64,000 bases of DNA, taken from Blasia pusilla. Lineage: Eukaryota. Within the stretch, counting starts at the first letter, position 1, and each line of letters starts with the position of its first letter. The position numbers and the translations under genes are program-made. The DNA is taken from positions 34,720,001-34,784,000 of the forward strand of contig CM114271.1 of NCBI GenBank assembly GCA_050084515.1. The letters are read 5' to 3'. This document shows positions 1-64,000 of this stretch, piece by piece. The notes beneath the pieces were generated by a model. The model did no database searches. It saw only the letters and a program-made list of their open reading frames with translations, and was not told where the DNA came from.

Positions 1-185
1 TAGTCACTACGCTTACGATTTCAAGAGAGGATTGGAATTTGAGGGATGCTTCAACATTCCTAGAGTAGAGGGGACACCTTCTACTCAAACACCTTTCTCA
101 TTTTTGTCTTCTTGGTGGCTGCGGACTTCAGATTCTTACGAATTCAAAGTCTTTGACCCTTTTTTGTCATTTTCATCAATTCGCA

Positions 186-3100
186 ATGGTGAATACTAGT
201 ATGCTGCTCAAGATCAAGGACATCCCGAAATTCGACGGGACCTATTTCTATATCTGGCATTTTTGCATGATGTTGTTTCTAGATGCCAAAGGTTTAACAT
301 GCATTGTTGACGGCACGATTGTTAAGCCGACAACTGCCACTGCTTCTGCAACAGGAATAGGGAGTGTTCAAGAATGGGATACACTCAATAAGGTAGCCTT
401 ATCTATTATCGCGAATCGACTAGACAACTTGCAAGTCCATCATATTAGTGTTTCGAAGACGGCCGTTGAAGCTTGGTCCAAATTGGACACCTTATACCAA
501 GCGCGCGATGCCGTGACGAAAATGTACTTGCAAGATGAGCTTCAAACCCTCAAGATGAAGGAGGGAGACAGTGTTACTAAGCACGTTCACCAATTTTGCA
601 CCTTGATTGATCAACTTTCTGCCGCCCGCTCAGTAATTACAGATGAGAATCAGTATTTGGCATTGATGCGATCAATGCCCAATAGTTATCGCAATTTGCT
701 AACCTCTTTAAGAAGTCAAAAGAATCTGACTCTTCAGACGGTGATAACTTATCTTCTCTAGGAGGAGAAGATGATGAAGACGCAAACATCAGAGCCATCT
801 TTTGCACTTTTCGTTGGACGAGGCGTAGGTCCTTCCAATTATAAGCCGAAGTTTGGTGGCCACAAGCAAGGTGGCTATCCATCAAGAGGATACGATAGAG
901 GCAAGGTGCCTCAGAAAGGCGTTGGTTCTTTCATATCATGATTTGTTCATGCATTTTCAGCGAATTCATCCAAAGGAGAATCGCCAGGTAATACTGGTGA
1001 TTGGCAATCACTGTCCTCTAGTCAACAGAATAACTATCAAAGGATGAAGTGTTTTTAGTACAATCTGCTGGGAAATCATATCAAATTGCCGCAAGCGTCT
1101 TGCTGACCAGCAATTGCAATCCAAATCTCAGGTTCCCCAAGCCCATATGACTTCCCATCTGTTTGTTACAGTAGCATATTCCACTACGGGATTGGAAATC
1201 CAAGATAACATCTGGTATCTTGATACTAGAGCTACACATCACATGGCATTTTCCAGTGATTATTTTTCTAATTCTACTCCATACAAGCGGCCTGTGTATG
1301 TTTACCTTGGAGACATTTCGACTCAAGCAATTCATGGGACCGGCACGGTTGAGATTCTCCTCTCTGAAGGAACTCCACATTCTCTTTGAAATGTGCTGCA
1401 TATACCAAGCCTCAAGAAGAATTGATTTTCCGTTTAACATCTTGACGCAGTCGGAGGTTCAGCTTTGATCAGCAATGGCACATGTGTCCTATAAAATCCC
1501 AAAGGAGAATTGATAACTATTTGCTATCTTCTCAATGATTTGTATAAGTTGGGAGAAGTTGTTTACCTTCCCCATGTTCATCTTTTGTAGTCGCTAATGT
1601 AGTCCTTCCTCACTCGGATGCTTTTTGGCATTGCCATTTGGGACACATTAGTTCAACTCGTATTTCTCAACTTCAATCCCAATAGATGATGGATGGCATT
1701 CGTGATCACAATCCTTCTCACACTTCCTCTTGCACTGCTTGTCTGTATGGCAAGCAAACCCCCAAATCTTTTCCCTCTAGCATACTCGCACATAGAGCTT
1801 CTGGCATTCTTGATTTCATTCACACAAATATCTGCGGACCAATTTCTCCTCCTACTCATTCTGGGTCTGCTATTTCTTGCTATTTATTGATGATTTCTCT
1901 CGCTACATTTCACTTTATCTAATGCTGCACAAATTTGAGGGACTTCCCCGATTTGAGCGGTTTGTGGCATTAGTTGAGAATCTGCATCAACCACGTTGTG
2001 TCAAGATGCTTCGTTCTGACAATGGTGGCGAGTATCGATCCTCTGCTTTTAATGATTTTTGTATTTCGAGAGGCATTTCTAGAAAGTTTATTGTTCCTCA
2101 TACACCTCAGCAGAATGGCGTTTTTGAACAAAAGAACCGCACTCTTGTCAATTCAAGAATAACTCCTTCTTCACTAACTTTACTGACTAACTACAACTAC
2201 AAAAGAATAAAAGGATTTTCTTCCCTCTTGGAAAAGACTCTTCTCAAGCGCAGACAAAGACTCTTTCGAATCTGGAATAACAAAGCTGCAACAAAGACCT
2301 CAAGAATGGCGGCTCACCCTACTTTGAGAACTGAATCTGTCATGGCAGGTTACTCACTGTCTAACAACTTTCCTAAGCTTCTTGATTATCTTCAGAAATT
2401 TCGACATTTCAAGACTTAACTCTCATTCCTCCTATAGCCCAATAAGATTCTACACTCAACTCCGCACATAAAAAAGCATGAGAAAAGACACTTCAACTGC
2501 ATCAAAGAGTGGAACGAACTAGTACGTATTACAATCTTCAGAAAGTACAAGACTCTTTGGCTTGGATCATCCCCACAAAACTCCTTACACAATCTACCAA
2601 GACTATTGGGAAACTCAAGATATAAGGAAAAAATTCTAACCAATAGTATTGGGGAATTCAAGACACAAGGGAATGATCCCTTCTTCTTCTGAATTATGCT
2701 TTAAGTATTCTCTTTGAACAATTCTTGGCTCTGCCTATTCTACTCTAGAATTCTAATTGATAATCCTACCCTCCTTGGTTCAAATTCTCTAACCCTCCAT
2801 CTTCCTAAGGCGGTTGGTTGACCTGGAGATTCCGTTCTGCTCCCTTTTAAACCGCCGCGCCTCTTCATTTCCAGGTTCTGAAACCGCAGTGACGGTTTGG
2901 TCTTCACAGTCCTCGCGCTCTTTGCTATCCTATCTTCGTGATCCTATCTTCGCGAAGACTCTTATCCTTCTGTCGCCGTGAAGAATCCTCCTTGCGATTT
3001 CCTTTCAATCCGCTTTCTTCAAAACATTCTTTCTATTTCCTATTCTTTATACACCTTTCCGCTTTGTGAAAACTCTTTGCTTCCTCTTCCTTCTTAGAGT

Positions 3101-5470
3101 TCTTAGTCTTTGCTCTTGGGTCTTGGGTCTTTGTTCTTTGTATCCAATCTTCGCACAAAGACTACCTTTCAATCTTCTTTTGCAAAGAATCTTTTTCTAG
3201 TCTTCGTTGACAGTCTTCACCACTGTTCCTACTACGGTCTTCCTTGCGAAGTACCCGCGCCTCTTATTCTAGTTTCTTTTCCCGTCTTTTCCTACTTTTA
3301 CACCATTCTCACTCTTCCAAGATTGTCCTTAATCTCTTAGTATCTCTTGTCCTCTCATCAGATTTCTATCTATCAGTGTTTTTACACAATTTCGGTAAAG
3401 TATGCATCTTTACTTCCGATATTGAGTCATTAGTCTTCGCTCAAGCAAGACTTCTGGACAAAAAATGCTCTTTCCGTCAAAATTTCAAAAATGTGGGCAC
3501 TACAGCTTCTTATGATGCAGATGATGATCTAGCCATTCGTTCCGATTCACTTTTCTTCCGAGCTTCTCCGAATTCTTCTGGCTTGTTGCCACTTCCTTCC
3601 CCATTGCCCGTTCCATCTTTAATGGGAGTCCCAATTCACCAGGCATTTCCTCTTCAGTGGGAGTTCGCGCATCTCCATGTATTTCCTCTACCGTGGGAGG
3701 CTCTTCTTCTCCTACCTGTAAATCAACTTCTGGTGATGGGCGCCCGGATCTTTATTATGAATAGAGACCTCGGCCAAGCTCCCCTCCGCTTGCTAAACGG
3801 AGGAGTCCTCGGATTACCAAGTAGATTGAGCATTTCAACGCCCTTGCTGAAGATGAGAAAGATAAATAAAGAGCTTTTTAGAAGCGTTGGGCTCTTGTCT
3901 CTTTGACTGATTCTTTTTATGAACCTCAATCGTGTGAAGAAGCTAAGACCGGGCCGGATGCAATTCATTGGAAGTCTGTTGTTTCTGCCGAATTAGCCAA
4001 AATAGCCCGAATGCAGGCTTGGACTCTTGTGCCACTTCCTCATGATCGGAGTACTGTGGGTTATCCATGGGTTTTCAAGATTAAGCCCACATATGACGGC
4101 CGAATCCACAAATATAAAGCCCGGCTTGTTGCCAAGGGCTTCACTCAAATCTAGGATATAGACTACGAAGAGACGTTTTCTCCTACGGTGAAGTTACAAT
4201 CTCTTCGTCTTTTGATTTCTATTGCAGCTTATTTTAATCTTGACCTCCATCAGCTGGACGTCATTGCTGCTTTTCTATATGGTTTCTTGAAGCAGCAGAT
4301 TTTCATGGACCTTCCACAAGGGCTTTCAATTCCTGATCGCCACATGGTTTGTCTTCTTGGACAATCCATTTATGGGCTGAAGCAATCTACTCGAATGTGG
4401 TATGAGCGATTTCATTTTTCCCTACTTAACCTTGGCTTTGTCATCCTAACAGCAGATTCTAACATCTACATTTTGCACAAGGATTCTCAATTTCTTATTC
4501 TTGCACTCTATGTGGATGACACCATCCTGGCTAGCTCTAGCCCTGAACTTCTTACTTTTGTCAAAACTATGCTTCGCCAACAATTTGAGATGACCGACCT
4601 GGGTGAGGCGTATCACGTCTTAGGAATGCATATTCAACGCGATCATGAACATGGTTGGATAAGATTAAATCAAATGACATACCTGAAGAATAAGTTGACG
4701 CAATTTGAGATGTAGGACTGCAGGCCTATTTCTACCCCTTTTGATTTTTGTCTCCACCTTAGTAAAGACCATTCTTCTGTTGACGATGTTGAGATTGCTG
4801 CTATGTCTTTGATTTCTTATAAAAGTATTGCAAGTAGCCTTATGTGGGTGATGGTCTACACTCGCCCGGATATCGCCTTTGTTGTGAGCACCATTGCTTA
4901 GTTTATGACAAACCCATGTCCCATTCATTGGACAACAATCAAGCAAATTTTTTGCTATCTTCAGGGTTTCAATGACTATTTTCTCCAGTACCAGCGTTCG
5001 TCTGCTCCCTTTCAATTGGAAGGATATTTTGATGATGCCTACGATGACAATCTTGATTCTAGGAAGTCAACCAGTGGATTTTTCTTTCTTCTAGCCAGAG
5101 GAGCAGTTAGCTAGGCTAGTCTGAAGCAAAAATCGGTTGCTTTGTCTAGCACATAATCGGAGTACATAGCTATGACCAAAGCTAGTACTGAAGCTATCTG
5201 GTTAAAAGACTACTTTATGAAATTGGTTTTGCATAGAAAATTACTAAGATTTTTTGTGATAACGAGAGCGCTATCTCTTAAGTCAGTTCAAATAAACATC
5301 ATGATCGCACTAAACACATCGACATTCAGTATCATTTTATCAAAGACCAAGCGGCAAACTCAAGATGGTTTATGTTCCTACTGCAGATATGACTGCAAAT
5401 ATTTTTACTAAGGGTCTTTAGAAAGGCCCTCATTACAAGCATACTCGATCTCTAGGTTTATTTAGTTATG
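186..5470 (+). pseudogene. Copia gag-pol polyprotein pseudogene
   Basis: Fragmented ORFs 153-761, 1114-1389, 1877-2155, 3903-4154, 4188-4715, 4905-5114 are separated by stops and frameshifts; the integrase C-terminus is missing. Confidence 0.9.
2152..3504 (-). mobile_element. Foreign insert in the Copia integrase, probably an LTR fragment of another (Gypsy-like) element
   Basis: Copia homology stops after NRTLVN(S) at ~2152 and appears to resume at ~3505. On the minus strand the insert starts TGTAGTGCCC, typical of an LTR start. No TSD found. Confidence 0.4.
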
Positions 5471-5503
5471 AAGATCATGGCTGATTTATTCCTTGAGTGG
5501 GAG

Positions 5504-5820
5504 TGTTAGATTCTAGTAGATGAGCGCAACAAATCAGTCTATTAGTGTGTGCTACTTAGTTGATCCTTGTGTTTCACACACGGATCAACCAGGATGAACG
5601 AACTAGATTACCCTTGATTTTAGGGACAATTTCTGTCCACTAGTTTTCTTCTGATGTCATTTTATATTTGTACAATTGGAACGACGCATATATTGTTTAG
5701 CCTTCTTTCTCTATTAGTAGCGGAAATGTTGTATCCACATTTATTTCTTTTACGATTAGTAAATCTATTCTGAGCATTCTAGCATTTTCTCTTTCTTGAT
5801 CACTACTGATATCTTTTACA
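5504..5820 (+). repeat. Copia 3' LTR (317 bp, TG...CA) preceded by PPT TTGAGTGGGAG
   Basis: TGTTAG...TTTACA termini; colinear with the LTR at 11650-11965. Confidence 0.92.
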
Positions 5821-7169
5821 TGCTTGCCATACAAGCAGTGCAGGAGGAAGTGTGAGAAGGATTGTGATCACGAATGCCATCCATTATCTTTTGGAATTCA
5901 AGTTGAGAGATACGAGCTGAACTAATGTGTCCCAAACGGCAATGCCAAAGAGCAGCCAAATGAGGAAGGACTACATTAGCGACTACAAAAGATGAACATG
6001 GGGAAGGTAAACAACTTCTCCCAACTTATACAAATCATTGAGAAGATAGCAAATAGTTATCAATTCTCCTTTGGGATTGTATAGGACACATGTGCCATTG
6101 CTGATCAAAGTTGAACGTCCAGCTGTATCAAGATGTTTGACGGAAAATCAATTCTTCTTGAGGCCTGGTATATGCAACACATTTCGAAGAGAATGTGGAG
6201 TTCCTTCAGAGAGGAGAATCTCAACCGTGCCGGTCCCATGAATTGCTTGAGTCGAAATGTCTCCAAGGTAAACATACACGGGCCGCTTGTATGGAGTAGA
6301 ATTGGAAAAATAATCATTGGAAAAATCCATGTGATGTGTAGCTCTAGTATCAAGATACCAAGTGTTATCTTGGATTTCCAATCCCGTATTGGAATATGCT
6401 ACTGTAACAAGCAGATGGGAAGTCATATGGGCTTGGGAAACCTGAGATTTGGATTGCAATTGCTGGTCAGCAAAGCGCTTGCGGCAATCTTTGATATGAT
6501 GTCCCAGTAGATTGCACTAAAAACACTTCATCCTTTGATAGTTATTCTGTTGACTAGAGGACGGTGACTGCCAATCACCAGTAGTATCCGACGATTCTCC
6601 TTTGGATGAATTCGCCGAAAATGCATGAACAAATCATGATATGAAAGAACCAACGCCTTTCTGAGGCACCTTGCCTCTACCGTATCCTCTTGATGGATAG
6701 CCACCTTGCTTGTGGCCACCAAACTTTGGCTTATAATTGGAAGGACCTATGCCTCGTCCAACAAAAAGTGCAGAAGACGGCTCTAATGTTTGCATCTTCA
6801 TCACCTTCTCCTCCTGGAGAAGATAAGTTATCACCGTCTAAAGAGTCACGTTATTCTGACCTCTTAAAGACGCTAGAAAATTGCAATAACTATTGGGCAT
6901 TGATTGCATCAATGCCAAATACTGATTCTCATCAGTAACTACTAAGCGGGCGGCAGAAAGTTGATCAATCAAGGTGCGAAATTGGTGAACGTGCTTAGTA
7001 ACACTATCTCCCTTCTTCATCTTGAGGGTTTGAAGCTCATCCTGCAAGTACATTTTCGTCAGGGCATCCCGCGCTTGGTATAAGCTGTCCAATTTGGACC
7101 AAGCTTCAGCGGCCGTTTTTGAAACACTAATATGATGGACTTGCCAATTGTCTAGTCGATTCGCGATAA
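5821..7169 (-). mobile_element. Second copy of the same Copia family (gag-protease-pre-integrase), antisense
   Basis: Reverse complement of window positions ~406-1756; ORFs 6148-6459 and 6634-6834 mirror the plus-strand copy. Confidence 0.92.
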
Positions 7170-9975
7170 AACCTTTCTCAAAAGTCTTCTTATTGTTGGC
7201 ATCCCACATGCATCCTTCTAAGAGTTCAATGCTTAAATAGGTGTATGTGGGCACAAGGAGGATCTCTTGTTCACTTCAATATTTTTTTTGGTCTTTGTCA
7301 ATACATTTGCCTCCATATCCACATTTCACACCAAATTAGGTCAAGGAGATCATCTTTTGGAGTTTCTCTCCCGCTTCCTCTAGACCACCAAAGTCATCAG
7401 CTAACATCGGCCATCCAGATACCTAGTCCAATATCCTATAATGGGGAATTGATTAAAATTTTGAAGAGGGTAGGGGAGAGTGGGCATTCTTGGGCCACTC
7501 CTTGCTTGATGTCAAATGTCAATAGGTCGGTTTCCCCTCTTTTTTCCTACCCTCGAAATTTGACTAACGATAAAGATGTAATCCACACATCCTCGGGCCT
7601 GCCAAAATCCACTATAGCCTTCCCTGATGACAACATTCTTCTCCAGAATATTAAGTATATGAAAAAAGGAGCTTCCCAACTACATTCACCAGTAGTTGGG
7701 AAGCTCTAATAATCCTAAATCAGTAAACTCCCCCTTATAGTTTCCAAGATCTTCAGGTTCACCTTTCTTAAAGAAGTTCATGATTACTCTTACCCGCTAG
7801 ACTAGGTTGAAGACACACATTAGAAAATGAGCCATAGCAGCATCCCATACTTCAATAGCTTATTCATAAATTCATTGTCACCGCCTACTTTGTGGTTCAT
7901 AAGTTATTTGATCAGTGCTCCCACCTCAACTAGGGAGAAGGAATCGTTATATGGGTTGCCCAACTCAACCTCACCCTCTACCTTCTCCCATTATATCTTA
8001 ACAAAATTCTCCACCACCTTCACAAATTTTTGCTCTTAAGAAGATGTTGAGGGGGCTTCTTGCCTAATTCCTTATAATGGTCTTCCAACAAATGTTGGAT
8101 CTGTTTAGCAATACATCTCACCGTAATTTTTTCTTCAAAACCTTTACGTTATTTTTGTCCCTGGCTTTGCTCAATTTCTACACTTCCATCCATAAATTTT
8201 ACCGATTTGCAGTGAAGTTCTTGTTGATGGATGAGTAGATTTCTTGGTTGAGTTTCTTCTTGTGCATACGCACCAAAAGACAAATTTCCTTGCGCAAGGC
8301 CACATAGTCTGCCCTCAAGAACCCATCGTCCTTGACATTGGCACATGCGACATATATTTTCCTTTGTTTGGCAATGGTTGCCTTAAGTTCCAAGGACTAC
8401 CATTTGATTTGATAGCTCTGCCACATATTATCAATTTCATGTTGACAATAATCTCTACATCTATCACTCCATGCTCCTACTATACCAACAAGATATCCAC
8501 AATTTTCCTTATGAACCCAAAGGTCTTAACAATAGATTCAAAATAAATGTCAAATATCAAGAGATTTTCTTCCAGCTTACCAATGTACACCTTCTTGTTC
8601 CCATGATCTTAGAAGTCCTCTATCCTCCATTTCTTACTGCTTGCTTCACTTCTTTGGTCGAGTATTTTAGTCTTTACTGCAACTCTATTTGATCAGGGAA
8701 TAATCTGATCTTCCAATATGTGTGGCATCCATCTTCATTGTTTCATTAGATGTGTGGATTTTCTCATCTACAACTATGTTATTCATAGTCAAGCCCTCAT
8801 TATTCTTGGAGTTGACCCTAGTCCAAGCCGGATAACCCGCCTTATATCTATCATTCAATGTCATTAGTTGAAGTTCCCTCAAGATCATGATTAGACGTGT
8901 GCTATTGCCATTAACTCTCACATCTCAAAACATTATGATCTTTTCTTGGGGATCAGTACCTTGCCACACCCAACTATTAAATTCTCCCAACAAGACTATA
9001 TTCCCCTTTGTGTGGAACCCAAGGCAATTTTTTTTCACGCTACCAAATGATTCCTCTATTACAACAAAAAATTCATTGTTTGTGGATTTACAAATCCCTT
9101 GAGTTGCACTCATCTCATACTTTGACCCATATTTTTTGTTCATACTTATGTGGTTGTTTGCCATGGTTGCACGGAAACGAACATGTCCATTCATGGAGCG
9201 GACATATCTAGACATGTCTGGATTAGTCAAGAAAAGTCTGTGGATATGCCCGACGGGTTCCCCACCCGGGTTGTTTCTGTACCCCAATGGCTCGCGCGAG
9301 CTCAAGATGTGGGAACAAATGCAGGCTCAGATTGCATGTGGGAGGAGGGGAAAAATCGGATCGCATGTAGCCCCAATCAGCCTGCCCCATGGAAGGCCCG
9401 CGATCAAGCTTGGGACAAGCCCACAACTAGACCCGAAATCTTCCCAGGAAATTGCGAGGAGTATCAATTTACCTTCCTCCCAAGATTATGAGGAGTATCA
9501 ATTCTCCATCATTCCAAGATAATATGTTGCTTTAGGCTTAAGGCCATTGATTATATGTAGAGGTTTGGCAAACCACTTATTTATGATTTGGGAAGAATGT
9601 TCAACCCAGCTGAAAGTCCATATAAGGACTCGTTCTCCTATTTATGGAGGAGGATTGCCTCCAAGCGGCAAGGTGCCCAAAGAAAGCCCACTTGTTACCT
9701 CCAGAGATCATAACTACATACCAAGACGAATATCCTTAGCATTAAGCTGCAGAAAAGGGCCCATGAATCCAACATTTAAAGAAGGAGAGGTCTCTATTTT
9801 TACTACTAATTTCACTTGATGCCTTACTTGTGGCACAAGTGCAACAAATCACATTGATTAGCAGACAGGATAATCCACACCTACCAACCAACAATGTCGC
9901 AAGCTTACAACAACGATATAAAAAGCTCACAACATGTTCCAACTAAAGCAAAAGGTGACTTCATAGAGAGTATTG
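7170..9975 (-). mobile_element. Degenerate LINE (5' region, APE endonuclease, RT), same family as 57956-62135
   Basis: APE-like motifs IVLLGEFNS and GRSDYSL; RT fragments (QGVAQ..LSP, YTYL); the 5' part matches 58075-58510. Confidence 0.85.
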
Positions 9976-10749
9976 CTCTCTCTCTCTCTCTCTCATGTCA
10001 AACCAAATTCATTCTCCTAATGAGAGACTTGGGTTATACACACAAGACAAGGAGGACCATAGCTCCGCCACCTCATACCAAGAGGTTCAACAAAGAGAGA
10101 TTGAGCTCCAAAGCTCTCTCTCCTTGGGTATACTCACTTCGCTCTTACGAGTTGTCTCCACGGTAACCTATACTTGTAAGTCATCTCATTAGCTCGTAGC
10201 TTGCTATAGGAGGTCAACGACCACTTCCCAAAATGAAAATTCAACTATGTTGAAAATGATAACGTAATCAAAATAGTAAGTTTCTCTATATGGCTCACAA
10301 GGGGCCGAAATGAAGGGAAACCTACTCTCTCAAATATCATTGTAAGTCATCCTCGACCTCTTGAGGCTGTCCTCCACTATCCTCAAAGGCATTCTAAAAA
10401 ATGTCATCAATATATCCTAAAAGATGTGACATATTCGACAAACGCCTTCAAATCTAGATTTCAAACATTTCTATTCGAAGTTCCCATTGAGGAGATTTGG
10501 TTTTCGAGTGAAAGATTGAAACTTTTTCTCCAAATTCTTCACTTGGGAGCATAGTCAAGGCACACACACACGAAAAGCACACGAGATGTACTCTCTTCTG
10601 AACATGAACCATCCATGCCCTATGTAGGGGTGCCAAGGGGAGAGTTGAATCAGGGACATCTTTGAGAGGCCCTTGTATCAATTCAGCCAAACACTTGGTA
10701 ATCTAGTGCTTGATGAGCGTATATGTGTGTGTGGATTGGGATGGCTGCA

Positions 10750-11640
10750 GAGAGAAAGAAAGGTTGTGAGAGGAGGGAGAGACTTTGTAAATTTTTTTAA
10801 TATTTGCAGTTTTGTGAATGCAGCTCAATTTCACCTCTAGCCTGGTTCCATCATCCTCACATGTAGAAATTCTTTGCTTGGTAGATTTTTCTCTTGGGAC
10901 TAGATCAACACCTTGGTTTCCAGAGTCTTTCCATTCAAGCTATGTATCAAGGAGAAATCATAAAAAAGCATTGAGTTAAAGTCTGCAATATCTATGAAAG
11001 GGCTTAGATACAAAACATTAGTTTCTAAGAATACACGCCAATGTGCATGCTCTTGTATATTTTACAATTCTTTCACTCCACCATGATTCACTCAAAAGCT
11101 ATTGCATTAGAAATTGAGACACTAATGTACATAAAAGTAAGCTCCACTAATAGAAGGTGGATGAACTACCACTCAGATCAATTGGGTTCATGTTTTAGTT
11201 GTACTATCCATGTCCATCTTTGAACTTCGTCTTAGGTAGCTCACACTGCAAAGTCCACGCAAGGAAGGCACTCGTTCAAAAAGAAACGTCCTTGTCCTAG
11301 AAGATTGATCTATCACACCAACATCCCACAATCACCCCTACTCTCCTAAGTATTTAAATGAATACTCCATGATTCTTCCCAATTCAAGAGTGAGAGACTC
11401 TAGATTGCTGCATGGCTAGCTCCAAGAACAGAAGGGCCAATAAGAATCTCCCATCTACTAGCAAAGAGTGTAAATTTATGTAACCACCTATGCTCAAGGA
11501 GTACTTGAAAAAATAGAAGCAGAATCGAATATCAACATTCATGTTTTCAGAATAATCTCCTTGAATGGCAAGTATTCTCTTATAAATGAAGTCTCATCAC
11601 TCTCCTACATTTACCATTAGTTTTACATTTACCATGAAGA
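10750..11640 (-). repeat. Partial inverted copy of the non-coding unit at ~55680-56500
   Basis: For example 11137 GTAAGCTCCACTAATAGAAGGTGGATGAA is the reverse complement of 56067-56095; colinear over ~800 bp. Confidence 0.85.
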
Positions 11641-11649
11641 TGAACCCTC

Positions 11650-12313
11650 TATTAGATTCTAGTAGATTAGCGCAACAAATCAGTCCATTAGTGTGCGCTA
11701 GTTAGTTGATCCTTGTGTTTCTCACACGGATCAACCAGGATGAACGGACTAGATTACCCTTGATTTTAGGGACAATTTCTGTCCACTAGTTTTCTTCTTA
11801 TGTCGTTTCATATTTGTAGAGTTAGAACGACGCATATATTTTTTAGCCTTCTTTCTCTATTAGTAGCGGAAAGTTTGTATCAGCATTCATTCCTTTTACG
11901 ATCAATAAATCTAGTCTGAGCATTCGAGCATTTTCTCTCTCTTGATCATTACTGATATTTTTACATGGTATGAGAGCCAAGTTGCTAGTCACTACGCTTA
12001 CAATTTCAAGAGAGGATTGGAATTTGAGGGACACTTCAACATTCCTAGAGTAGAGGGGACGCCTTCTATTGAAAGTTTTCTTGGTGGGTGCGGACTTCAG
12101 ATTCTTACGAATTCAAAGTCCTTGACCCTTTTCTGTCATTTTCATCAATTTGCAATGGTGAATACTAGTATGCTCCTTAAGATCAAGGAAATCCCAAAAT
12201 TTGACGGGACCTATTTCTATATCTGGCGTTTTTGCATGATGTTATTTCTAGACGCCAAAGATTTAGCAGGAACTCTTGACGGCACGATCATTAAGCCGAC
12301 AGCGGCCACTGCT
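11650..12313 (+). mobile_element. Copia 5' LTR (11650-11965) + PBS (11966-11977) + start of gag, truncated
   Basis: LTR matches 5504-5820. PBS TGGTATGAGAGC is one mismatch from the tRNA-iMet PBS TGGTATCAGAGC. gag start MVNTSMLLKIK. Confidence 0.92.
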
Positions 12314-13295
12314 CATAAGAAGGTGAAAAATCCATCAAGATTCCTACATTGTTGAGACAACACGTTAGAATTAGGCATTTTTTCATTCAACATACCATTT
12401 ATCCCTCATTAAAATATGTGCAATAGTGTGGGAGGAAAGGCTTGAAGTTGTGTAACTAAAATGTTTTGGGGTATGATGTCCGCTTCCTCACAAATGGATA
12501 GACATGGTGTAAGATCAAAACTGAGAGTGGAACCAAGGTTGCACACGGACAAAGTCTATGTTTGCAGATTTATGTCTGTCCCTAGGATGAATATGTTCAT
12601 GCGGTCCTAGGTTCACACGGACCCCATTCGGATCCACCCCGCTTGCAACGTAGACTCAGGCTTAGCCAGCCTCTACCCAATCCAGCGAACCATTGCTCGC
12701 CCCTTCTTTCCACCTATTCTGTAGCCCACTATAAGCCATCGCTAGGCCTACATCAAGATTGCCTGGCCTGCACTGACACAAAGGGTTCAAAATTATCCCG
12801 CACAGGTAGCCTACACGCATGGGCTTGATGGAATCTTCTTGAATCCGAGCATGCATGTGTTTTGAGCTCCTGCACAGTGGTCCTTGCGGGCCTTATTTAA
12901 GCCGACCGTGGACCAAGAAGGCTCGATATAGGCCACGTACGGGCTTGATGCGGGTCTAGCAAGGGCTCATAGCCTTTATACATGTTCAATACCTACCCCT
13001 GCCCGTTCACACATCCCAAGCCCGTGCGCGTGATCAGCCTACCAGAAAGACCAGGACGAGGGATCCGTTGGGCATGTCCCTCCCATGGATTGACAAGTCG
13101 ATTTCTGTGCAACCTTGAGTGGAATCCTTGGATGATAGAGGTCGCATCACCAAGTTGAAATGGCGGAGGTAGTTGGAGACAATGGACTCCCATTGCTATC
13201 ATAAAGGGAAAATTTGGGTCCAAAGAAGATTTGTAAAGCAGGCCAAATCTTGGACAAAAAAGGTCCAAGAGATTTTGCAAGCAACTAAGCTCCCC
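12314..13295 (+). mobile_element. LINE 3' RT-region fragment, interrupted by a hAT MITE
   Basis: Matches 60906-61325 on both sides of the MITE. Confidence 0.8.
12534..13117. mobile_element. Non-autonomous hAT-type MITE
   Basis: TIR CAAGGTTGCACA...TGTGCAACCTTG; 8-bp TSD AGTGGAAC (12526-12533)/AGTGGAAT (13118-13125); the LINE is contiguous across the insertion. Confidence 0.88.
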
Positions 13296-14232
13296 ACAAT
13301 GACTACTCTAGTCTGAATGATATCAATGGTGATGAAAAAATATTGGAAACTCAATACTGAAGCTTGGACGTTGGTGTTGAAGGATAGAGCAACTAGCACT
13401 AGAATCATGACAATGGTACCAAAAAAAAAAAGCGGCAGCAAATATGGAATGGTGATTAGTAGCAAATTTCCAATGGTCATATATAGTAATAGCAACGATG
13501 GCGGATGGCAAGAGATTGACTGTTGGCTGAAGCCCTGATGACTTAGTGATGCTCTAATAGGTTGACGGTTGAGGGAATAAAAATATGATGATGGGCATCA
13601 TGACCTGTTGATGGCCATATTGACGGGAGGCTATTGCGAGCTTCCTGTGGTTTGAAGAGAGCTTCCGTTGGGTTGAAGAGAGGAAGTTTTTTTTGTTAAC
13701 ATTTTTGCAATTTTGTTCCTTATGCTTAGTCACTCTCACAGATTGGTTTTTTCTCTTCCACATTCCGGCAACCCGTCTAAATCCGACGGGTTGCAAGTTG
13801 CACAAAATAAATAAAACTGAAAAAATCATTGGAATCACAAATGTGGAACAAATCACTTTTTCTATCCAAGGTCTAAAAAAAAATCATTATTTTTCCATAG
13901 CTGATTAGAGTTCAAGCTCATAGTGAACATTTTGGCACTTCAAAGTACAATCAAAGATCTCATTTTGCATCCTCAAAGTGGTTTGTTTAGGACCTTCGCA
14001 CTTCTTTGAGGGATAAAATTGGTTGGTGGATTCCTACTCCTATCTCTAACTCTCTTAAAACTACAAGCAACACATAGTACATGAGCTTACAAGGGAAATA
14101 CCTTTTCCCACTTGTCTCTCTTTAGACAAAGTCATCACATGAACATGTGGGAAAGCAACAGATGTGTACCACATACATCCTTGTCACACTTGAATTCACA
14201 GTGTTGTTCTTGACCCAATACATCCTTCCTAT

Positions 14233-17200
14233 TCAATTGCCACTATGAACATCTTTTATGGCGATGATTTCCATGTTTGCCTTTCGAGCTGATGCGATTC
14301 GCTTTGCTCTCTCCACCGTTGGCCTACACATTCTGTTTCTCTTCACCTCATTTCTAGACTCAAACAGAAATAGTGGATTGAGATCATCCACCTTCTCCGG
14401 GTACATGTTGACATCAATCTTGGGTTGAATCCGAAATGCGAAGGTCTCTTTAATGCAAACATGGTCTGAACTCCCTCCATCTAAGAGTCTGAAACTGGCA
14501 CTCGTAAAATTGTCCACTTCCTCTAGAGTGCAATTGGTATCTGCAACAATGGGCCAAATCGTGGGGGTATTCCGTGGAACTCCAATGGCAGCCAGATAAG
14601 ACTTTCGGAAAGCGGATGATTCATTTGGGCAGAAGAAGTACTTCAATTGATCCTCGATTCTAGTAAAATGATCAAAGGTTTTCAGCCTCCATAAGCCTGG
14701 GAGTGGTCGTCTTGTCCTTGTATAGTTCTTATTTAGGAAAGTGCCACATGCTCTCCTAATGCCATCTGATCTTGCCCTGCAAGTGGGGCCACATCTAGGG
14801 TTGCTTCGAGAAATATGCCATCGCTTGAGGTTGCAATCAACCTCAACAACCAGAATCCCATACTGTTGAACTACCCTCGAGATTGTATATTGGGAAGTTC
14901 GAGTAACACACGGATTTTGAAATAAAACATCCACTGATTTTGCAGAAGGTACTTCAACCCAAATTTGGGGGAAGTCTGGTGTCTCCAAATACCCGAGCAG
15001 GGTAATTTCATCATCCAAATCAATCACCGGATTCTTTCCTCGATATTGACGCTTAATTTTCTTGAAGTCAATATACTTATCAGGTCTCCAAGAGTCTCGT
15101 TCAGACTGCTCTACTACCCTCTGTATGGGACGTCTCGAAATACGCCCACAAATTTCCCCACCAATATGGACGTCTTTCTCGAGAGGAGTTCCAACTACAC
15201 ACCGATTGAAGGCTTCCACAGACAATTTTCATCCCCAGATCTCACAACGGCTCCAACATAGAGCTTGTAAATCGAAGGGCCCTTTCCCTTGGTTATGCCT
15301 TTTGTAAGGAAGATGTGGGATGTTGCACATTGTAGCATTGCTCTTGCCTGGTCTTATTGGCATGCCTCAACGAGAGATATTTTTTTGACATGTTTGTGAT
15401 GATCTCTAAGAGGAATTGACACTCTTGGCTCCACTTGTGTTGGGGCAGAGGGCATTCTCGTGAATGTTTAGTCCCTCCACAAGAAAATTTGTCAATTGAT
15501 GGAGAGAAAGCCTAAGTGTTCAATGCTTCAAGAAGCATTGAAGCATTCAAGAAGCATTCAATTGAAAACAACCAACCTGTCAATAAGATGTATGAACAGA
15601 ACTTGGACACAACGGGTTGCCAACAACTACCAACCCGGGAGTGGTTCCGACGCGTTGCAGCATGTAATTTGCAAGACAAGCAGCAAACCATCAGATTTCG
15701 ACAGGTTGCAAGTAGAACATTTTTGAAAAAAGCCGCTTGCAACCCGTCAAATAGCAATGCAACTCGTCACAAGATAAAAAAATTCAGAAAAAATTTGACA
15801 CGAGTCAGATTCTGACGAGTTGCAAGATGAAAGTTTTTCACACAAAAGTTACTTGCAACCCGTAGGATTCTGACGGGTTGCAAGATGAACTTTTTTCGCA
15901 AAAAAGTAACTTGCAACCCGTCACATTCTGACGGGTTGCAAGCCATTGAATTTGGATAGGTCGCACTGTGATGTAACATATCGGTTCCAACAAGTTGCTT
16001 TACCTACCTATTTTGCAACCCGTACGATTCTGACGAGTTGCAATGTCACACTTGGACTACATACTTGGAAAAAATGGGGAAAACTCACGTGCTGCATAAA
16101 GTTTCCCCATTGCCCATTCGAACGGTCCACCAACTGAGCCACGAACACAACTCTTTGTATTTCCCCTCAATCGTATGCTTTCTCCACCACACTTGAAGCT
16201 CTTCTTGGCACTTCATGGCTTGTTTCAAGGTTTTGCTATCCTTGCAGCGTTGAAGTACAGCTACATGCTCTGTTCTCTTAGTCTCCTTGATGTAGAATTT
16301 TGTGTAGCGAGTCACAGATTGTTTCCAATGGAAAGCATCCGATATTCCCCTTTCTGGTTGAAAGACGATTTTGCTGATAGCAATCCATCCGGAAAATATC
16401 AAAGCTAACCCAGCTCCCAAATAGATCTTCTCCCTCCCTCATTCTGTCAAAAAGATCCAGGCCGCTAGACAACCCTGTAGTAGACATTTTGAAGACATAA
16501 GCTCTAGATCCCTCGCCTCCTTGGCCCATGAAATACCATCTCTGAATGAATGGAAATCGTGAGTTGGCCTTGATCTTGGCAATGGCATCCATCTCGTGGT
16601 TTTTCCGTCAAGTATTCGTATTTGATGCAATAAGTTCCTGAAGCTTTCAAGATCAGCCAAGAATGCCAAATTTTCCCATAGTTGTTTCTTCTGAGCTGCC
16701 ATGATCTCCCCTTGGCCACGAATACCTAGTAGTTGTTCACAAATATGTGATGGAGTTGTCAATTTGATCACTTTGGGCTTTGATCTCGGAGAATTTTTGT
16801 ATATCTCAGCCACTTTCTTTGCCATATCCTCCTTGATGTGTCTCTGAATTGCACCCGTGACAGGATGAGTGTGACACCCAACATGAATTGCTTGCCTTGT
16901 GTACTCGGACGTAGAACTGTAGTCGTGCACTATGAAAAACATATAAGTCGGACACGTTGTAACATAGAAAGGGAAGGCTTGATAATGCAAACATCGATGG
17001 CCACCGGACGGTATAGTCGTACCCACGGCGTAAGGAGTTTCAGCATTTTTTGGGGGAAATTGTGACGTATTCACGACTCCGTTCCTCTCGAGGAAGGGGC
17101 ATCTTGGACTTCTGCACTCTAAAGCTCCAACGCATTGGTGACGAGACACAATCCAAGGACCACTTGGGATTGAAGCACTCGTTCGCTGCAGTCTACACCA

Positions 17201-17320
17201 TCGGTGATACTCCAATTTTTGGTGCATACCCTTCAAGCAACCTCCATCTTTCTTTTGAGCAAGACCGACAAGTGGAGGCAGCTCAAAAATGCAGCTTCCA
17301 TCATACGTTGCTAGCAACTC
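14233..17320 (-). pseudogene. GCM-like zinc-finger, Mutator-like transposase pseudogene (putative intron ~15512-16088)
   Basis: ORF 16439-17413 has W..C(VGALE)C..PRC..C..CP..HVGCHTHP (GCM/WRKY-type Zn finger). Then VFKMS..GLDLFDRM..WVSFD (candidate first catalytic D), SDAFHW (degenerate CxxH) and WLSWW. The C-terminal ORF 14233-15225 has WHISR..C..C..FFC..IWP. The DDE core appears internally deleted. Confidence 0.65.
15600..16045. repeat. Cluster of ~8 degenerate 29-bp palindromes in the transposase intron
   Basis: e.g. TTGCAACCCGTAGGATTCTGACGGGTTGCA (15853) and TTGCAACCCGTCACATTCTGACGGGTTGCA (15911). Confidence 0.9.
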
Positions 17321-18429
17321 ATCCAGAGATGAGGTAGCAAGAAAGGTTGGAAAATCTAGCTCCGAAGAAGCTCGCAAAGCAAGAGGAGAAGCGGGAAGAA
17401 AAATGGCTCGCAAAGGCGCAGAAGGCCGAGAAGAAATGCATGGAGGCGGAGATTAAGCAGAAGAAGATGCAAGACGCCGCCTTCCGGAAAGCCAAATTGG
17501 CAAAAGCCAGGAAGGAAAATGCAGTCGCTATAGAAGAAGAACCCTCCCAGCAACCCATCGAGAGTGTGGAAATGGAGGATGTGTCATCTATGAGGTGAGT
17601 GGGAAAATGCAAGAGACCAACACCGACGAGCTTCCAGAGATAAACAAGGAAGCTGTTAGAACCCCGAGTGTTGAGATCATGGAGATCTCGGAAGGAGAAG
17701 GAGAAGAGTCTTCTACATCTTAGAACCCTGTTGAAGAATTTGACTTGTTTGCAATTGAAGAGTTTCAAGTGGACTTGCCGGATGAGGCTCCAGAACAGCT
17801 CGCTGGACTTGACACCGACCCCATTTTTGAGCGGGTAAGCATTGTTCTACATTTCTCTTTGCATTGCATTGCTTCCAGTCCTTATGAAAACTGGAATTAA
17901 TAGTGGTGACATTCACGCAGGTGGTGAAGCATATGGCACAGGTGGATGGTCCGAACACCCCGAGGATTCCTCTCTGCCTATTCCGAACGATGGAATACGT
18001 TCGAGAAATCCAATCCGAGGGAGACATTGACAAGTTGAAGTTGTTTGTGGCAACAGCTTCACATGTGGATAGCTTCCCACCTTTCTATGTTCAACCTTAT
18101 GATGAGCATGGAACCCAGGCTTTGGTAACTGAGGAAGACCTAGAGAGTCTGGATGCTTTCTAGAGGCTGAGGGATGTGGAGTTCTGGAAGGCAGTGGCAA
18201 GAACCCAGTACAAGTGGATGCAAAACTTGTACTTCTTCATCTAGGATGGCAACCACCGATTCATGGCATGGTCGAGGTTTGCAGCGGAGCGACCAAACTC
18301 CCTTGAGGCTCATTTCTGTGTGAGGGCGGTGGTTCTCCATCCCTACCCGAATCATATGGCCACCGTGGAGATGGCCATGCACTCCATTATCACGTAAGTA
18401 TCCTGAAACTTTTCTCCCAAATATGAACC

Positions 18430-19090
18430 CGTTTCAACCTGTTGGACTCGGACGGGTTGGTTCTTAGCAGCAATCGTTAAAGATAGCAACAACCCGTCAG
18501 AAGGCGACGCATTGCAATAGGAAGAACTCCTTGCCATATTTGCAATCCATCGGACTCCGACGGATTGCATTTGGCAATCTATTGAGTTGCTTGGCAACCC
18601 GTCGGAATCGGACGGATTGCATTTGGCAATCTATTGAGTTGTCTGGCAACCCGTCGGAGTCCGACGGGTTGCACAAACTCGAGTGTTGCTATCCCAATAG
18701 GACTGGCCTTGCAACCCGTCGGACTCTAACGGGTTGGAAGAGCAGGGATGTCTTGCAACCTGTTGGAATCCGACGGATTGCAAGAGAAAAAACTTACCTC
18801 TAAATCCTCAACCCCGATGCAAATATAATACCCGGTGTGGGTGGCTTTGCAACTCGTCGGTTTCCGACGCATTGAATTTACGAATGTAGTGGATGGTGGT
18901 GCAACCCGTCGGACTCCGACGGGTTGCAACCCAACTCCTTCGACAAGACGCAACCCGGATGCAACTTGTCGGTTTCCAACGGAGTGCACTGAGAAAGCTT
19001 GTGGAGCAACCCCTCGGACTTTGACGGGTTGCAAGCAGTTGTCATTTTGTTTGTCTATTTCAAACCCGTAAAAAACCAACGGGTTGCTAT
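18430..19090. repeat. Cluster of ~12 29-bp palindromes in a ParB-gene intron
   Basis: Perfect copy TGCAACCCGTCGGACTCCGACGGGTTGCA at 18900-18928; others mostly every ~45-65 bp. Confidence 0.93.
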
Positions 19091-21154
19091 TAGTAAATGT
19101 TCTTACTTCTCATTGTTGTTTGCAGCATTGTGTCGGAAGGGAATATTACCCATCACTGGATCCAAAAATACGCCTGAGTGAGGAAGGTTCTTACAACGCA
19201 CCCATCGCAATACAAAGGATTCCTTGGAGAGGATCCGAGTTGGTGGATGAGATGCTCGCAAAAGGAGCACAAATCAAAAAGAAGACTTGGGCCAACACAT
19301 TCATTTCCCAAGATGCAACTATTACAATTCTCTACAGGTCAAAAATCCAGGCAGCAAAAAGAAGCGTGACACTGGAGCTGGAGTGGAGAGGGAATGTTTC
19401 AGCTTCTGAGAGAGCGAAGTTCATTCAGGCTGTGGTGTCGTCGGCGACCACGTACCTTGCAAAAAAGATGCAACGGTACATCGCCATCCTCAACCCCAAG
19501 CTCGGGCCCGAATTTTACACAAAGTTGAAGGCCATAATCAAGCGGTAGCAAAAGAGGGACGAGGATCCATACGGACGAATTATAGTGAAGGTGTCTTTGG
19601 ATCGAGTTCGCCCTCTCGGGGATTTCAGAATTCAAGCAGATCCGACTGATGAAGATCAATCTATAGGGAATGGAGGAAGAGAAAAAATTGGCACACCATG
19701 GGTGGTGTCCGACCCACTCATTTCCCAGTGGCTGCGAGAATGGTCCATTTAGGATGCCTTGCACTTGCTAGGAAAGGCAATGATTGAGTGCCTTCAAGCC
19801 GACTTGTAGAGAATTCAGCCAGTTCCGGAGGAGGCTAGCCTCGAATCGGCAGAGGAGTACGAGTTGTGGTTGAATGACATCCGGGATAAGCCAACAAAGA
19901 ACCCCGGGTTCAAGAAGATGATCAAGAGCCTAATTATGCCGCAGGGGGATGTCGACGAGGAGATTGGCGACCCGAAGAAATGGAACTTTGCCAAAAAGAA
20001 GAAGGAGCTTCAAGATCAAGCTACCAATTCATCCCGCCATTGAGCTGAGCAGAGGATGGTGTTCATATTCTTGACTTCCTCTATGAATGCAGGAACATGG
20101 AGGAAGTTCTCAACGGTGCTCAAGCTATGGGCAGATACTCCAGATGGCAAAGGATTGTCCATGTATGATGTGGAGATGGCACTCGACATGAGCCCTTGGG
20201 AAGTGCTAAACTGTTCAATCTGGTTGGACTTCAATGACCCTGATGAGCTCACTGATCTAGCAAAGCGAGACTTGTATAATGCGCTAGCTGCTAGCGAGGA
20301 GGACATCCCAAAAATTTTCAAGATGGAGGAGTACTTCGAAGGGGATGGCGAGGCACAAGCGATTGAGGCGGCTGAGATTTTGTCAAAAATTGTAAGAGTA
20401 AAAGACAAGTCCATTGTGGGGTTGAAATCCAAGGTGAAGGGCCCCAAACCATCCAAGGTAAGATCATCTAGGCAAGAAGGGCGGCAACGAGAGGCCCCGA
20501 AAGAGAATCCTATGGATTCTGAGGTCACGGTGACCCCAAAAAGCAAGCACCCCACTCGCGAGAAGTGAAAGAGGGAGACACCCGATTCCTCCGAGGGGGG
20601 GAACAAGAATGTAGTCTTTACTCCTTCATTGTTGGGGAAGCACACGGACAGAGCATCAAAAATCACCATCTTGCTGCATCAAACATCATTGTTGGAAGAA
20701 CTGGAGAGGTTCTCCACACAAGAGTCCACGTCTTCCCTGGAGAAGCTGACACTCTTGGGATGAAAGCTTTCACGAAACGGCCATGCCCTGTGGACTGTCA
20801 ATGGGGTACATGAGGAGGTTGCAATTGACCTCCTCATCGCAGATCTACCATCGAGGCTTAGATTGTGGGCAGAGAACCCATGCGACCCAATTCCGGATTG
20901 GAACATTCCCTTCACATATGACCAGATCGCCTTGATGTTCTCCTTTGCCAACGCGTATCTGAGTGACACGGGATATTTCCTTGTTCTCACCGATGGCAGC
21001 GAGGATGAGCTCTTCAACTTGCAGTGCGTCAAGCAATCGTTGAAGTGGCAAATAGTGTTGTATTGGGTTGTGAAGAACGAAAACCCGCTGAGGTCAGCTA
21101 CAAATCAACTCTTGGTAAGTCTGAAAAACTTATGCAACTTTTTTCTTTTTTTCT

Positions 21155-21425
21155 TGCAACCCGTCCAACTGCGACAGGTTGCTCAACACACATCAGAACT
21201 AGAGTGGTGATGCAACCTGTCGGACTCTCACGGGTTGCACATTGACCCTTACACGGACTGTGCAACATGTCCGACTCCGATGGGTTGCACATGGACCCTC
21301 CCATGGCCTGTGCAACCCGTCGAAACCCGACGGGTTGCACATCCACAGTTTGTGAGCAACTTGTCGGAATCCGACGGGTTGCATCGCCCCCAACTTTGCA
21401 ACCCCAGATTCCGTTGGTGACATCT
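21155..21425. repeat. Cluster of ~6 29-bp palindromes in the intron after the MTase-like exon
   Basis: Copies at ~21155, 21211, 21261, 21311, 21356 and 21398 (~50-bp period). Confidence 0.9.
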
Positions 21426-22194
21426 GACATTTCCAACCCGTCGAGTTGCTCTTGGAAGACCTTTTCCTTGATTCTTAGCTGATTTTTATGGTGAGAATGA
21501 GTGGCGGAAACATTCTCTGCCTTGAGTCTCGGAACAACTTGTTTGCACTTTTCCAGGAGGCAAAGTCATAGTACAATAGGTTGATGGGCGTTTACCAAAT
21601 GCCTGCACGGATCAATGAACCTGCATTGGAGCCACTGGTTGTGACGCCATCCTCACTACTAGTGATCCCAAAACTCGGAAGGGCAAGCCCACCGGTGATT
21701 CTAGAGGAGTTGTCGGATGATGACAAGTGATTGTAGGTGCATTGGATTTCAAGCATTTTGGAGTTGATATGTGTTGGTTCTTGGGGAGGAGCAAATATTG
21801 ATATCAATGGGTTTCCCTTTGTAGAAGCTTCAAAATCACCTATCCGGGCAGCGTTGGTACTTTTCTCGGGCCACAGGGGACCGATACGGGGTTCCTAGGG
21901 GAACAAGGCTCTCACATCCTCCTTCCTTCTCAATTCCAATCTACAATTGTGTAGAGGAGCCACTGACTAGCCCTAAGAAGTCACTTGTAGAGGCATCGGC
22001 AAGAGTTAGAAATATTTTTGTAGATGACGAGGTTGAAGAGATCATAGACTAGATTTTCTTCTTCAGGAAATCAAATGTAAATAACCGATTGGCATAAATA
22101 CAATCGATGTTTTGCACCCAATTCTCTTCACGCTTATAGTCTGATGTTATTTTTGTTAACACATTCCAAAATTGGGGTGAGGCTTTTCTGCTGT

Positions 22195-22605
22195 TGCAAT
22201 CCCTCGGAAACCGACGGGTTGCCTGAAAGGGTCTTTGAACTGCAATCTCTTTTCACATTTACATTTTGCCTGAAAATATCTTCACTACAATGTCTTTTCA
22301 CTGTACCAAGACCAATTTGTTTCCTTCTATTCTTTTGGTGTGGTGTGCGTGCTCTCCTGGACTCTAATATTCGGTTGGAGTGGTTGGTAACCCGTTTGAT
22401 TCCGAAGGGTTGAGAACCACTCCAACTGATGGAAAATGTCAGTTTTTGCAGATGGTCTAGTCTTGCAACCCGTTGGAGTCCAACGGGTTGCAAGATCACC
22501 TAAACCAGGGACAATACAGTCTTGCAACCCGTCGGAATCCGATGGGCTGCAAGATATCCAAATGCAGACAATCCTTGCAACCTGTCGAATTCCGACGCGT
22601 TGCAT
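22195..22605. repeat. Cluster of ~5 palindromes downstream of the ParB/MTase-like gene
   Basis: Includes the perfect 17+1+17 palindrome TCTTGCAACCCGTTGGA-G-TCCAACGGGTTGCAAGA at 22461-22495. Confidence 0.9.
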
Positions 22606-25184
22606 GTCTAAATAAATGGACCTGGTTGCTTAGCAGTCTCCCTCTTCACTCTTGACAGCTACCAACCTCTTGCTTCCATTGTCCTCTTAGTCCTTCCATG
22701 CAGGTTTTTTTCTCGATGCATATATTTCCTTGTGGCTTAGAGAATGGTGAAACCAAGTTGTCAAACGCCCAGCAATCTCCTATGGACTCCATGCACCCAT
22801 GCAAGAGCCAACATATGTAACTAAATCGTGGCCTCTGAGTTTTCTAGAATATCCAATTTTTTGGAATATCCAGGGCTGTCATGAAAACCATCGGCTACGC
22901 TCAATGGTCAGAGTTTACTGTGAGCCGATTTCAAGTGTTCTATTGTGGAAAATCCCATTTGATGGATCAGTATTGATCGGATGGGATTTTTCATATCTTG
23001 ATGCATCAAGAGCCCTCCTACCCAACACGGTGAGGGTGGGAGTCCTACATCGATGGTCCATAAGTAAAACCCTCAAGGACACTATAGTCTATTGACATAA
23101 TAGTCAATCTTTATTAGCACCTATTATTGTTCTGAAATTGTTTGTACTAATAAAATTATTCCTAGATAGTCCTCCAACAATATTACCCCCTTTGGGTGGC
23201 TTACTCTATAGTCGGCTTAGACTAGTAATGTGAAAAAAATTTGGCTCACATAGAGAATGCTGGAAGCATGTTTGAAGTGGTCTTCTTATGTCTACTTGTT
23301 TTTCCAAGCCTGGAAAAAACAAGGTTAGTTTATGCCCCAATCTAGTCCACTTGCTACTCTCTTCTAAAGTTTTTTTGCATTTGAAAGCAAAAAAAAAATA
23401 CAGAAATGTCAAAAAGTTTTGAAGAGAGGAGGCAGATTCTGCTTTTTTTTTAAAGAGAGACTCTCCTCTCTTCCTCTCCTCTCTTACTCTCTCATGCCAG
23501 AATACCAGCTCCCAACGAAGCAACTAGGTCGGAGCTACAGGTAAGGAGGACAGTGTCGACTGAAGGGTGTTGGTTAATAGCAACCGCATGATTGCATTAG
23601 AGAGCAAGACAAATTTGATGAGATCCTAGTGGATGTTGTGATCAACATCTAGGCTTCATTTTCTATGGTAACTTGTTGTAACAGGTAGGCATGACCCAAA
23701 CGAACTTCAATCCACTTCACATTTTTTGTTAACTTGGAAAGATAATCTGCAAGTGCCAGACAGGTAGAAAAAGTAGAGTGTCTACTTGCACATCATTTTG
23801 ACACCCGTCCAATTTTGTGTCATTCCCCCACTAGTCTTATTCTAATGTAAGTCGGGCAAGAGCTGCACAGGGGCCATTTGGAAGGCGTTGCGGCTCAGGA
23901 AAGGCACCCGAGGTTTATGAGACTCTGTCAATTCTTGATGAATGATTTCAGTGAGGTGTATAGTCTACGGGCCGCTCCAACAACGGCCATTACGAGGCGA
24001 TATGTACAAATACGGTGAATGCACCTCCGTCGGCAAATATTAAGTACGAGCGGTAGGCATGGGATGGATTTTTTCACTATGTGGGAGGGATGGTTATGGA
24101 TGTGGTAAGGTGATACATGTGGTCCAGTTTGGTATCCACTACTTTTGGTGGAACAGAAGAGGCGGCTATGGAACTGACGGGCCCTGATGAGGGAAGGCTA
24201 GTTGGGAGAGGGGAGATGATGAGTCTTATCATGTACTGGAACGAAGAGTTCAACTTGTTCTTTGTTTTGATCTTACCATGGCTCCTATAGTGAAGTATTT
24301 TTTATTTTTATTCTATTTTCTAGATCTCTGATCTTATTAGGGTTCTCATGTAGGTATTAAGGTTTCACAAATAGCGATGTAGTGGATCTCCTCATGTAAC
24401 TTCCTTTCTTCATCCAAATCACCCCCCTCCCCCTTCTACATTCACCTTTATTTTTCATCTTTATTTTTTGCTCACCCTTGATTCATGGTTGTCTCCATTG
24501 CTATACCCTTAGCTAAACCCTTATTTCCATCCATTTTGATCTAGATTTGTCTATTCACTTCCAACATTCTTAGTATCTTCATGAAGCCACTAGTTATGTT
24601 TGGACAAGCGGTTTGGGTTTAGAAGTCTTAAGTAATGAAGGTAGATGAGAGTTTATTCTAGGGAGATCAATTTGAATAGTGGGAATTATCTCTTGAGTTT
24701 GATGGAGGGGGTCATATTCTCTTGTTGGTGAATTATATCCATGCCTCGACCCTCACCAATCCCCGGTATGGGGACCCATGGGTCGTCTAGTTGGGATACG
24801 AAATGCACTTTTTTTCGAATACGAAATAGGTTTAGGGTCAAGTTGATGACCTACGCGCATAGGTCACCAAAGGAAGCTGAGGGTATACCTCAAGTAGAAT
24901 CAGTTTGAAGAACCCATGTTCAATAGCCTATATTCCTTTCATAAAAATGAAAGTGAGAACCCCAATCAACTACGGCAGATAATATTGTAAAAGGCTTTCT
25001 TGTTCATACTTAGAAGTTCGGAATAAAAATATCTATAATCAATATTAATATTATATAAAATGGTATCTATGTACTAATTTTTTTTCCTCTCATTTATGCT
25101 TGCATTTTTTTACTCATTTTTCTTATGTTATTTTATCTTGTTCATTGCTCACTTAGTCCATGCGTATGTTTTATTCTTACGTGC

Positions 25185-25700
25185 ACAGGATGCTAATCTT
25201 CTTAAGTGCCTTAGCAAACTCTCCATATAATGCCATAGGGATGCAATAAATATTTGCACATAATTTGAATATGCTTGCTTGATGTGATCCATAGGGGGAA
25301 TTGTTAATTAATAACTTCCCCCATGGCCCCATCAAGAAAATACTTCTGTAATTTGCAATGATCCTATTTTTTGTATCTAATGTAAGTAGAGAGAAAAAAA
25401 ACCATCTAGTTGAAGATTCTTGTAAACGATTTGTTCCAAAATACTTGTCAATGGTAGTTTTTTTACATGCCTAGTAATAAAAACTAATTCTTGGTTTCTT
25501 CTTAAATAGTCAAGAAAAATAGTCTCATGTGTTTATTTTCTTTGATCCATGCAATAGATTCTCTAGCAGTTAGAACTCAATCTTGATGTTGAGCATCAAG
25601 ATCTTGCTAATTTTGAGAAGATCTAAAGCCAAAAGAGTATTTTCATCTATTTAAGGGACATATCCTCGTGTTCTTGATAATTGGATTATACACATAGATA
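25185..25700 (+). repeat. Segment paralogous to 63355-63850
   Basis: Colinear matches such as CTTCTTAAGTG.CTTAGCAAA, GTTAGAACT.AATCTTGATGTT and AGATCTAAAGCCAAAAGA. Confidence 0.85.
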
Positions 25701-26334
25701 TGAATTCTAAGGAGTAAGTTTAAACTTGATCCACTGTTTTTTTTAGTGAAAACTTAGAGTAGAGAGAAAATTATTACACATAAAATTCCATGTGCATTAT
25801 TAGGAATCATTCCAAAATATTTAAAATAATTGACGTATATTAACTTTCTTTCATGTTCATCATTAAGAAAGAAACAAAGAAGGATTCATAAAAGGTTAAT
25901 GGATATTAAATACTGAATTGCTACCTTGGAAAAAGGAAGAAAATATGTTCCTTTTTGTAAGCATAATTTTTGGGGGAATATAATTGGTTCTTCAACCCTT
26001 TTTTGAGCTTCATTACATTTTGGATGCTACAACTACGTTAAATTTGATACACTATTCATATAAAATATTTCATTCAATCTTCTTCTTGTTGTAACTTAGG
26101 GTTTTTTCTTTCCTTCAACATTGGATTCTCTTTGATGGAAACCAAAGAAACTAGAGAATTAGATACAAATTAAGGAATCCAAACTCAAAGTTAAGGTATG
26201 CCTAAAAAAGAAGCATATCAAGAGATCTTGCACTCTAGAAGAATAATGAAAGAATTGAAACATAAAATAAATGCGGTTTCAAAGGTACGTGGCGATTATG
26301 AGATCTTAGATTATTAACTCTATAGATGGCTATC

Positions 26335-26575
26335 AAGATTATACACATAAAAAGTTTGTCTCCACAGACTTATGTCCGTTTGAGGAACGGACATGGCCAT
26401 GTAGGACCAAATTCCCGCAGCCCGCCCGGCTCGCAATGTAGACCCGGGCTTGAGTTGCTTGGCTAACTCGTACCTAGTCCAGCAATCCATCGCCCTTTTG
26501 TGCCACCCGTTTTATAGCCCACACCAAGCCCGTTGAGGCCAACATTGAGCCCGCCTAGTCAATAGATGGCGGACA
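26335..26575. mobile_element. Partial copy of the hAT MITE family
   Basis: Resembles the left part of 12534-13117 (CAGACTTATGTCCGT, GCAATGTAGACCCGGGCTT, TAGCCCAC). Confidence 0.6.
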
Positions 26576-29500
26576 CCTATTAACAATCACTTATTTGGCC
26601 TTTGCAAGATGAGATCTAGATCATTGATCAAGAAGCTTCTTAGAAATGAACTTATGGGCTAAAAAATTTATGAATAAGAAACTGCATAAGAAACAAGGTA
26701 GAGAGTCTCCTTCCACTCCTTCCTCGAGATCTTAAGGAGGAAAATTGTGAGAAGAAGCCATGAGGAGGATGCCATGTCTCTTAGGATTTTTCATCCCTTC
26801 ATTGCTAATCACATCATATAATCCTAGAGTTCTCGAGACTTCTCATTATTTGCAACAATCTTTGCATCCTTGCACTGCTCAAAATACATATGAAAATATG
26901 GGAGGTATAAAACTCCTAAAACCCTAAAAGATCGGGACCATGGTAGGGAACATGAGTGATTGGCACAAGCGCTATTAATTGCCTCTTTCTGAGATTTGAG
27001 ATAAGCGTCTACAATGCTTGCTCCTATTCTCATTGAAATTGAAACAATGTAGAAGTCATCTAGCCATATATGAGAACCAAGTGCAATCCCTAATGTTGAT
27101 TCATTCTTTGCGTAGCTTGCATTCTCCACCCGCATGGTGAAATAGCTGATCAAGTTTAAGGATCAACTCTCTGAAGGATTGTGATTGCATCGTTGTCCAT
27201 AAATAATCTAAGATATGTGCTTTTTGAGGAAAAACAAGTTTGAACTTCCAGTTGGAATTTTTTTTCCTCAAAATAAAGAGATGACATGAGTAGCGAGGGG
27301 ACGAGTTCAGATTTGGACATAGGAGAAGGATGCCTCAAGTCTAGAGCAATGCCACAATTTCTCTATATTTCAAAGCCATCTTTGGTTTGTTGGGAGAGGG
27401 TGTCAAGGCCTATTGTCTGCAACTAACTGACATGATCAACATATGGCTTTGGCTGGATCAAGCAAGATAGTATAGAGGAATTATGTATTGTGGATTGGCA
27501 ATCATCAAACTACACCTCCATTTGGGTGTGGTGCGGACCAAAGAGGACACACTATACCTCACTTTAGTGAAAGGGAATCAATTCTTTAATGGATTCCTCA
27601 ATGGCCCATATAGAAAAGCAAGCAAGGGAAACAAGACTTAACAAATTAATTTGAAATCAACAAAGAGGAATAGAGTAAGCAGAGATTGATGAGCTCCTAA
27701 ATTCAATACCCAAAGTTGTTGCACCTTCAATCTTAGAGACTAAGTAAAATTAGTGAGATAGTAAATCGATACGACACAATATATAGGTTTCATATATAAA
27801 AGCACATAATTCCATGCGCTTAAAAAGAGACAGTTAGAAAACGCACCACACACAACTATTACAACAATCTCTAACTCGTTTTGAGCACTCTCCAACTGGT
27901 TTCACATGCAACTCCAACTCCTTGTCTTGAATTTGGAACTCCATTGGGTATTTTCCTACCAGCGAGAGTTAATGCACCTCACATATATCCCACACAATCA
28001 TATTTTGTGGTTAAGAGTTATCCTTGAATGTAAACATTGTGGAAGGCAAAGAGTCTTCACTCATAGAGGGGCAAATGTCCCTCACTTACGGAACCTTGAA
28101 TGACAAACCAAAAAATATCATTGCATAGCGCAAAATTTTGCAAGCTCCACGAAAGCCATACTACTTGTGATATCACATACTATTCAGCCGTCCCTTATAG
28201 TAGACCCAACATCCCCTTCGCGCGGATAATATTAACTTTGTTCTAGAGTCGCCACAAGTGCTTCACTTCTTATAGAAAGGGAAATTTTTTTCCTTTCCCC
28301 ATATTCAAAATATCTTGAATGTATTTTATCTTATACTAAGCTAAAAAATTCAGTTTAGGTTTTAATAATTAAGTTTTTATTATTTATTTTTAAATCAGTT
28401 TATTTTTATAAAATTTCCTTTCTTCATTATAGAAAACATCTCTAAGTCTCCCTCATATTTCATATATTTTAATTTATAAAATTAAAATTATTACTAACAT
28501 TTAAATTTGAGAAGGAAGAATTAGTAATCGTCTTAACTTTTAATTTGTAGAATTTTTCAGATTTTACAAGAATTTCCAATATTCATGGAATATTCTTAAG
28601 TCTCACTCATGCTCATCACTTTTTTCATTTTAAAATTAAAATTAATTTATTTAAAGGCTCATGCAAAACCTAATTTTCAAGTTTAGTGTGGAGGGAAATT
28701 TGAGCAATATTTTGGAAAAAAGAATGAAAAATGGTAACAAGAGTTGGATGGGACAAGAATTCTTCTTGAAAATTTAAGTGATTTCTCTCCTACTATATTT
28801 TTAATTTTCAAGTCTGCTTAGGAGAAAAATTTTAACTTTCCTTTTGAAAAAAAGAATCAAAAGGAGTATTTCCTCTTTTCTCAATCAAAATATGAAGGTT
28901 GGGAAAATAAACAAGAATTTGTTTTTCTCCGATTAATAAGGGATTCTATCTATCCATACTATTAATACAAAGTGCATATGCCATCAAAAGACAAAAATCT
29001 CAACATATTAACATATATGTTTTCTTTCACTCTTGGATTTGAAAGGAAAGTTACATAGAGGGAGGGGGCACTTAGTAGGTAATTAAAATGCATTGTCCAT
29101 TAATCTGGAATTTAACTATCACTTCAAAAATTAATCTATGTATAGGATGGGCATACCCTAGTCTTTACTATTTTTAGTCGCCTTTTGGATGTTCAAGTCT
29201 AGAAATTCAGCATGTATCCAATGAATTCATATTAGAATTCTCCGTACTTGGCTCTAAGAGTTTGATCTGTATTACTACTTGAAGTGATACATATGAAAAG
29301 GAGAAAATATTTTACATGAAAAATTTGGAGCTTCTCGACAAATTCTAGAAATTTCTACAATTTCCCCAATGACACTCTACATTTAAAATCCAATTTTTAT
29401 TGAAAAATTATGACTTCTATATTAGACTAATTTTAGCCTCCCCGTCCCCTAATAGGAGGCTCTTAGGGCAAGGGCAGGCTAAGAATCCTAGTTTAACATG

Positions 29501-29739
29501 CATAGTTCAAGTACTGACTTTTTTTTCCTCTAGTTCCTTGTAGAGTTCTCAATAAGTAGTCGGCATGCTTATGCCATATATTGATCTCACCTCCTTATTA
29601 GGAAAAATAATCTATTTGAAAAAAGAACAAAAAATCTCTTTTCCTCTCCAAATTTGGGAAAAACATCTCCCTCCCCTAATAGCCTTATTCTCCCAATAAA
29701 ATCAACAAATTTTGTTCCTCATTTTAGGAAAAAAAAAAA

Positions 29740-31655
29740 CACTACTACATTTTGGGTGAATAAGTGAGTCTTAGGAGCCGCACTACACCCACACTAAATG
29801 GAGCCACAATGTAGCTGCAACGTTGCAAATTATTGAGTCTTGATCTTGACTTATAATAGACCCGCAAGATTATCAATATGACTCACACTTTGCGGCTTAA
29901 TGTGGCGTCAAAGTTTTCTTTTATTACACTCGCACTACATTTGGAATGACTCAGAGTTGACTCACAATGGAGCCCCATTGAAATGCATTTATATGACTAA
30001 CTTGTGAGTATAACTTGCAACTCAACCGTGATATAGTTGTTAATTCTTATTTTCCAAAGTACAAGACTTAACTAAAAATTTCAAATTTCAAACTTTCATA
30101 ATTTTCCCCCAAAAATTGTTTTGAATAGAACTCTAGGATATCCACTGCAACGATGGTGGATCAAACTATGAGGATGATGATAAGTGTGCCTAGTTACCTC
30201 GTAGGCACGCTAGTCTCCGATGACGGCATGGAGGATTTCCTCCACAACCATTTCTCCAATCCCGAGGTTGATGCGCCAAGTGAGCCTTTGGTTGATGATG
30301 CGTAAGTTCCATTATATCACGCTTCTCAAACATCTCACATGGCTAGTATCTTACTTCTCTTGAACTTGCAAAAGAGATTCTCTATTTTGATTATATTCAT
30401 GGAGGCATTGTTCCATCTATTGTATAGTATTACATACTCGTTCGGAGCCCAACATCATCCATCATCCTGAATGATAATGGTGTGTTTAGGATAGATGTGT
30501 GATACCACAAATGGAATGATAGAGAGAGTGATGAACCTTTAATCTTTCCCTAACAAGTGATGTGATATTTCTATATCGATCACATGTTCCTTTTGGATGG
30601 AGGTATGTTGTAACACATATCCTTATGAGTAGTAAAAAATACCAAAAATTTGATTTCGAGTGTGAGGATGTAGAGTGACAAACATAACATATGACACAAA
30701 TATTACACATTTTTATTACGATCCAATGGATAATTCACATCTAAAATTCACCAAGTCCCTGATGTACTGCACAATTGTACAATCCTCATTATTTTTTTAC
30801 AATGGATAAGTCGGTCTCATTCCCTCTATCAATGCTAGTTTTCTTCCTTAGAGATTGAGTCTATCATGAACTCTTCCAAGCATGCAATGCATTGCTCAAC
30901 ATAATACTCCTCAAAGGTTTTACCCTCTTTAGTATTAGGTACATACTCACTCCTTTTCAACTTTTTCTTATGCTTGTGAGTTTGAATCTTCCAACCCAAT
31001 GCTTGGTATATATCAAGGGCTATCCAATATTCGTATGTTGAGGGATCCTTTGATGTTTTACGAGATACTCTTACTAGAACCCCTTCAACCCCACCTTCAC
31101 TTGCAGAATCCATAAGTGGGTTCTAGCCTCTTGCCAAAGAAACCCACAAAAACAAAACCTTTGGTAGCTTGTTGAACTTCTAAGTACCCATATCCCCATT
31201 TTAACTCTTCAAGGTACTCCTTGTCTCCTTGATGAGCAAGTAGGATATCACAAGCATGAAATAATGACCCACTCCTCCCGTAATTCCTTTATAGGTAATA
31301 CAAGGTGAATCAACATGTTTTTTACTCTTAGTCACCTATTGTGAGTCCATTGTGACTCCACTACAATAACTCATAGTTGCAAAGTGTAATTTTTCCTGAC
31401 CATTTTTTGCAAGCTTATTACGATTTTGGGTCTTAATCATAATTGCAACTCTATTGCAAGCCCAATACGAGTTCTCACACTTGCAATGGGAGGAAAATTG
31501 TCTTCGCTTGCAAACCTACGTGGGCTCGTGATCGGCTTGCAACTCAATCACAATGAGGTTCCACGAAGTGGACTTGAAATGGACTTGCAAATAAGCTGCT
31601 CTCGGAAAAATTGGACTAACAATGAAGTTGTCTCAATGCCTTGATCCCTAGTAGG
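29740..31655 (+). mobile_element. Degenerate CACTA (En/Spm) derivative
   Basis: Left end CACTACTAC; imperfect right end ..CTAGTAGG; subterminal TTGCAA/GACTCAC repeats. Tnp2-like N-terminal remnant A*VPLYHASQTSHMASILLLLNLQ..FMEALFHLL at ~30300-30430. Confidence 0.65.
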
Positions 31656-32349
31656 TAATTCTTCACCAACTAGCCTTATTCTTCCATTCTTCATCTTATA
31701 CATAATATTTATTTTTTCCCCAAAATGTATTCATATTTCCTTTTCTACCAAATTTTGGATTGGATTTTTTTCCAAATTTTTTATCCTTTTTCCAATAAAA
31801 ATATTTTATTACATGGGAAAAAGTAATGATCAAGAGACGAGAGAATAATTTCTAACTTCTCAATCTTATATTTTCATTTTATCCCCCCTCCCCCTCAAAT
31901 AAATCCAAAATCCAAGATTTTTTTTTCCTCCTTTGTTATTGAAAATTAATTTTACACATAACTAACCATTATTTTTTGGATCTTAATGTTAATTAAGTTG
32001 TTTGGGTTAGGATATATTCAACACCTTGGGAGCATGACATTCAAATATAAAATATGTTTAAGATTATTCAAATTTAATGATATATAATGGATATGAATTT
32101 AATTACCATGCATTGCACGAACACCTTCCTAAGTAATGATAAATCTATGATTAGACTCACACGTGTACATCAAGAGCACAAAATTGCTCCATTACTAGTG
32201 ATCATGTCTCCAAAATCTAAGTATGTAGCATTATCATATCCAATATGATTATATTTAGGACGTACCCATCGTCTTTATAACCATGGGAACAGGGGACGTC
32301 AAGCATGATATATGCTATCCTCTCAAAAAACCATCACAAGCCAACATGG

Positions 32350-32900
32350 TAGGTGGTTTAGGGTTTAGGGTTTATGCACATATGAGCATAAAACACGATT
32401 CTCAAATCTGTATGTATACTTGCTAAGCTCCAATCTACTCTCCCATTTAGTTTTGGAAGATGATATGACACAATTACGCACATAATCTTTCCACACCATA
32501 TTTTCTTGACCATCCAACATGGGAATCCAATAGGTAACATCTCATGTACTTGCAAAATTATATATCGTACAATAATATCTAATGTCGTTAACGTTATCTA
32601 CTATAAGTATATACAATCTCTAAGATGGAGGCTATTGATCTATAAACAATAACCTCCCTAAAAAATGGTTGTACACCTCAATATGTCTCTATCATGAGCA
32701 ATAGGCAAGTTCTTAAATGCCATGGGCATCGTTTTGCAAAAAAAAATCCCCCCTTTGAGAAATTAGAATATGCTTGTATCCACACACCAGGATCATCAAG
32801 GTATGACACGTCGACACCTCTGAAATTGTAGATCTCTAGATTTCCTTCACATCTAATGATCTATCAAAAGATAAATTTCTAAAGTAGATATCTTGAATTC
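32350..32900 (-). mobile_element. Possible highly eroded LTR-retrotransposon integrase remnant
   Basis: VSYHLPKLNGRVD resembles the integrase motif SxYHPQxNGQVE. Confidence 0.35.
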
Positions 32901-34349
32901 TGTCTCCACTTATAATTGTCCTTTTTCATCATTTTACCAATTAGGATAGGATTAAATATTTTGAGCCGTAATTAAAATAGCAATACTTTATAATCAATTT
33001 CAATATTCTTTCAATATATGTCTAGCTAATCACTTTTGAAATAATAGTGGTTTATTTCATCATTGGAATTATCTTATTCTAATATTAGAATAATTTCATT
33101 CCCATACCTATTCATCTCTCAAACAATATCCTTCAAACTTATATCCAATATTGGAACAAATTATTTACAAAATTTCCCTCAAATTTCCAAACACTTAATC
33201 ATTAATCGACTAATAATGGTACACTAGAATAATGTCTTTCCAACTTTCTTCCAACATTCATCAATTACTGAATATCTCCACACAAATCATCAATCAATCA
33301 ACAATTGATTGCATATATTTGAAATTTGAACAATATCATTTGAATTTGCTTTAAACATTAACTCATTACTACATATCCCAACACTAAGTTATTGACATAT
33401 CAATATTGTATTTCTAACATTTGAACAATATCTTTCAACTTACTAGCTTCTGTCATTGTCGTTCTGATAGAAATATTTATAGTTGGTGATATTTTACAAT
33501 CTCATTCAATAAAAAAATGACATGTGTGACCACTTTGCATATTAACATAAGAGGAACTATGAAAAACAAGAGTATAGATTTAATTTAATATGTCTTATGT
33601 GATCTTATGGTATGGGACGAGGCAAAAAATGAGAAGTTGTCTAAGACATTTGTTAGTGTGTTTGTCTGAATTTTTTTTATGTATTGGAATTGACTTCTAC
33701 GAACATTCCAATATTATCTTACTCATACCAAACACATCTTGGATCTAGCTATAATGATTTCAAATGAGGAGAACCTCCAAATGCTCAATCAAGTTCCGAG
33801 CTAGACTAGAGTCTCCTTGGAGTCAAACTCTTGTGGGACTTGACTTCTTCTCAAGTTTTTCTTGAAATTTGATCATACTCTTCTAGGTCAAAATATTTTC
33901 ATCTGAGATGTCTGTTACGACTAGTGTCTCAGTGTGAACCTGCTAGACTTCTGATGCTCTATGTAGGCACCCGTTTGAGGGTTGCAATAGTCTCCTCTTA
34001 TAATAGTATGGAAATAGTAATGAATTTATTTTCACCATTTTGATTTTTCTACTATTTTTTGTGGCAAATTTCTTTTTCTTGGAGTATTCCTCTCTGAAAA
34101 AATCACCCTTTCTATTTCATCATCCCAAATTTTTTTCTCTCTAACCTACTTTTATTTACTATCTCTATCAAGAGATCCTATGATGAGTATGACAACTCAA
34201 GATTTGAGAATCTTGTAAATGGGTGGATTTAGTTTAGAAGAATGATTCATGAGATTTTGCAATGAAATTGCTTTTCCTCCACAAGGTAGATTTGAGTTGC
34301 ATTCTCAATTTGTTTATTTTTTATTTTTCGTATCTGTAGCTCCAAACCA

Positions 34350-35720
34350 CTTGGGAGAAATCCCGTTCTTATGTAGTGAAGAGTATAAGGGTTCCATTAA
34401 TTCAAAACTTGGGTACTTGAATGTGTCATATGGATTGTAGTACACGTCCACTCTAGAATCTTTTCGAGGGCTTTGTCATAGCCTTGCAAGGATCAATTTC
34501 TACAATGTCAAGCTGCCTAGCACAAAATTTTGTAATTAGAGGACAAAAAATTCAGATTTAATGTTGTATACTTGAGGTGGATAAATTGGATATTATGTAA
34601 AGGTGGTGAGTGTGACTTGTGAATGGGAATTCAACATATGTTGATTCTAAAATTTTGATTGAGTGGTGCCTTTCCCTTAGCATTTGAGCAGATGGAGGCT
34701 TAATTTATGGTCTCGTTTCTTGGGTCCATTGTCCATACCTATAGAATATTAGAGTGTTGATAAAGCTCAACCTATAACGTGTGAACTTGCTCTCGAATAT
34801 TTGGGGTTTCAATCCAAAAGAGTCGGAGGAATTTTGAATCTTCGCTTACAAGAACCTATCACAAAAAAACCATTAGACAAACCGTTATGTAATATTTTTA
34901 TATCCCACTTAATGTCCAAATGTTGACTTTTTGGTAGAAATATACTGATTATGTCTTGGTATCTAGTGTAAGGACTTGTGTTTATCCTTTGCATAAATTT
35001 TGATGCATATATCTTGATAGTCTCTTGATCTCATCAAGGTTTTTGTGAATTGTGTGTTTATTTCAAAATTGTGTGTACAAGACCAATCATTGCAATTTAC
35101 GTGTTTATGAAGGTAGATCTGCATTTGAATGAATTTTCTAATCATCTAAATATCAATTTTCCTTTTTTTGAAACATCCATTCCACATAATTTATATTATT
35201 TCTCGACTTTTCTAGATGATCTCGATCATCCCCATAAATTTCTTCATGCAGGGATTGTGACTAACGTTAGTTGTGCCATTCTTAATATTTTTCAAATACT
35301 TTATGAGTGAATCAAACTAAATGTACCCATAATGATGATTTACGTAAAATGGATGATCATACTCAATCAATCTAATAGTATATGAGTTTTGTAGATAAAT
35401 TTGCGCCAGTTAGACCTTCCATTTGTAGGAAGCAAATAATTATTTTCACAAACAAAGACGAAAATGTGTGTAAGAGACCAGTCATTGCAAATTTAGGTGT
35501 TTATGAAGGTAGATCTGCATTTGAATGAATTGTCTAATCATCTAAATATCAATTTTCCTTTTTCTGAAACATCCATTCCACATAATTTATATTATTTCTC
35601 AACTTTTGTAGATGATCTCGATCCTCCCCATAAATTTCTTTATGTAGGGATTGCGACTAACATTAGTTGTTTCATTCGTGATATTTTTCAAATACTTTAT
35701 GAGTGAATCAAACTAAATTT
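34350..35720 (+). repeat. Decayed copy of the 51400-56450 unit (5' part), with internal ~250-bp direct duplication 35070-35320/35465-35716
   Basis: 34757 TGATAAAGCTCAACCTATAACGTGTGAAC.. matches 51871..; further matches extend to ~52790. Confidence 0.85.
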
Positions 35721-38700
35721 TATCACATTTGAGTAGCCGATAGGCCGAGATATATCGTGGATAGGGCATAGGAGTCAGCGGATTGTCTTGATTGTAACTT
35801 TGTCCCGAGATGTCAGATGAGGTAGAGGATAGGTCCGTTGTGTCAAGAATGTCATTTCTGACAACTTTCTTGTTGAGGTCGTTTGGAGTCGAATGACTTG
35901 TTGAGCTGGTCATCCACCCCTGGTAACCTGTGCACGCAAGTTACCAGGAGGATAGCTATTTTTAGGGGAAGAGCCTTTTGGATTTTCCCAACCCTATATA
36001 AGCAAGGAAGATGGCTTTCCCAAGCCATCTTTCTCATGTTGGGCCATTGGAGTACCATTCTTGTTCGTGTGTGTGAGTTAGGACTATGTGCTAGCGTCTG
36101 GATTCCTTGATAGCAGAGGGTGGACGAGGCTCGGTATGTAGATTGAGGAGTAGAGTTTTAAGCCGGGTGTGCCATTTTTACTACTCTTTATTTTTACATG
36201 AGAAAGATATCAGGGGGCTGGTGGGAATTCGTTGTTTGCAGGTAGGCAAGTGAGTTGTCTCGATGGGGAGCCCTTTGAGACGTTGGTTGGCATTTTGTTA
36301 TCATTTTTTTGTTCAAAAAGCCGTGCGCAGAAGCGTTGTCCATTTTTCTCATATTTCTCTAATGCAGGTTGACGGGGGACGGTGGTTGGGCATAGCACAG
36401 AGTGGGGCGGCAAGTGTATCGACGAAAGTAGCGGGAGAAGAAGAAGAGAAGTGTGAAACATGACTTGCAACCGCTAGGGGGTTATCAATAAAGGCGGCCA
36501 GGCTAGGGCGTAGCCGCCTAAGGGTAGAGTTAAGTTAGAGATGAGGGCAGGGCGGGACGGGAACAGAGCAAGGCGCGGCGGAGTACGTTAGGTCGAGGCG
36601 CAAGTGGAGTACGTTAAGACCGGGCGGAGTACATTGGGATAGGGCGAAGTATATTGGGACGAGGCGCAGGCCGCAATTCCCTCACCCCTACAAGTCTCAT
36701 AGGGGCGCGGGCCAAAAGCCACCCCTCCCCCCCGGTAGGAGATTCATAGGGGCGCGGTCCAAAGGACACGCCCCCTCCCCTCCCCCCATTGAGCCATCTC
36801 CACCCCGCATAGGGCCGCGGGCCAAGCCCGTGCCCCTCCCCATTCCCCACGTGGCTGAGAGCGCCATGGTCGGCGCCTTTCCGACGTGGTAGGCAAGGCG
36901 CACGTGGTACAAAAGGCGGACGTGGCCGGCAGGGTGAACATGGTTAGGTGGGAGGACGTAGTAGGCAGGGCTGACATGGTAGGTCGGATGGATGTGGTAG
37001 AGGCGTGGGCGACATGGTAGATGGGTTGACATGGTTGGGGTCAGACGTGGTTGAGTTGAGTTACGTAGTGGGAGAGCGTTGTTGAGACTTGGTGTTTCGC
37101 GAGCATGGTGGGATTCGTGCCAAGAGTTTGGCAGTTATGACGAGTTGATTGGGGGTCGATGCAATAGTTCTTCATCGAGTATGGATGCGAGGGTTGTGAT
37201 AGAGACACACACGCGGATGTTGATGGGAGGTTTGAGGTGTTAGTCACGGAGAGTATTATGTTGGGGAGGTTGCCGCACCACATGGAGGAGTGCGTGTTGA
37301 CGGTGCCGTAGGTTGGAGGGCATGATCAGGTTATCCATTCGAGTCCTTTTTCCCGCACTTATCTTATGTGATTGAGAGTGCTGGGTATCGGGTAGTTGTT
37401 GGGGCTAGATGGGTGTATCAATGGTGACAAATGTAGTCTCCATGCATGTGTAGCATGTTTGTTAATATATGGCGGTTTTTGACTAGGGGTCACGTGTATG
37501 ACCCGAGAGTGTCCGAAGTTTAGGTGAGTTAGTTGGGAGGCTCATGGTGAGCCCAAGTGTTGAGTGTGCGTAAGGCCGGGTGTGTCATCACGGGATTACC
37601 ATTAGCGCAGGTGAGCCAGTGAGGAGTGTGGGAGAGTCTTGGTGAATCTGAGTGCTTGAGCAAGTGAGACAGAGTTGTCATCCCGGCGTTCTTCCAGGGT
37701 TCGGAAGAACGGGATAGTGCGAGCAGCAACTGTGGTGTGACACGGAGTGGAGTGAGATATTGAGGGGTTACGAGTGAGAAGTTACCTCAACTTCCATCCG
37801 TGGTTGGATCGTCATTATTGGAAAGCGGGTTTGGTGACGAGATCACAAACAGAGACAGTGTCACTTGGTAGGAGATGGACAACATCGGCCACCTGGGCAT
37901 GCGTCATTTCTCGGGTGCAGTGGGCACCATCGACTTAGATGACTTCATCCACGAGTTGATACGTGGTGCGATTTCCAAGAGATACAGACCCCAACACGGT
38001 TCAACCCTTTCATGGCATGGAAGGGGTTGTTCCATCACTTGGAGGGTCCTTCGCTGGATGATTACATGAAATTTTGATCACTATATTTAGAAGAGATTGA
38101 TGCCTGGAGGATGGATTGGGCTTCAGGGTATGTGTCCACTAGTGATCGCGAGGCATATGATGGAGAGAGATCCACACCATCAGCCCAAAGACTAGATGGA
38201 GAGGAGGGCAGTGAGACAGGCGATGTGGCAGAGACCTTTGGTGGTAGAGGGCCACCCAGCTTCAGTCCCACAGTGGAGTTCTTTTGACAGTTAGGAAAGA
38301 GCTACAAGGGCATACGCACCGACAAGCTGAAGAGTCTACAGAATTTTCAGCGACAATCAAGTGAGAGTCTGAGAGAGTCATTCGTGCGCATGAGGAGGCA
38401 GATCATTGCTACTTATGGAGTGATTGAGGCGCAGGCAGTCTAGTATTGGTACGGGGTTCTGGATCGAGAACTACGGAGGAGAGTCCGAGATGCAGTGTTA
38501 ATTCACACAGCGAAGCCCACATTGAAGGTGGTCTTTGAGTTGTTTGAGCGTATTGAGCTCAACATGAGTGAGGAGGAGGTAGTGACCACTGGGTTTTCTC
38601 GAGAGTCAACGGATCCACGAGTGACCATAACCCCACAGGTACCACAACGAGCACCAGTACCCACGGAGCAAGCCAGTGTGCCCAGAGAGCAGGGTGAGTA

Positions 38701-39030
38701 CCGTGAGCCTATGAGGCAACGACCCGTACCTACATATGTTGCCCAACAGGGACCAATATTATCTTGTTGGACGTGTGGAGGGGCCCATAGGCAAAGAGAC
38801 TGCCCACAGCATGGGAGAGGACCATGAGCGCCTCCGATTGCTCACGAGCCACAAAGGATGGCCCCACCACAGTACTAGTGTGACTATTGCCATAGATATG
38901 GTCACACTAGGGATAGATGTTTTGACCTTCGTCGAGAAGCACATCCAGAGGTAGGTCAAGGGCCTAGGGGCGGTCGTCCTGGAGGAGGTCCAGAAGTTGT
39001 TGCTAGACGTGGTGGTAGAGGACCACCAAA
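35721..39030 (+). mobile_element. Ty3/Gypsy element, truncated: probable ~2.1-kb LTR (35721-37863) + PBS-like TTGGTAGG + gag pseudogene
   Basis: gag 37875-~38950 MDNIGHLG..FSG..DLDDFI with zinc knuckles CWTCGGAHRQRDC and CDYCHRYGHTRDRC. LTR ends T(A)TCAC...GTGTCA. GC-rich subrepeats at 36480-37050. Confidence 0.75.
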
Positions 39031-39099
39031 TGCCAAAAAAATTACTATAGCAAATTCTAAGGAATCTCAATTGATATGGATGCCAAGTACATCTCAATA

Positions 39100-40905
39100 T
39101 ATTAAGAGCCTTAGTTATTCCTCATAGCTATTGCTATAGTGGCTACTATTGACTTGAGAATTGCTTTCTTGATATTTTGTTATCTAAACTTATGATGTTT
39201 GCTACTTTTCCTAGCTCATTTTTTGGGTCACTAAGATGAGAACTCACTCTACCATGTTGACACTACTAGATTCAATAGTTTTCAAATTTGTATTAAAATC
39301 TTTGACAAAGATGATAGATTCGATCATAAATGGACGTTTCTCCCTAACCTTGCTTGAATCTTCAACATATCATCCTTTCATGCTCTTATATTGTTGAAAA
39401 GCATGGTACATAGGAGGGAGCTAATTTATCCGCAAGAAAAATTTCACATATCCATTGTAAATATAGATTTTGCTATATATTTATAATTTGATGTTGTGCA
39501 ACTATATTGCGATTCAATCCTATGTACCTTCATCTGCAGAAACTACCACTATATTGTAACCTGCACAAGCTTGCATGGAAACGGAAAAGTCCATCCATGG
39601 GACGGACATGCCCAACCTGCACCCAAGCCTGCCCAGGGTTCCACACCAGTCAACAATCTTGCGCGTTCAAGATTGTATAGGAGTGGACTTGTTTAGACAA
39701 GTTCTGACATGTAATCCCACATCTGATCCCAAATTGGCTCATTCGTTCTTGCACCATACCGTACCTTGCCTAGCCCGCGTCCCTCTCACAACCCCTACCC
39801 ACGCCCCACACATATCCCAAATGTACTGGACACGGGCCAAAAAATCAAATTTTAAAAAAAGTTAAATCATACATATTTTTTAAAATGGCCCTCCCGCATG
39901 GGCCATGTGGACTAGACACGGGCTAGGGTTGTAGGAAGAATGTGGGCCAAGGGTATAAGAGTCGGGCATGCCTGAGTGCGTGATGCGGACAGTCGGGCTT
40001 GGCGAGACATGTCCGCCCTAGGACAAACATAAGTCCATGGACATTAACTTTTTCCGCGTGCAACCCTAATTATTGGAGGAGAATTGGAGCAATTAGGAAG
40101 AGAATATGAAAATGGATCGCTCCCCTACTTCATACTAAGGTGATCAATGGTGGTGGTGGTATATTGATATGATGGTGGTTTTGGTTACAACACATCCCTT
40201 GAGTTACGATATAGTAATATGATGTGGCTCTATATAGGTACATTAGAAGGTTATACATGAGGGAAATGCCTAAAGATAATTAGATAAGTAGGTAAAAAAT
40301 TGGTTGCTCTTGCATTTCATACCAAGGTGATGAGTGGCTCTATTTTCTAGTGTGACTTTACATTGCTAGTGAAGTCCTGGCCAACATTTTCCTGCATGAG
40401 GCGTATTTTATTTGAATTATTCTTGCATATGGATAAGATCTTGCTTGCACACTTATCCACTTTGGGAGTATTCCTCTATATTGAGTGGTTTCATGACTAG
40501 TGAAGAAATACTTACGAAATATAAGAGATTGTGATGAGACTTCATGAGAGAGCGCTTGCCATTCAAGGAGATCACTCTAAGAACTTGAATCTCGATGGTG
40601 AGCGCTACACAAGAAATGTTTTTGACAAGTACTTCTTGAGTATAATACTCAAGAAGTACTTGTCAAAAAAAATATTTTGTAGACTCTTTGTTGATAGATA
40701 TGAGGTTAGACTCTTTATTGATAGATATGAGATTAGACTCTTTGTTGATAGATATGAGATTTTGGTTGGCCATTTTGTTCTTGGAGATGGCCATGCTCAA
40801 ATTAAGAGTCTCTCAGTCTTGAACTATGATGAACTTTGAAGTGGAGTGTTAAGATACTTATAAGAGCAGGGTTGACAATGCAATGTTGGTGTCATGGATC
40901 AGGCA
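39100..40905 (+). repeat. Continuation of the decayed unit copy (matches ~54360-55930), interrupted by a MITE
   Basis: CTATTGACTTGAGAA, TTATGATGTT.GCT.CTTTTCCTAGCT, GATCTTGCTTGCACACTT and TGTTGGTGTCATGGATC are shared. Confidence 0.85.
39566..40068. mobile_element. hAT MITE family copy, opposite orientation to 12534
   Basis: Ends CAAGCTTGCA...GTGCAACCCTA; the internal sequence is reverse-complementary to the 12534 copy; TSD not clear. Confidence 0.7.
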
Positions 40906-41944
40906 TGTCAAAGAACATAGAGAGTAAAAGGCCTTTGTTAGCTGGAATGTTTCCACTCTTGAAAGTTTGGAAGGATGTTAAGTTTTGATTACTATTTGGT
41001 TGTACATCTAGCTTCTTTCCCTTGAAAAGAAGCGAATTTGGGGATTTTAGAAACTTAGGGCATTGGATTCTTAAGGAAATTGGTATTGATAGAGAGGAAA
41101 ACAAATTGATCATACTATATGGATTTCTTGACAATCTAAAGATAATGTAAGTCAAAATCCTAGCAAGAAAAGAATATGGGGAATTGAGGACATATGTACA
41201 CATACTAAGTCTGAAAATGTTAGGTTGCTCTTAAATATAGGGAAGATCCATTAGAAATCTACTGGAGCAACGTGATAAAACTGAATTGAACAAATACTCA
41301 TTTGGCCAAAAGATGGATTTGACCATAATATTTAGAGTTGTGCTAAGTAAATTTTAAAATGCCTTACTGTATCAGAAAAGGGAAACCCCCTAATATCCAC
41401 TTTAGTCTGCACATGATTTGCTTATGAGAAGTTTGAACTCATAGTTAAGCCTCCAAGCTCTATCTAGCTTTCCATAGTATAATTTTAAGGTAGATCATGG
41501 ACAAAGTCCTTGTTAGTTCCACCATATCTTAACAAGGAACCTTAGGGCCCTTCACTTACCCCTTGATCAATTGTGCATAGTTAGAAACAAGTTTAACCAC
41601 GAGGTAGTGCATTTCAAAACATCCATAAACTTTTGGATTATACACCTAAGTAGAGGCTAGATTATAACTCTTCTTTGAGCCTAAAGGTTAGTAATAAAAA
41701 TCACGAGGAATTCATTATGTTCTTGGAATTTTCCCTTTCTCTCTCCCTTCAAGTTTTTGGAGAATGGTAGAGAAATTGTATCAAAACACAATGAGTTTAT
41801 TTAGTGAATGATAATCAAAATCCTTAGGGAATTTGGCATCAACATGGAGTGGCCTAGAGGTGCTTGCTTTCAACCTCCTTTTTCAAGAGTGATTTCAATT
41901 CCTTATCATTGGATATGGAGGATAATAGACTAGCCACCGGTGTG

Positions 41945-43500
41945 GATATCCTATTGTTTGCTGATGACTTTTGTGGATTAAAATGAATGGGAGAGAAAAT
42001 CCAATAGAGGATCTCCTTGATCAATATTTAGTGTGAGATGTGGGGAATGGAGGCAAATGTATTGGAGTGTCGTATGATGATATTCAATGGTAAGGAGAGA
42101 ATAAATACCAACATTAATGATATTGAGGTGAAAACAACATCCCCCGAGTTTTCATTTGCATCCATCAATGCATCTTATTCTTAGAAAACCTATAAGTGGC
42201 ATGTGTTATGTGCGAGAACGTACATTATTCCTATTCCTTGACTTAGCTCTTTTCTTTCTTAAGTTAACTCCTTAAAATGACACAGGTCAGTAGGAGAGGA
42301 GTCCTCAAAGGATAGGTGTGAAGAGCAAGAAGAGGAATTTTGTAAATTCATCCTCTCTTAATAGTATAGATTGCATGTGGGATACCCATATTAATTAAAC
42401 TATTGAGAAAGATCAAAAAAAGATGAATGGATTGTCCAGATATTACATTAGAAGTAAAGTGTTGCGTCCTTTTGCATACCATTTTTCCCTCATTGGAATA
42501 TGGCATGGTAGTGTGGGATGGCAATACCAAACAAAGGGATAGGCTTAATGTTGCATTGCTAAAAACGTTGCAAGGTATGATGTCAACTTTCTCATAAACG
42601 GAAAAAGTTTGTGTGAGATCAAAACGTGGGGTGTAATCTCTCAAGGATAAATGTGATATTTCCAAGTTGGGATGGCATAGGAAGCTAGAGGTAATAAATG
42701 CCCATTGCTATCCTAAGCAATGATGGGGAAAGTTTGGACCTAGAAAAAGTCAATAAAATATGCCAAATCTTGTACAAAAAGGTTCAAGAGATTGTGCATG
42801 TAACTAATCTCCATATAGTGCATGAATTGTGAGGGTGAGATGAGAAACCATTTATGGATACTTTTACCAAAGCCAGGGGCAAACACTCATAGTAGAATAA
42901 CATAGAGGAATTAAGGCATGAAAAATATGTAACCTCTCTCTCTTGACTTTATAACTTAAATAAGCAAAACTGAAGAACTATTCTTTGATATTTCTCGCTT
43001 GGAAATATCAAAAAATCCCCTTGAATAGTAGAACAAGAAAAAAGGAGTACAACAAGATGAAACCTCTAGTCATAACTTGGTCTCTTGCACAAAATTCATA
43101 AAGTAGAAAGGAAGAGCATATGCTAATATTGTTAAGCTATTACCATGAAATTTTTTTCAACATAATTAATAGCCTAGATTCGCTTCCTAAAGTTGTTGCA
43201 TTGGTAAGTAATGAGTATCGGGGATTGCAATCAAGTAAAGTAGATGGTGTTGTAAAAATCTTCATGGTTGAGACTTGGAAGCTCCATACACAAAATATTG
43301 TATTTTCAATACTCACAATATATAAGAGTATCCCCCTCCTCTTTTATGGTATGTTTTATACTTCTTTATGTCTTTACACCTATCCTAATCTCTAGCACCC
43401 TCCAACCATGCAATGCATGGGGACTATGGTCAAAAGGCTAGTGTAACAACATACACTATCTAATTAATATAATCTCTCTAATTTTTGCAAGGCTATAATA
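41945..43500 (+). mobile_element. Heavily decayed 3' half of the LINE family
   Basis: TGTTTGCTGATGACTTT (FADD) at 41956; colinear with 60630-61990; tail motif GCAAGGCTA (also at ~45065). Confidence 0.8.
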
Positions 43501-46500
43501 AATACTTCTCAAATCATGAATTTATTTCCTTGAATATTCGTCTTGTGTGGCATGAAAGCTTATATTCAATAGATCACACTCTTATTATTGATGTATACCC
43601 TATTATCTCTTTTGAAGGAGAATGGTGGGTATTTGCGAGCATCACTTTGAAAGAGATTAGAATTCGATCTCGATAGATCAAAGATCATCGCTTTAAGAAT
43701 ATGATAACCTACAAGTGTAGATTTCCTCTTGGTTTGGATTCATTTAGATAATATTTGAGAAACTCACGTTCTTGGCTAAATTCTTGTTTTGTGAGAGTTG
43801 ACTTTCTATCTTTAGAAAGTGACTCTTGATCACCATTATAGGTTTAGGGTTTAGGATCAAGATTCACTTTCTTTGGTAACATATACAAGTAGATCTACAA
43901 GGAAATTAAAGGACTTGGGGAGAATGAAGGTGTACCTTAAGGATATCTTAAGGTGTACTCTCATCATGAGTAATCCCAACCGCTCATCGTAAGAATGGGG
44001 TTGGTTTGATACATGTGTATTTAAGAGAGATAAGAATTTATTTATTTTGGATATTTTTTGGTAGCAACTTGCCTTGGTGTTTGGACTCTATGGTTGAATA
44101 CGTTAGTCTAACGTTTTGTGTGTTTGATTAATGACACGTAATGATATATATAAACTCACGACAATCTAAAGACATCGAGGTTAGTCATGGTTTTGGTTAT
44201 TTAATCTTAACTCTCATCTAGACTCTCATGAGTATGGATCTTGGATAACCCTTCAAGCTCAACAACTTTGGATGTGGTTAGATATTAATAGGTTGAATAT
44301 CTTATTCCCCCACATATGCAAACCCACTGGGCTGTCCAGGAGAGAGAAAAAAGAATCGCTCGAAGTCCGTCTCTCAGACAAAAGGGCATACCCGTGCCCT
44401 AACTCTCTGCCCGCCCTAAACCCTAATCAAGATTTGGGGAAAAACTTTCTTGATAGTCTAGGAATATGAAAAATACTAATGCTCCTATAGACCCAATTGC
44501 CCAATAAAACTTGAACATGTTTATAATTGGAACTTTCTATTTGAGTTGTGTTTCAAGATCTAAGATTAGGGGCCAAAACTAGATCCTATGGATTTGTTTT
44601 GGTGTAAAAATCCAAATTTCAACCTCCTAGTCCATCTCATGTCCTTGATTCAAATCCCAATGTCCTTAAGGTGGGTTTAAGGTTCCAAACCTACTTGGAG
44701 ATCCCCCCCTCTACTAGCTTGGTGGTTCTCCATCCTTTAAGGATATGGTTCCCAAGGCGAGGTTTAGGTTCCAACCTTCCTTGGGCTATCCTTGGGTTCT
44801 TACTCTTATGGAGCTTAAGCTCTTCTTAAGTCTCACCCTACATTTGATCCTTCTCTTTGATCCTTCTCTTTCTAGGTCACAATCATATTCATTTGAGGCA
44901 CCCAATAAGATATGCTTCTGACTTCTACAACTCTTACTTTACTAGTGAGACTCTAATGCATTTCCATCAAAGAGTGAGCCCACTTGAGTTTTAATGATTC
45001 ATGTTGGCGTGCATTTGGTGATGAGGTTCGCAATAACTTAGTGAGAGAAATATCTCTAAGTTTGCAAGGCTATACAAGGCAATACTAATTAATGGAGTAC
45101 TTCAAAGGTTGTGAAGCTATGATGAATACTTTATAGTGAATATGAATCCTCTTTGTAGATTAGATAGGGCATTTCAATCACTATCCATTTTAGAGAAGAG
45201 AATAGAGAATCCATCTCCATCTTAAAGTTTTTGTTTTTGTCCCAACTCTAAATTGGGAAAATGAGATAAACTATAGATAAGGATAGTAATACTTGGATAA
45301 GTTTTATAGGCATATTCTTTTCTCATTTAGAAATTTAAAGTTGGTAGGAAATTTTACTTCTCTTTCCAATTTCTTTAATATAACAAAGAATATCCATTTT
45401 TCTCAAAAAAAGGTTGAAAATTGAATTGCAAACAAATCTCAATCAATTGCTCTGACAAATAATGCTAGTCCTTGCCAAACCTTGAAAGGGGAGGATATCC
45501 CTAATTTCCTATATCATATATCCATCAAAACCATTATTGGTCTTGATGTGTTTTTTTAAAAAAATCTTTGCTCTTTGTCGGAATGAAGAAGAATTATTTC
45601 TATCTCCAAAATATCCATTGGAAAATTTTTGAAACTATATTATCATTACCCAAAACTGCTAGAAAAAAAAAATCACAATAAAATTTTCATTGAAAATTTC
45701 CCATAAGTAGTCTCCACAAAAGAGATTTTGGATGATATGAATATCTATAAATAATTTCTTAAGGAAATATCCGATAGAATTATTGGAAACAAAAGTTTAT
45801 TTTTCTTTGGAAATTATCCCTAGCTAGAAATGCATGCAATACACTTGGAAAATTCTATTTTCCCTTTCTCTTAGCATAATTTCTTCTTATGTCTATATAA
45901 TCAAGTTAATTATCTCCTTCTCCGTTTCTTCCTTTATCCATATCTTTCTCTTATTCTTTGTCTATCCATCCAAATGCTCTAATGAAACATTGTAGAATCT
46001 ACATTATTAAGAAGTAGTTTACAGAGGATATAAAATAAAACTTTGATAGTCATATATTCTTTTTCCTATTTACTAACTAAAAATTTCTTTGTGAGTTTTC
46101 TATCATTGGAGTCTCAAGTCTCCTTTTTCTCAATACAGTTTTTTCTATTATTATTTTCTCTCATATTTTATTTAATTTTTTGGAAAAAAATTTCTAGAAA
46201 TTGAAATTGATTTTTAATGTAAAATATTTGAAATAGATGATCATGAATGAAATACAACATTAAATTCAAAAAATGAGGCAAGTGAGGAAATTATTCTCTA
46301 AGGAATACCATATGAGGTGAATAATATTAATAGATTTTATGGAACTTTTGGTAGCCTAAGGTTTTGATCTTACAAATGAATTAGGCACTTATTTATATAT
46401 TTGGAAAGTCGGAGGTTACTAAATCCCCTTAGGATCAAACACAATTTATGTTAAATTAAATCTATTGATTCTTCTAATCAGGTTATTTGGTGGATTACTC

Positions 46501-46704
46501 AAAAAATGGAAACTAAGTCTTATACAACTTATCTATCATGATCCATATGGGAATGATACATATTTTATGTTTTAAATAATAATCATCTTTATTGGATACA
46601 ATAAGGGAAGTGAAGACATTTTCAACTTACTTATTCTGAATATAAAAAAATTGAAGTCCAACCATCACCTGCAAAAAAAACCAAATACCCAATAGCAATT
46701 AGCA

Positions 46705-47967
46705 ATGAAAGGAAAGGGAAGGAAGCAAGATTGGAGATTTCTAAGCAATAATAAATATTGCAATCGTATAAAATTGAAAAGATTAAGTATTTTGTTATCG
46801 ACTACGATAATATTATCGATGATTTCTATTGGATTAAGTTATCTATTTCTTGGAATGCATGCAAAGAGTATATTGCTTCTTTTGAGTGACTATTTGCGCC
46901 CATGGGGATTTGATCTCCTCTCTCATGCTTCCATGGAGAATACGGAATGTAGCAAAATATCTTCAATTGATTATTCGTTCAATGACTCAGAAACTCTTGT
47001 AACATATGCGGCAACAGATCCAGATGAGTTCAAATTTGGTATTGATTTTGGAAAGTTAATGGATGACAATCCAAACCATATGACAAGTTCATTTAGTGCC
47101 CTACTCCGAAATCCTAGATTTTCTGCATTTAAATCAAAATTTCATCAAATATTGATAAATTGGGCAAAGCAAAAGCAATATCAATCTCAAGTGATGCAAG
47201 AACTCTTAGAGATGGTGAAGAAACCCATGGATAAATATTATGAAGCATTGAACCATTCAAATATTGAACTTGGAGGACGGTACAAAACATGTGCAGTGGT
47301 GGGTAATAGTGGTATAATCATAAATTCATCTTATGGTGATTTTATCGATAGTCATGATATGGTTATTCGTCTTAATAATGCAAAGGTGTCACAATTGAGC
47401 TTCAAAAAATTTTTGGGATCCAAAACAACATTAATGTTCATGAATAGCCATATTTTACATCAATGTGCAATGCAAGTAGAATGCTTATGTCATCCTTATG
47501 GTGTACAAGTGCCTATCATGTTATATCTCTGCAACCTAGAGCATGCACTTGACGTTGCACTTTGTGGAAGTAAGCATAAGGCTCCATTATTTATCACAGA
47601 TGCTCGTTTCAACATGTTAGTTGCACGTATTAGCAGATGGTATTCCTTAAACCGATTCTTTGAGAATACAAAAGGGGCAACACTTGATCAATGGGAGAAT
47701 GTTCATAAGCATGAGTTCCATTACTCTTCAGGAATGCAAGCTGTCATGCTTTCCCTTTCTATTTGTGACAAGGTCAATATATTTGGATTTGGAAAAAATA
47801 CAAAATCAAAACACCATTTCCACACAACACAGAAATTTGAGCATTATGCTCATGATTATGAGGCTGAGTACTTATTCTATAATGATCTTCAAGCAAGACG
47901 AATTGCATGGAACCCCTTCTTATGCAGCATGGGCATTAAAATTCCACCATTAGAAGTATTCCTTTAG
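46705..47967 (+). CDS. GALT29A: GT29 sialyltransferase-like protein / beta-1,6-galactosyltransferase GALT29A-like (type II Golgi membrane protein)
   Basis: Intact 420-aa single-exon ORF with an N-terminal TM. Sialylmotif L CAVVGNSG..IDSHDMVIRLNNA, motif S YSSGMQAVMLSLSICDKVNIFGFG, motif III HHF, VS HDYEAE. Confidence 0.93.
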   Translation: MKGKGRKQDWRFLSNNKYCNRIKLKRLSILLSTTIILSMISIGLSYLFLGMHAKSILLLLSDYLRPWGFDLLSHASMENTECSKISSIDYSFNDSETLVTYAATDPDEFKFGIDFGKLMDDNPNHMTSSFSALLRNPRFSAFKSKFHQILINWAKQKQYQSQVMQELLEMVKKPMDKYYEALNHSNIELGGRYKTCAVVGNSGIIINSSYGDFIDSHDMVIRLNNAKVSQLSFKKFLGSKTTLMFMNSHILHQCAMQVECLCHPYGVQVPIMLYLCNLEHALDVALCGSKHKAPLFITDARFNMLVARISRWYSLNRFFENTKGATLDQWENVHKHEFHYSSGMQAVMLSLSICDKVNIFGFGKNTKSKHHFHTTQKFEHYAHDYEAEYLFYNDLQARRIAWNPFLCSMGIKIPPLEVFL

Positions 47968-49594
47968 TATCCTCAAACACTCACACCATCAATGTGTACA
48001 TTCCATATAGCCATATGTACAAAAGCTTATGATATTGTTTCATAGATGAGAATCAAAGAAAACCCAATGTAGTTATTATGAAGGTTTATAATCCTCACTA
48101 ATTTGATATGTCAAATAAGAGCATGCTATGTTTAAATAATAAAGTTAGAATTTCTGAAAAAATTGTAAAACTTGTCCCAAACCTTTGAATGTAACCTCAT
48201 AATGATGCAACAACATTAGCATGTACTAAGATTATCCATACATTTTGAAGTGTATGTCAATTACACTTGACCCTATTGGAACCAAAGTGGATACCATTCC
48301 ATACGGTTATACATGTATGGGAAAAACGAAGCCAAAACATGAAGGGGATATCTTTAATTTTTTATACACGCATTTAATAATTCTGTAAAATTTGAAACGA
48401 TCATCACTTGATTTATAATAATAATTTACTTATAATTAAACATGAATTTCATGTATTTTAAAACAAAATTCCAAATTTAGTTATGTGAAAATTTTGGACT
48501 AAGACTTATTTAAATTTTCCTTTAGTTTAAATTTTTCTGTTACTTTATTAAATTTTTGAACATAAGAAGTTTTTGTGCATCATACAATCATTTAACCATT
48601 CAACATGAAGAGAATTAGTGGATGCATATATTTAAATAAAAAATAAAACTTAAATCATGTATTATTTGTCTCAAATATTTCAAAATACGGATGACTCTCT
48701 ATAATTATTCATACAATGTCATATTTTTGTGTGGAATAGCATCACTATATATATGTAAGGTAATATAATTAATTTATTCAATGACATTGCATAGTATAAC
48801 ATAAGAAGAAAATCAATACATATGTGAAAATTTAGTATTTTTTCAATCTACTTCCCAAACTCTATAGATGTTTAGATGTTCATATCAAAATTCTTTAGCG
48901 AACCAAAATGAAACTATATAAATAGGTCTTGTTCCCCTTCAAATTAGACTAAGTTGATAATCATCAAATAAAACTAATAAAAAAACGCCAAAGAATTAAG
49001 ACCCTACAAAACCCTAAGAGGCATGTTCATATTTCTTTAAAAAATCATAACTTGAATTCTATCTAAGCCTACTAGTGGTTCCACTCATTGCTAATTTTTT
49101 CTTCAATTCTTTGAATTTTTTCACATCCAAGTAATAAACACCTTAAGGAAATGATATTTTCAATCTATTTTCAGTTTTGGCATTACTTGCCCATTTTTCA
49201 TCTCTCCTTTTTTTGTGCTTTTTTTCATTTTCAATTTGTGCTTAAAATAAGACCAAGTCTAAATGATATTTTATGATGAAATTGAATGATCTCATTTCCT
49301 ATTATTTTTTCCAAAATTCATTTAAAATAGATAGAAATAAATGAAAATTTCCTCATTCCTCATAGGAAATTTTCTCAATAACCTTTCTCCTTAAGTTGAT
49401 GTTCTAGATTCATGACAATGACCATATTTCTAAACGCAAGCCCAGTTCCTCTAGATGAGGTTCTCCATAAAGGCGCAAGCTCAGTTCTTCTAGATTTGCG
49501 GATGTTCTTGTACATCCATCCTGATAATGTAGGTGCGCAAGTACTTTCCAGCTGGAGCGAGCGACATGTGAGACCTCCTAGAGTTGTTATATAG

Positions 49595-49649
49595 ATCTAA
49601 GTTGGACTCAAATCTATCTATCAACTATAGATATGAGTCCAACTTAGAT
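49595..49649. repeat. Short perfect hairpin
   Basis: ATCTAAGTTGGACTCA/TGAGTCCAACTTAGAT 16-bp stem plus ATCTAT/ATAGAT. Confidence 0.8.
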
Positions 49650-51395
49650 TGGATGAAGGTGATGAGATTAGTTAAATACAAAGTAGAAAACCTGGCAACT
49701 TATATCAATCTGTTTTTTTTTTTTAATAATCTTCTTGTAGATATAGGCTAAGTGTGTTTAGATCCAAGTTTCATATATGAAAAAAATATTAGAAAAAAAA
49801 AAATCATCAAAAATATTTTTTTGGAAAATAATCCAACATTTCATGCAAGGAAAAAATAAACCATAGTGATGAGCATTATTATTTCTTTAAAGATAAATTA
49901 TTATCATGTTAGACTTTATTTTATGTCCATTTTTCTACAAGTACCTACCAAATTTTTACAAATTTTGGAAAAGCTCGGTCAAATTGCGACCGTTGGCAAA
50001 GAGGCCAAAATTGTTTCCCTCGTTCCTCTATGGTTGGGAGAGTTCTATATCCATTCATATTCCTCCCATGGTCCAAATCCTTCATGCAAGCCAAAAGTTA
50101 GTAATTGGAAACTCTTAAACCCAAAAGGACAATAAGACATATGCTATGAACTACCCCTAAAGTACCTTGCTTTCCATTGGCCAAAAGAAATGAGGCACAA
50201 ATGATGTTATGTGCTATCCAAAGAGATATCTTTCCTCCCATGTAGAATTAGAATTTGCTTAAACATGTGAAAATTAGTCAAATTTGTGACTTTTGGTTGG
50301 TAGCAATTAGTGCCCTTTTAGTATTCTTGGAGCTTTGGAGCTCCAAGTATATTAAGGGGTATGATCCTTGGCCCCCAATTGACGGGAGTCTTGGGAGGTT
50401 TAACTCTTAGCGTATGTCACAAATTGAGGTTGCTATCTCTTAATCAATCTTGTAAAGTAGTTCAAACACTTTCAACAAACCGTTCCTAAAATATTTAAGA
50501 AACCTCCAAGGTCTCCTTCTGAAATAATCGAACCCTATAACTCTTAGCCCCTTATAAATGGTTTCATAAGGGGCTATTATGAAACCATTTAATAGCCCCT
50601 TATTTTTTATTGTGAATTTGAAGGGAACCACAAGGTGGTCAAGAATCAAGTAGAATGCGATGACATGTCTTTAGAGAACATGGATAAATTCAAACCATCA
50701 CAAAATTCATGGTTATGGAAGCGAAAGCGAAATCTACAATAATAATATAGATAGTGCTTATTTTATCTTATATGACTCCTCCCAATGACACATCTAGATT
50801 TGAATATTATGTCAATGTCCACATTAGTGGATTTTATTTAATAAAATTATTAATGATATTTACATTATTATTGGCGATCCTATATGCACAACAAGAAACA
50901 ACTATAACAGGCTTGCAATTTTTTCTCTTAATTCACACTTGATATATTTCGAAATAAAATAAAATATTAATTTAAAGGAAAAATAATTTCATTAATTAAG
51001 ATTAACTAATGATTAATTAATGGATATTATGTTAGTAGGAGGAATGGAAGGGAGAATAGATATTGTTTAAACTTTTATGGAAGAGTGGAATTATTTAAAG
51101 AAGTAAGGTATTATTTAAATTTTAATTAAAAAATGAAATTACTTATAAAAATGGAATTTTATTACTATTTTAAATTTTTTAAAATAAAAAATTAATAAAA
51201 AATCATTAGAACATGTTGACTAGTGTTACATAAGATTTATATTATTATGAGAGAATGCTTTTTTATTTATAGATACCTATGTGTTGAGATAACAATTAAA
51301 TAAAAAAATCAAATATTAAATAAAAAATATTTTATATGGAAATAATTAATCCTTCCATACATTAGCTCTTAACCACTTTTTTTTTTTCACCTTAC

Positions 51396-54300
51396 TAGTT
51401 TTCTTAACGGGCAAGCCCTGTCAATTGTACGTATCCATACCTGGTAGCCATCCGCTAACTACAAATCCCGCGAGTGCCGTACATGTGTAGTGAAGAGAGA
51501 AATCCCGCAAGTTAAGTACGTATGTAGTGAAAGAGAATCTCCCAAGTTAAGTACGTATGCAGGTTAATTCGAAACTCGGGTGTGTAACATGGATTGTTGT
51601 AAGCCTTGGTGGATTGCGAAATCTGATTGAAGGCGTTTGAAGCAGGAATCGTTTTGTACCAGATCGGACTCGTCAACACAAAGTTCTTCGATTGGAGTGT
51701 ATGGAATTTGGATTTCAAAATCTAAAACTGAGGTGGTGAGTGTGAATGAATTTAGGATGCGTTGATTCTTGAATTTGATTGAAGGGGTGCGTTTCCCTTG
51801 GAATTCGAACGGATAAAGGCTAGAATTACGATCTCCTTCTCACAGTGCAGCTTTCGAACCCGAAGAGTGCTGATAAAGCTCAGCCTGTAGCGTGTGAACT
51901 GGCTGTCGAATATTCGGGGTTTCGATCTAGAAGAGTCGGAGGATTTGTGATCATCGCCCAGAAGAACCTATTGCAAAAATGGCCGTTAGACAAACCGTTA
52001 TGTAACCTGTTTGTATCCCGGGCAATGTTTAAACGTTTACGGCTTTGGTAGAAATGCACCGGTTATGCCTTGAGGTCCACTGCAAAGACTTACGTTTATC
52101 CTTGCGTAATTTCTGGTGCAAATGTCTTGCTAGTCTCTTGATCTCATCGAGTTTTGGAGAATCGTGTGCTTCTTTCAAAACCGTGTCTATCAATCAGGCA
52201 AATTCTTACTTGGATCTTCGTGAACTATATGCGTATGGACGAGTTGTAATAGCTAAATCTTACATTCCGAGTGCGCTGTGGACCGAAAGCTGTGCAGTAA
52301 GTCAAGACGCATCGGACGATCTGATCTCTCGTTTCTATTCGCACTCCTCTCTTGTAGTCAATTCCATCGCTTGGGGATGGCAGTTTGTCGACCAATGGTT
52401 GCGTAACCATAGACGAACTATCAGAGATCAGTCGTTGCGGATTTTGTGTTTGGGAATGTAGATCTGGATGTGAATGAATCGTGTAATCATATAATTATCA
52501 GCTGTCGATTTTCTGTAGCATCGATTCCACATGATTTGTATTGTTTCTTGGACTTTTCTATACGATCTGGACCCTCTCCCTGTATTTCTTCGTGTCGGGA
52601 TTGTGACTGACATAAGTTGTGTCATTCCTGACAGTTTGCAGATGTTTTATGAATGAATTGAAATCATTGTACCCAGGGTGACGAGTTACTAAAACTGGAC
52701 GATCATACTCCATCAGTCTAATAGTATCCGAGGTCTTGCTCATAAATTTGCGCCAACTGGACCTCCCACTTGCAGGAAGCAAATCACTACTATCGCAGCC
52801 CAGAGCGACAATGCAACATCCAAGTGCGGATTCATTTCAAAGCTGGTGGCTAAGTTGGTAAGACTTACAAGACCCGCGCGTCGTGAAAGTCCATCGAAGT
52901 TTCATCGTATGTTAAAAGCTGTTAGTAGAAGCAATGCGTGAGCGTAGTAGAACCCTGTGACCTCTGAAGCAGGAGTTATGGTCGCCTTGGAAGGAGCTCA
53001 CTTCGACTAAGGCGTGATGTTCGCAGTCTTGGACGTCTTTGAATGAATTAAACGGTAATGAGGTTGGCCAATAGTGGAGTGGTCGCTCTTGGCCCGAATA
53101 TTTGGCACTGCAGAAAAGTGTGGAAAATGTGGTCTCACGGCTGCCCTACCAGGTCCCACCCTCCGAGAATTAAATTTCGTGCTCAATTGGACACACTTCT
53201 TTGTTGATCGTTTGCTACTCCCTTCTCGATTCGCTGTCCGTGTTAATCCCAGCCTGTTCGCTCACAGCAATGAAAAACCTCGTAGGATGCTTTGGTATGT
53301 TCCAATTCTCCAATCCAATGAAGGTTCCACCAATCGATTGTCGGAATGCTTGGGATTAGTCAAAGAATTGGACAGTGGAAAGAGTTGCCAAGTTTATGCA
53401 GTTTCCGTGCCATTTCAACTTATTTTGTAATTGTATTTGGGCATAATGGATGTTTGACGCTCAGAGATTTGAGGGTTGGAATCAGTTTCTTTTAGGGATT
53501 CAGATATCCATGGACATTCTAGAACAGATTCGAATTTCAATTTGTGAAACTCCGACTTGATCTGAATCCGGCATTTCGTATTGTCATTACAACTTTGGAT
53601 GGGCATCCTTCATATTCCCCATTGGTCTTCATTTAAATTCTACACAGAGTTCGTGACCATCTCTATGATGCTGAAAGGTGTGTAGGACACTGGCAATTCT
53701 GAGTGCCGAGTGTTCCTGCACGCCAGTGAGGTTACTTTTCGATCCATTTTAGACATTCATCAGTAAGTATATGCTTGGTTCAATCAAATATCCCGTCCAT
53801 TTTTTAACTAATCTCCCTAATTGGCAAACCGTGATAGCCAGTTAAGGATAATCAATTACTTTCGAAGTTGATTGATTCTCGTAATGAGTCTAGGTATGCG
53901 TTCTTATTAGCACATTTATAGGAGTACTGCCTAGAGTTACCTCCTACAATGTCAGTGAATCTTTCAAGACCTGGTGTGATGATAACCTCACTGCCTCCTC
54001 TTCTGACCAATGATAATCTTCATGGACTCACGATGTTCGAGAGTGAGAAAAGCTGATCAAAACTCTAGGTCATTGAAGAAGCTTTAAGTAAATTCAAACT
54101 TATTGGATATAAACACGAAATACTAACTGAATGAAGAACTGGCGACACCTTGGTCAGATTCCTAACCTTAGTGGTCCTCACTCATTGTGCCATACTGTAT
54201 GATCATCCACTGAGCTCATCGACAGTTAAAGTTGAGTTTGACGTGAGTTTACAAGTTCCACATACCCTTATCCTATGAGAACCTGGTATACGTTCAGAAA

Positions 54301-56450
54301 ATTGGTTCAGCAGACTGTAAAGAAGCGCAACTGATCAGGATGCTAAGAACTTAACATATCCAGAGCCTTTGTTGTACCTTGACTGCTGCTGCTAGAGTGA
54401 CAACTATTGACTTGAGAACTGATACCTTGATCTATCTTGTCATGTGAACTTATGATGTTCGCTGCTTTTCCTAGCTGATTCACTGGGTCACCGAGATGAG
54501 TACTCATTCAACCATGCTGACAACACCAGATTCGATATTTGTCAGATACGAATCCAAATTCTGGACGAAGTTGATAACGTTGATCATAAATGCACGTTTC
54601 TTCTTGAACCTTGCTTGAATGTTCAAGATATCACCTTTTCATGCCTTCATGTTGTTTGAAAAGCATGGTATGCTGGCGAGAGTTGACTTGTCCGCAGGGA
54701 GTAGTTCACATCAATATAACTACTACAATTTAATTCTTTTGGTTGCCCATATATTTACGATTATCAATGTGCAACTATACTGCGCTTCTGTTTACCTTCT
54801 TTTGCAGAAAAATGCCACCATATCATTACCTGAGGATAATTGGATCCAGTAGGAGAGAGTATGGACACTGCTCGCTCCCCTATTTCACACCAGGGTGATC
54901 AGTGGTTGTGGTATGTTGGTGGTTTTGGCTACAGCACATTCCTCGAGTAAAGATGGAGTAATCCAATCTGGCTCTACATAAGTATCTCACCGGGTTACAT
55001 CCGATGGAAACAGAATCTATACGTGCTTTGATGAAGACTTTGAATGCTTTACACGCCCATTTTTCAAGCTAATCTTAGCTCGGTCATATGGAGCATACGA
55101 AGCCACATATCATAAAGCAATGTACCCCGGAAGTTTCCCTCCTTGGACGTTTTCGTCCAGCTCTATCGGAATAGTGGACTGTGCTACTGAGGACAGATGT
55201 GGGTTCTGTATGCTTAGTAGATCAACAAAATCTCAATGATTCAGCTGTTTACATAGATGCTCTAACGTCATCCTCACTCTTTGAGCTATGGTGGTTTCTA
55301 ATTACAGCATCTACAATACCCTGAAGCTGAAATTGTTCTGCACGTCAGCAAGTGCAGGTGGTTCATCCGCAGTTCTGTGTGGTATCTGACGAAAAGGATA
55401 TAGTATTAGACAAAATTTTGAACCGTGCTCGTCCAAGAATATATTTGCGACCCTCACTGGGCCTCTATATCGTTCTGTCAAGCATTCATTATCCCAACTC
55501 AGCAAAGGACAAAACGTTCTGGGACAAAATCGTGGTAGGTGAGTGCTGCCAATGGAGTTCACGCTAGATTTCTCCTGTAGGAGTCTTCTTTTATTAGAGA
55601 CGTTCTGGCAGAAAAGGATCTTGCTTGCACACTTCATCCACTTTTTGAGAATTCCTCTTCATAGAGTGGATCATGACTAGTGGGGAAATTCTTGGGAGAT
55701 GTAGGAGACTGATGGGACTTCATTTTGTCAAGTACACTCCTAGAGCATAGTTGGTTATATTTACACTCTTTGCTGATAGATGTGAGATTCTTATTGGCTC
55801 TTCTGTTCTTGGAGCTGGCCATGCTTCAATCGAGAGTCTCTCACTCTTGAATTGAGAAGACTCATGGAGTGTTCATTTAAATATTCACGACAGTAGGGTT
55901 GACACGGGGATGTTGGTGTCATGGATCAATCTTTTAGGACAAGGACGTTAATTGAACGAGTGCCTTGCTTGCGTAGATTTTCCAGTGTGAGCTACCTACG
56001 ACGAAGTTCCAAGGTGGGCATGGATAGTACAACTAAAAAACGAACCCAATTGGTCCGTGTGGCAGTTTCATCCACCTTCTATTAGTGGAGCTTACTTCCA
56101 TGTACATTGGTTTCACAATTTCTATATGGAGTAGCTTTTGAGTGAATCATGGTGGAGTGATAGAATTGTAAAATATACCAGAGCATGCATATGGGAGTGC
56201 ATTCTTATAATGTAATCTTTTTTATTTGAGCCCTTTCATAGCTATTGCATACTTTAACTCGGGGCATTTTCATGATTTCTCCTTGATGTAGAGCTCGAAA
56301 GCAAAAACTATGGAAAAGAAGGTGTTGATCTACTCAAGAGAGAAAAAACTGCCAAGCAAAGAATTTCTGCTGGTGGAGATGATGAAACCAGCCTAAAGGT
56401 GAGATTGAGCTTCAATCACAAAGTTTCAAATATTAAATAAAATTACAAAA
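51396..56450. other. CpG-retaining, ORF-poor ~5-kb unit, best preserved of three copies; Helitron-like terminus at the left end
   Basis: Sharp GC/CpG rise at ~51400. Minus strand reads ACAGGGC-TT-GCCCGT hairpin + ~9 nt + CTAG|T. Paralogs at 34350-40905 and 10750-11640. Candidate intron GTGAGT..TCTCACAG at 51736-51845. Confidence 0.5.
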
Positions 56451-56788
56451 TGTCTCCCTCCTCTTACATGGTACCTTCATCATGTGTTTCTCTCTCTGCA
56501 CCCATCCCGGTCTCAACTCTTGACCAAGGCGTGGGGTCTATTGTTGACACATTCTCTCTCTCTCTCGGCAACAAGCACCGTCCAACCAGGGCGCGGGGTC
56601 TATGGTCGCAAGGCTACGACATGCACTACTTAATGAGTACAGTCTCTCTATCGGCAAGGCTACGGCAGGCACTACTTAATGAGTACAGTCTCTTTGAGGA
56701 GAGAGAGAGACCATCCGAGTCTCAAGCACCGTCCAACCAAGGCGCGGGGTCTATGGTCGCAAGGCTATGACAGGCACTACTTAATGAG

Positions 56789-56828
<40 letters not shown>

Positions 56829-57871
56829 TCCTAAAGAGTTGATGGGGAAAACTTGAACCCAAAGAAGATCCGTAAGGCAGGCCAAATCTTGGAGGAAAAA
56901 GGTTCAAGAAGTTGTGCAATCAACCAAGCTCCCAGCACGGCATGAAGTGAGGTAGTAAGATGAGATAGCATTTGTGGATACCATAACCAAAGCAATGGGC
57001 AAATGCTCACAGTAGAATAACATGGAGAGGCAGAACTCAAGAACTATTCGGGGGAAACCCCTTAGCTTGCTTGGAAACCCGGCTAAAGTTCAAGTTTAGG
57101 ACGGGGCCAATCCCCTTGAACCATAAGAAAAGGAGGATGGAAATACAACTGAATTTTTTCGCCTTATGTGACGATGGGGATGAAACCTATAGTCATTACT
57201 TGGTCTCCTACGCAAAATTCACAACACAAAGAGCAAGAACTTATGCTGATATTGCTAAGTTGGTAACATCAGAATTGTTCAACATATTTAGTAGCCTTGA
57301 TTCATTGTCCAAAGTTGTTGCATTGGTAAGTAATGTCTATTGGGGATCCCAATTAGGTAAAGTAGATGGTGTGTGTGGTGAAGAGTTTCTTGGTTGAAAC
57401 TTGGAAGCTTTGTAGGAAGATGTTGTTTGGTCAACACTCACACTATATGAGAGTGTCTCCCTCGTCTCATATGGTACCTTCTTCACTTCTTCCTCTCTCT
57501 ACACCCAACCCAATCTTAAGCACCGTCCAACCAGGGTACGGGGTCTATGGTCGCAAGGCTATGACATGCACTATTTAATGAGTACAGTCTCCCTCTCTCA
57601 ATTCATTGCCCAAAGTTTTTGCACAAGTAAGTAATGTCTATTGGGGATCCCAATCAGGTATAGTAGATGATGTGTTGAAGAGTTCCTTGGTTGGCTCCGC
57701 ACGAACACGTACGTTGTGTGGTCAGCTTTCACACTATATCAGAGTGTCTCTCTCCTCTCATATGGTACCTTCTTCACTTGCTTTTCTCTCTACACCCATC
57801 CCAGTCTCAAGCACCGTCCAATCGAGGCGCGGCGTCTATGGTTGCAAGGCTACGACAGACATTACTTAATG

Positions 57872-57955
<84 letters not shown>
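56450..57955 (+). mobile_element. Stack of 5'-truncated LINE 3' ends, each ending ..CACTACTTAATGAGTAC + (CT)n
   Basis: Units at ~56450-56825, 56830-57600 and 57600-57955 all match the 3' end of the LINE at 61220-62000. Confidence 0.85.
57876..57954 (+). repeat. (CT)n microsatellite
   Basis: Pure CT run of ~79 bp. Confidence 0.98.
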
Positions 57956-62620
<4,665 letters not shown>

Positions 62621-63354
62621 AAGAGTCTGTCAAGGTTGCAAGGAATAAGAAAGAATATTTGATGAAGATTTTTTCTATCATTAGAAGAAAATTTCATGTT
62701 CTTTATTTACAATGGGGTTGAATAATTAATGATAGGATATCATTTGAAATTTTTCCCATAGTGATAAAAACTCCCAAAGTCATACAAATATTGTATGAGA
62801 AGTATTTTCATTTCTCTCATACAAGTATTTTCATTTCCTCACAGAAAGTTCTGCGTGATAGTCCTTACCCATCTATACTAATTAGAGTACTTTTTATTTA
62901 TTCTCAAATTAAAAAAATTACGCTCTTTTTAAATTGTCTTCAATATGTTCAATAGCATGTATCCACTTCATTAAAGGTAGGAACTCAATTAATTATAGTT
63001 GATAATGTTGCAAAAGGCTTTTAAGTTGGAATTTAGAAATTCCAAATGTAAATTATATACGGTCAAGTATTCATATTATGTGAAATAAAATCCTTGTGCT
63101 AATACTATTCTACACCTCTTCTATCTATAGAATTAATGTACCTTCCAAGCTCATAATTTATTCTCTAAATTTTCAAGTGTCATTGTAAATCAACTTCAAA
63201 ATATCCTATTGATTCAAAAGAGGAGAGATCTTATTGGCTAGGAGTGTCAAGAGGAGTTTAAGAAATGAAATGGCACTCTCCAATAATAATATTAATGGTG
63301 TCTTCTCATTTTTCTTATATTATTATGTCTCATCCATCTCTATCATCATGTGCA

Positions 63355-63850
63355 TGGAATGCATATCTTCTTAAGTGTCTTAGCAAAGTCTCTATCTAAT
63401 GTCATAGGGGTGCTATAAGTATTTGCACACGTGATTTAAACATGTTAGCTTGATTAATAGATAGGGAAGTTTTTTGATCAATAACTTTTTTCTACGGTCC
63501 CATTAAACATTGGTAAATATTTGTGTAATTTGCAAGGATCTTGTTGTTTCTTTGTAATATATATAGAGAGAAAAAGAACCATTTGTTTGCTGATTCTCAA
63601 AAAATATTTGTTCTAAAATACTTGTTAATGAGAGATGTTTTGTACATGCTTAGTAACAATAATTTCTAGGCTTATTATTAAATAATCAAGAAATTAAATT
63701 TCATGGGTTTATTTTATTTGAGCCACATAATAGATTCTCAAGAAGTTAGAACTGAATCTTGATGTTAAGCATCGCGATTCTGCTGATTTCGGTGAGATCT
63801 AAAGCCAAAAGAATCTTCTCTTCTATTAAAGGGATATATCCTTATGCATG
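63355..63850 (+). repeat. Segment paralogous to 25185-25700
   Basis: Colinear direct repeat. Confidence 0.85.
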
Positions 63851-64000
63851 GCATTAGTATTCTCAAATAATTATACATCAATTTATTTTGTAGCTAGAGG
63901 AGTGATGAAGGCTATGAATAGTTTTTGGCTACCATCTTTTTATTACAACTTGGACAACAAACCTAGCCTACTTATAAAGTCGGTATTAGGTTTAAATACT

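Follow-up and report, generated by a model that had tools for sequence, protein, structure and literature searches.

The window analysed here, a 64-kb stretch of DNA taken as a whole, contains a 473-nt exon on the plus strand at 17921-18393, running from phase 0 to phase 2 between an acceptor AG at 17919-17920 and a donor GT at 18394-18395. These are exactly the boundaries proposed by the first-pass annotation, which had read the sequence as a cryptic ParB-like exon hidden by stop codons. The frame runs VVKH...RIPLCLFRTMEYVREIQSEGDIDKLK...PFYVQ...LDAF-stop-RL...YFFI-stop-DGNHRFMAW...AMHSIIT, and the pattern of the family is IPLC..VR..GY..F.V..W...W......F..DGNHR...W..H..V...AM..N. Checked on the letters, the two TAG codons at 18161-18163 and 18242-18244 are the only stops in the frame, as had been claimed.

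The homology of the exon is not a matter of chance, because a phmmer search of 1.84 billion proteins with the read-through exon (157 residues) recovered 107 cluster representatives at E<=1e-3, the best at E 2.5e-20 with 32% identity; 26 proteins reached E<=1e-10. Seventy-three of the 107 were aligned, with the longest proteins and many short fragments omitted. The residues of DGNHR, on whose conservation in homologues the first reading had been made to depend, are retained in 64 (D), 69 (G), 72 (N), 70 (H) and 66 (R) of the 73. The TAG at 18161 occupies a column that is Trp in 72 of 73 relatives, and the TAG at 18242, directly before DGNHR, occupies a column that is Trp in 40 (Phe in 12, Cys in 7 and Tyr in 7). 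Judged from these columns, the suggested origin of both stops from TGG is probable. The 18161 codon is preceded by C, so the changed base would be a minus-strand CHG cytosine, and the codon at 18242 has the same C-TAG context.

Thirty relatives were looked up, and all 11 that carry an organism name come from Riccia sorocarpa (nine) or Adiantum (two). In a quick tree of 70 domains, built with no prokaryotic outgroup and so uninformative on origin, the domain from the window groups with three Riccia proteins (SH 0.925), which points to a liverwort as the likely host. The relatives are annotated as hypothetical proteins or as 'trimethylguanosine synthase'. Viral contigs contained no relative of the exon, the ParB domain found no meaningful match among plasmids or phages (its sole phage row stands at E 0.2), and a first metagenome scan with the relative P0022 gave no match. 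Word-index protein searches, limited to 'longer' lengths and thus weak evidence, returned nothing for the exon or for the frames at 14236-15228 and 16281-16607. In prokaryote genomes four stretches matched the exon, one of which was confirmed by tblastn; it could be a prokaryotic relative or plant contamination.

The AlphaFold2 model of the read-through exon is confident (pLDDT 91.4, pTM 0.86). In a structure comparison with 48,161 chains, KorB ranked first (Z 8.4, rmsd 2.3, 91 residues aligned) and PadC followed (Z 8.1), both scores barely exceeding the background range of the tool, 7-8; Arabidopsis sulfiredoxin (6.8), a ParB-N domain (6.4) and SerK (6.2) came next. The eight rows with Z>=5 are KorB, PadC, sulfiredoxin (twice), ParB-N, SerK, Atu1540 and SbnI, the last two of which we take to share the ParB/Srx fold. 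The first ten Foldseek rows are Noc, ParB or Srx proteins, with a best E of 0.011 and none at E<=0.001. The individual structural scores are middling; the hit lists contain hardly anything but the ParB/Srx fold. The assignment to this fold, made originally from the order of motifs, is thus supported by the confidence of the model and by the KorB, PadC, Srx and Noc/ParB rows at the top. The profile search that had been proposed as the first check gave a negative answer, as Pfam ParBc matched neither the exon nor any of 74 aligned members. Pfam DndB matched two of the 74 at E 0.066, and NCBIfam DGQHR matched one of seven scanned proteins at E 0.0011, with 18.8 bits against a cutoff of 58.85. No ParB hit was returned by the Pfam, PHROGs and PDB sequence searches.

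The catalytic cysteine of sulfiredoxin is the C of its G-C-H-R motif. The corresponding column is Asn in 72 of the 73 relatives and Cys in none, which sets the family apart from sulfiredoxin. The GxxR box is intact in the window copy and conserved among the aligned relatives (G in 69 of 73, R in 66 of 73). GxxR is described as the phosphate-binding box II P motif of the ParB fold, whose choice of nucleotide neither sequence nor AlphaFold3 can predict (PMC12704722). The predicted structure and the alignment together support the conclusion that the product of the exon adopts the ParB/Srx fold and retains an intact phosphate-binding GxxR box. No ParA-family match was found among eight frames of the element, and no helix-turn-helix match was found in the region after the ParB domain. 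A second model, of the relative P0017 (pLDDT 80.6), has helices after the ParB domain for which searches returned only generic helical rows. A homodimer prediction, run without an alignment, scored 0.00 and speaks neither for nor against dimerization.

Remnants of the same gene lie on both sides of the exon. Upstream, at 17329-17834 on the plus strand, is a coding remnant that is Lys/Glu-rich and then acidic, is interrupted by stops and a change of frame, and ends at a phase-0 donor GT at 17835; the relatives have long low-complexity N-termini. Downstream, the ParB exon is joined in frame, across a phase-2 intron, to an acceptor AG at 19124-19125, and the resumed frame aligns with Riccia proteins, whose full-length members tblastn tracked along 19124-21000. 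A phase-2 donor directly after AMxxxN is present in seven of the eight related loci in which the motif is readable. The long exon that follows (19126-21114, plus strand, donor GT at 21115) encodes a helical region, in which YIAILNPKLGPEF of the window corresponds to YATIVNPQLGPEF of Riccia, a linker and, from about 20820, the first half of a methylase-like domain. The gene is a pseudogene, because downstream of the ParB exon it carries seven further stops (19175, 19546, 19750, 19807, 20041, 20566 and 20761) and a frameshift near 19231. A possible remnant of the last exon at 21480-21712 on the plus strand was recognized by eye and gave no match to profiles, and the window copy yielded no exon with the SAM-binding motif I. 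Residues 165-700 of the Riccia protein P0111, a relative of window 17921-20400, point by their atlas features to fungal DUF3723 (0.82), which may be a related ParB-fold accessory protein. DUF3723 is a conserved cargo gene of Starship elements, and the Starship preprint, in the portion that concerns this domain, does not term it ParB.

The identity of the methylase-like domain was assigned through the full-length Riccia proteins P0111 and P0112. These match PF01555 at E 5e-5 and 2.5e-5, both below the gathering score, and phage DNA-methyltransferase PHROGs at E down to 2.4e-7; a PDB sequence search with P0112 gave no match. In both proteins D-L-P precedes VIDFAGGWG, which is the permuted order, with motif IV before the SAM-binding motif I. 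The half domain in the window (IDLLIADLPS...IPDWN) is weakly linked to the Riccia methylase (E 0.002, 0.009-0.07 and 0.026), and a profile built from it as seed detects the counterpart exon of related loci with E values down to 1e-40. Proteins of ten relatives were scanned for SET and 2OG families with no match. The encoded protein thus consists, in order, of a low-complexity N-terminus, a ParB/Srx fold, a helical region and a circularly permuted methylase-like domain of the beta-class N4-cytosine/N6-adenine type. Motif IV takes the form D-[LVIM]-P-x, with DLPS in the window, DLPT and DMPS in Riccia, and DVPS, DVPR and DIPE in other loci. The catalytic motif of such methyltransferases is of the DPPY/SPPY type (PMC8885841). 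Judging from the motif, catalytic activity of the domain is doubtful, because the aromatic residue of DPPY/SPPY is absent from all family members but one, the fern protein P0080 (DVPF).

To the left of this gene, on the opposite strand, are the remains of a transposase gene. The 5' part (16088-17317, minus strand) has a GCM/WRKY-like zinc-finger region at about 16859-17317, a WVSFD region with the first Asp, and a (C/D)xxH-W region that extends to QWGNFMQH at a donor GT near 16088. WRKY-GCM1 fingers are DNA-binding domains of MULE transposases (PMC1702500). The atlas ranks first, for the minus-strand frame, a cluster in which 12% of members bear GCM (0.92, 176 shared features), and a FAR1-named cluster scores 0.91. 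No piece matched a Pfam or NCBIfam transposase, and there was no Pfam match to GCM. All 30 bins into which 13000-23500 was divided are covered by contigs in four runs (drawn from at most two samples); a run contributes 1,372-2,592 contigs, of 80-100% identity and mostly below 95%. Compared with related loci, about 70 codons that include the second Asp are missing from the window transposase near 16362, where contigs of three of the four runs diverge as loose ends.

In two related loci read by eye, L067 and L056, FD... is followed by TAD, by CLFH 29 residues on, and then by NLAE or NVAE. This spacing agrees with the rule for MULE and hAT transposases, in which (C/D)xxH lies 15-45 residues past the second Asp with Glu further on (PMC5499845), the motif being common to hAT. 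The FHW region of the window aligns to L067 (z 7.3), and its catalytic-Glu region has no alignment (z<1). A Glu-to-Lys change had been suspected there and was dropped, as the region fails to align. The probable 3' part of the transposase gene (14233-15500, minus strand) comprises a 331-codon open frame at 14236-15228 and a broken piece upstream of it; it is covered by the repeat family and was assigned from its position. The open frame had no protein match, though it is still open in an otherwise ruined element.

The element as a whole extends over approximately 13700-22700, or about 9 kb. Terminal inverted repeats, termini and a target-site duplication were not located in the window copy, which is old. 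A 21-bp tandem repeat at 13638-13682, a possible subterminal feature, lies just left of the first of the palindromes described below. In the related locus L047, outward-facing inverted arms of 35 nt (5635-5669 and 13713-13747) flank remnants of both the transposase and ParB genes; we take them to resemble the ends of neighbouring hAT-type elements, not those of the ParB element. Just left of the element, at 13119-13294, is a fragment 79% identical to a LINE-type element at 58463-61337 (plus strand), which has a 470-codon RVT_1 frame. Fragments of copia-type LTR elements (gag_2, rve, RVT_2) occur at 69-5066, 6148-7275 and 11915-12355, with gag pieces repeated on both strands. The only clear host gene seen in the window is a GT29 sialyltransferase-like gene at 46696-47967 (plus strand), an intact 423-codon frame with a Pfam E of 5.8e-34. 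A GC-rich stretch at 36545-39121 has short tandem repeats and a frame at 38444-38827 with a zinc-knuckle-like CWTCGGAHRQRDC and no Pfam match, and a 291-bp tandem duplication together with long (CT)n tracts occupies 57300-57890, 57876-57954 and 62004-62137.

When metagenomes were scanned with the ParB exon, 152 relatives were confirmed, and the best 80 of them collapse to 43 distinct intron-bearing loci. Among these best 80 of 152, 24 distinct loci extend at least 3 kb downstream, and 19 of them have a methylase-like exon there, in the same orientation. Of the 21 loci with at least 5 kb of upstream sequence, six have a homologue of the transposase gene there, on the opposite strand, and in the other 15 none was detected; of the six, four have catalytic parts and two the finger region only, and side and strand are identical in all. 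The element is very probably a DNA transposon with two genes, at home in seed-free land plants, in which a Mutator-like DDE transposase gene with a GCM-like finger is divergent from the accessory gene. Alternatively, the exon might stem from a host gene acquired horizontally, or from bacterial or phage contamination, with the transposase as a chance neighbour. This reading draws on the report that prophages are the typical setting of ParB-N6_N4 methylase fusions (PMC12704722) and on the single tblastn-confirmed prokaryotic stretch. It is nevertheless very improbable in view of the spliceosomal introns at conserved positions, the organism-named relatives (11 of the 30 looked up) that are all Riccia or Adiantum, the many dispersed and broken copies, the constant side and strand in six of six transposase-bearing loci, and the viral contigs and plasmids that hold no relative, with E 0.2 for the sole phage row. 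The exon very probably belongs to a decayed ParB-methylase accessory gene of a DNA transposon. The first-pass annotation was right to see a real ParB-fold exon; the exon is no working host exon hidden from view but part of a pseudogenized transposon gene, a setting that the annotation did not recognize.

Decay is general in the family. The ParB core is broken by stops or frameshifts in 41 of the 43 related loci (among the best 80 of 152 relatives), and all three kinds of stop are present in such loci, TAG being the commonest (77 of 131). Median pairwise dN/dS falls from 0.56 through 0.38 and 0.32 to 0.23 with rising dS, for 251 usable pairs of 903 that are not independent of one another. This is the pattern of a coding sequence that is under selection in active lineages and decays at the tips. 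Contigs that diverge from the window at 18139 read LEKLDTF in place of LESLDAF, with three of seven codons silently changed, and end before the stop. C>T or G>A changes account for 55 of the 109 mismatches among the palindromes. Methylation-driven deamination is a likely cause of the stops, with a weak case for the two sites in the exon; a CHG context at two of the three TAGs in Trp columns is weak evidence. That both stops stand at Trp columns could also be read as the mark of a working gene in which UAG is corrected to Trp by read-through or by A-to-I editing. Such a gene is scarcely credible here, as the same gene has TGA stops, TAGs elsewhere and a frameshift, related loci have stops of all three kinds, and among palindrome mismatches, too, G>A/C>T changes prevail. 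The TAGs of the exon are post-insertion decay, and neither read-through nor editing is needed.

The non-coding parts of the element contain arrays of a 29-bp palindrome. With up to eight mismatches allowed, 28 copies are present from 13767 to 22604, none in the other 55 kb of the 64-kb window and none in 20 shuffles. No copy falls in a coding segment, though coding segments make up 64% of the span. Twelve copies of the form TGCAACCCGTCGGA-N-TCCGACGGGTTGCA, mostly 44-65 bp apart, fill the intron directly after the ParB exon (18433-19088), five occupy the intron that follows the methylase-like exon (21155-21383), at intervals of 44-56 bp, and five are in the transposase intron (15682-16042). One copy (13767-13795) is near the left end of the element and five (22195-22604) are near the right end. 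Thus 22 of the 28 are internal and intronic, 17 of them within the accessory gene. Other palindromes of 26-27 bp occur in 13 of the 43 related loci (among the best 80 of 152 relatives), against 0.4 hits per shuffled set, and the remaining 30 have neither palindrome family. In the related loci they are found upstream of the ParB exon, at a distance of 0.5-1.8 kb, and ahead of the methylase exon, there as arrays with a period of about 51 bp, and one family shares a CAAC..TCGG..CCGA..GTTG core with the window. Viral contigs contained no exact palindrome.

The palindrome clusters contain local tandem duplications with periods of 50, 52 and 58. Such duplication, and the difference in sequence between these palindromes and those of related loci, would also fit an unrelated MITE or minisatellite that invaded the element and survived only in its non-coding parts. 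An invader of this kind is quite improbable, considering that the other 55 kb of the window has no copy and that related loci have a similar core and a spacing of about 51 bp in comparable places. A second alternative accepts the element and assigns the palindromes to the GCM finger of the transposase, with the ParB-methylase protein acting independently of them; it might, for instance, be an enzyme under NTP regulation that works on transposition intermediates. Palindromic repeats, both terminal and subterminal, are binding targets of the Muta1 transposase (PMC5499845), palindromes lie near both ends of the element as subterminal repeats do in foldback MULEs, and the accessory protein has no identified DNA-binding domain. 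This assignment is somewhat unlikely, since most copies are intronic and concentrated in the accessory gene, palindromes of related loci cluster around the ParB and methylase exons even where no transposase is detectable, and the inverted-repeat arrays described for Plavaka elements also adjoin a ParB-type gene in the company of a transposase of another superfamily.

In active copies, the accessory protein may serve as a self-recognition factor for its own element. We lean towards the view that it binds the palindromes of the element as a dimer, in which case NTP binding in the ParB domain could act as a switch between loading and release. Sliding or spreading from the palindromes, as ParB spreads from parS, would be a further step and is unlikely. 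The protein would keep its own element transcribed or mobile. By one route it would write 4mC or 6mA on the element, a tentative possibility that the degenerate catalytic motif makes less probable. By another, a dead methylase fold would bind or shield cytosines against host 5mC silencing, in analogy to VANC. The full scheme, a complete ParB-parS module carried by Mutator-like transposons in seed-free plants, liverworts and ferns included, with an NTP-gated clamp on intronic palindromes, spreading, and either 4mC/6mA writing or masking of cytosines against 5mC silencing, is rather improbable as a whole. If it holds, ParB clamps would, together with red-algal PAG3 and perhaps fungal DUF3723, be a general tool of eukaryotic transposons, and ParB-methylase modules would be a possible source of plant 4mC enzymes. 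The copy in the window no longer works, and red algae offer a precedent for the general idea. A spliced, multicopy ParB-methylase under purifying selection and its lineage-specific palindromes form a defined, testable pair of protein and site, which bears on how transposons evade silencing and on the origin of 4mC/6mA enzymes in early land plants.

Comparison with known systems begins with the fold. The domain resembles KorB (8qa8), ParB/Spo0J (6sdk), Noc (7ol9), PadC (6ryk) and sulfiredoxin (6ky4) in fold and in the GxxR box. It differs from the first four in having no parA neighbour and no recognized helix-turn-helix, and from sulfiredoxin in having Asn in place of the catalytic Cys. The ParB fold is often found on mobile elements, binds CTP, ATP or GTP, and is commonly fused to N6_N4 methylases in prophages (PMC12704722); ParB-Tls loci have also been described (PMC4738411). 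Like the phage and prophage fusions as described there, the plant protein has the ParB fold first and a PF01555-type methylase second. Unlike them, it has introns and a degenerate motif IV, its ParB domain carries an insert of about 45 residues, and several hundred residues separate that domain from the methylase. The phage matches are weak (E 0.01-0.4) and do not support descent from a phage fusion.

Bacterial-type beta-class amino-methyltransferases have precedents in eukaryotes, including a liverwort, in MpDN4MT1a/b of Marchantia, which have TSPPY and, as presented, no added domains (10.1101/2021.02.12.428880), and in the bdelloid N4CMT (PMC8885841). Those are described as host enzymes with (T)SPPY, whereas the plant ParB family has D-x-P-x, a ParB domain and the position of transposon cargo. 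The clades of eukaryotic adenine methylases set out in the cited part of a review include no such land-plant clade (PMC4738411). ParB clamps have been described from prokaryotes. The 2025 survey of ParB describes bacterial, archaeal and phage fusions, and the word 'plant' is absent from its main text (PMC12704722). In the cited portion of a 2026 preprint on transposon regulators ParB is unmentioned (10.64898/2026.08.24.746577).

A functional analogy is offered by VANC of the Arabidopsis VANDAL elements, which are Mutator-like, and for which binding and hypomethylation have been shown experimentally (PMC5735166). VANC too is an accessory gene of a Mu-like element, and its target repeats, like the palindromes here, lie in introns and in intergenic and terminal non-coding DNA and differ between related families. 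The likeness is limited to function, as no ParB or methylase domain is mentioned in the account of VANC cited here (PMC5735166). VANC is also the only self-modifying system named in the cited text of the preprint on the red alga Bostrychia (10.1101/2025.02.11.637652).

The closest precedent, by analogy, is the PAG3/PAG2 pair of the Plavaka elements of Bostrychia. PAG3 is a ParB-like protein with a 2OG-oxygenase and lies beside tandem inverted repeats, PAG2 combines PF01555 with SET, and PAG homologues are also reported in Chondrus Mutator, Zisupton and Fanzor elements (10.1101/2025.02.11.637652). From that description, both systems place an N-terminally ParB-like accessory protein and a PF01555 methylase in a eukaryotic DNA transposon next to arrays of inverted repeats, both are known mostly from degenerate copies, and in both self-binding is a proposal. 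In Plavaka, ParB shares its protein with a 2OG-oxygenase, and the methylase, joined to SET, has a gene of its own, whereas in the window element ParB and methylase form one polypeptide. The red-algal elements are mostly of the EnSpm/Plavaka type, whereas the present one is GCM/Mutator-like, carries its repeats in introns and belongs to land plants; the two are likened by description, not by sequence. A literature search, with most subscription journals outside its scope, found no land-plant ParB-methylase transposon gene beyond the precedents cited. ParB accessory genes in transposons are already known from red algae, and what is new here is a fused ParB-methylase in a GCM/Mutator-like element of land plants with arrays of palindromes in its introns.

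Follow-up and report, generated by a model that had tools for sequence, protein, structure and literature searches.

Palindrome arrays in the introns of a Mutator-like transposon of Blasia pusilla as candidate sites for its ParB-methylase-like accessory protein

In the liverwort Blasia pusilla, a 29-bp palindrome is repeated many times in the introns and flanks of two adjacent, decayed genes and is absent from their exons, which raises the question of what such a site is for and what might read it. The sequence analysed (64,000 nucleotides of contig CM114271.1, positions 34,720,001 to 34,784,000 of assembly GCA_050084515.1, hereafter the window) had been described earlier from its letters and open reading frames, and the palindromes had been taken for selected protein-binding sites or hairpins. 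In the following we identify the element that carries the arrays and its two genes, describe how the site has been kept and how the arrays grow, and weigh what may bind there.

The arrays, their transposon and its two genes

When the 64-kb window was scanned for the consensus TGCAACCCGTCGGA-N-TCCGACGGGTTGCA (29 bp, at most nine mismatches), 29 palindromes were found, all confined to positions 13767-22604, while the same scan of 50 Markov-shuffled windows found a mean of 0.02 matches and at most one. The matches form five clusters (Table 1) that lie where the original prediction had placed them, and none is in an exon; the rule also holds in one full copy of the element (12.8 kb), which has 43 palindromes and none in its roughly 7.4 kb of exon. 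That the repeat is conserved while the spacers differ was likewise confirmed, since palindromes in the window average 0.74 identity against 0.39 for spacers, and shuffled spacers reach 0.37 (19 spacers of the window, none longer than 50 bp).

The host of the arrays is a broken copy of a high-copy, approximately 12-kb, non-TIR Mutator-like transposon with two divergent genes. The window copy is dead, as its left end is missing and it carries deletions, stops and frameshifts. Relative to two near copies it lacks 1.1-1.8 kb at 17325, and with this stretch it lost an additional array that full copies have between the two genes. The family was surveyed in the window's own genome (390 Mb, 26 contigs), where a first look with the two ends gave 1724 and 1838 candidates and one with stretches of genes A and B gave 2247 and 4077, respectively; none of these figures is a copy number. 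Pairs of termini were recognised in 7 of 20 copies fetched, six of them spanning 12.2-12.8 kb. Target duplications of 9-10 bp flank six of the seven pairs, one with a mismatch, and the seventh has none; as the target site duplication of the MULE superfamily is given as 8-11 bp (PMC6446971), these lengths place the family with Mutator/MULE elements. Long TIRs are absent; the outermost 120 bp, examined in one copy, have a GA-rich subterminal stretch of 30 bp as their only inverted match, and the family thus fits the non-TIR kind of MULE. Full copies were found to have two genes only, and none of ten copies checked has every exon open.

Table 1. Positions of the transposon copy, its predicted genes and its palindromes in the window
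Feature	Positions	Strand	Remarks
Broken non-TIR Mutator-like transposon copy	13640-23513	.	Left terminus missing, right ends 23513; internal deletion 17325/17326
Lone palindrome 3' of transposase gene	13767-13795	.	Same place in full copies
Gene A last exon	13996-15511	-	C-terminal part with SWIM-type finger end; stops and frameshifts
Gene A intron	15512-16088	-	Five full palindromes (15682-16042) and several half-sites; counterpart RNA-spliced
Gene A first-exon remnant	16089-17326	-	Zinc finger and DDE core; 5' end deleted
Gene B exon 1 remnant	17326-17834	+	Low-complexity N-terminus
Gene B ParB/Sulfiredoxin-fold exon	17921-18393	+	DGNHR motif; two stops in window copy
Accessory-gene (gene B) intron with 12-palindrome array	18394-19125	+	GT..AG; counterpart RNA-spliced
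12-palindrome array	18433-19088	.	Consensus scan
Gene B long exon	19126-21114	+	Helical region, linker, first methylase-like half; DLPS at motif IV; stops and frameshifts
Third array-bearing intron	21115-21488	+	Five palindromes (21155-21383); acceptor deleted
Gene B last-exon remnant	21500-21730	+	C-terminal part of N6_N4_Mtase-like domain; first 103 codons deleted
Downstream array	22195-22604	.	Five palindromes
Right terminus	23450-23513	+	CT-rich subterminal stretch, inverted match of GA-rich left-end stretch of full copies

Other features of the window include decayed pieces of a copia-type LTR retrotransposon (69-4715 and 11915-12355, the second with a weak Pfam gag match), LINE-like reverse-transcriptase ORFs seen by eye in the translation (59300-61337), a 291-bp tandem duplication in two copies of 80% identity flanked by long CT microsatellites (57300-57890), and an intact ORF of 423 aa (46696-47967, plus strand) which, by its motifs, is presumably a sialyltransferase-like host gene.

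Gene A is predicted to encode a MULE-type transposase. Its look-alikes in the Atlas carry PF10551 (MULE) with scores of 0.92-0.94, and its alignment has two invariant aspartates, a C/DxxH motif and zinc-finger residues common to five homologs. We take the C/DxxH motif to be the MULE transposase signature. A CxC..CxH finger on the C-terminal side of the alignment presumably corresponds to the SWIM pattern, although the Pfam SWIM score is weak (E=2.5 in homolog P0172); the third catalytic residue was not located. The transposase ORFs of the window copy and of young copies had no direct Pfam match, and a word-indexed protein search with the transposase tail returned zero matches.

In the predicted protein of gene B, the accessory gene, a helical region lies between a ParB/Sulfiredoxin-fold domain and a DNA-methylase-like domain of the N4/N6 beta class. 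A full protein search with the ParB exon found 149 homologs, and the 20 that were looked up came from Riccia sorocarpa (11), Adiantum nelumboides (4) and entries with no organism given (5). The DGNHR motif is present in 33 of 36 ParB-exon matches, and presumably stands where ParB has its arginine patch. A Riccia protein of 1207 aa has matches to the long exon, at E=1e-26, as well as to the last, at E=3e-15, which fixes the architecture of the gene; a word-indexed search with the long exon returned zero matches despite the existence of a 23%-identical homolog.

A model of a Riccia homolog, about 36% identical to the window-family protein in the ParB domain, has a pLDDT mostly above 90 across the N-terminal domain. 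Compared with 48,161 chains it matched KorB (Z 7.7, rmsd 2.7, 96 residues aligned), PadC (Z 7.0), Pnob8 ParB (Z 5.9) and sulfiredoxin (Z 5.8), so that the top three are ParB-family proteins, and a whole ParB chain including the DNA-binding domain aligned over residues 27-390 with Z 8.7 (rmsd 6.0, 194 aligned, with large insertions). These Z scores are middling. A Foldseek search of the model against PDB and viral libraries gave none at E<=0.001, with ParB-family rows among the weak ones, a profile search of PDB sequences gave a single chance-level match, and the ParB-like domain has weak DndB and DUF1015 matches. The element's own long exon, modelled from eight near-identical copies, gave a pLDDT of 30 and no fold.

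The last exon of gene B matches PF01555 (N6_N4_Mtase) with E=7.5e-5 and 23.2 bits, and a Riccia homolog does so with 26.2 bits, both under the Pfam cut-off of 26.7; the last exon also matches M.RsrI (E=0.0098). Pfam matches to the gene B protein beyond the ParB and methylase-like domains were not found. Active beta-class enzymes have the catalytic motif [DNSH]PP[YFW] (PMC4738411). At this place, motif IV, gene B has DLPS in 43, DMPS in 3 and another form in 4 of 50 matches, some copies being counted twice, while the homologs read DLPT, DMPS or DMPT in Riccia and DVPF in Adiantum, where the fern keeps the aromatic residue. By sequence, the catalytic motif of the methylase-like domain is degenerate.

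Splicing was followed on a younger copy of the element (L151), to which we mapped two raw RNA runs, chosen by species label, and two contig sets; most reads are 85-95% alike to this copy and so come from other copies or from a relative. Nine reads span the intron of gene A (CT..AC on the plus strand) and four span the counterpart of the intron with 12 palindromes (GT..AG; flagged 'between: not known'), and both junctions were placed in the window, at 15512-16088 and 18394-19125, through their flanking sequence. First mates lie mainly on the plus strand over gene A and on the minus strand over gene B, as is expected for divergent transcription of the two genes. Two of the three introns originally predicted are thus supported by RNA junctions, whereas the third, which ends at about 21488, has no RNA joint listed in the L151 mapping; under a strict pattern a GT donor is present in three of six copies and an AG acceptor in three of six, and in the window a deletion of about 300 bp at approximately 21488 removed the acceptor together with the start of the last exon. 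A fourth intron, the first of the accessory gene, was read from the sequence (86 bp, 17835-17920) and contains no palindromes. Many of the ParB-exon homologs (P0001-P0149) stop at query residue 158, the position of the 18394-19125 intron, and an old age for this intron position is suggested.

Conservation of the site and its relatives elsewhere

The genome contains 522 perfect copies of the 27-bp palindrome and a control sequence none, and the first 15 loci with perfect sites that were examined all lie inside copies of the family. The best 30 genome loci by similarity to an outgroup ParB protein all belong to the window family, and at least three palindromes stand within 1.1 kb 3' of the ParB exon in 28 of them, with none inside the exon in any. 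The inner distance is 11 bp in 797 sites and 10 or 12 bp in 48 (48 sites being counted at 1 bp in this tally), and the central base is random. The centre also reads GANTC, which we take to be the target of some beta-class methylases; since the centre differs in homologous sites, we attach little importance to this.

Between the window and the young lineages the 27-bp core is identical. None of 11 spacers of the window intron matches young copies, and 9 of the 11 match three near copies. Gene B was under purifying selection over the same divergence, its methylase-like part included: pS is 0.81-0.88 in the window compared with a young lineage, and pN is 0.12-0.16 for the ParB exon and the first half of the methylase-like domain, or 0.12-0.27 when three parts of the gene are taken. 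Synonymous divergence between the window and young copies is saturated in gene B and only 0.4-0.8 in the transposase; these sequences carry a hint that the accessory gene was exchanged between lineages.

In seven young copies CG sites change four to five times faster than A/T sites, and CG decay is equal in palindromes (0.045) and exons (0.047). Inserted copies were therefore methylated throughout, with no lasting protection visible and no lasting hypomethylation of their sites seen. For each site to retain its four CGs, selection must have acted in active lineages. Selection on the palindrome is further supported by a core that is identical despite saturated synonymous sites, by the fixed inner distance and by a related core in other organisms. 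Of the two readings offered originally, selected protein-binding sites or hairpins, hairpins are the less favoured.

The spacing of the sites is looser than the period of about 50 bp first described. Successive gaps in the 12-palindrome array are 55, 53, 52, 52, 65, 44, 94, 52, 60, 45 and 55 bp, so that 6 of 11 are in the range 50-55, and over 91 spacer lineages the gaps run from 35 to 78 bp with 21% in that range. These values rule out a fixed period of five helical turns, which had been proposed as a means of phasing bound dimers. A weak helical bias does remain, with gaps favouring multiples near 10.25-10.5 bp (R=0.235 at 10.5, p~0.006, or 0.04 after the scan of periods, among lineages that are not fully independent), and 22 gaps from the window alone had no such bias (p=0.65). 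A CRISPR array was considered and rejected, as spacers are 15-65 bp long, 9 of 11 are inherited by near copies and many are duplicated; Rfam gave no match, and none of the element's ORFs resembles a cas gene.

In metagenome contigs, 80 loci with a homologous ParB-like gene were found. One of them (L188) has another palindrome, CAAC-N14-GTTG, at an exact 51-bp period 3' of the ParB exon and in a looser cluster 5' of it, and two (L227 and L211) have a 58-bp palindrome every ~115 bp plus a divergently oriented transposase gene of the clade of gene A. A common core, YTCGG-N2-CCGAR or its deaminated forms, was matched 125 times against 26 in shuffled sequence (maximum 38), in 40 loci picked as non-redundant from the 80, from which the pattern itself was derived and 14 of which have no match. 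The window-family site reads GTCGG-ANT-CCGAC, which is the same 4-bp half-site set one base wider. In the window's own genome a second family with a 2-bp-centre site was sought, and no tandem exact match was found. The palindrome arms in the other organisms reach ~30 bp, and their sequences sort by protein clade on a tree of 22 of the 40 loci, mostly chosen for having sites; since kin share such labels, this sorting shows inheritance and not co-evolution.

Three further features were seen in these loci. AT-rich tandem arrays of 15 bp lie in or beside homologous elements (L188:15436-15922; L186:8094-9552), and 5' of the ParB exon the palindromes with the core occur in alternation with long palindromes of another type (L227:6514-6935; L188:8122-9003). 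A decayed convergent reading frame (L188:17600-20250, minus strand), possibly another transposase or accessory gene, is common to L188, L186, L195 and L200.

Candidate readers of the palindrome

A symmetric site of fixed geometry that is kept in sequence, is confined to the element and travels with a ParB-type gene makes the ParB-type protein the candidate binder, and the identification of the ParB-methylase gene gives the sites a likely one. With a probability of roughly 0.6, we regard the palindromes as sites of the parS type at which the ParB-methylase protein encoded by the element would bind and regulate the element's own chromatin. A dimer of the accessory protein would bind the palindromes as cis-acting sites, its ParB-like part reading the TCGG..CCGA half-sites via the helical region as ParB does on parS. 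The bound protein may spread along the element and would set its chromatin state; the arrays would be absent from exons because coding sequence cannot absorb them, and unit duplication would multiply the sites and raise their occupancy. The outcome would most likely resemble that of VANC, with active copies shielded from host cytosine methylation or freed of it, and KorB-like self-repression would be the alternative. Its degenerate catalytic motif makes the methylase-like domain most likely a binding module or an altered enzyme. Several observations count against this reading: the fold scores are middling and come from a model of a homolog, the methylase match is under the cut-off and its motif IV degenerate, and inserted copies have no lasting protection. 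Moreover, the arms and the excess of compensatory changes exceed the needs of a simple dimer footprint, the core common to other species spans just 4 bp in each half, at another inner distance, and was counted in the loci from which it was derived, and the element also encodes a transposase that has a zinc finger of its own.

A bolder form of the proposal seems doubtful to us. In it, a functioning ParB/parS-like system of prokaryotic origin would reside in transposons of spore-bearing land plants, with a nucleotide-gated clamp that loads at the intronic arrays and slides over 12 kb, a methylase-like domain that marks the element or shields it from silencing, and TCGG..CCGA kept across liverwort-, fern- and other plant-type families. 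If true, it would explain a family with thousands of copies.

The element's transposase might instead bind the sites, either to activate itself or for synapsis, given that long TIRs are lacking. The N-terminal part of gene A includes a zinc-finger region and its own intron holds one of the arrays, its transposase clade is paired with such arrays in L211 and L227, and the transposase of AtMu1 binds the elements to which it belongs and lowers their methylation (10.64898/2026.08.24.746577). The AtMu1 binding, however, is located at the TIRs in the available account (10.64898/2026.08.24.746577), whereas the arrays here are internal and the termini bear a different, GA-rich inverted stretch. The arrays also cluster around the ParB gene, and a transposase was matched in only 5 of 41 metagenome loci of at least 6 kb, a weak point given that these loci are decayed and short; none was recognised in elements of the L188/L195/L200 type. 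We consider binding by the transposase unlikely.

Nor do we think it probable that the palindromes act as structure, whether as RNA hairpins feeding small-RNA pathways or as DNA cruciforms. Folding of the 12-palindrome intron gives z=-13.6 and long stems that join different units, yet good folding is expected of any palindrome array. Compensatory changes are in excess among 56 unit families (8 vs 2.5 expected) and the arms in other organisms are long and family-specific. Template switching can yield compensatory changes without selection. Several further points weigh against a structural role: the centre has a fixed length and a random base, primary sequence is kept between lineages beyond what symmetry requires, one array lies between the genes, the arrays have no Rfam family, and in the transcribed sense G:U against A:C has no steady bias over the three introns (50:79, 106:72 and 26:35).

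Tandem duplication has shaped the arrays. Siblings within the same array were found for 118 of 308 spacers in 13 copies, and the counterparts of the 12-palindrome intron hold 8-15 units in 11 copies; judged from these sequences, arrays grow by unit duplication while the site is kept. To set selected sites against tandem expansion, as the original prediction did, was therefore a false choice, and the window has three pairs of sibling spacers (15825/15883, 18570/18622 and 21240/21290) where one duplication had been noticed. A wholly neutral account, in which a slippage-prone palindrome expands in tandem and is tolerated in non-coding DNA, would explain the sibling spacers and the variable unit number and requires only coding selection for the absence from exons. 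It is nevertheless quite improbable, as the CG-rich core is unchanged over a saturated synonymous divergence at which spacers are unrecognisable, five separate arrays have the same core, related cores flank homologous genes distant on the tree, and the short first intron of gene B is without palindromes.

Recruitment of a host transcription factor is very unlikely: the outer CAAC/GTTG is the best-kept part of the palindrome (0.87-0.98) and presumably resembles plant MYB sites, but all 15 perfect-site loci examined lie in the element, and in homologous families the outer arms change while the inner core stays.

Comparison with known systems

Green-algal cases of ParB-methylase proteins are reportedly covered by Iyer et al. 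(2011). In the brown alga Ectocarpus, the Sola element Sola1-1_Ec32 carries an accessory gene for a ParB-methylase of 1104 aa opposite its transposase, and similar proteins have been noted in green and red algae (PMC12477816). The likeness to Blasia lies in an accessory gene of about 1100-1200 aa on the opposite strand, with ParB-like and N4mC/N6mA methylase domains, whose protein was likewise proposed to bind and modify its own element (PMC12477816). It is a likeness by description; the accessible text of the Ectocarpus account names no site or array (PMC12477816), and the carriers differ, a Sola transposase in a brown alga against a land-plant-type MULE with a degenerate catalytic motif in the accessory protein.

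Closer in layout is the Plavaka element of Bostrychia, with its genes PAG2 and PAG3, where a ParB gene stands beside inverted-repeat arrays, a PF01555 gene is present and the idea of self-binding is stated (10.1101/2025.02.11.637652); PAG homologs are reported in Mutators of Chondrus (10.1101/2025.02.11.637652). Both families combine a ParB-like domain and a methylase or methylase-like domain of the PF01555 kind on a DNA transposon that dominates its genome, with tandem inverted-repeat arrays adjoining the ParB gene, PAG3 in Bostrychia (10.1101/2025.02.11.637652). Bostrychia, however, has two genes (a methylase-SET and a ParB-2OG oxygenase) on an EnSpm element (10.1101/2025.02.11.637652), whereas the Blasia family has one fused gene and arrays within spliced introns of both of its genes.

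Among plant Mutator elements the nearest parallel is VANDAL, also a non-TIR MULE with an accessory gene and tandem motifs in non-coding regions (PMC5735166, PMC10398659, PMC6446971), where tandem duplication has multiplied the VANC motifs within introns, between genes and in the terminal non-coding stretches (PMC5735166). VANC motifs are 8-9 bp and family-specific, and the main text of the paper that describes them does not use the term palindrome (PMC5735166), while the Blasia site is a palindrome of 29 bp whose core is conserved, and the accessory protein is of predicted ParB fold. With its ParB and methylase-like domains and no other Pfam match, the gene B protein is unlikely to be a homolog of VANC; anti-silencing has been demonstrated for VANC and is for the Blasia protein an analogy.

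In bacteria, a helix-turn-helix domain lets ParB recognise short inverted repeats, and ParB/parS, Noc/NBS and KorB share with the Blasia element an N-terminal ParB/Srx fold followed by a helical region, and repeated inverted-repeat sites (PMC10786196). The Blasia sites are longer and far more numerous per element, the protein has a methylase-like tail, and no ParA-like gene is among the two genes found in full copies. With the beta-class N4C/N6A methylases (M.RsrI, DpnA and Marchantia DN4MT1) gene B shares the PF01555 match and an order in which the motif IV position precedes motif I. Marchantia DN4MT1 is a host gene and has TSPPY (10.1101/2021.02.12.428880), where gene B of Blasia has DLPS and not [DNSH]PP[YFW].

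The ParB-methylase protein class and the idea that it binds its own element are thus known from algae, and in the accessible algal accounts self-binding stands as a conjecture for which neither a site is defined nor a test given. A land-plant report of such an element or site was not found in the literature searched, which was mostly open-access papers. In Blasia the proposed kind of system stands in a new host group, the land plants, and on a MULE, its arrays lie in introns and its site is defined; together with the selection evidence, the related sites elsewhere and the spliced gene models, the candidate site of the Blasia family opens the way to a simple binding experiment. If the proposal is true, the ParB-methylase class would extend to land plants, with a bacterial partition-type module working in the nucleus and a possible sequence-specific tool for steering plant chromatin, and plant Mutator elements would have, besides VANC, a second and independently built system of self-recognition.

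Follow-up and report, generated by a model that had tools for sequence, protein, structure and literature searches.

Catalytically dead methyltransferase-like proteins that serve as partners or scaffolds are exemplified by METTL14 (EPPL) and DNMT3L, in which a conserved, methyltransferase-derived domain has a degenerate catalytic motif, the complete fold is kept and an active paralogue acts as partner. Two-gene transposons whose accessory protein binds subterminal repeat arrays are exemplified by En/Spm (TNPA with TNPD) and PIF/Harbinger (a Myb-like protein), which have short-motif arrays in their non-coding parts and internally deleted derivatives. Among amino-methyltransferases, PF05175 (MTS; RsmC/RlmG/PrmC type) and PF03602 (RsmD type) are of gamma-order, with NPPF/DPPY and with motifs I-III upstream of motif IV, while the beta-class PF01555, to which YhdJ of E. 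coli, the rotifer N4CMT and, according to the literature, the Marchantia 4mC enzymes MpDN4MT1a/b (Mp6g18330, Mp6g18340) belong, has a (D/S/N)PP(Y/F/W) motif IV in a domain of ~220-300 aa. In beta-class enzymes the SAM-binding half is C-terminal, and the change of SPPY to APPA abolishes the activity of the rotifer PF01555 enzyme, both according to passages of PMC8885841. 4mC occurs in a liverwort, as passages of 10.1101/2021.02.12.428880 report, and a remark to this effect (bacterial-type N4C methylation) in an earlier, sequence-only reading of the locus was correct; no link was found between liverwort 4mC and the domain described here.

The stretch under study (20767-21117, plus strand, frame 1) lies in a window of 64,000 nucleotides of Blasia pusilla, which is the whole piece of DNA that was analysed and to which all positions refer, and translates into 117 aa (P0001). 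With a probability of roughly 0.55, we read it as the last conserved exon of a repeat-borne gene that is dead, the domain that it encodes being a diverged, shortened and non-catalytic relative of amino-methyltransferases, closest to the beta-class PF01555. Three strings singled out by the sequence-only reading are present: IDLLIADLPS (P0001 residues 20-29, at 20824-20853), FANAYLSDTGYFLV (residues 60-73, at 20944-20985) and NILCLE (frame 2, 21509-21526, inside the open frame 21479-21571). The features of the locus are collected in Table 1.

Table 1. Features of the repeat and of the gene that it carries (window coordinates)
Feature	Position	Strand	Basis
Lone further palindrome copy	13768-13797		Palindrome match search
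Open frame, 331 codons, no known family	14233..15228	-	ORF; Pfam search
Palindrome array, between the 331-codon and the 337 + 117-codon frame	15600..16045		Palindrome match search
Open frame, 337 + 117 codons	16085..17452	-	ORF; one in-frame stop splits it, 16439-41
Array, ~10 copies of 29-nt palindrome TGCAACCCGTCGGA-N-TCCGACGGGTTGCA, 5' of gene	18432..19087		Palindrome match search
Upstream part of the gene's frame 1, N-terminal two thirds of protein	19072..20763	+	Frame-1 translation
In-frame stops	19546-8, 19750-2, 19807-9, 20041-3, 20566-8, 20761-3	+	Frame-1 translation
Last conserved exon of the gene; ~115-aa C-terminal domain	20767..21114	+	Translation, tblastn, family alignment, HHalign register
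D-L-P-S motif, within IDLLIADLPS	20842-20853	+	Sub-feature of last conserved exon
F..A...L.D.G block	20944-20985	+	Sub-feature of last conserved exon
W-x-x-x-N	21064-21078	+	Sub-feature of last conserved exon
Probable phase-0 intron, palindrome array inside at 21149-21386	21115..21478	+	Donor, acceptor, loss of similarity
Candidate second exon, 83 codons, contains NILCLE, ends EELSDDDK-stop	21479..21730	+	Open frame 2
Palindrome array 3' of gene	22189..22607		Palindrome match search

The flagged stretch is a conserved protein domain, beyond chance, and has six relatives, two of which are hypothetical proteins of Riccia sorocarpa (488 aa) and R. fluitans; the corresponding loci are those of KAL3687003.1 and KAL2653794.1, respectively. 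A phmmer search of 1.84 billion representatives gave eight matches at E <= 0.001, of which three were true relatives (P0004, 2e-12; P0006, 2.5e-6; P0007, 1.3e-4) and five were long repeat proteins deemed spurious by eye, and a profile search brought in P0010, P0011 and P0012 (8e-18 to 3e-9). When Riccia proteins were compared with the window by tblastn, residues 371-486 of P0004, one of them, aligned on 20776-21120 (E 6e-16). Positions D21, D26, P43, W45, N46, A61, D67, W100 and N104 are invariant in the alignment of the seven known members, which have no Pfam model and constitute an orphan protein family common to the window and Riccia. A separate homologue search returned none for P0001, the full-length alignment returned only two of its own sequences, and metagenome contigs gave no relative with P0001 or a three-member sub-alignment as query. 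Literature searches on Riccia and liverwort transposable elements and on eukaryotic N6_N4_Mtase transposons found neither the protein family nor the palindrome, the rotifer paper alone surfacing for the latter topic. Two phage records from tblastn (E 6 and 8) coincide in position with annotated methyltransferase genes that are encoded on the other strand, and were rejected as chance matches.

In the window this gene copy is dead, a pseudogene: the single frame that runs from 19072 to 21114 contains six in-frame stops, and residues 31-321 of P0004 are collinear on 19465-20388, crossing four of them (tblastn). At two of these stop positions in the window, a sense codon is read in other copies. 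Since C is found at 19546 in other genomic copies, the TAA there was CAA, and the one in-frame TAG of the candidate second exon (21569-71) was TAC, as C is found at 21571 in other copies (four contigs in run X1, five in X3 and three in X4). The sequence-only reading had missed that this exon forms the end of a long frame interrupted by six stops, and that it lies inside a multi-copy repeat. A splice-donor-like G|GTAAGT stands directly after codon 21112-21114 (CTC TTG|GTAAGT), an acceptor-like ..cttAG|CTG is found at 21477-8, and similarity ends right after the donor codon in all seven predicted proteins, six of which have V (GTN) at that place; few genomic copies cover 21392-21495. These signals point to a probable intron. 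The database proteins terminate in what would be a read-through intron, their C-termini being predicted only. Adding the candidate second exon to the family profile neither raised the HH score nor carried the alignment believably as far as hE.il..K or motif I, and no support was found for the proposal that NILCLE represents motif II.

The repeat that carries the gene spans ~9 kb, from about 13.77 to 22.6 kb in the window, and is probably a DNA transposon. Contigs covering 19000-22100 numbered 181, 101, 300 and 393 in four DNA runs under one organism label (accepted at a likeness of at least 80%, and mostly less than 95% alike); many dispersed, diverged copies are thus present (101-393 contigs per run), and in run X1, 357 of the 570 changed places were transitions. 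In some copies one array is joined directly to another and the gene is absent, as in internally deleted forms. The 29-nt palindrome, which is CG-rich, gave 17 matches at up to 3 mismatches, against 0.00 expected; every one of them falls within 13768-22603, and no other fragments of the element were found elsewhere in the 64-kb window. The longer of the minus-strand frames is probably the second gene of the element; it has a Cys/His-rich stretch, which by eye may be zinc-finger-like, and the 331-codon frame may be another exon of this gene. Neither frame had a match in Pfam or among solved structures, no Pfam family, transposase included, was found in any frame of 13.6-22.7 kb, and no Rfam family anywhere in the window. 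Terminal inverted repeats or a target-site duplication were not found, the palindromes being the sole terminal repeats seen. An ordinary single-copy host-gene pseudogene that happens to lie among repeats might be proposed instead, given that a relative is annotated as a hypothetical protein in two Riccia genomes and that the element has no recognised transposase family. This is highly improbable in view of the hundreds of diverged contigs over the gene in four runs, the palindrome arrays, which flank and interrupt the gene and are absent from the rest of the window, the copies in which arrays meet without the gene, and the neighbouring minus-strand frame, which is broken too.

The sequence-only reading had suggested that family members be checked for DPPY/DLPY and FxGxG. 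Motif IV reads DLPS, DLPT, DLPK, DVPE, DVSE, DLPE and DLPK in the seven members (D-[LV]-[PS]-x); D26 is invariant, and the first P of (D/S/N)-P-P-(Y/F/W) and the aromatic residue are found in none, the position of the latter not being conserved. An FxGxG-type SAM-binding motif I (for example DPFxGSGTT) is absent from all seven predicted proteins, whose 3' exons may differ in intact copies, and an HMM found no match of this type in any frame of the element; the remark that no clear FxGxG could be seen was right. As the altered motif is family-wide rather than a lesion of the window copy, a decayed active methyltransferase, one half of the earlier proposal, is not supported, and the other half, a pseudo-enzyme or reader, fits better. 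With motif IV altered and lacking its aromatic residue, and with the SAM-binding half missing, the domain would be unable to methylate, and in our reading of the sequences it is probably an inactive half-domain rather than an enzyme. A working methyltransferase in intact copies, with the SAM half on downstream exons or on a partner and D-L-P as a functional motif IV, would be in keeping with the invariant D26, with the C-terminal position of the SAM-binding half in beta-class enzymes (in passages of PMC8885841) and with the fact that all seven predicted proteins stop at the probable read-through intron. We regard it as very unlikely, given that the candidate downstream exons (21479-21730 and 21825-22052) contain no FxGxG and have no Pfam match, that the PF01555 HMM found no C-terminal half in the element, that the aromatic residue is missing in 7/7 members at a variable position, and that a PF01555 enzyme is inactive once its SPPY has lost Ser and Tyr (same passages).

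Kinship with methyltransferases is moderately supported, through profile and language-model signals that are weak. A profile of the seven-member family was compared by HHalign with self-built profiles of (D/N)PP(Y/F) amino-methyltransferases and of other alpha/beta domains. Four of the five amino-methyltransferase profiles matched over ~60 columns in one register, in which ID..I.D[LV]P pairs with vDLIfaDPPY, and F..A...L.D.G with the helix and LkpgG strand: a YhdJ-type PF01555 set (score 33.0, P 1.7e-4, probability 49%), a diverse PF01555 set (23.7), PF05175 (25.0) and PF03602 (24.9). The fifth, MT-A70 (PF05063; 30 bacterial domains), scored 14.1 (P 0.18), and the idea of an MT-A70 relative (DPPW ... 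WGF..W.K block) was rejected on this result. Scores for the other alpha/beta profiles were 14.7 (Methyltransf_11), 16.3 (receiver), 12.0 (adh_short), 11.7 (GATase) and 10.1 (HAD). None of 120 column shuffles reached the real scores (shuffle maxima 24.5 and 21.0), and the PF01555 score rose from 20.7 and 25.6 with the family halves to 33.0 with all members, whereas the receiver score dropped from 20.6 and 17.9 to 16.3. The P value depends on the setting (1.7e-4 with -M first, 6e-3 to 7e-3 with -M 50), and over all settings and templates it ranged from 1.7e-4 to 1.6e-2 (probability 3-49%) at a constant register, as compared with 0.002 for a false pair. This unrelated pair, PF01555 and receiver domains, scored 26-27 in the same set-up, so that three of the four positive scores are at the false-positive level; true relatives were much stronger (PF01555 against PF03602, 8e-10; against MT-A70, 9e-8).

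Sequence-to-profile searches were blank. In Pfam, PF01555 (gathering threshold 26.7 bits) was not matched at E <= 1 (P0001, P0004, P0006, P0007) or E <= 10 (P0010-12), nor was any other family by any of the seven members at these limits; phmmer and hmmsearch against solved structures gave no methyltransferase, and with a self-built PF01555-type HMM the flagged frame was not listed among 2070 window frames at E <= 50. AlphaFold models of the full Riccia protein and of the window domain were both of low confidence (pLDDT 39.8 and 42.9) and unusable, and Foldseek, run on the second model, found no match at E <= 0.001; none of the 50 matches listed was a methyltransferase. The predicted order strand-loop-helix-strand-(helix)-strand would be compatible with the beta4-loop-alphaD-beta5 arrangement of class-I enzymes. 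By ESM Atlas features, PF01555 clusters made up 17 of the 30 matches of the window domain at 0.90, a score that by the tool's own statement occurs in 4-10% of shuffled proteins, and the Riccia domain drew PF01170, PF05175 and PF01555 clusters at 0.86-0.92; out of 7.7 million Atlas clusters, those of amino-methyltransferases are thus picked with each of these two members, which are only 28% identical. All ten Atlas structure rows were class-I methyltransferases (TM 0.54-0.56), with the Atlas's own Riccia model at a pLDDT of only 0.33. The Atlas signal and that of HHalign may stem from one and the same short motif, the one noticed in the sequence-only reading. The beta-class likeness proposed in that reading is partly supported, by the motif IV/VI register and the Atlas PF01555 clusters, and not by Pfam, solved structures, the HMM or AlphaFold.

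The domain could instead be an orphan of the repeat element without common ancestry with methyltransferases, its likeness convergent or due to chance: a strand, D-x-P, a helix and a G-turn strand form a common alpha/beta pattern, picked because it was sought. We hold this to be quite possible, if short of probable. It would account for the blank sequence-to-profile searches, the lack of structural support from AlphaFold and Foldseek and the unmatched MT-A70, and it is favoured by the false pair at 26-27, which scores through the same type of strand-D-x-P motif, and by a three-sequence sub-profile that did equally well on receiver and PF01555 (20.6 and 20.7). It is harder to reconcile with four of five amino-methyltransferase profiles falling in one register while none of the five other alpha/beta profiles exceeds 16.3, with a best score (33.0) above the false pair and all 120 shuffles, with a signal that climbs as members join, and with the Atlas clusters drawn by both of the 28%-identical members.

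On the preferred reading, that of a methyltransferase-derived domain, the closest described system is PF01555, which is both the best profile-profile match and the Atlas pointer for the window domain. The blocks that it shares with the family are collinear and belong to the domain's N-terminal end; in order, they are an H/G-containing strand, hhhhxD-x-P, a W ~17-20 residues on, the helix F..A...L, the G-turn strand and W..(K)N. The family differs in its motif IV, in its length (~115 aa), in lacking a target-recognition region, the motif X/I (FxGxG) half and any Pfam score, and in being borne by a repeat element, with a ~370-aa helical/basic region before the domain. PF05175 and PF03602 likewise align in register over the strand of motif IV, the helix and the G-turn strand, but the region upstream of motif IV is predicted to be helical in the family and has no GxGxG. 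Unlike METTL14 and DNMT3L, the family has about half of the fold recognisable and no known active partner, and in the element, unlike En/Spm and PIF/Harbinger, no transposase domain could be recognised and neither terminal inverted repeats nor a target-site duplication were found, its repeats being perfect palindromes with one array inside the probable intron.

The stretch is best explained as the last conserved exon in a dead gene copy of a multi-copy liverwort repeat, probably a ~9-kb DNA transposon. Intact relatives of the gene code for a protein of ~490 aa, in which a helical N-terminal region and a basic linker precede the ~115-aa C-terminal domain. Most likely the domain corresponds, in a very diverged and shortened form, to the catalytic-motif half of (D/N)PP(Y/F) amino-methyltransferases, with the strand into the motif-IV loop, the next helix, the G-turn strand and possibly the W..N strand as the matching parts. 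It might have a binding role, without catalysis, within an accessory protein of the transposon, the CG-rich palindrome arrays of the element or its second protein being the most plausible partner. A more specific version, in which the accessory protein of a liverwort-specific DNA transposon family has exapted a dead beta-class half-domain that recognises or base-flips the element's own palindromes, perhaps from the same bacterial transfer as the 4mC enzymes, is unlikely.

The present value of the finding is in annotation, namely an unclassified two-gene repeat element and an orphan protein family common to Riccia. If the kinship is true, a mobile element would have recruited a methyltransferase-derived half-domain in a lineage of land plants that diverged early and that is already known to use a bacterial-type amino-methyltransferase for 4mC. 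It would then be another DNA-modification fold reused without catalysis, and would offer a handle on an unclassified, palindrome-rich repeat.

Translation of positions 20767-21117 in frame 1 gave a 117-aa stretch (P0001), which overlaps a region (20815-21560) where a sequence-only reading had proposed a beta-class amino-methyltransferase-like domain with DLPS for DPPY in motif IV. The strings on which it relied were located where it had placed them, IDLLIADLPS at 20824-20853 and FANAYLSDTGYFLV at 20944-20985 within P0001, with NILCLE in frame 2 at 21509-21526. An exhaustive phmmer search with the P0001 domain returned eight proteins at E <= 0.001, five of which (long repeat proteins with many short matches) were judged spurious on inspection. 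The three true relatives were P0004 (488 aa, R. sorocarpa KAL3687003.1; E 2e-12), P0006 (305 aa, R. fluitans KAL2653794.1; E 2.5e-6) and P0007 (176 aa; E 1.3e-4); three more, P0010, P0011 and P0012, came from searching short proteins with a profile. Residues D21, D26, P43, W45, N46, A61, D67, W100 and N104 were invariant in the seven-member alignment. The flagged stretch is a real protein domain, and its only named relatives belong to two liverworts, Riccia sorocarpa and R. fluitans.

Positions 19072-21114 form a single frame (frame 1) with six in-frame stops. By tblastn, P0004 residues 31-321 were placed on 19465-20388, unbroken over four of the six stops, and residues 371-486 on 20776-21120 (both frame +1), so the flagged part is the C-terminal domain of a protein of about 490 aa, of which the window carries a pseudogene copy. 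The frame closes with CTC TTG|GTAAGT at 21114/21115; similarity was lost at exactly this junction in all seven database proteins, six of which have V (GTN) there. We infer a conserved phase-0 intron at this position, read through by gene callers, in which case the family's true C-terminus would be absent from databases. A good acceptor at 21477-8 leads into an 83-codon frame (21479-21730) with NILCLE, an acidic tail and one TAG.

The gene is carried by one element of about 9 kb (approximately 13768-22607), to which a perfect 29-nt palindrome, TGCAACCCGTCGGA-N-TCCGACGGGTTGCA, is confined; its 17 copies in the window at <= 3 mismatches (0.00 expected), all inside 13768-22603, form four arrays and one single copy. 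Contigs from four DNA runs of one organism were aligned to 19000-22100 at a likeness of at least 80%, giving 181, 101, 300 and 393 contigs per run, most of them less than 95% alike; transitions made up 357 of the 570 changed places in one run (X1). Other copies in these contigs had C at 19546 and at 21571, where CAA and TAC correspond to TAA and TAG in the window. Some contigs joined 19033/19034 to 21211/21310, array to array, with the gene between deleted. Summed contig depth at 19208-19311, 21288-21391 and 21912-22100 was 10-100 times that of the rest of the gene, and these segments, or look-alikes, seem to be present in much greater numbers than the gene itself. The element is multi-copy and decaying, with internally deleted derivatives. 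Its ends, terminal inverted repeats and a known transposase were sought in the window and not found, so that DNA transposon is the likeliest label, short of demonstrated. Its two minus-strand frames had no match in Pfam or solved structures. The longer, which by eye has a zinc-finger-like Cys/His-rich stretch, is possibly an unclassified transposase.

The surrounding sequence is eukaryotic and plant-like; it includes a gene for a family-29 glycosyltransferase as well as fragments of LINE and copia-like elements. Two of the candidate Ty1/copia pieces are near-identical, in opposite orientation and about 5 kb apart.

Features of the element and its surroundings (window positions)
Feature	Position	Strand	Remarks
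Palindrome array	15.6-16.05 kb		
Palindrome array	18.43-19.09 kb		
Palindrome array	21.15-21.39 kb		Within inferred intron
Palindrome array	22.19-22.61 kb		
Open frame, 337+117 codons	16085-17452	-	One in-frame stop between the two parts (16439-41)
Open frame, 331 codons	14233-15228	-	
Family-29 glycosyltransferase (sialyltransferase-like) open frame, 423 codons	46696-47967	+	PF00777, E 5.8e-34; apparently an intact exon of a host gene
LINE-like element	59300-60712, with 58463-59233 and 60801-61668	+	Reverse transcriptase PF00078, E 4.3e-25; flanking frames co-directional
Candidate Ty1/copia gag, integrase, reverse transcriptase pieces	1081-1458	-	By eye
Candidate Ty1/copia gag, integrase, reverse transcriptase pieces	6115-6510	+	By eye
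Further candidate Ty1/copia pieces	69-761, 1814-2419, 4155-4715, 6838-7275, 11915-12355		By eye
Long dinucleotide microsatellite (GA/CT-type)	about 61900-62150		SLSLSL / RERERE in translations

The proposed methyltransferase likeness drew moderate support from profile-profile alignment and language-model features; direct searches did not recover it. Pfam gave zero matches for all seven members, and neither phmmer nor the family profile found a methyltransferase among all solved-structure sequences. With a YhdJ-type PF01555 HMM (filters off; 2070 window frames) the flagged frame was unlisted at E <= 50, and no motif-I-like piece was found anywhere in the element. AlphaFold models, from shallow alignments, reached a pLDDT of 39.8 for the full-length Riccia protein and 42.9 for the window domain; Foldseek with the latter had no match at E <= 0.001, and the matches listed did not include a methyltransferase. 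A phage tblastn of the window domain gave only two matches, in records L001 (PQ511147.1, 1501-1803) and L002 (PQ511047.1, 1501-1788), at E of 6 and 8; both lie antisense to a 231-aa gene annotated as 'DNA methyltransferase', which itself had no Pfam match at E <= 0.01, and were put down to chance.

ESM Atlas features, by comparison, assigned the window domain to PF01555 clusters in 17 of 30 matches (at 0.90) and the Riccia domain to PF01170, PF05175 and PF01555 clusters (0.86-0.92); all ten Atlas structure matches of the latter were class-I methyltransferases (TM about 0.55), from a model with pLDDT of only 0.33. The seven-member family profile was aligned by HHalign with profiles built for this comparison. 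YhdJ-type PF01555 scored 33.0 (P 1.7e-4, probability 49%), to be read against 26-27 for an unrelated pair in the same set-up (PF01555 and receiver domains) and a best P of only 6e-3 to 7e-3 under the -M 50 match-state rule. PF05175 (25.0), PF03602 (24.9) and diverse PF01555 (23.7) came next, then receiver domains (16.3, different region matched), Methyltransf_11 (14.7), MT-A70 (14.1), adh_short (12.0), GATase (11.7) and HAD (10.1). All four high scores shared one register: ID..I.D[LV]P fell on the strand plus (D/N)PP(Y/F), and F..A...L.D.G covered the helix that follows and the G-turn strand. In 120 column shuffles the highest scores were 24.5 and 21.0, each short of the real one, and reversed profiles gave 19.1 and 14.6. 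Halves of the family scored 20.7 and 25.6 against PF01555 in the same register, rising to 33.0 when combined, whereas the receiver score dropped. True relatives were far stronger (PF01555 with PF03602, 8e-10; with MT-A70, 9e-8). We put the probability that the domain is akin to methyltransferases at roughly 60%.

Motif IV reads DLPS, DLPT, DLPK, DVPE, DVSE, DLPE and DLPK across the seven members, the aspartate being retained and the first proline and aromatic residue missing throughout. DPPY thus occurs in none of them. The change is shared by the whole family and did not arise through decay in the window copy; the suggestion of a decayed active enzyme is not supported. A study of a PF01555 enzyme describes loss of activity when the SPPY Ser and Tyr were replaced and, for permuted PF01555-type enzymes, an AdoMet-binding half C-terminal to the catalytic half (PMC8885841). 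That half (FxGxG) was not found in the predicted family proteins or the window's candidate downstream exons. With motif IV changed and this half missing, the domain, if methyltransferase-derived, would be a non-catalytic half-domain. The background statement that bacterial-type 4mC occurs in a liverwort was correct: in Marchantia sperm it is reported as made by MpDN4MT1a/b (10.1101/2021.02.12.428880). Literature searches turned up neither the protein family nor the palindrome. The flagged object is a dead element gene; the original observation is confirmed and its interpretation partly supported. The intact protein may have been a transposon accessory protein with this domain in a putative binding role, for which the palindrome arrays would be a plausible target.
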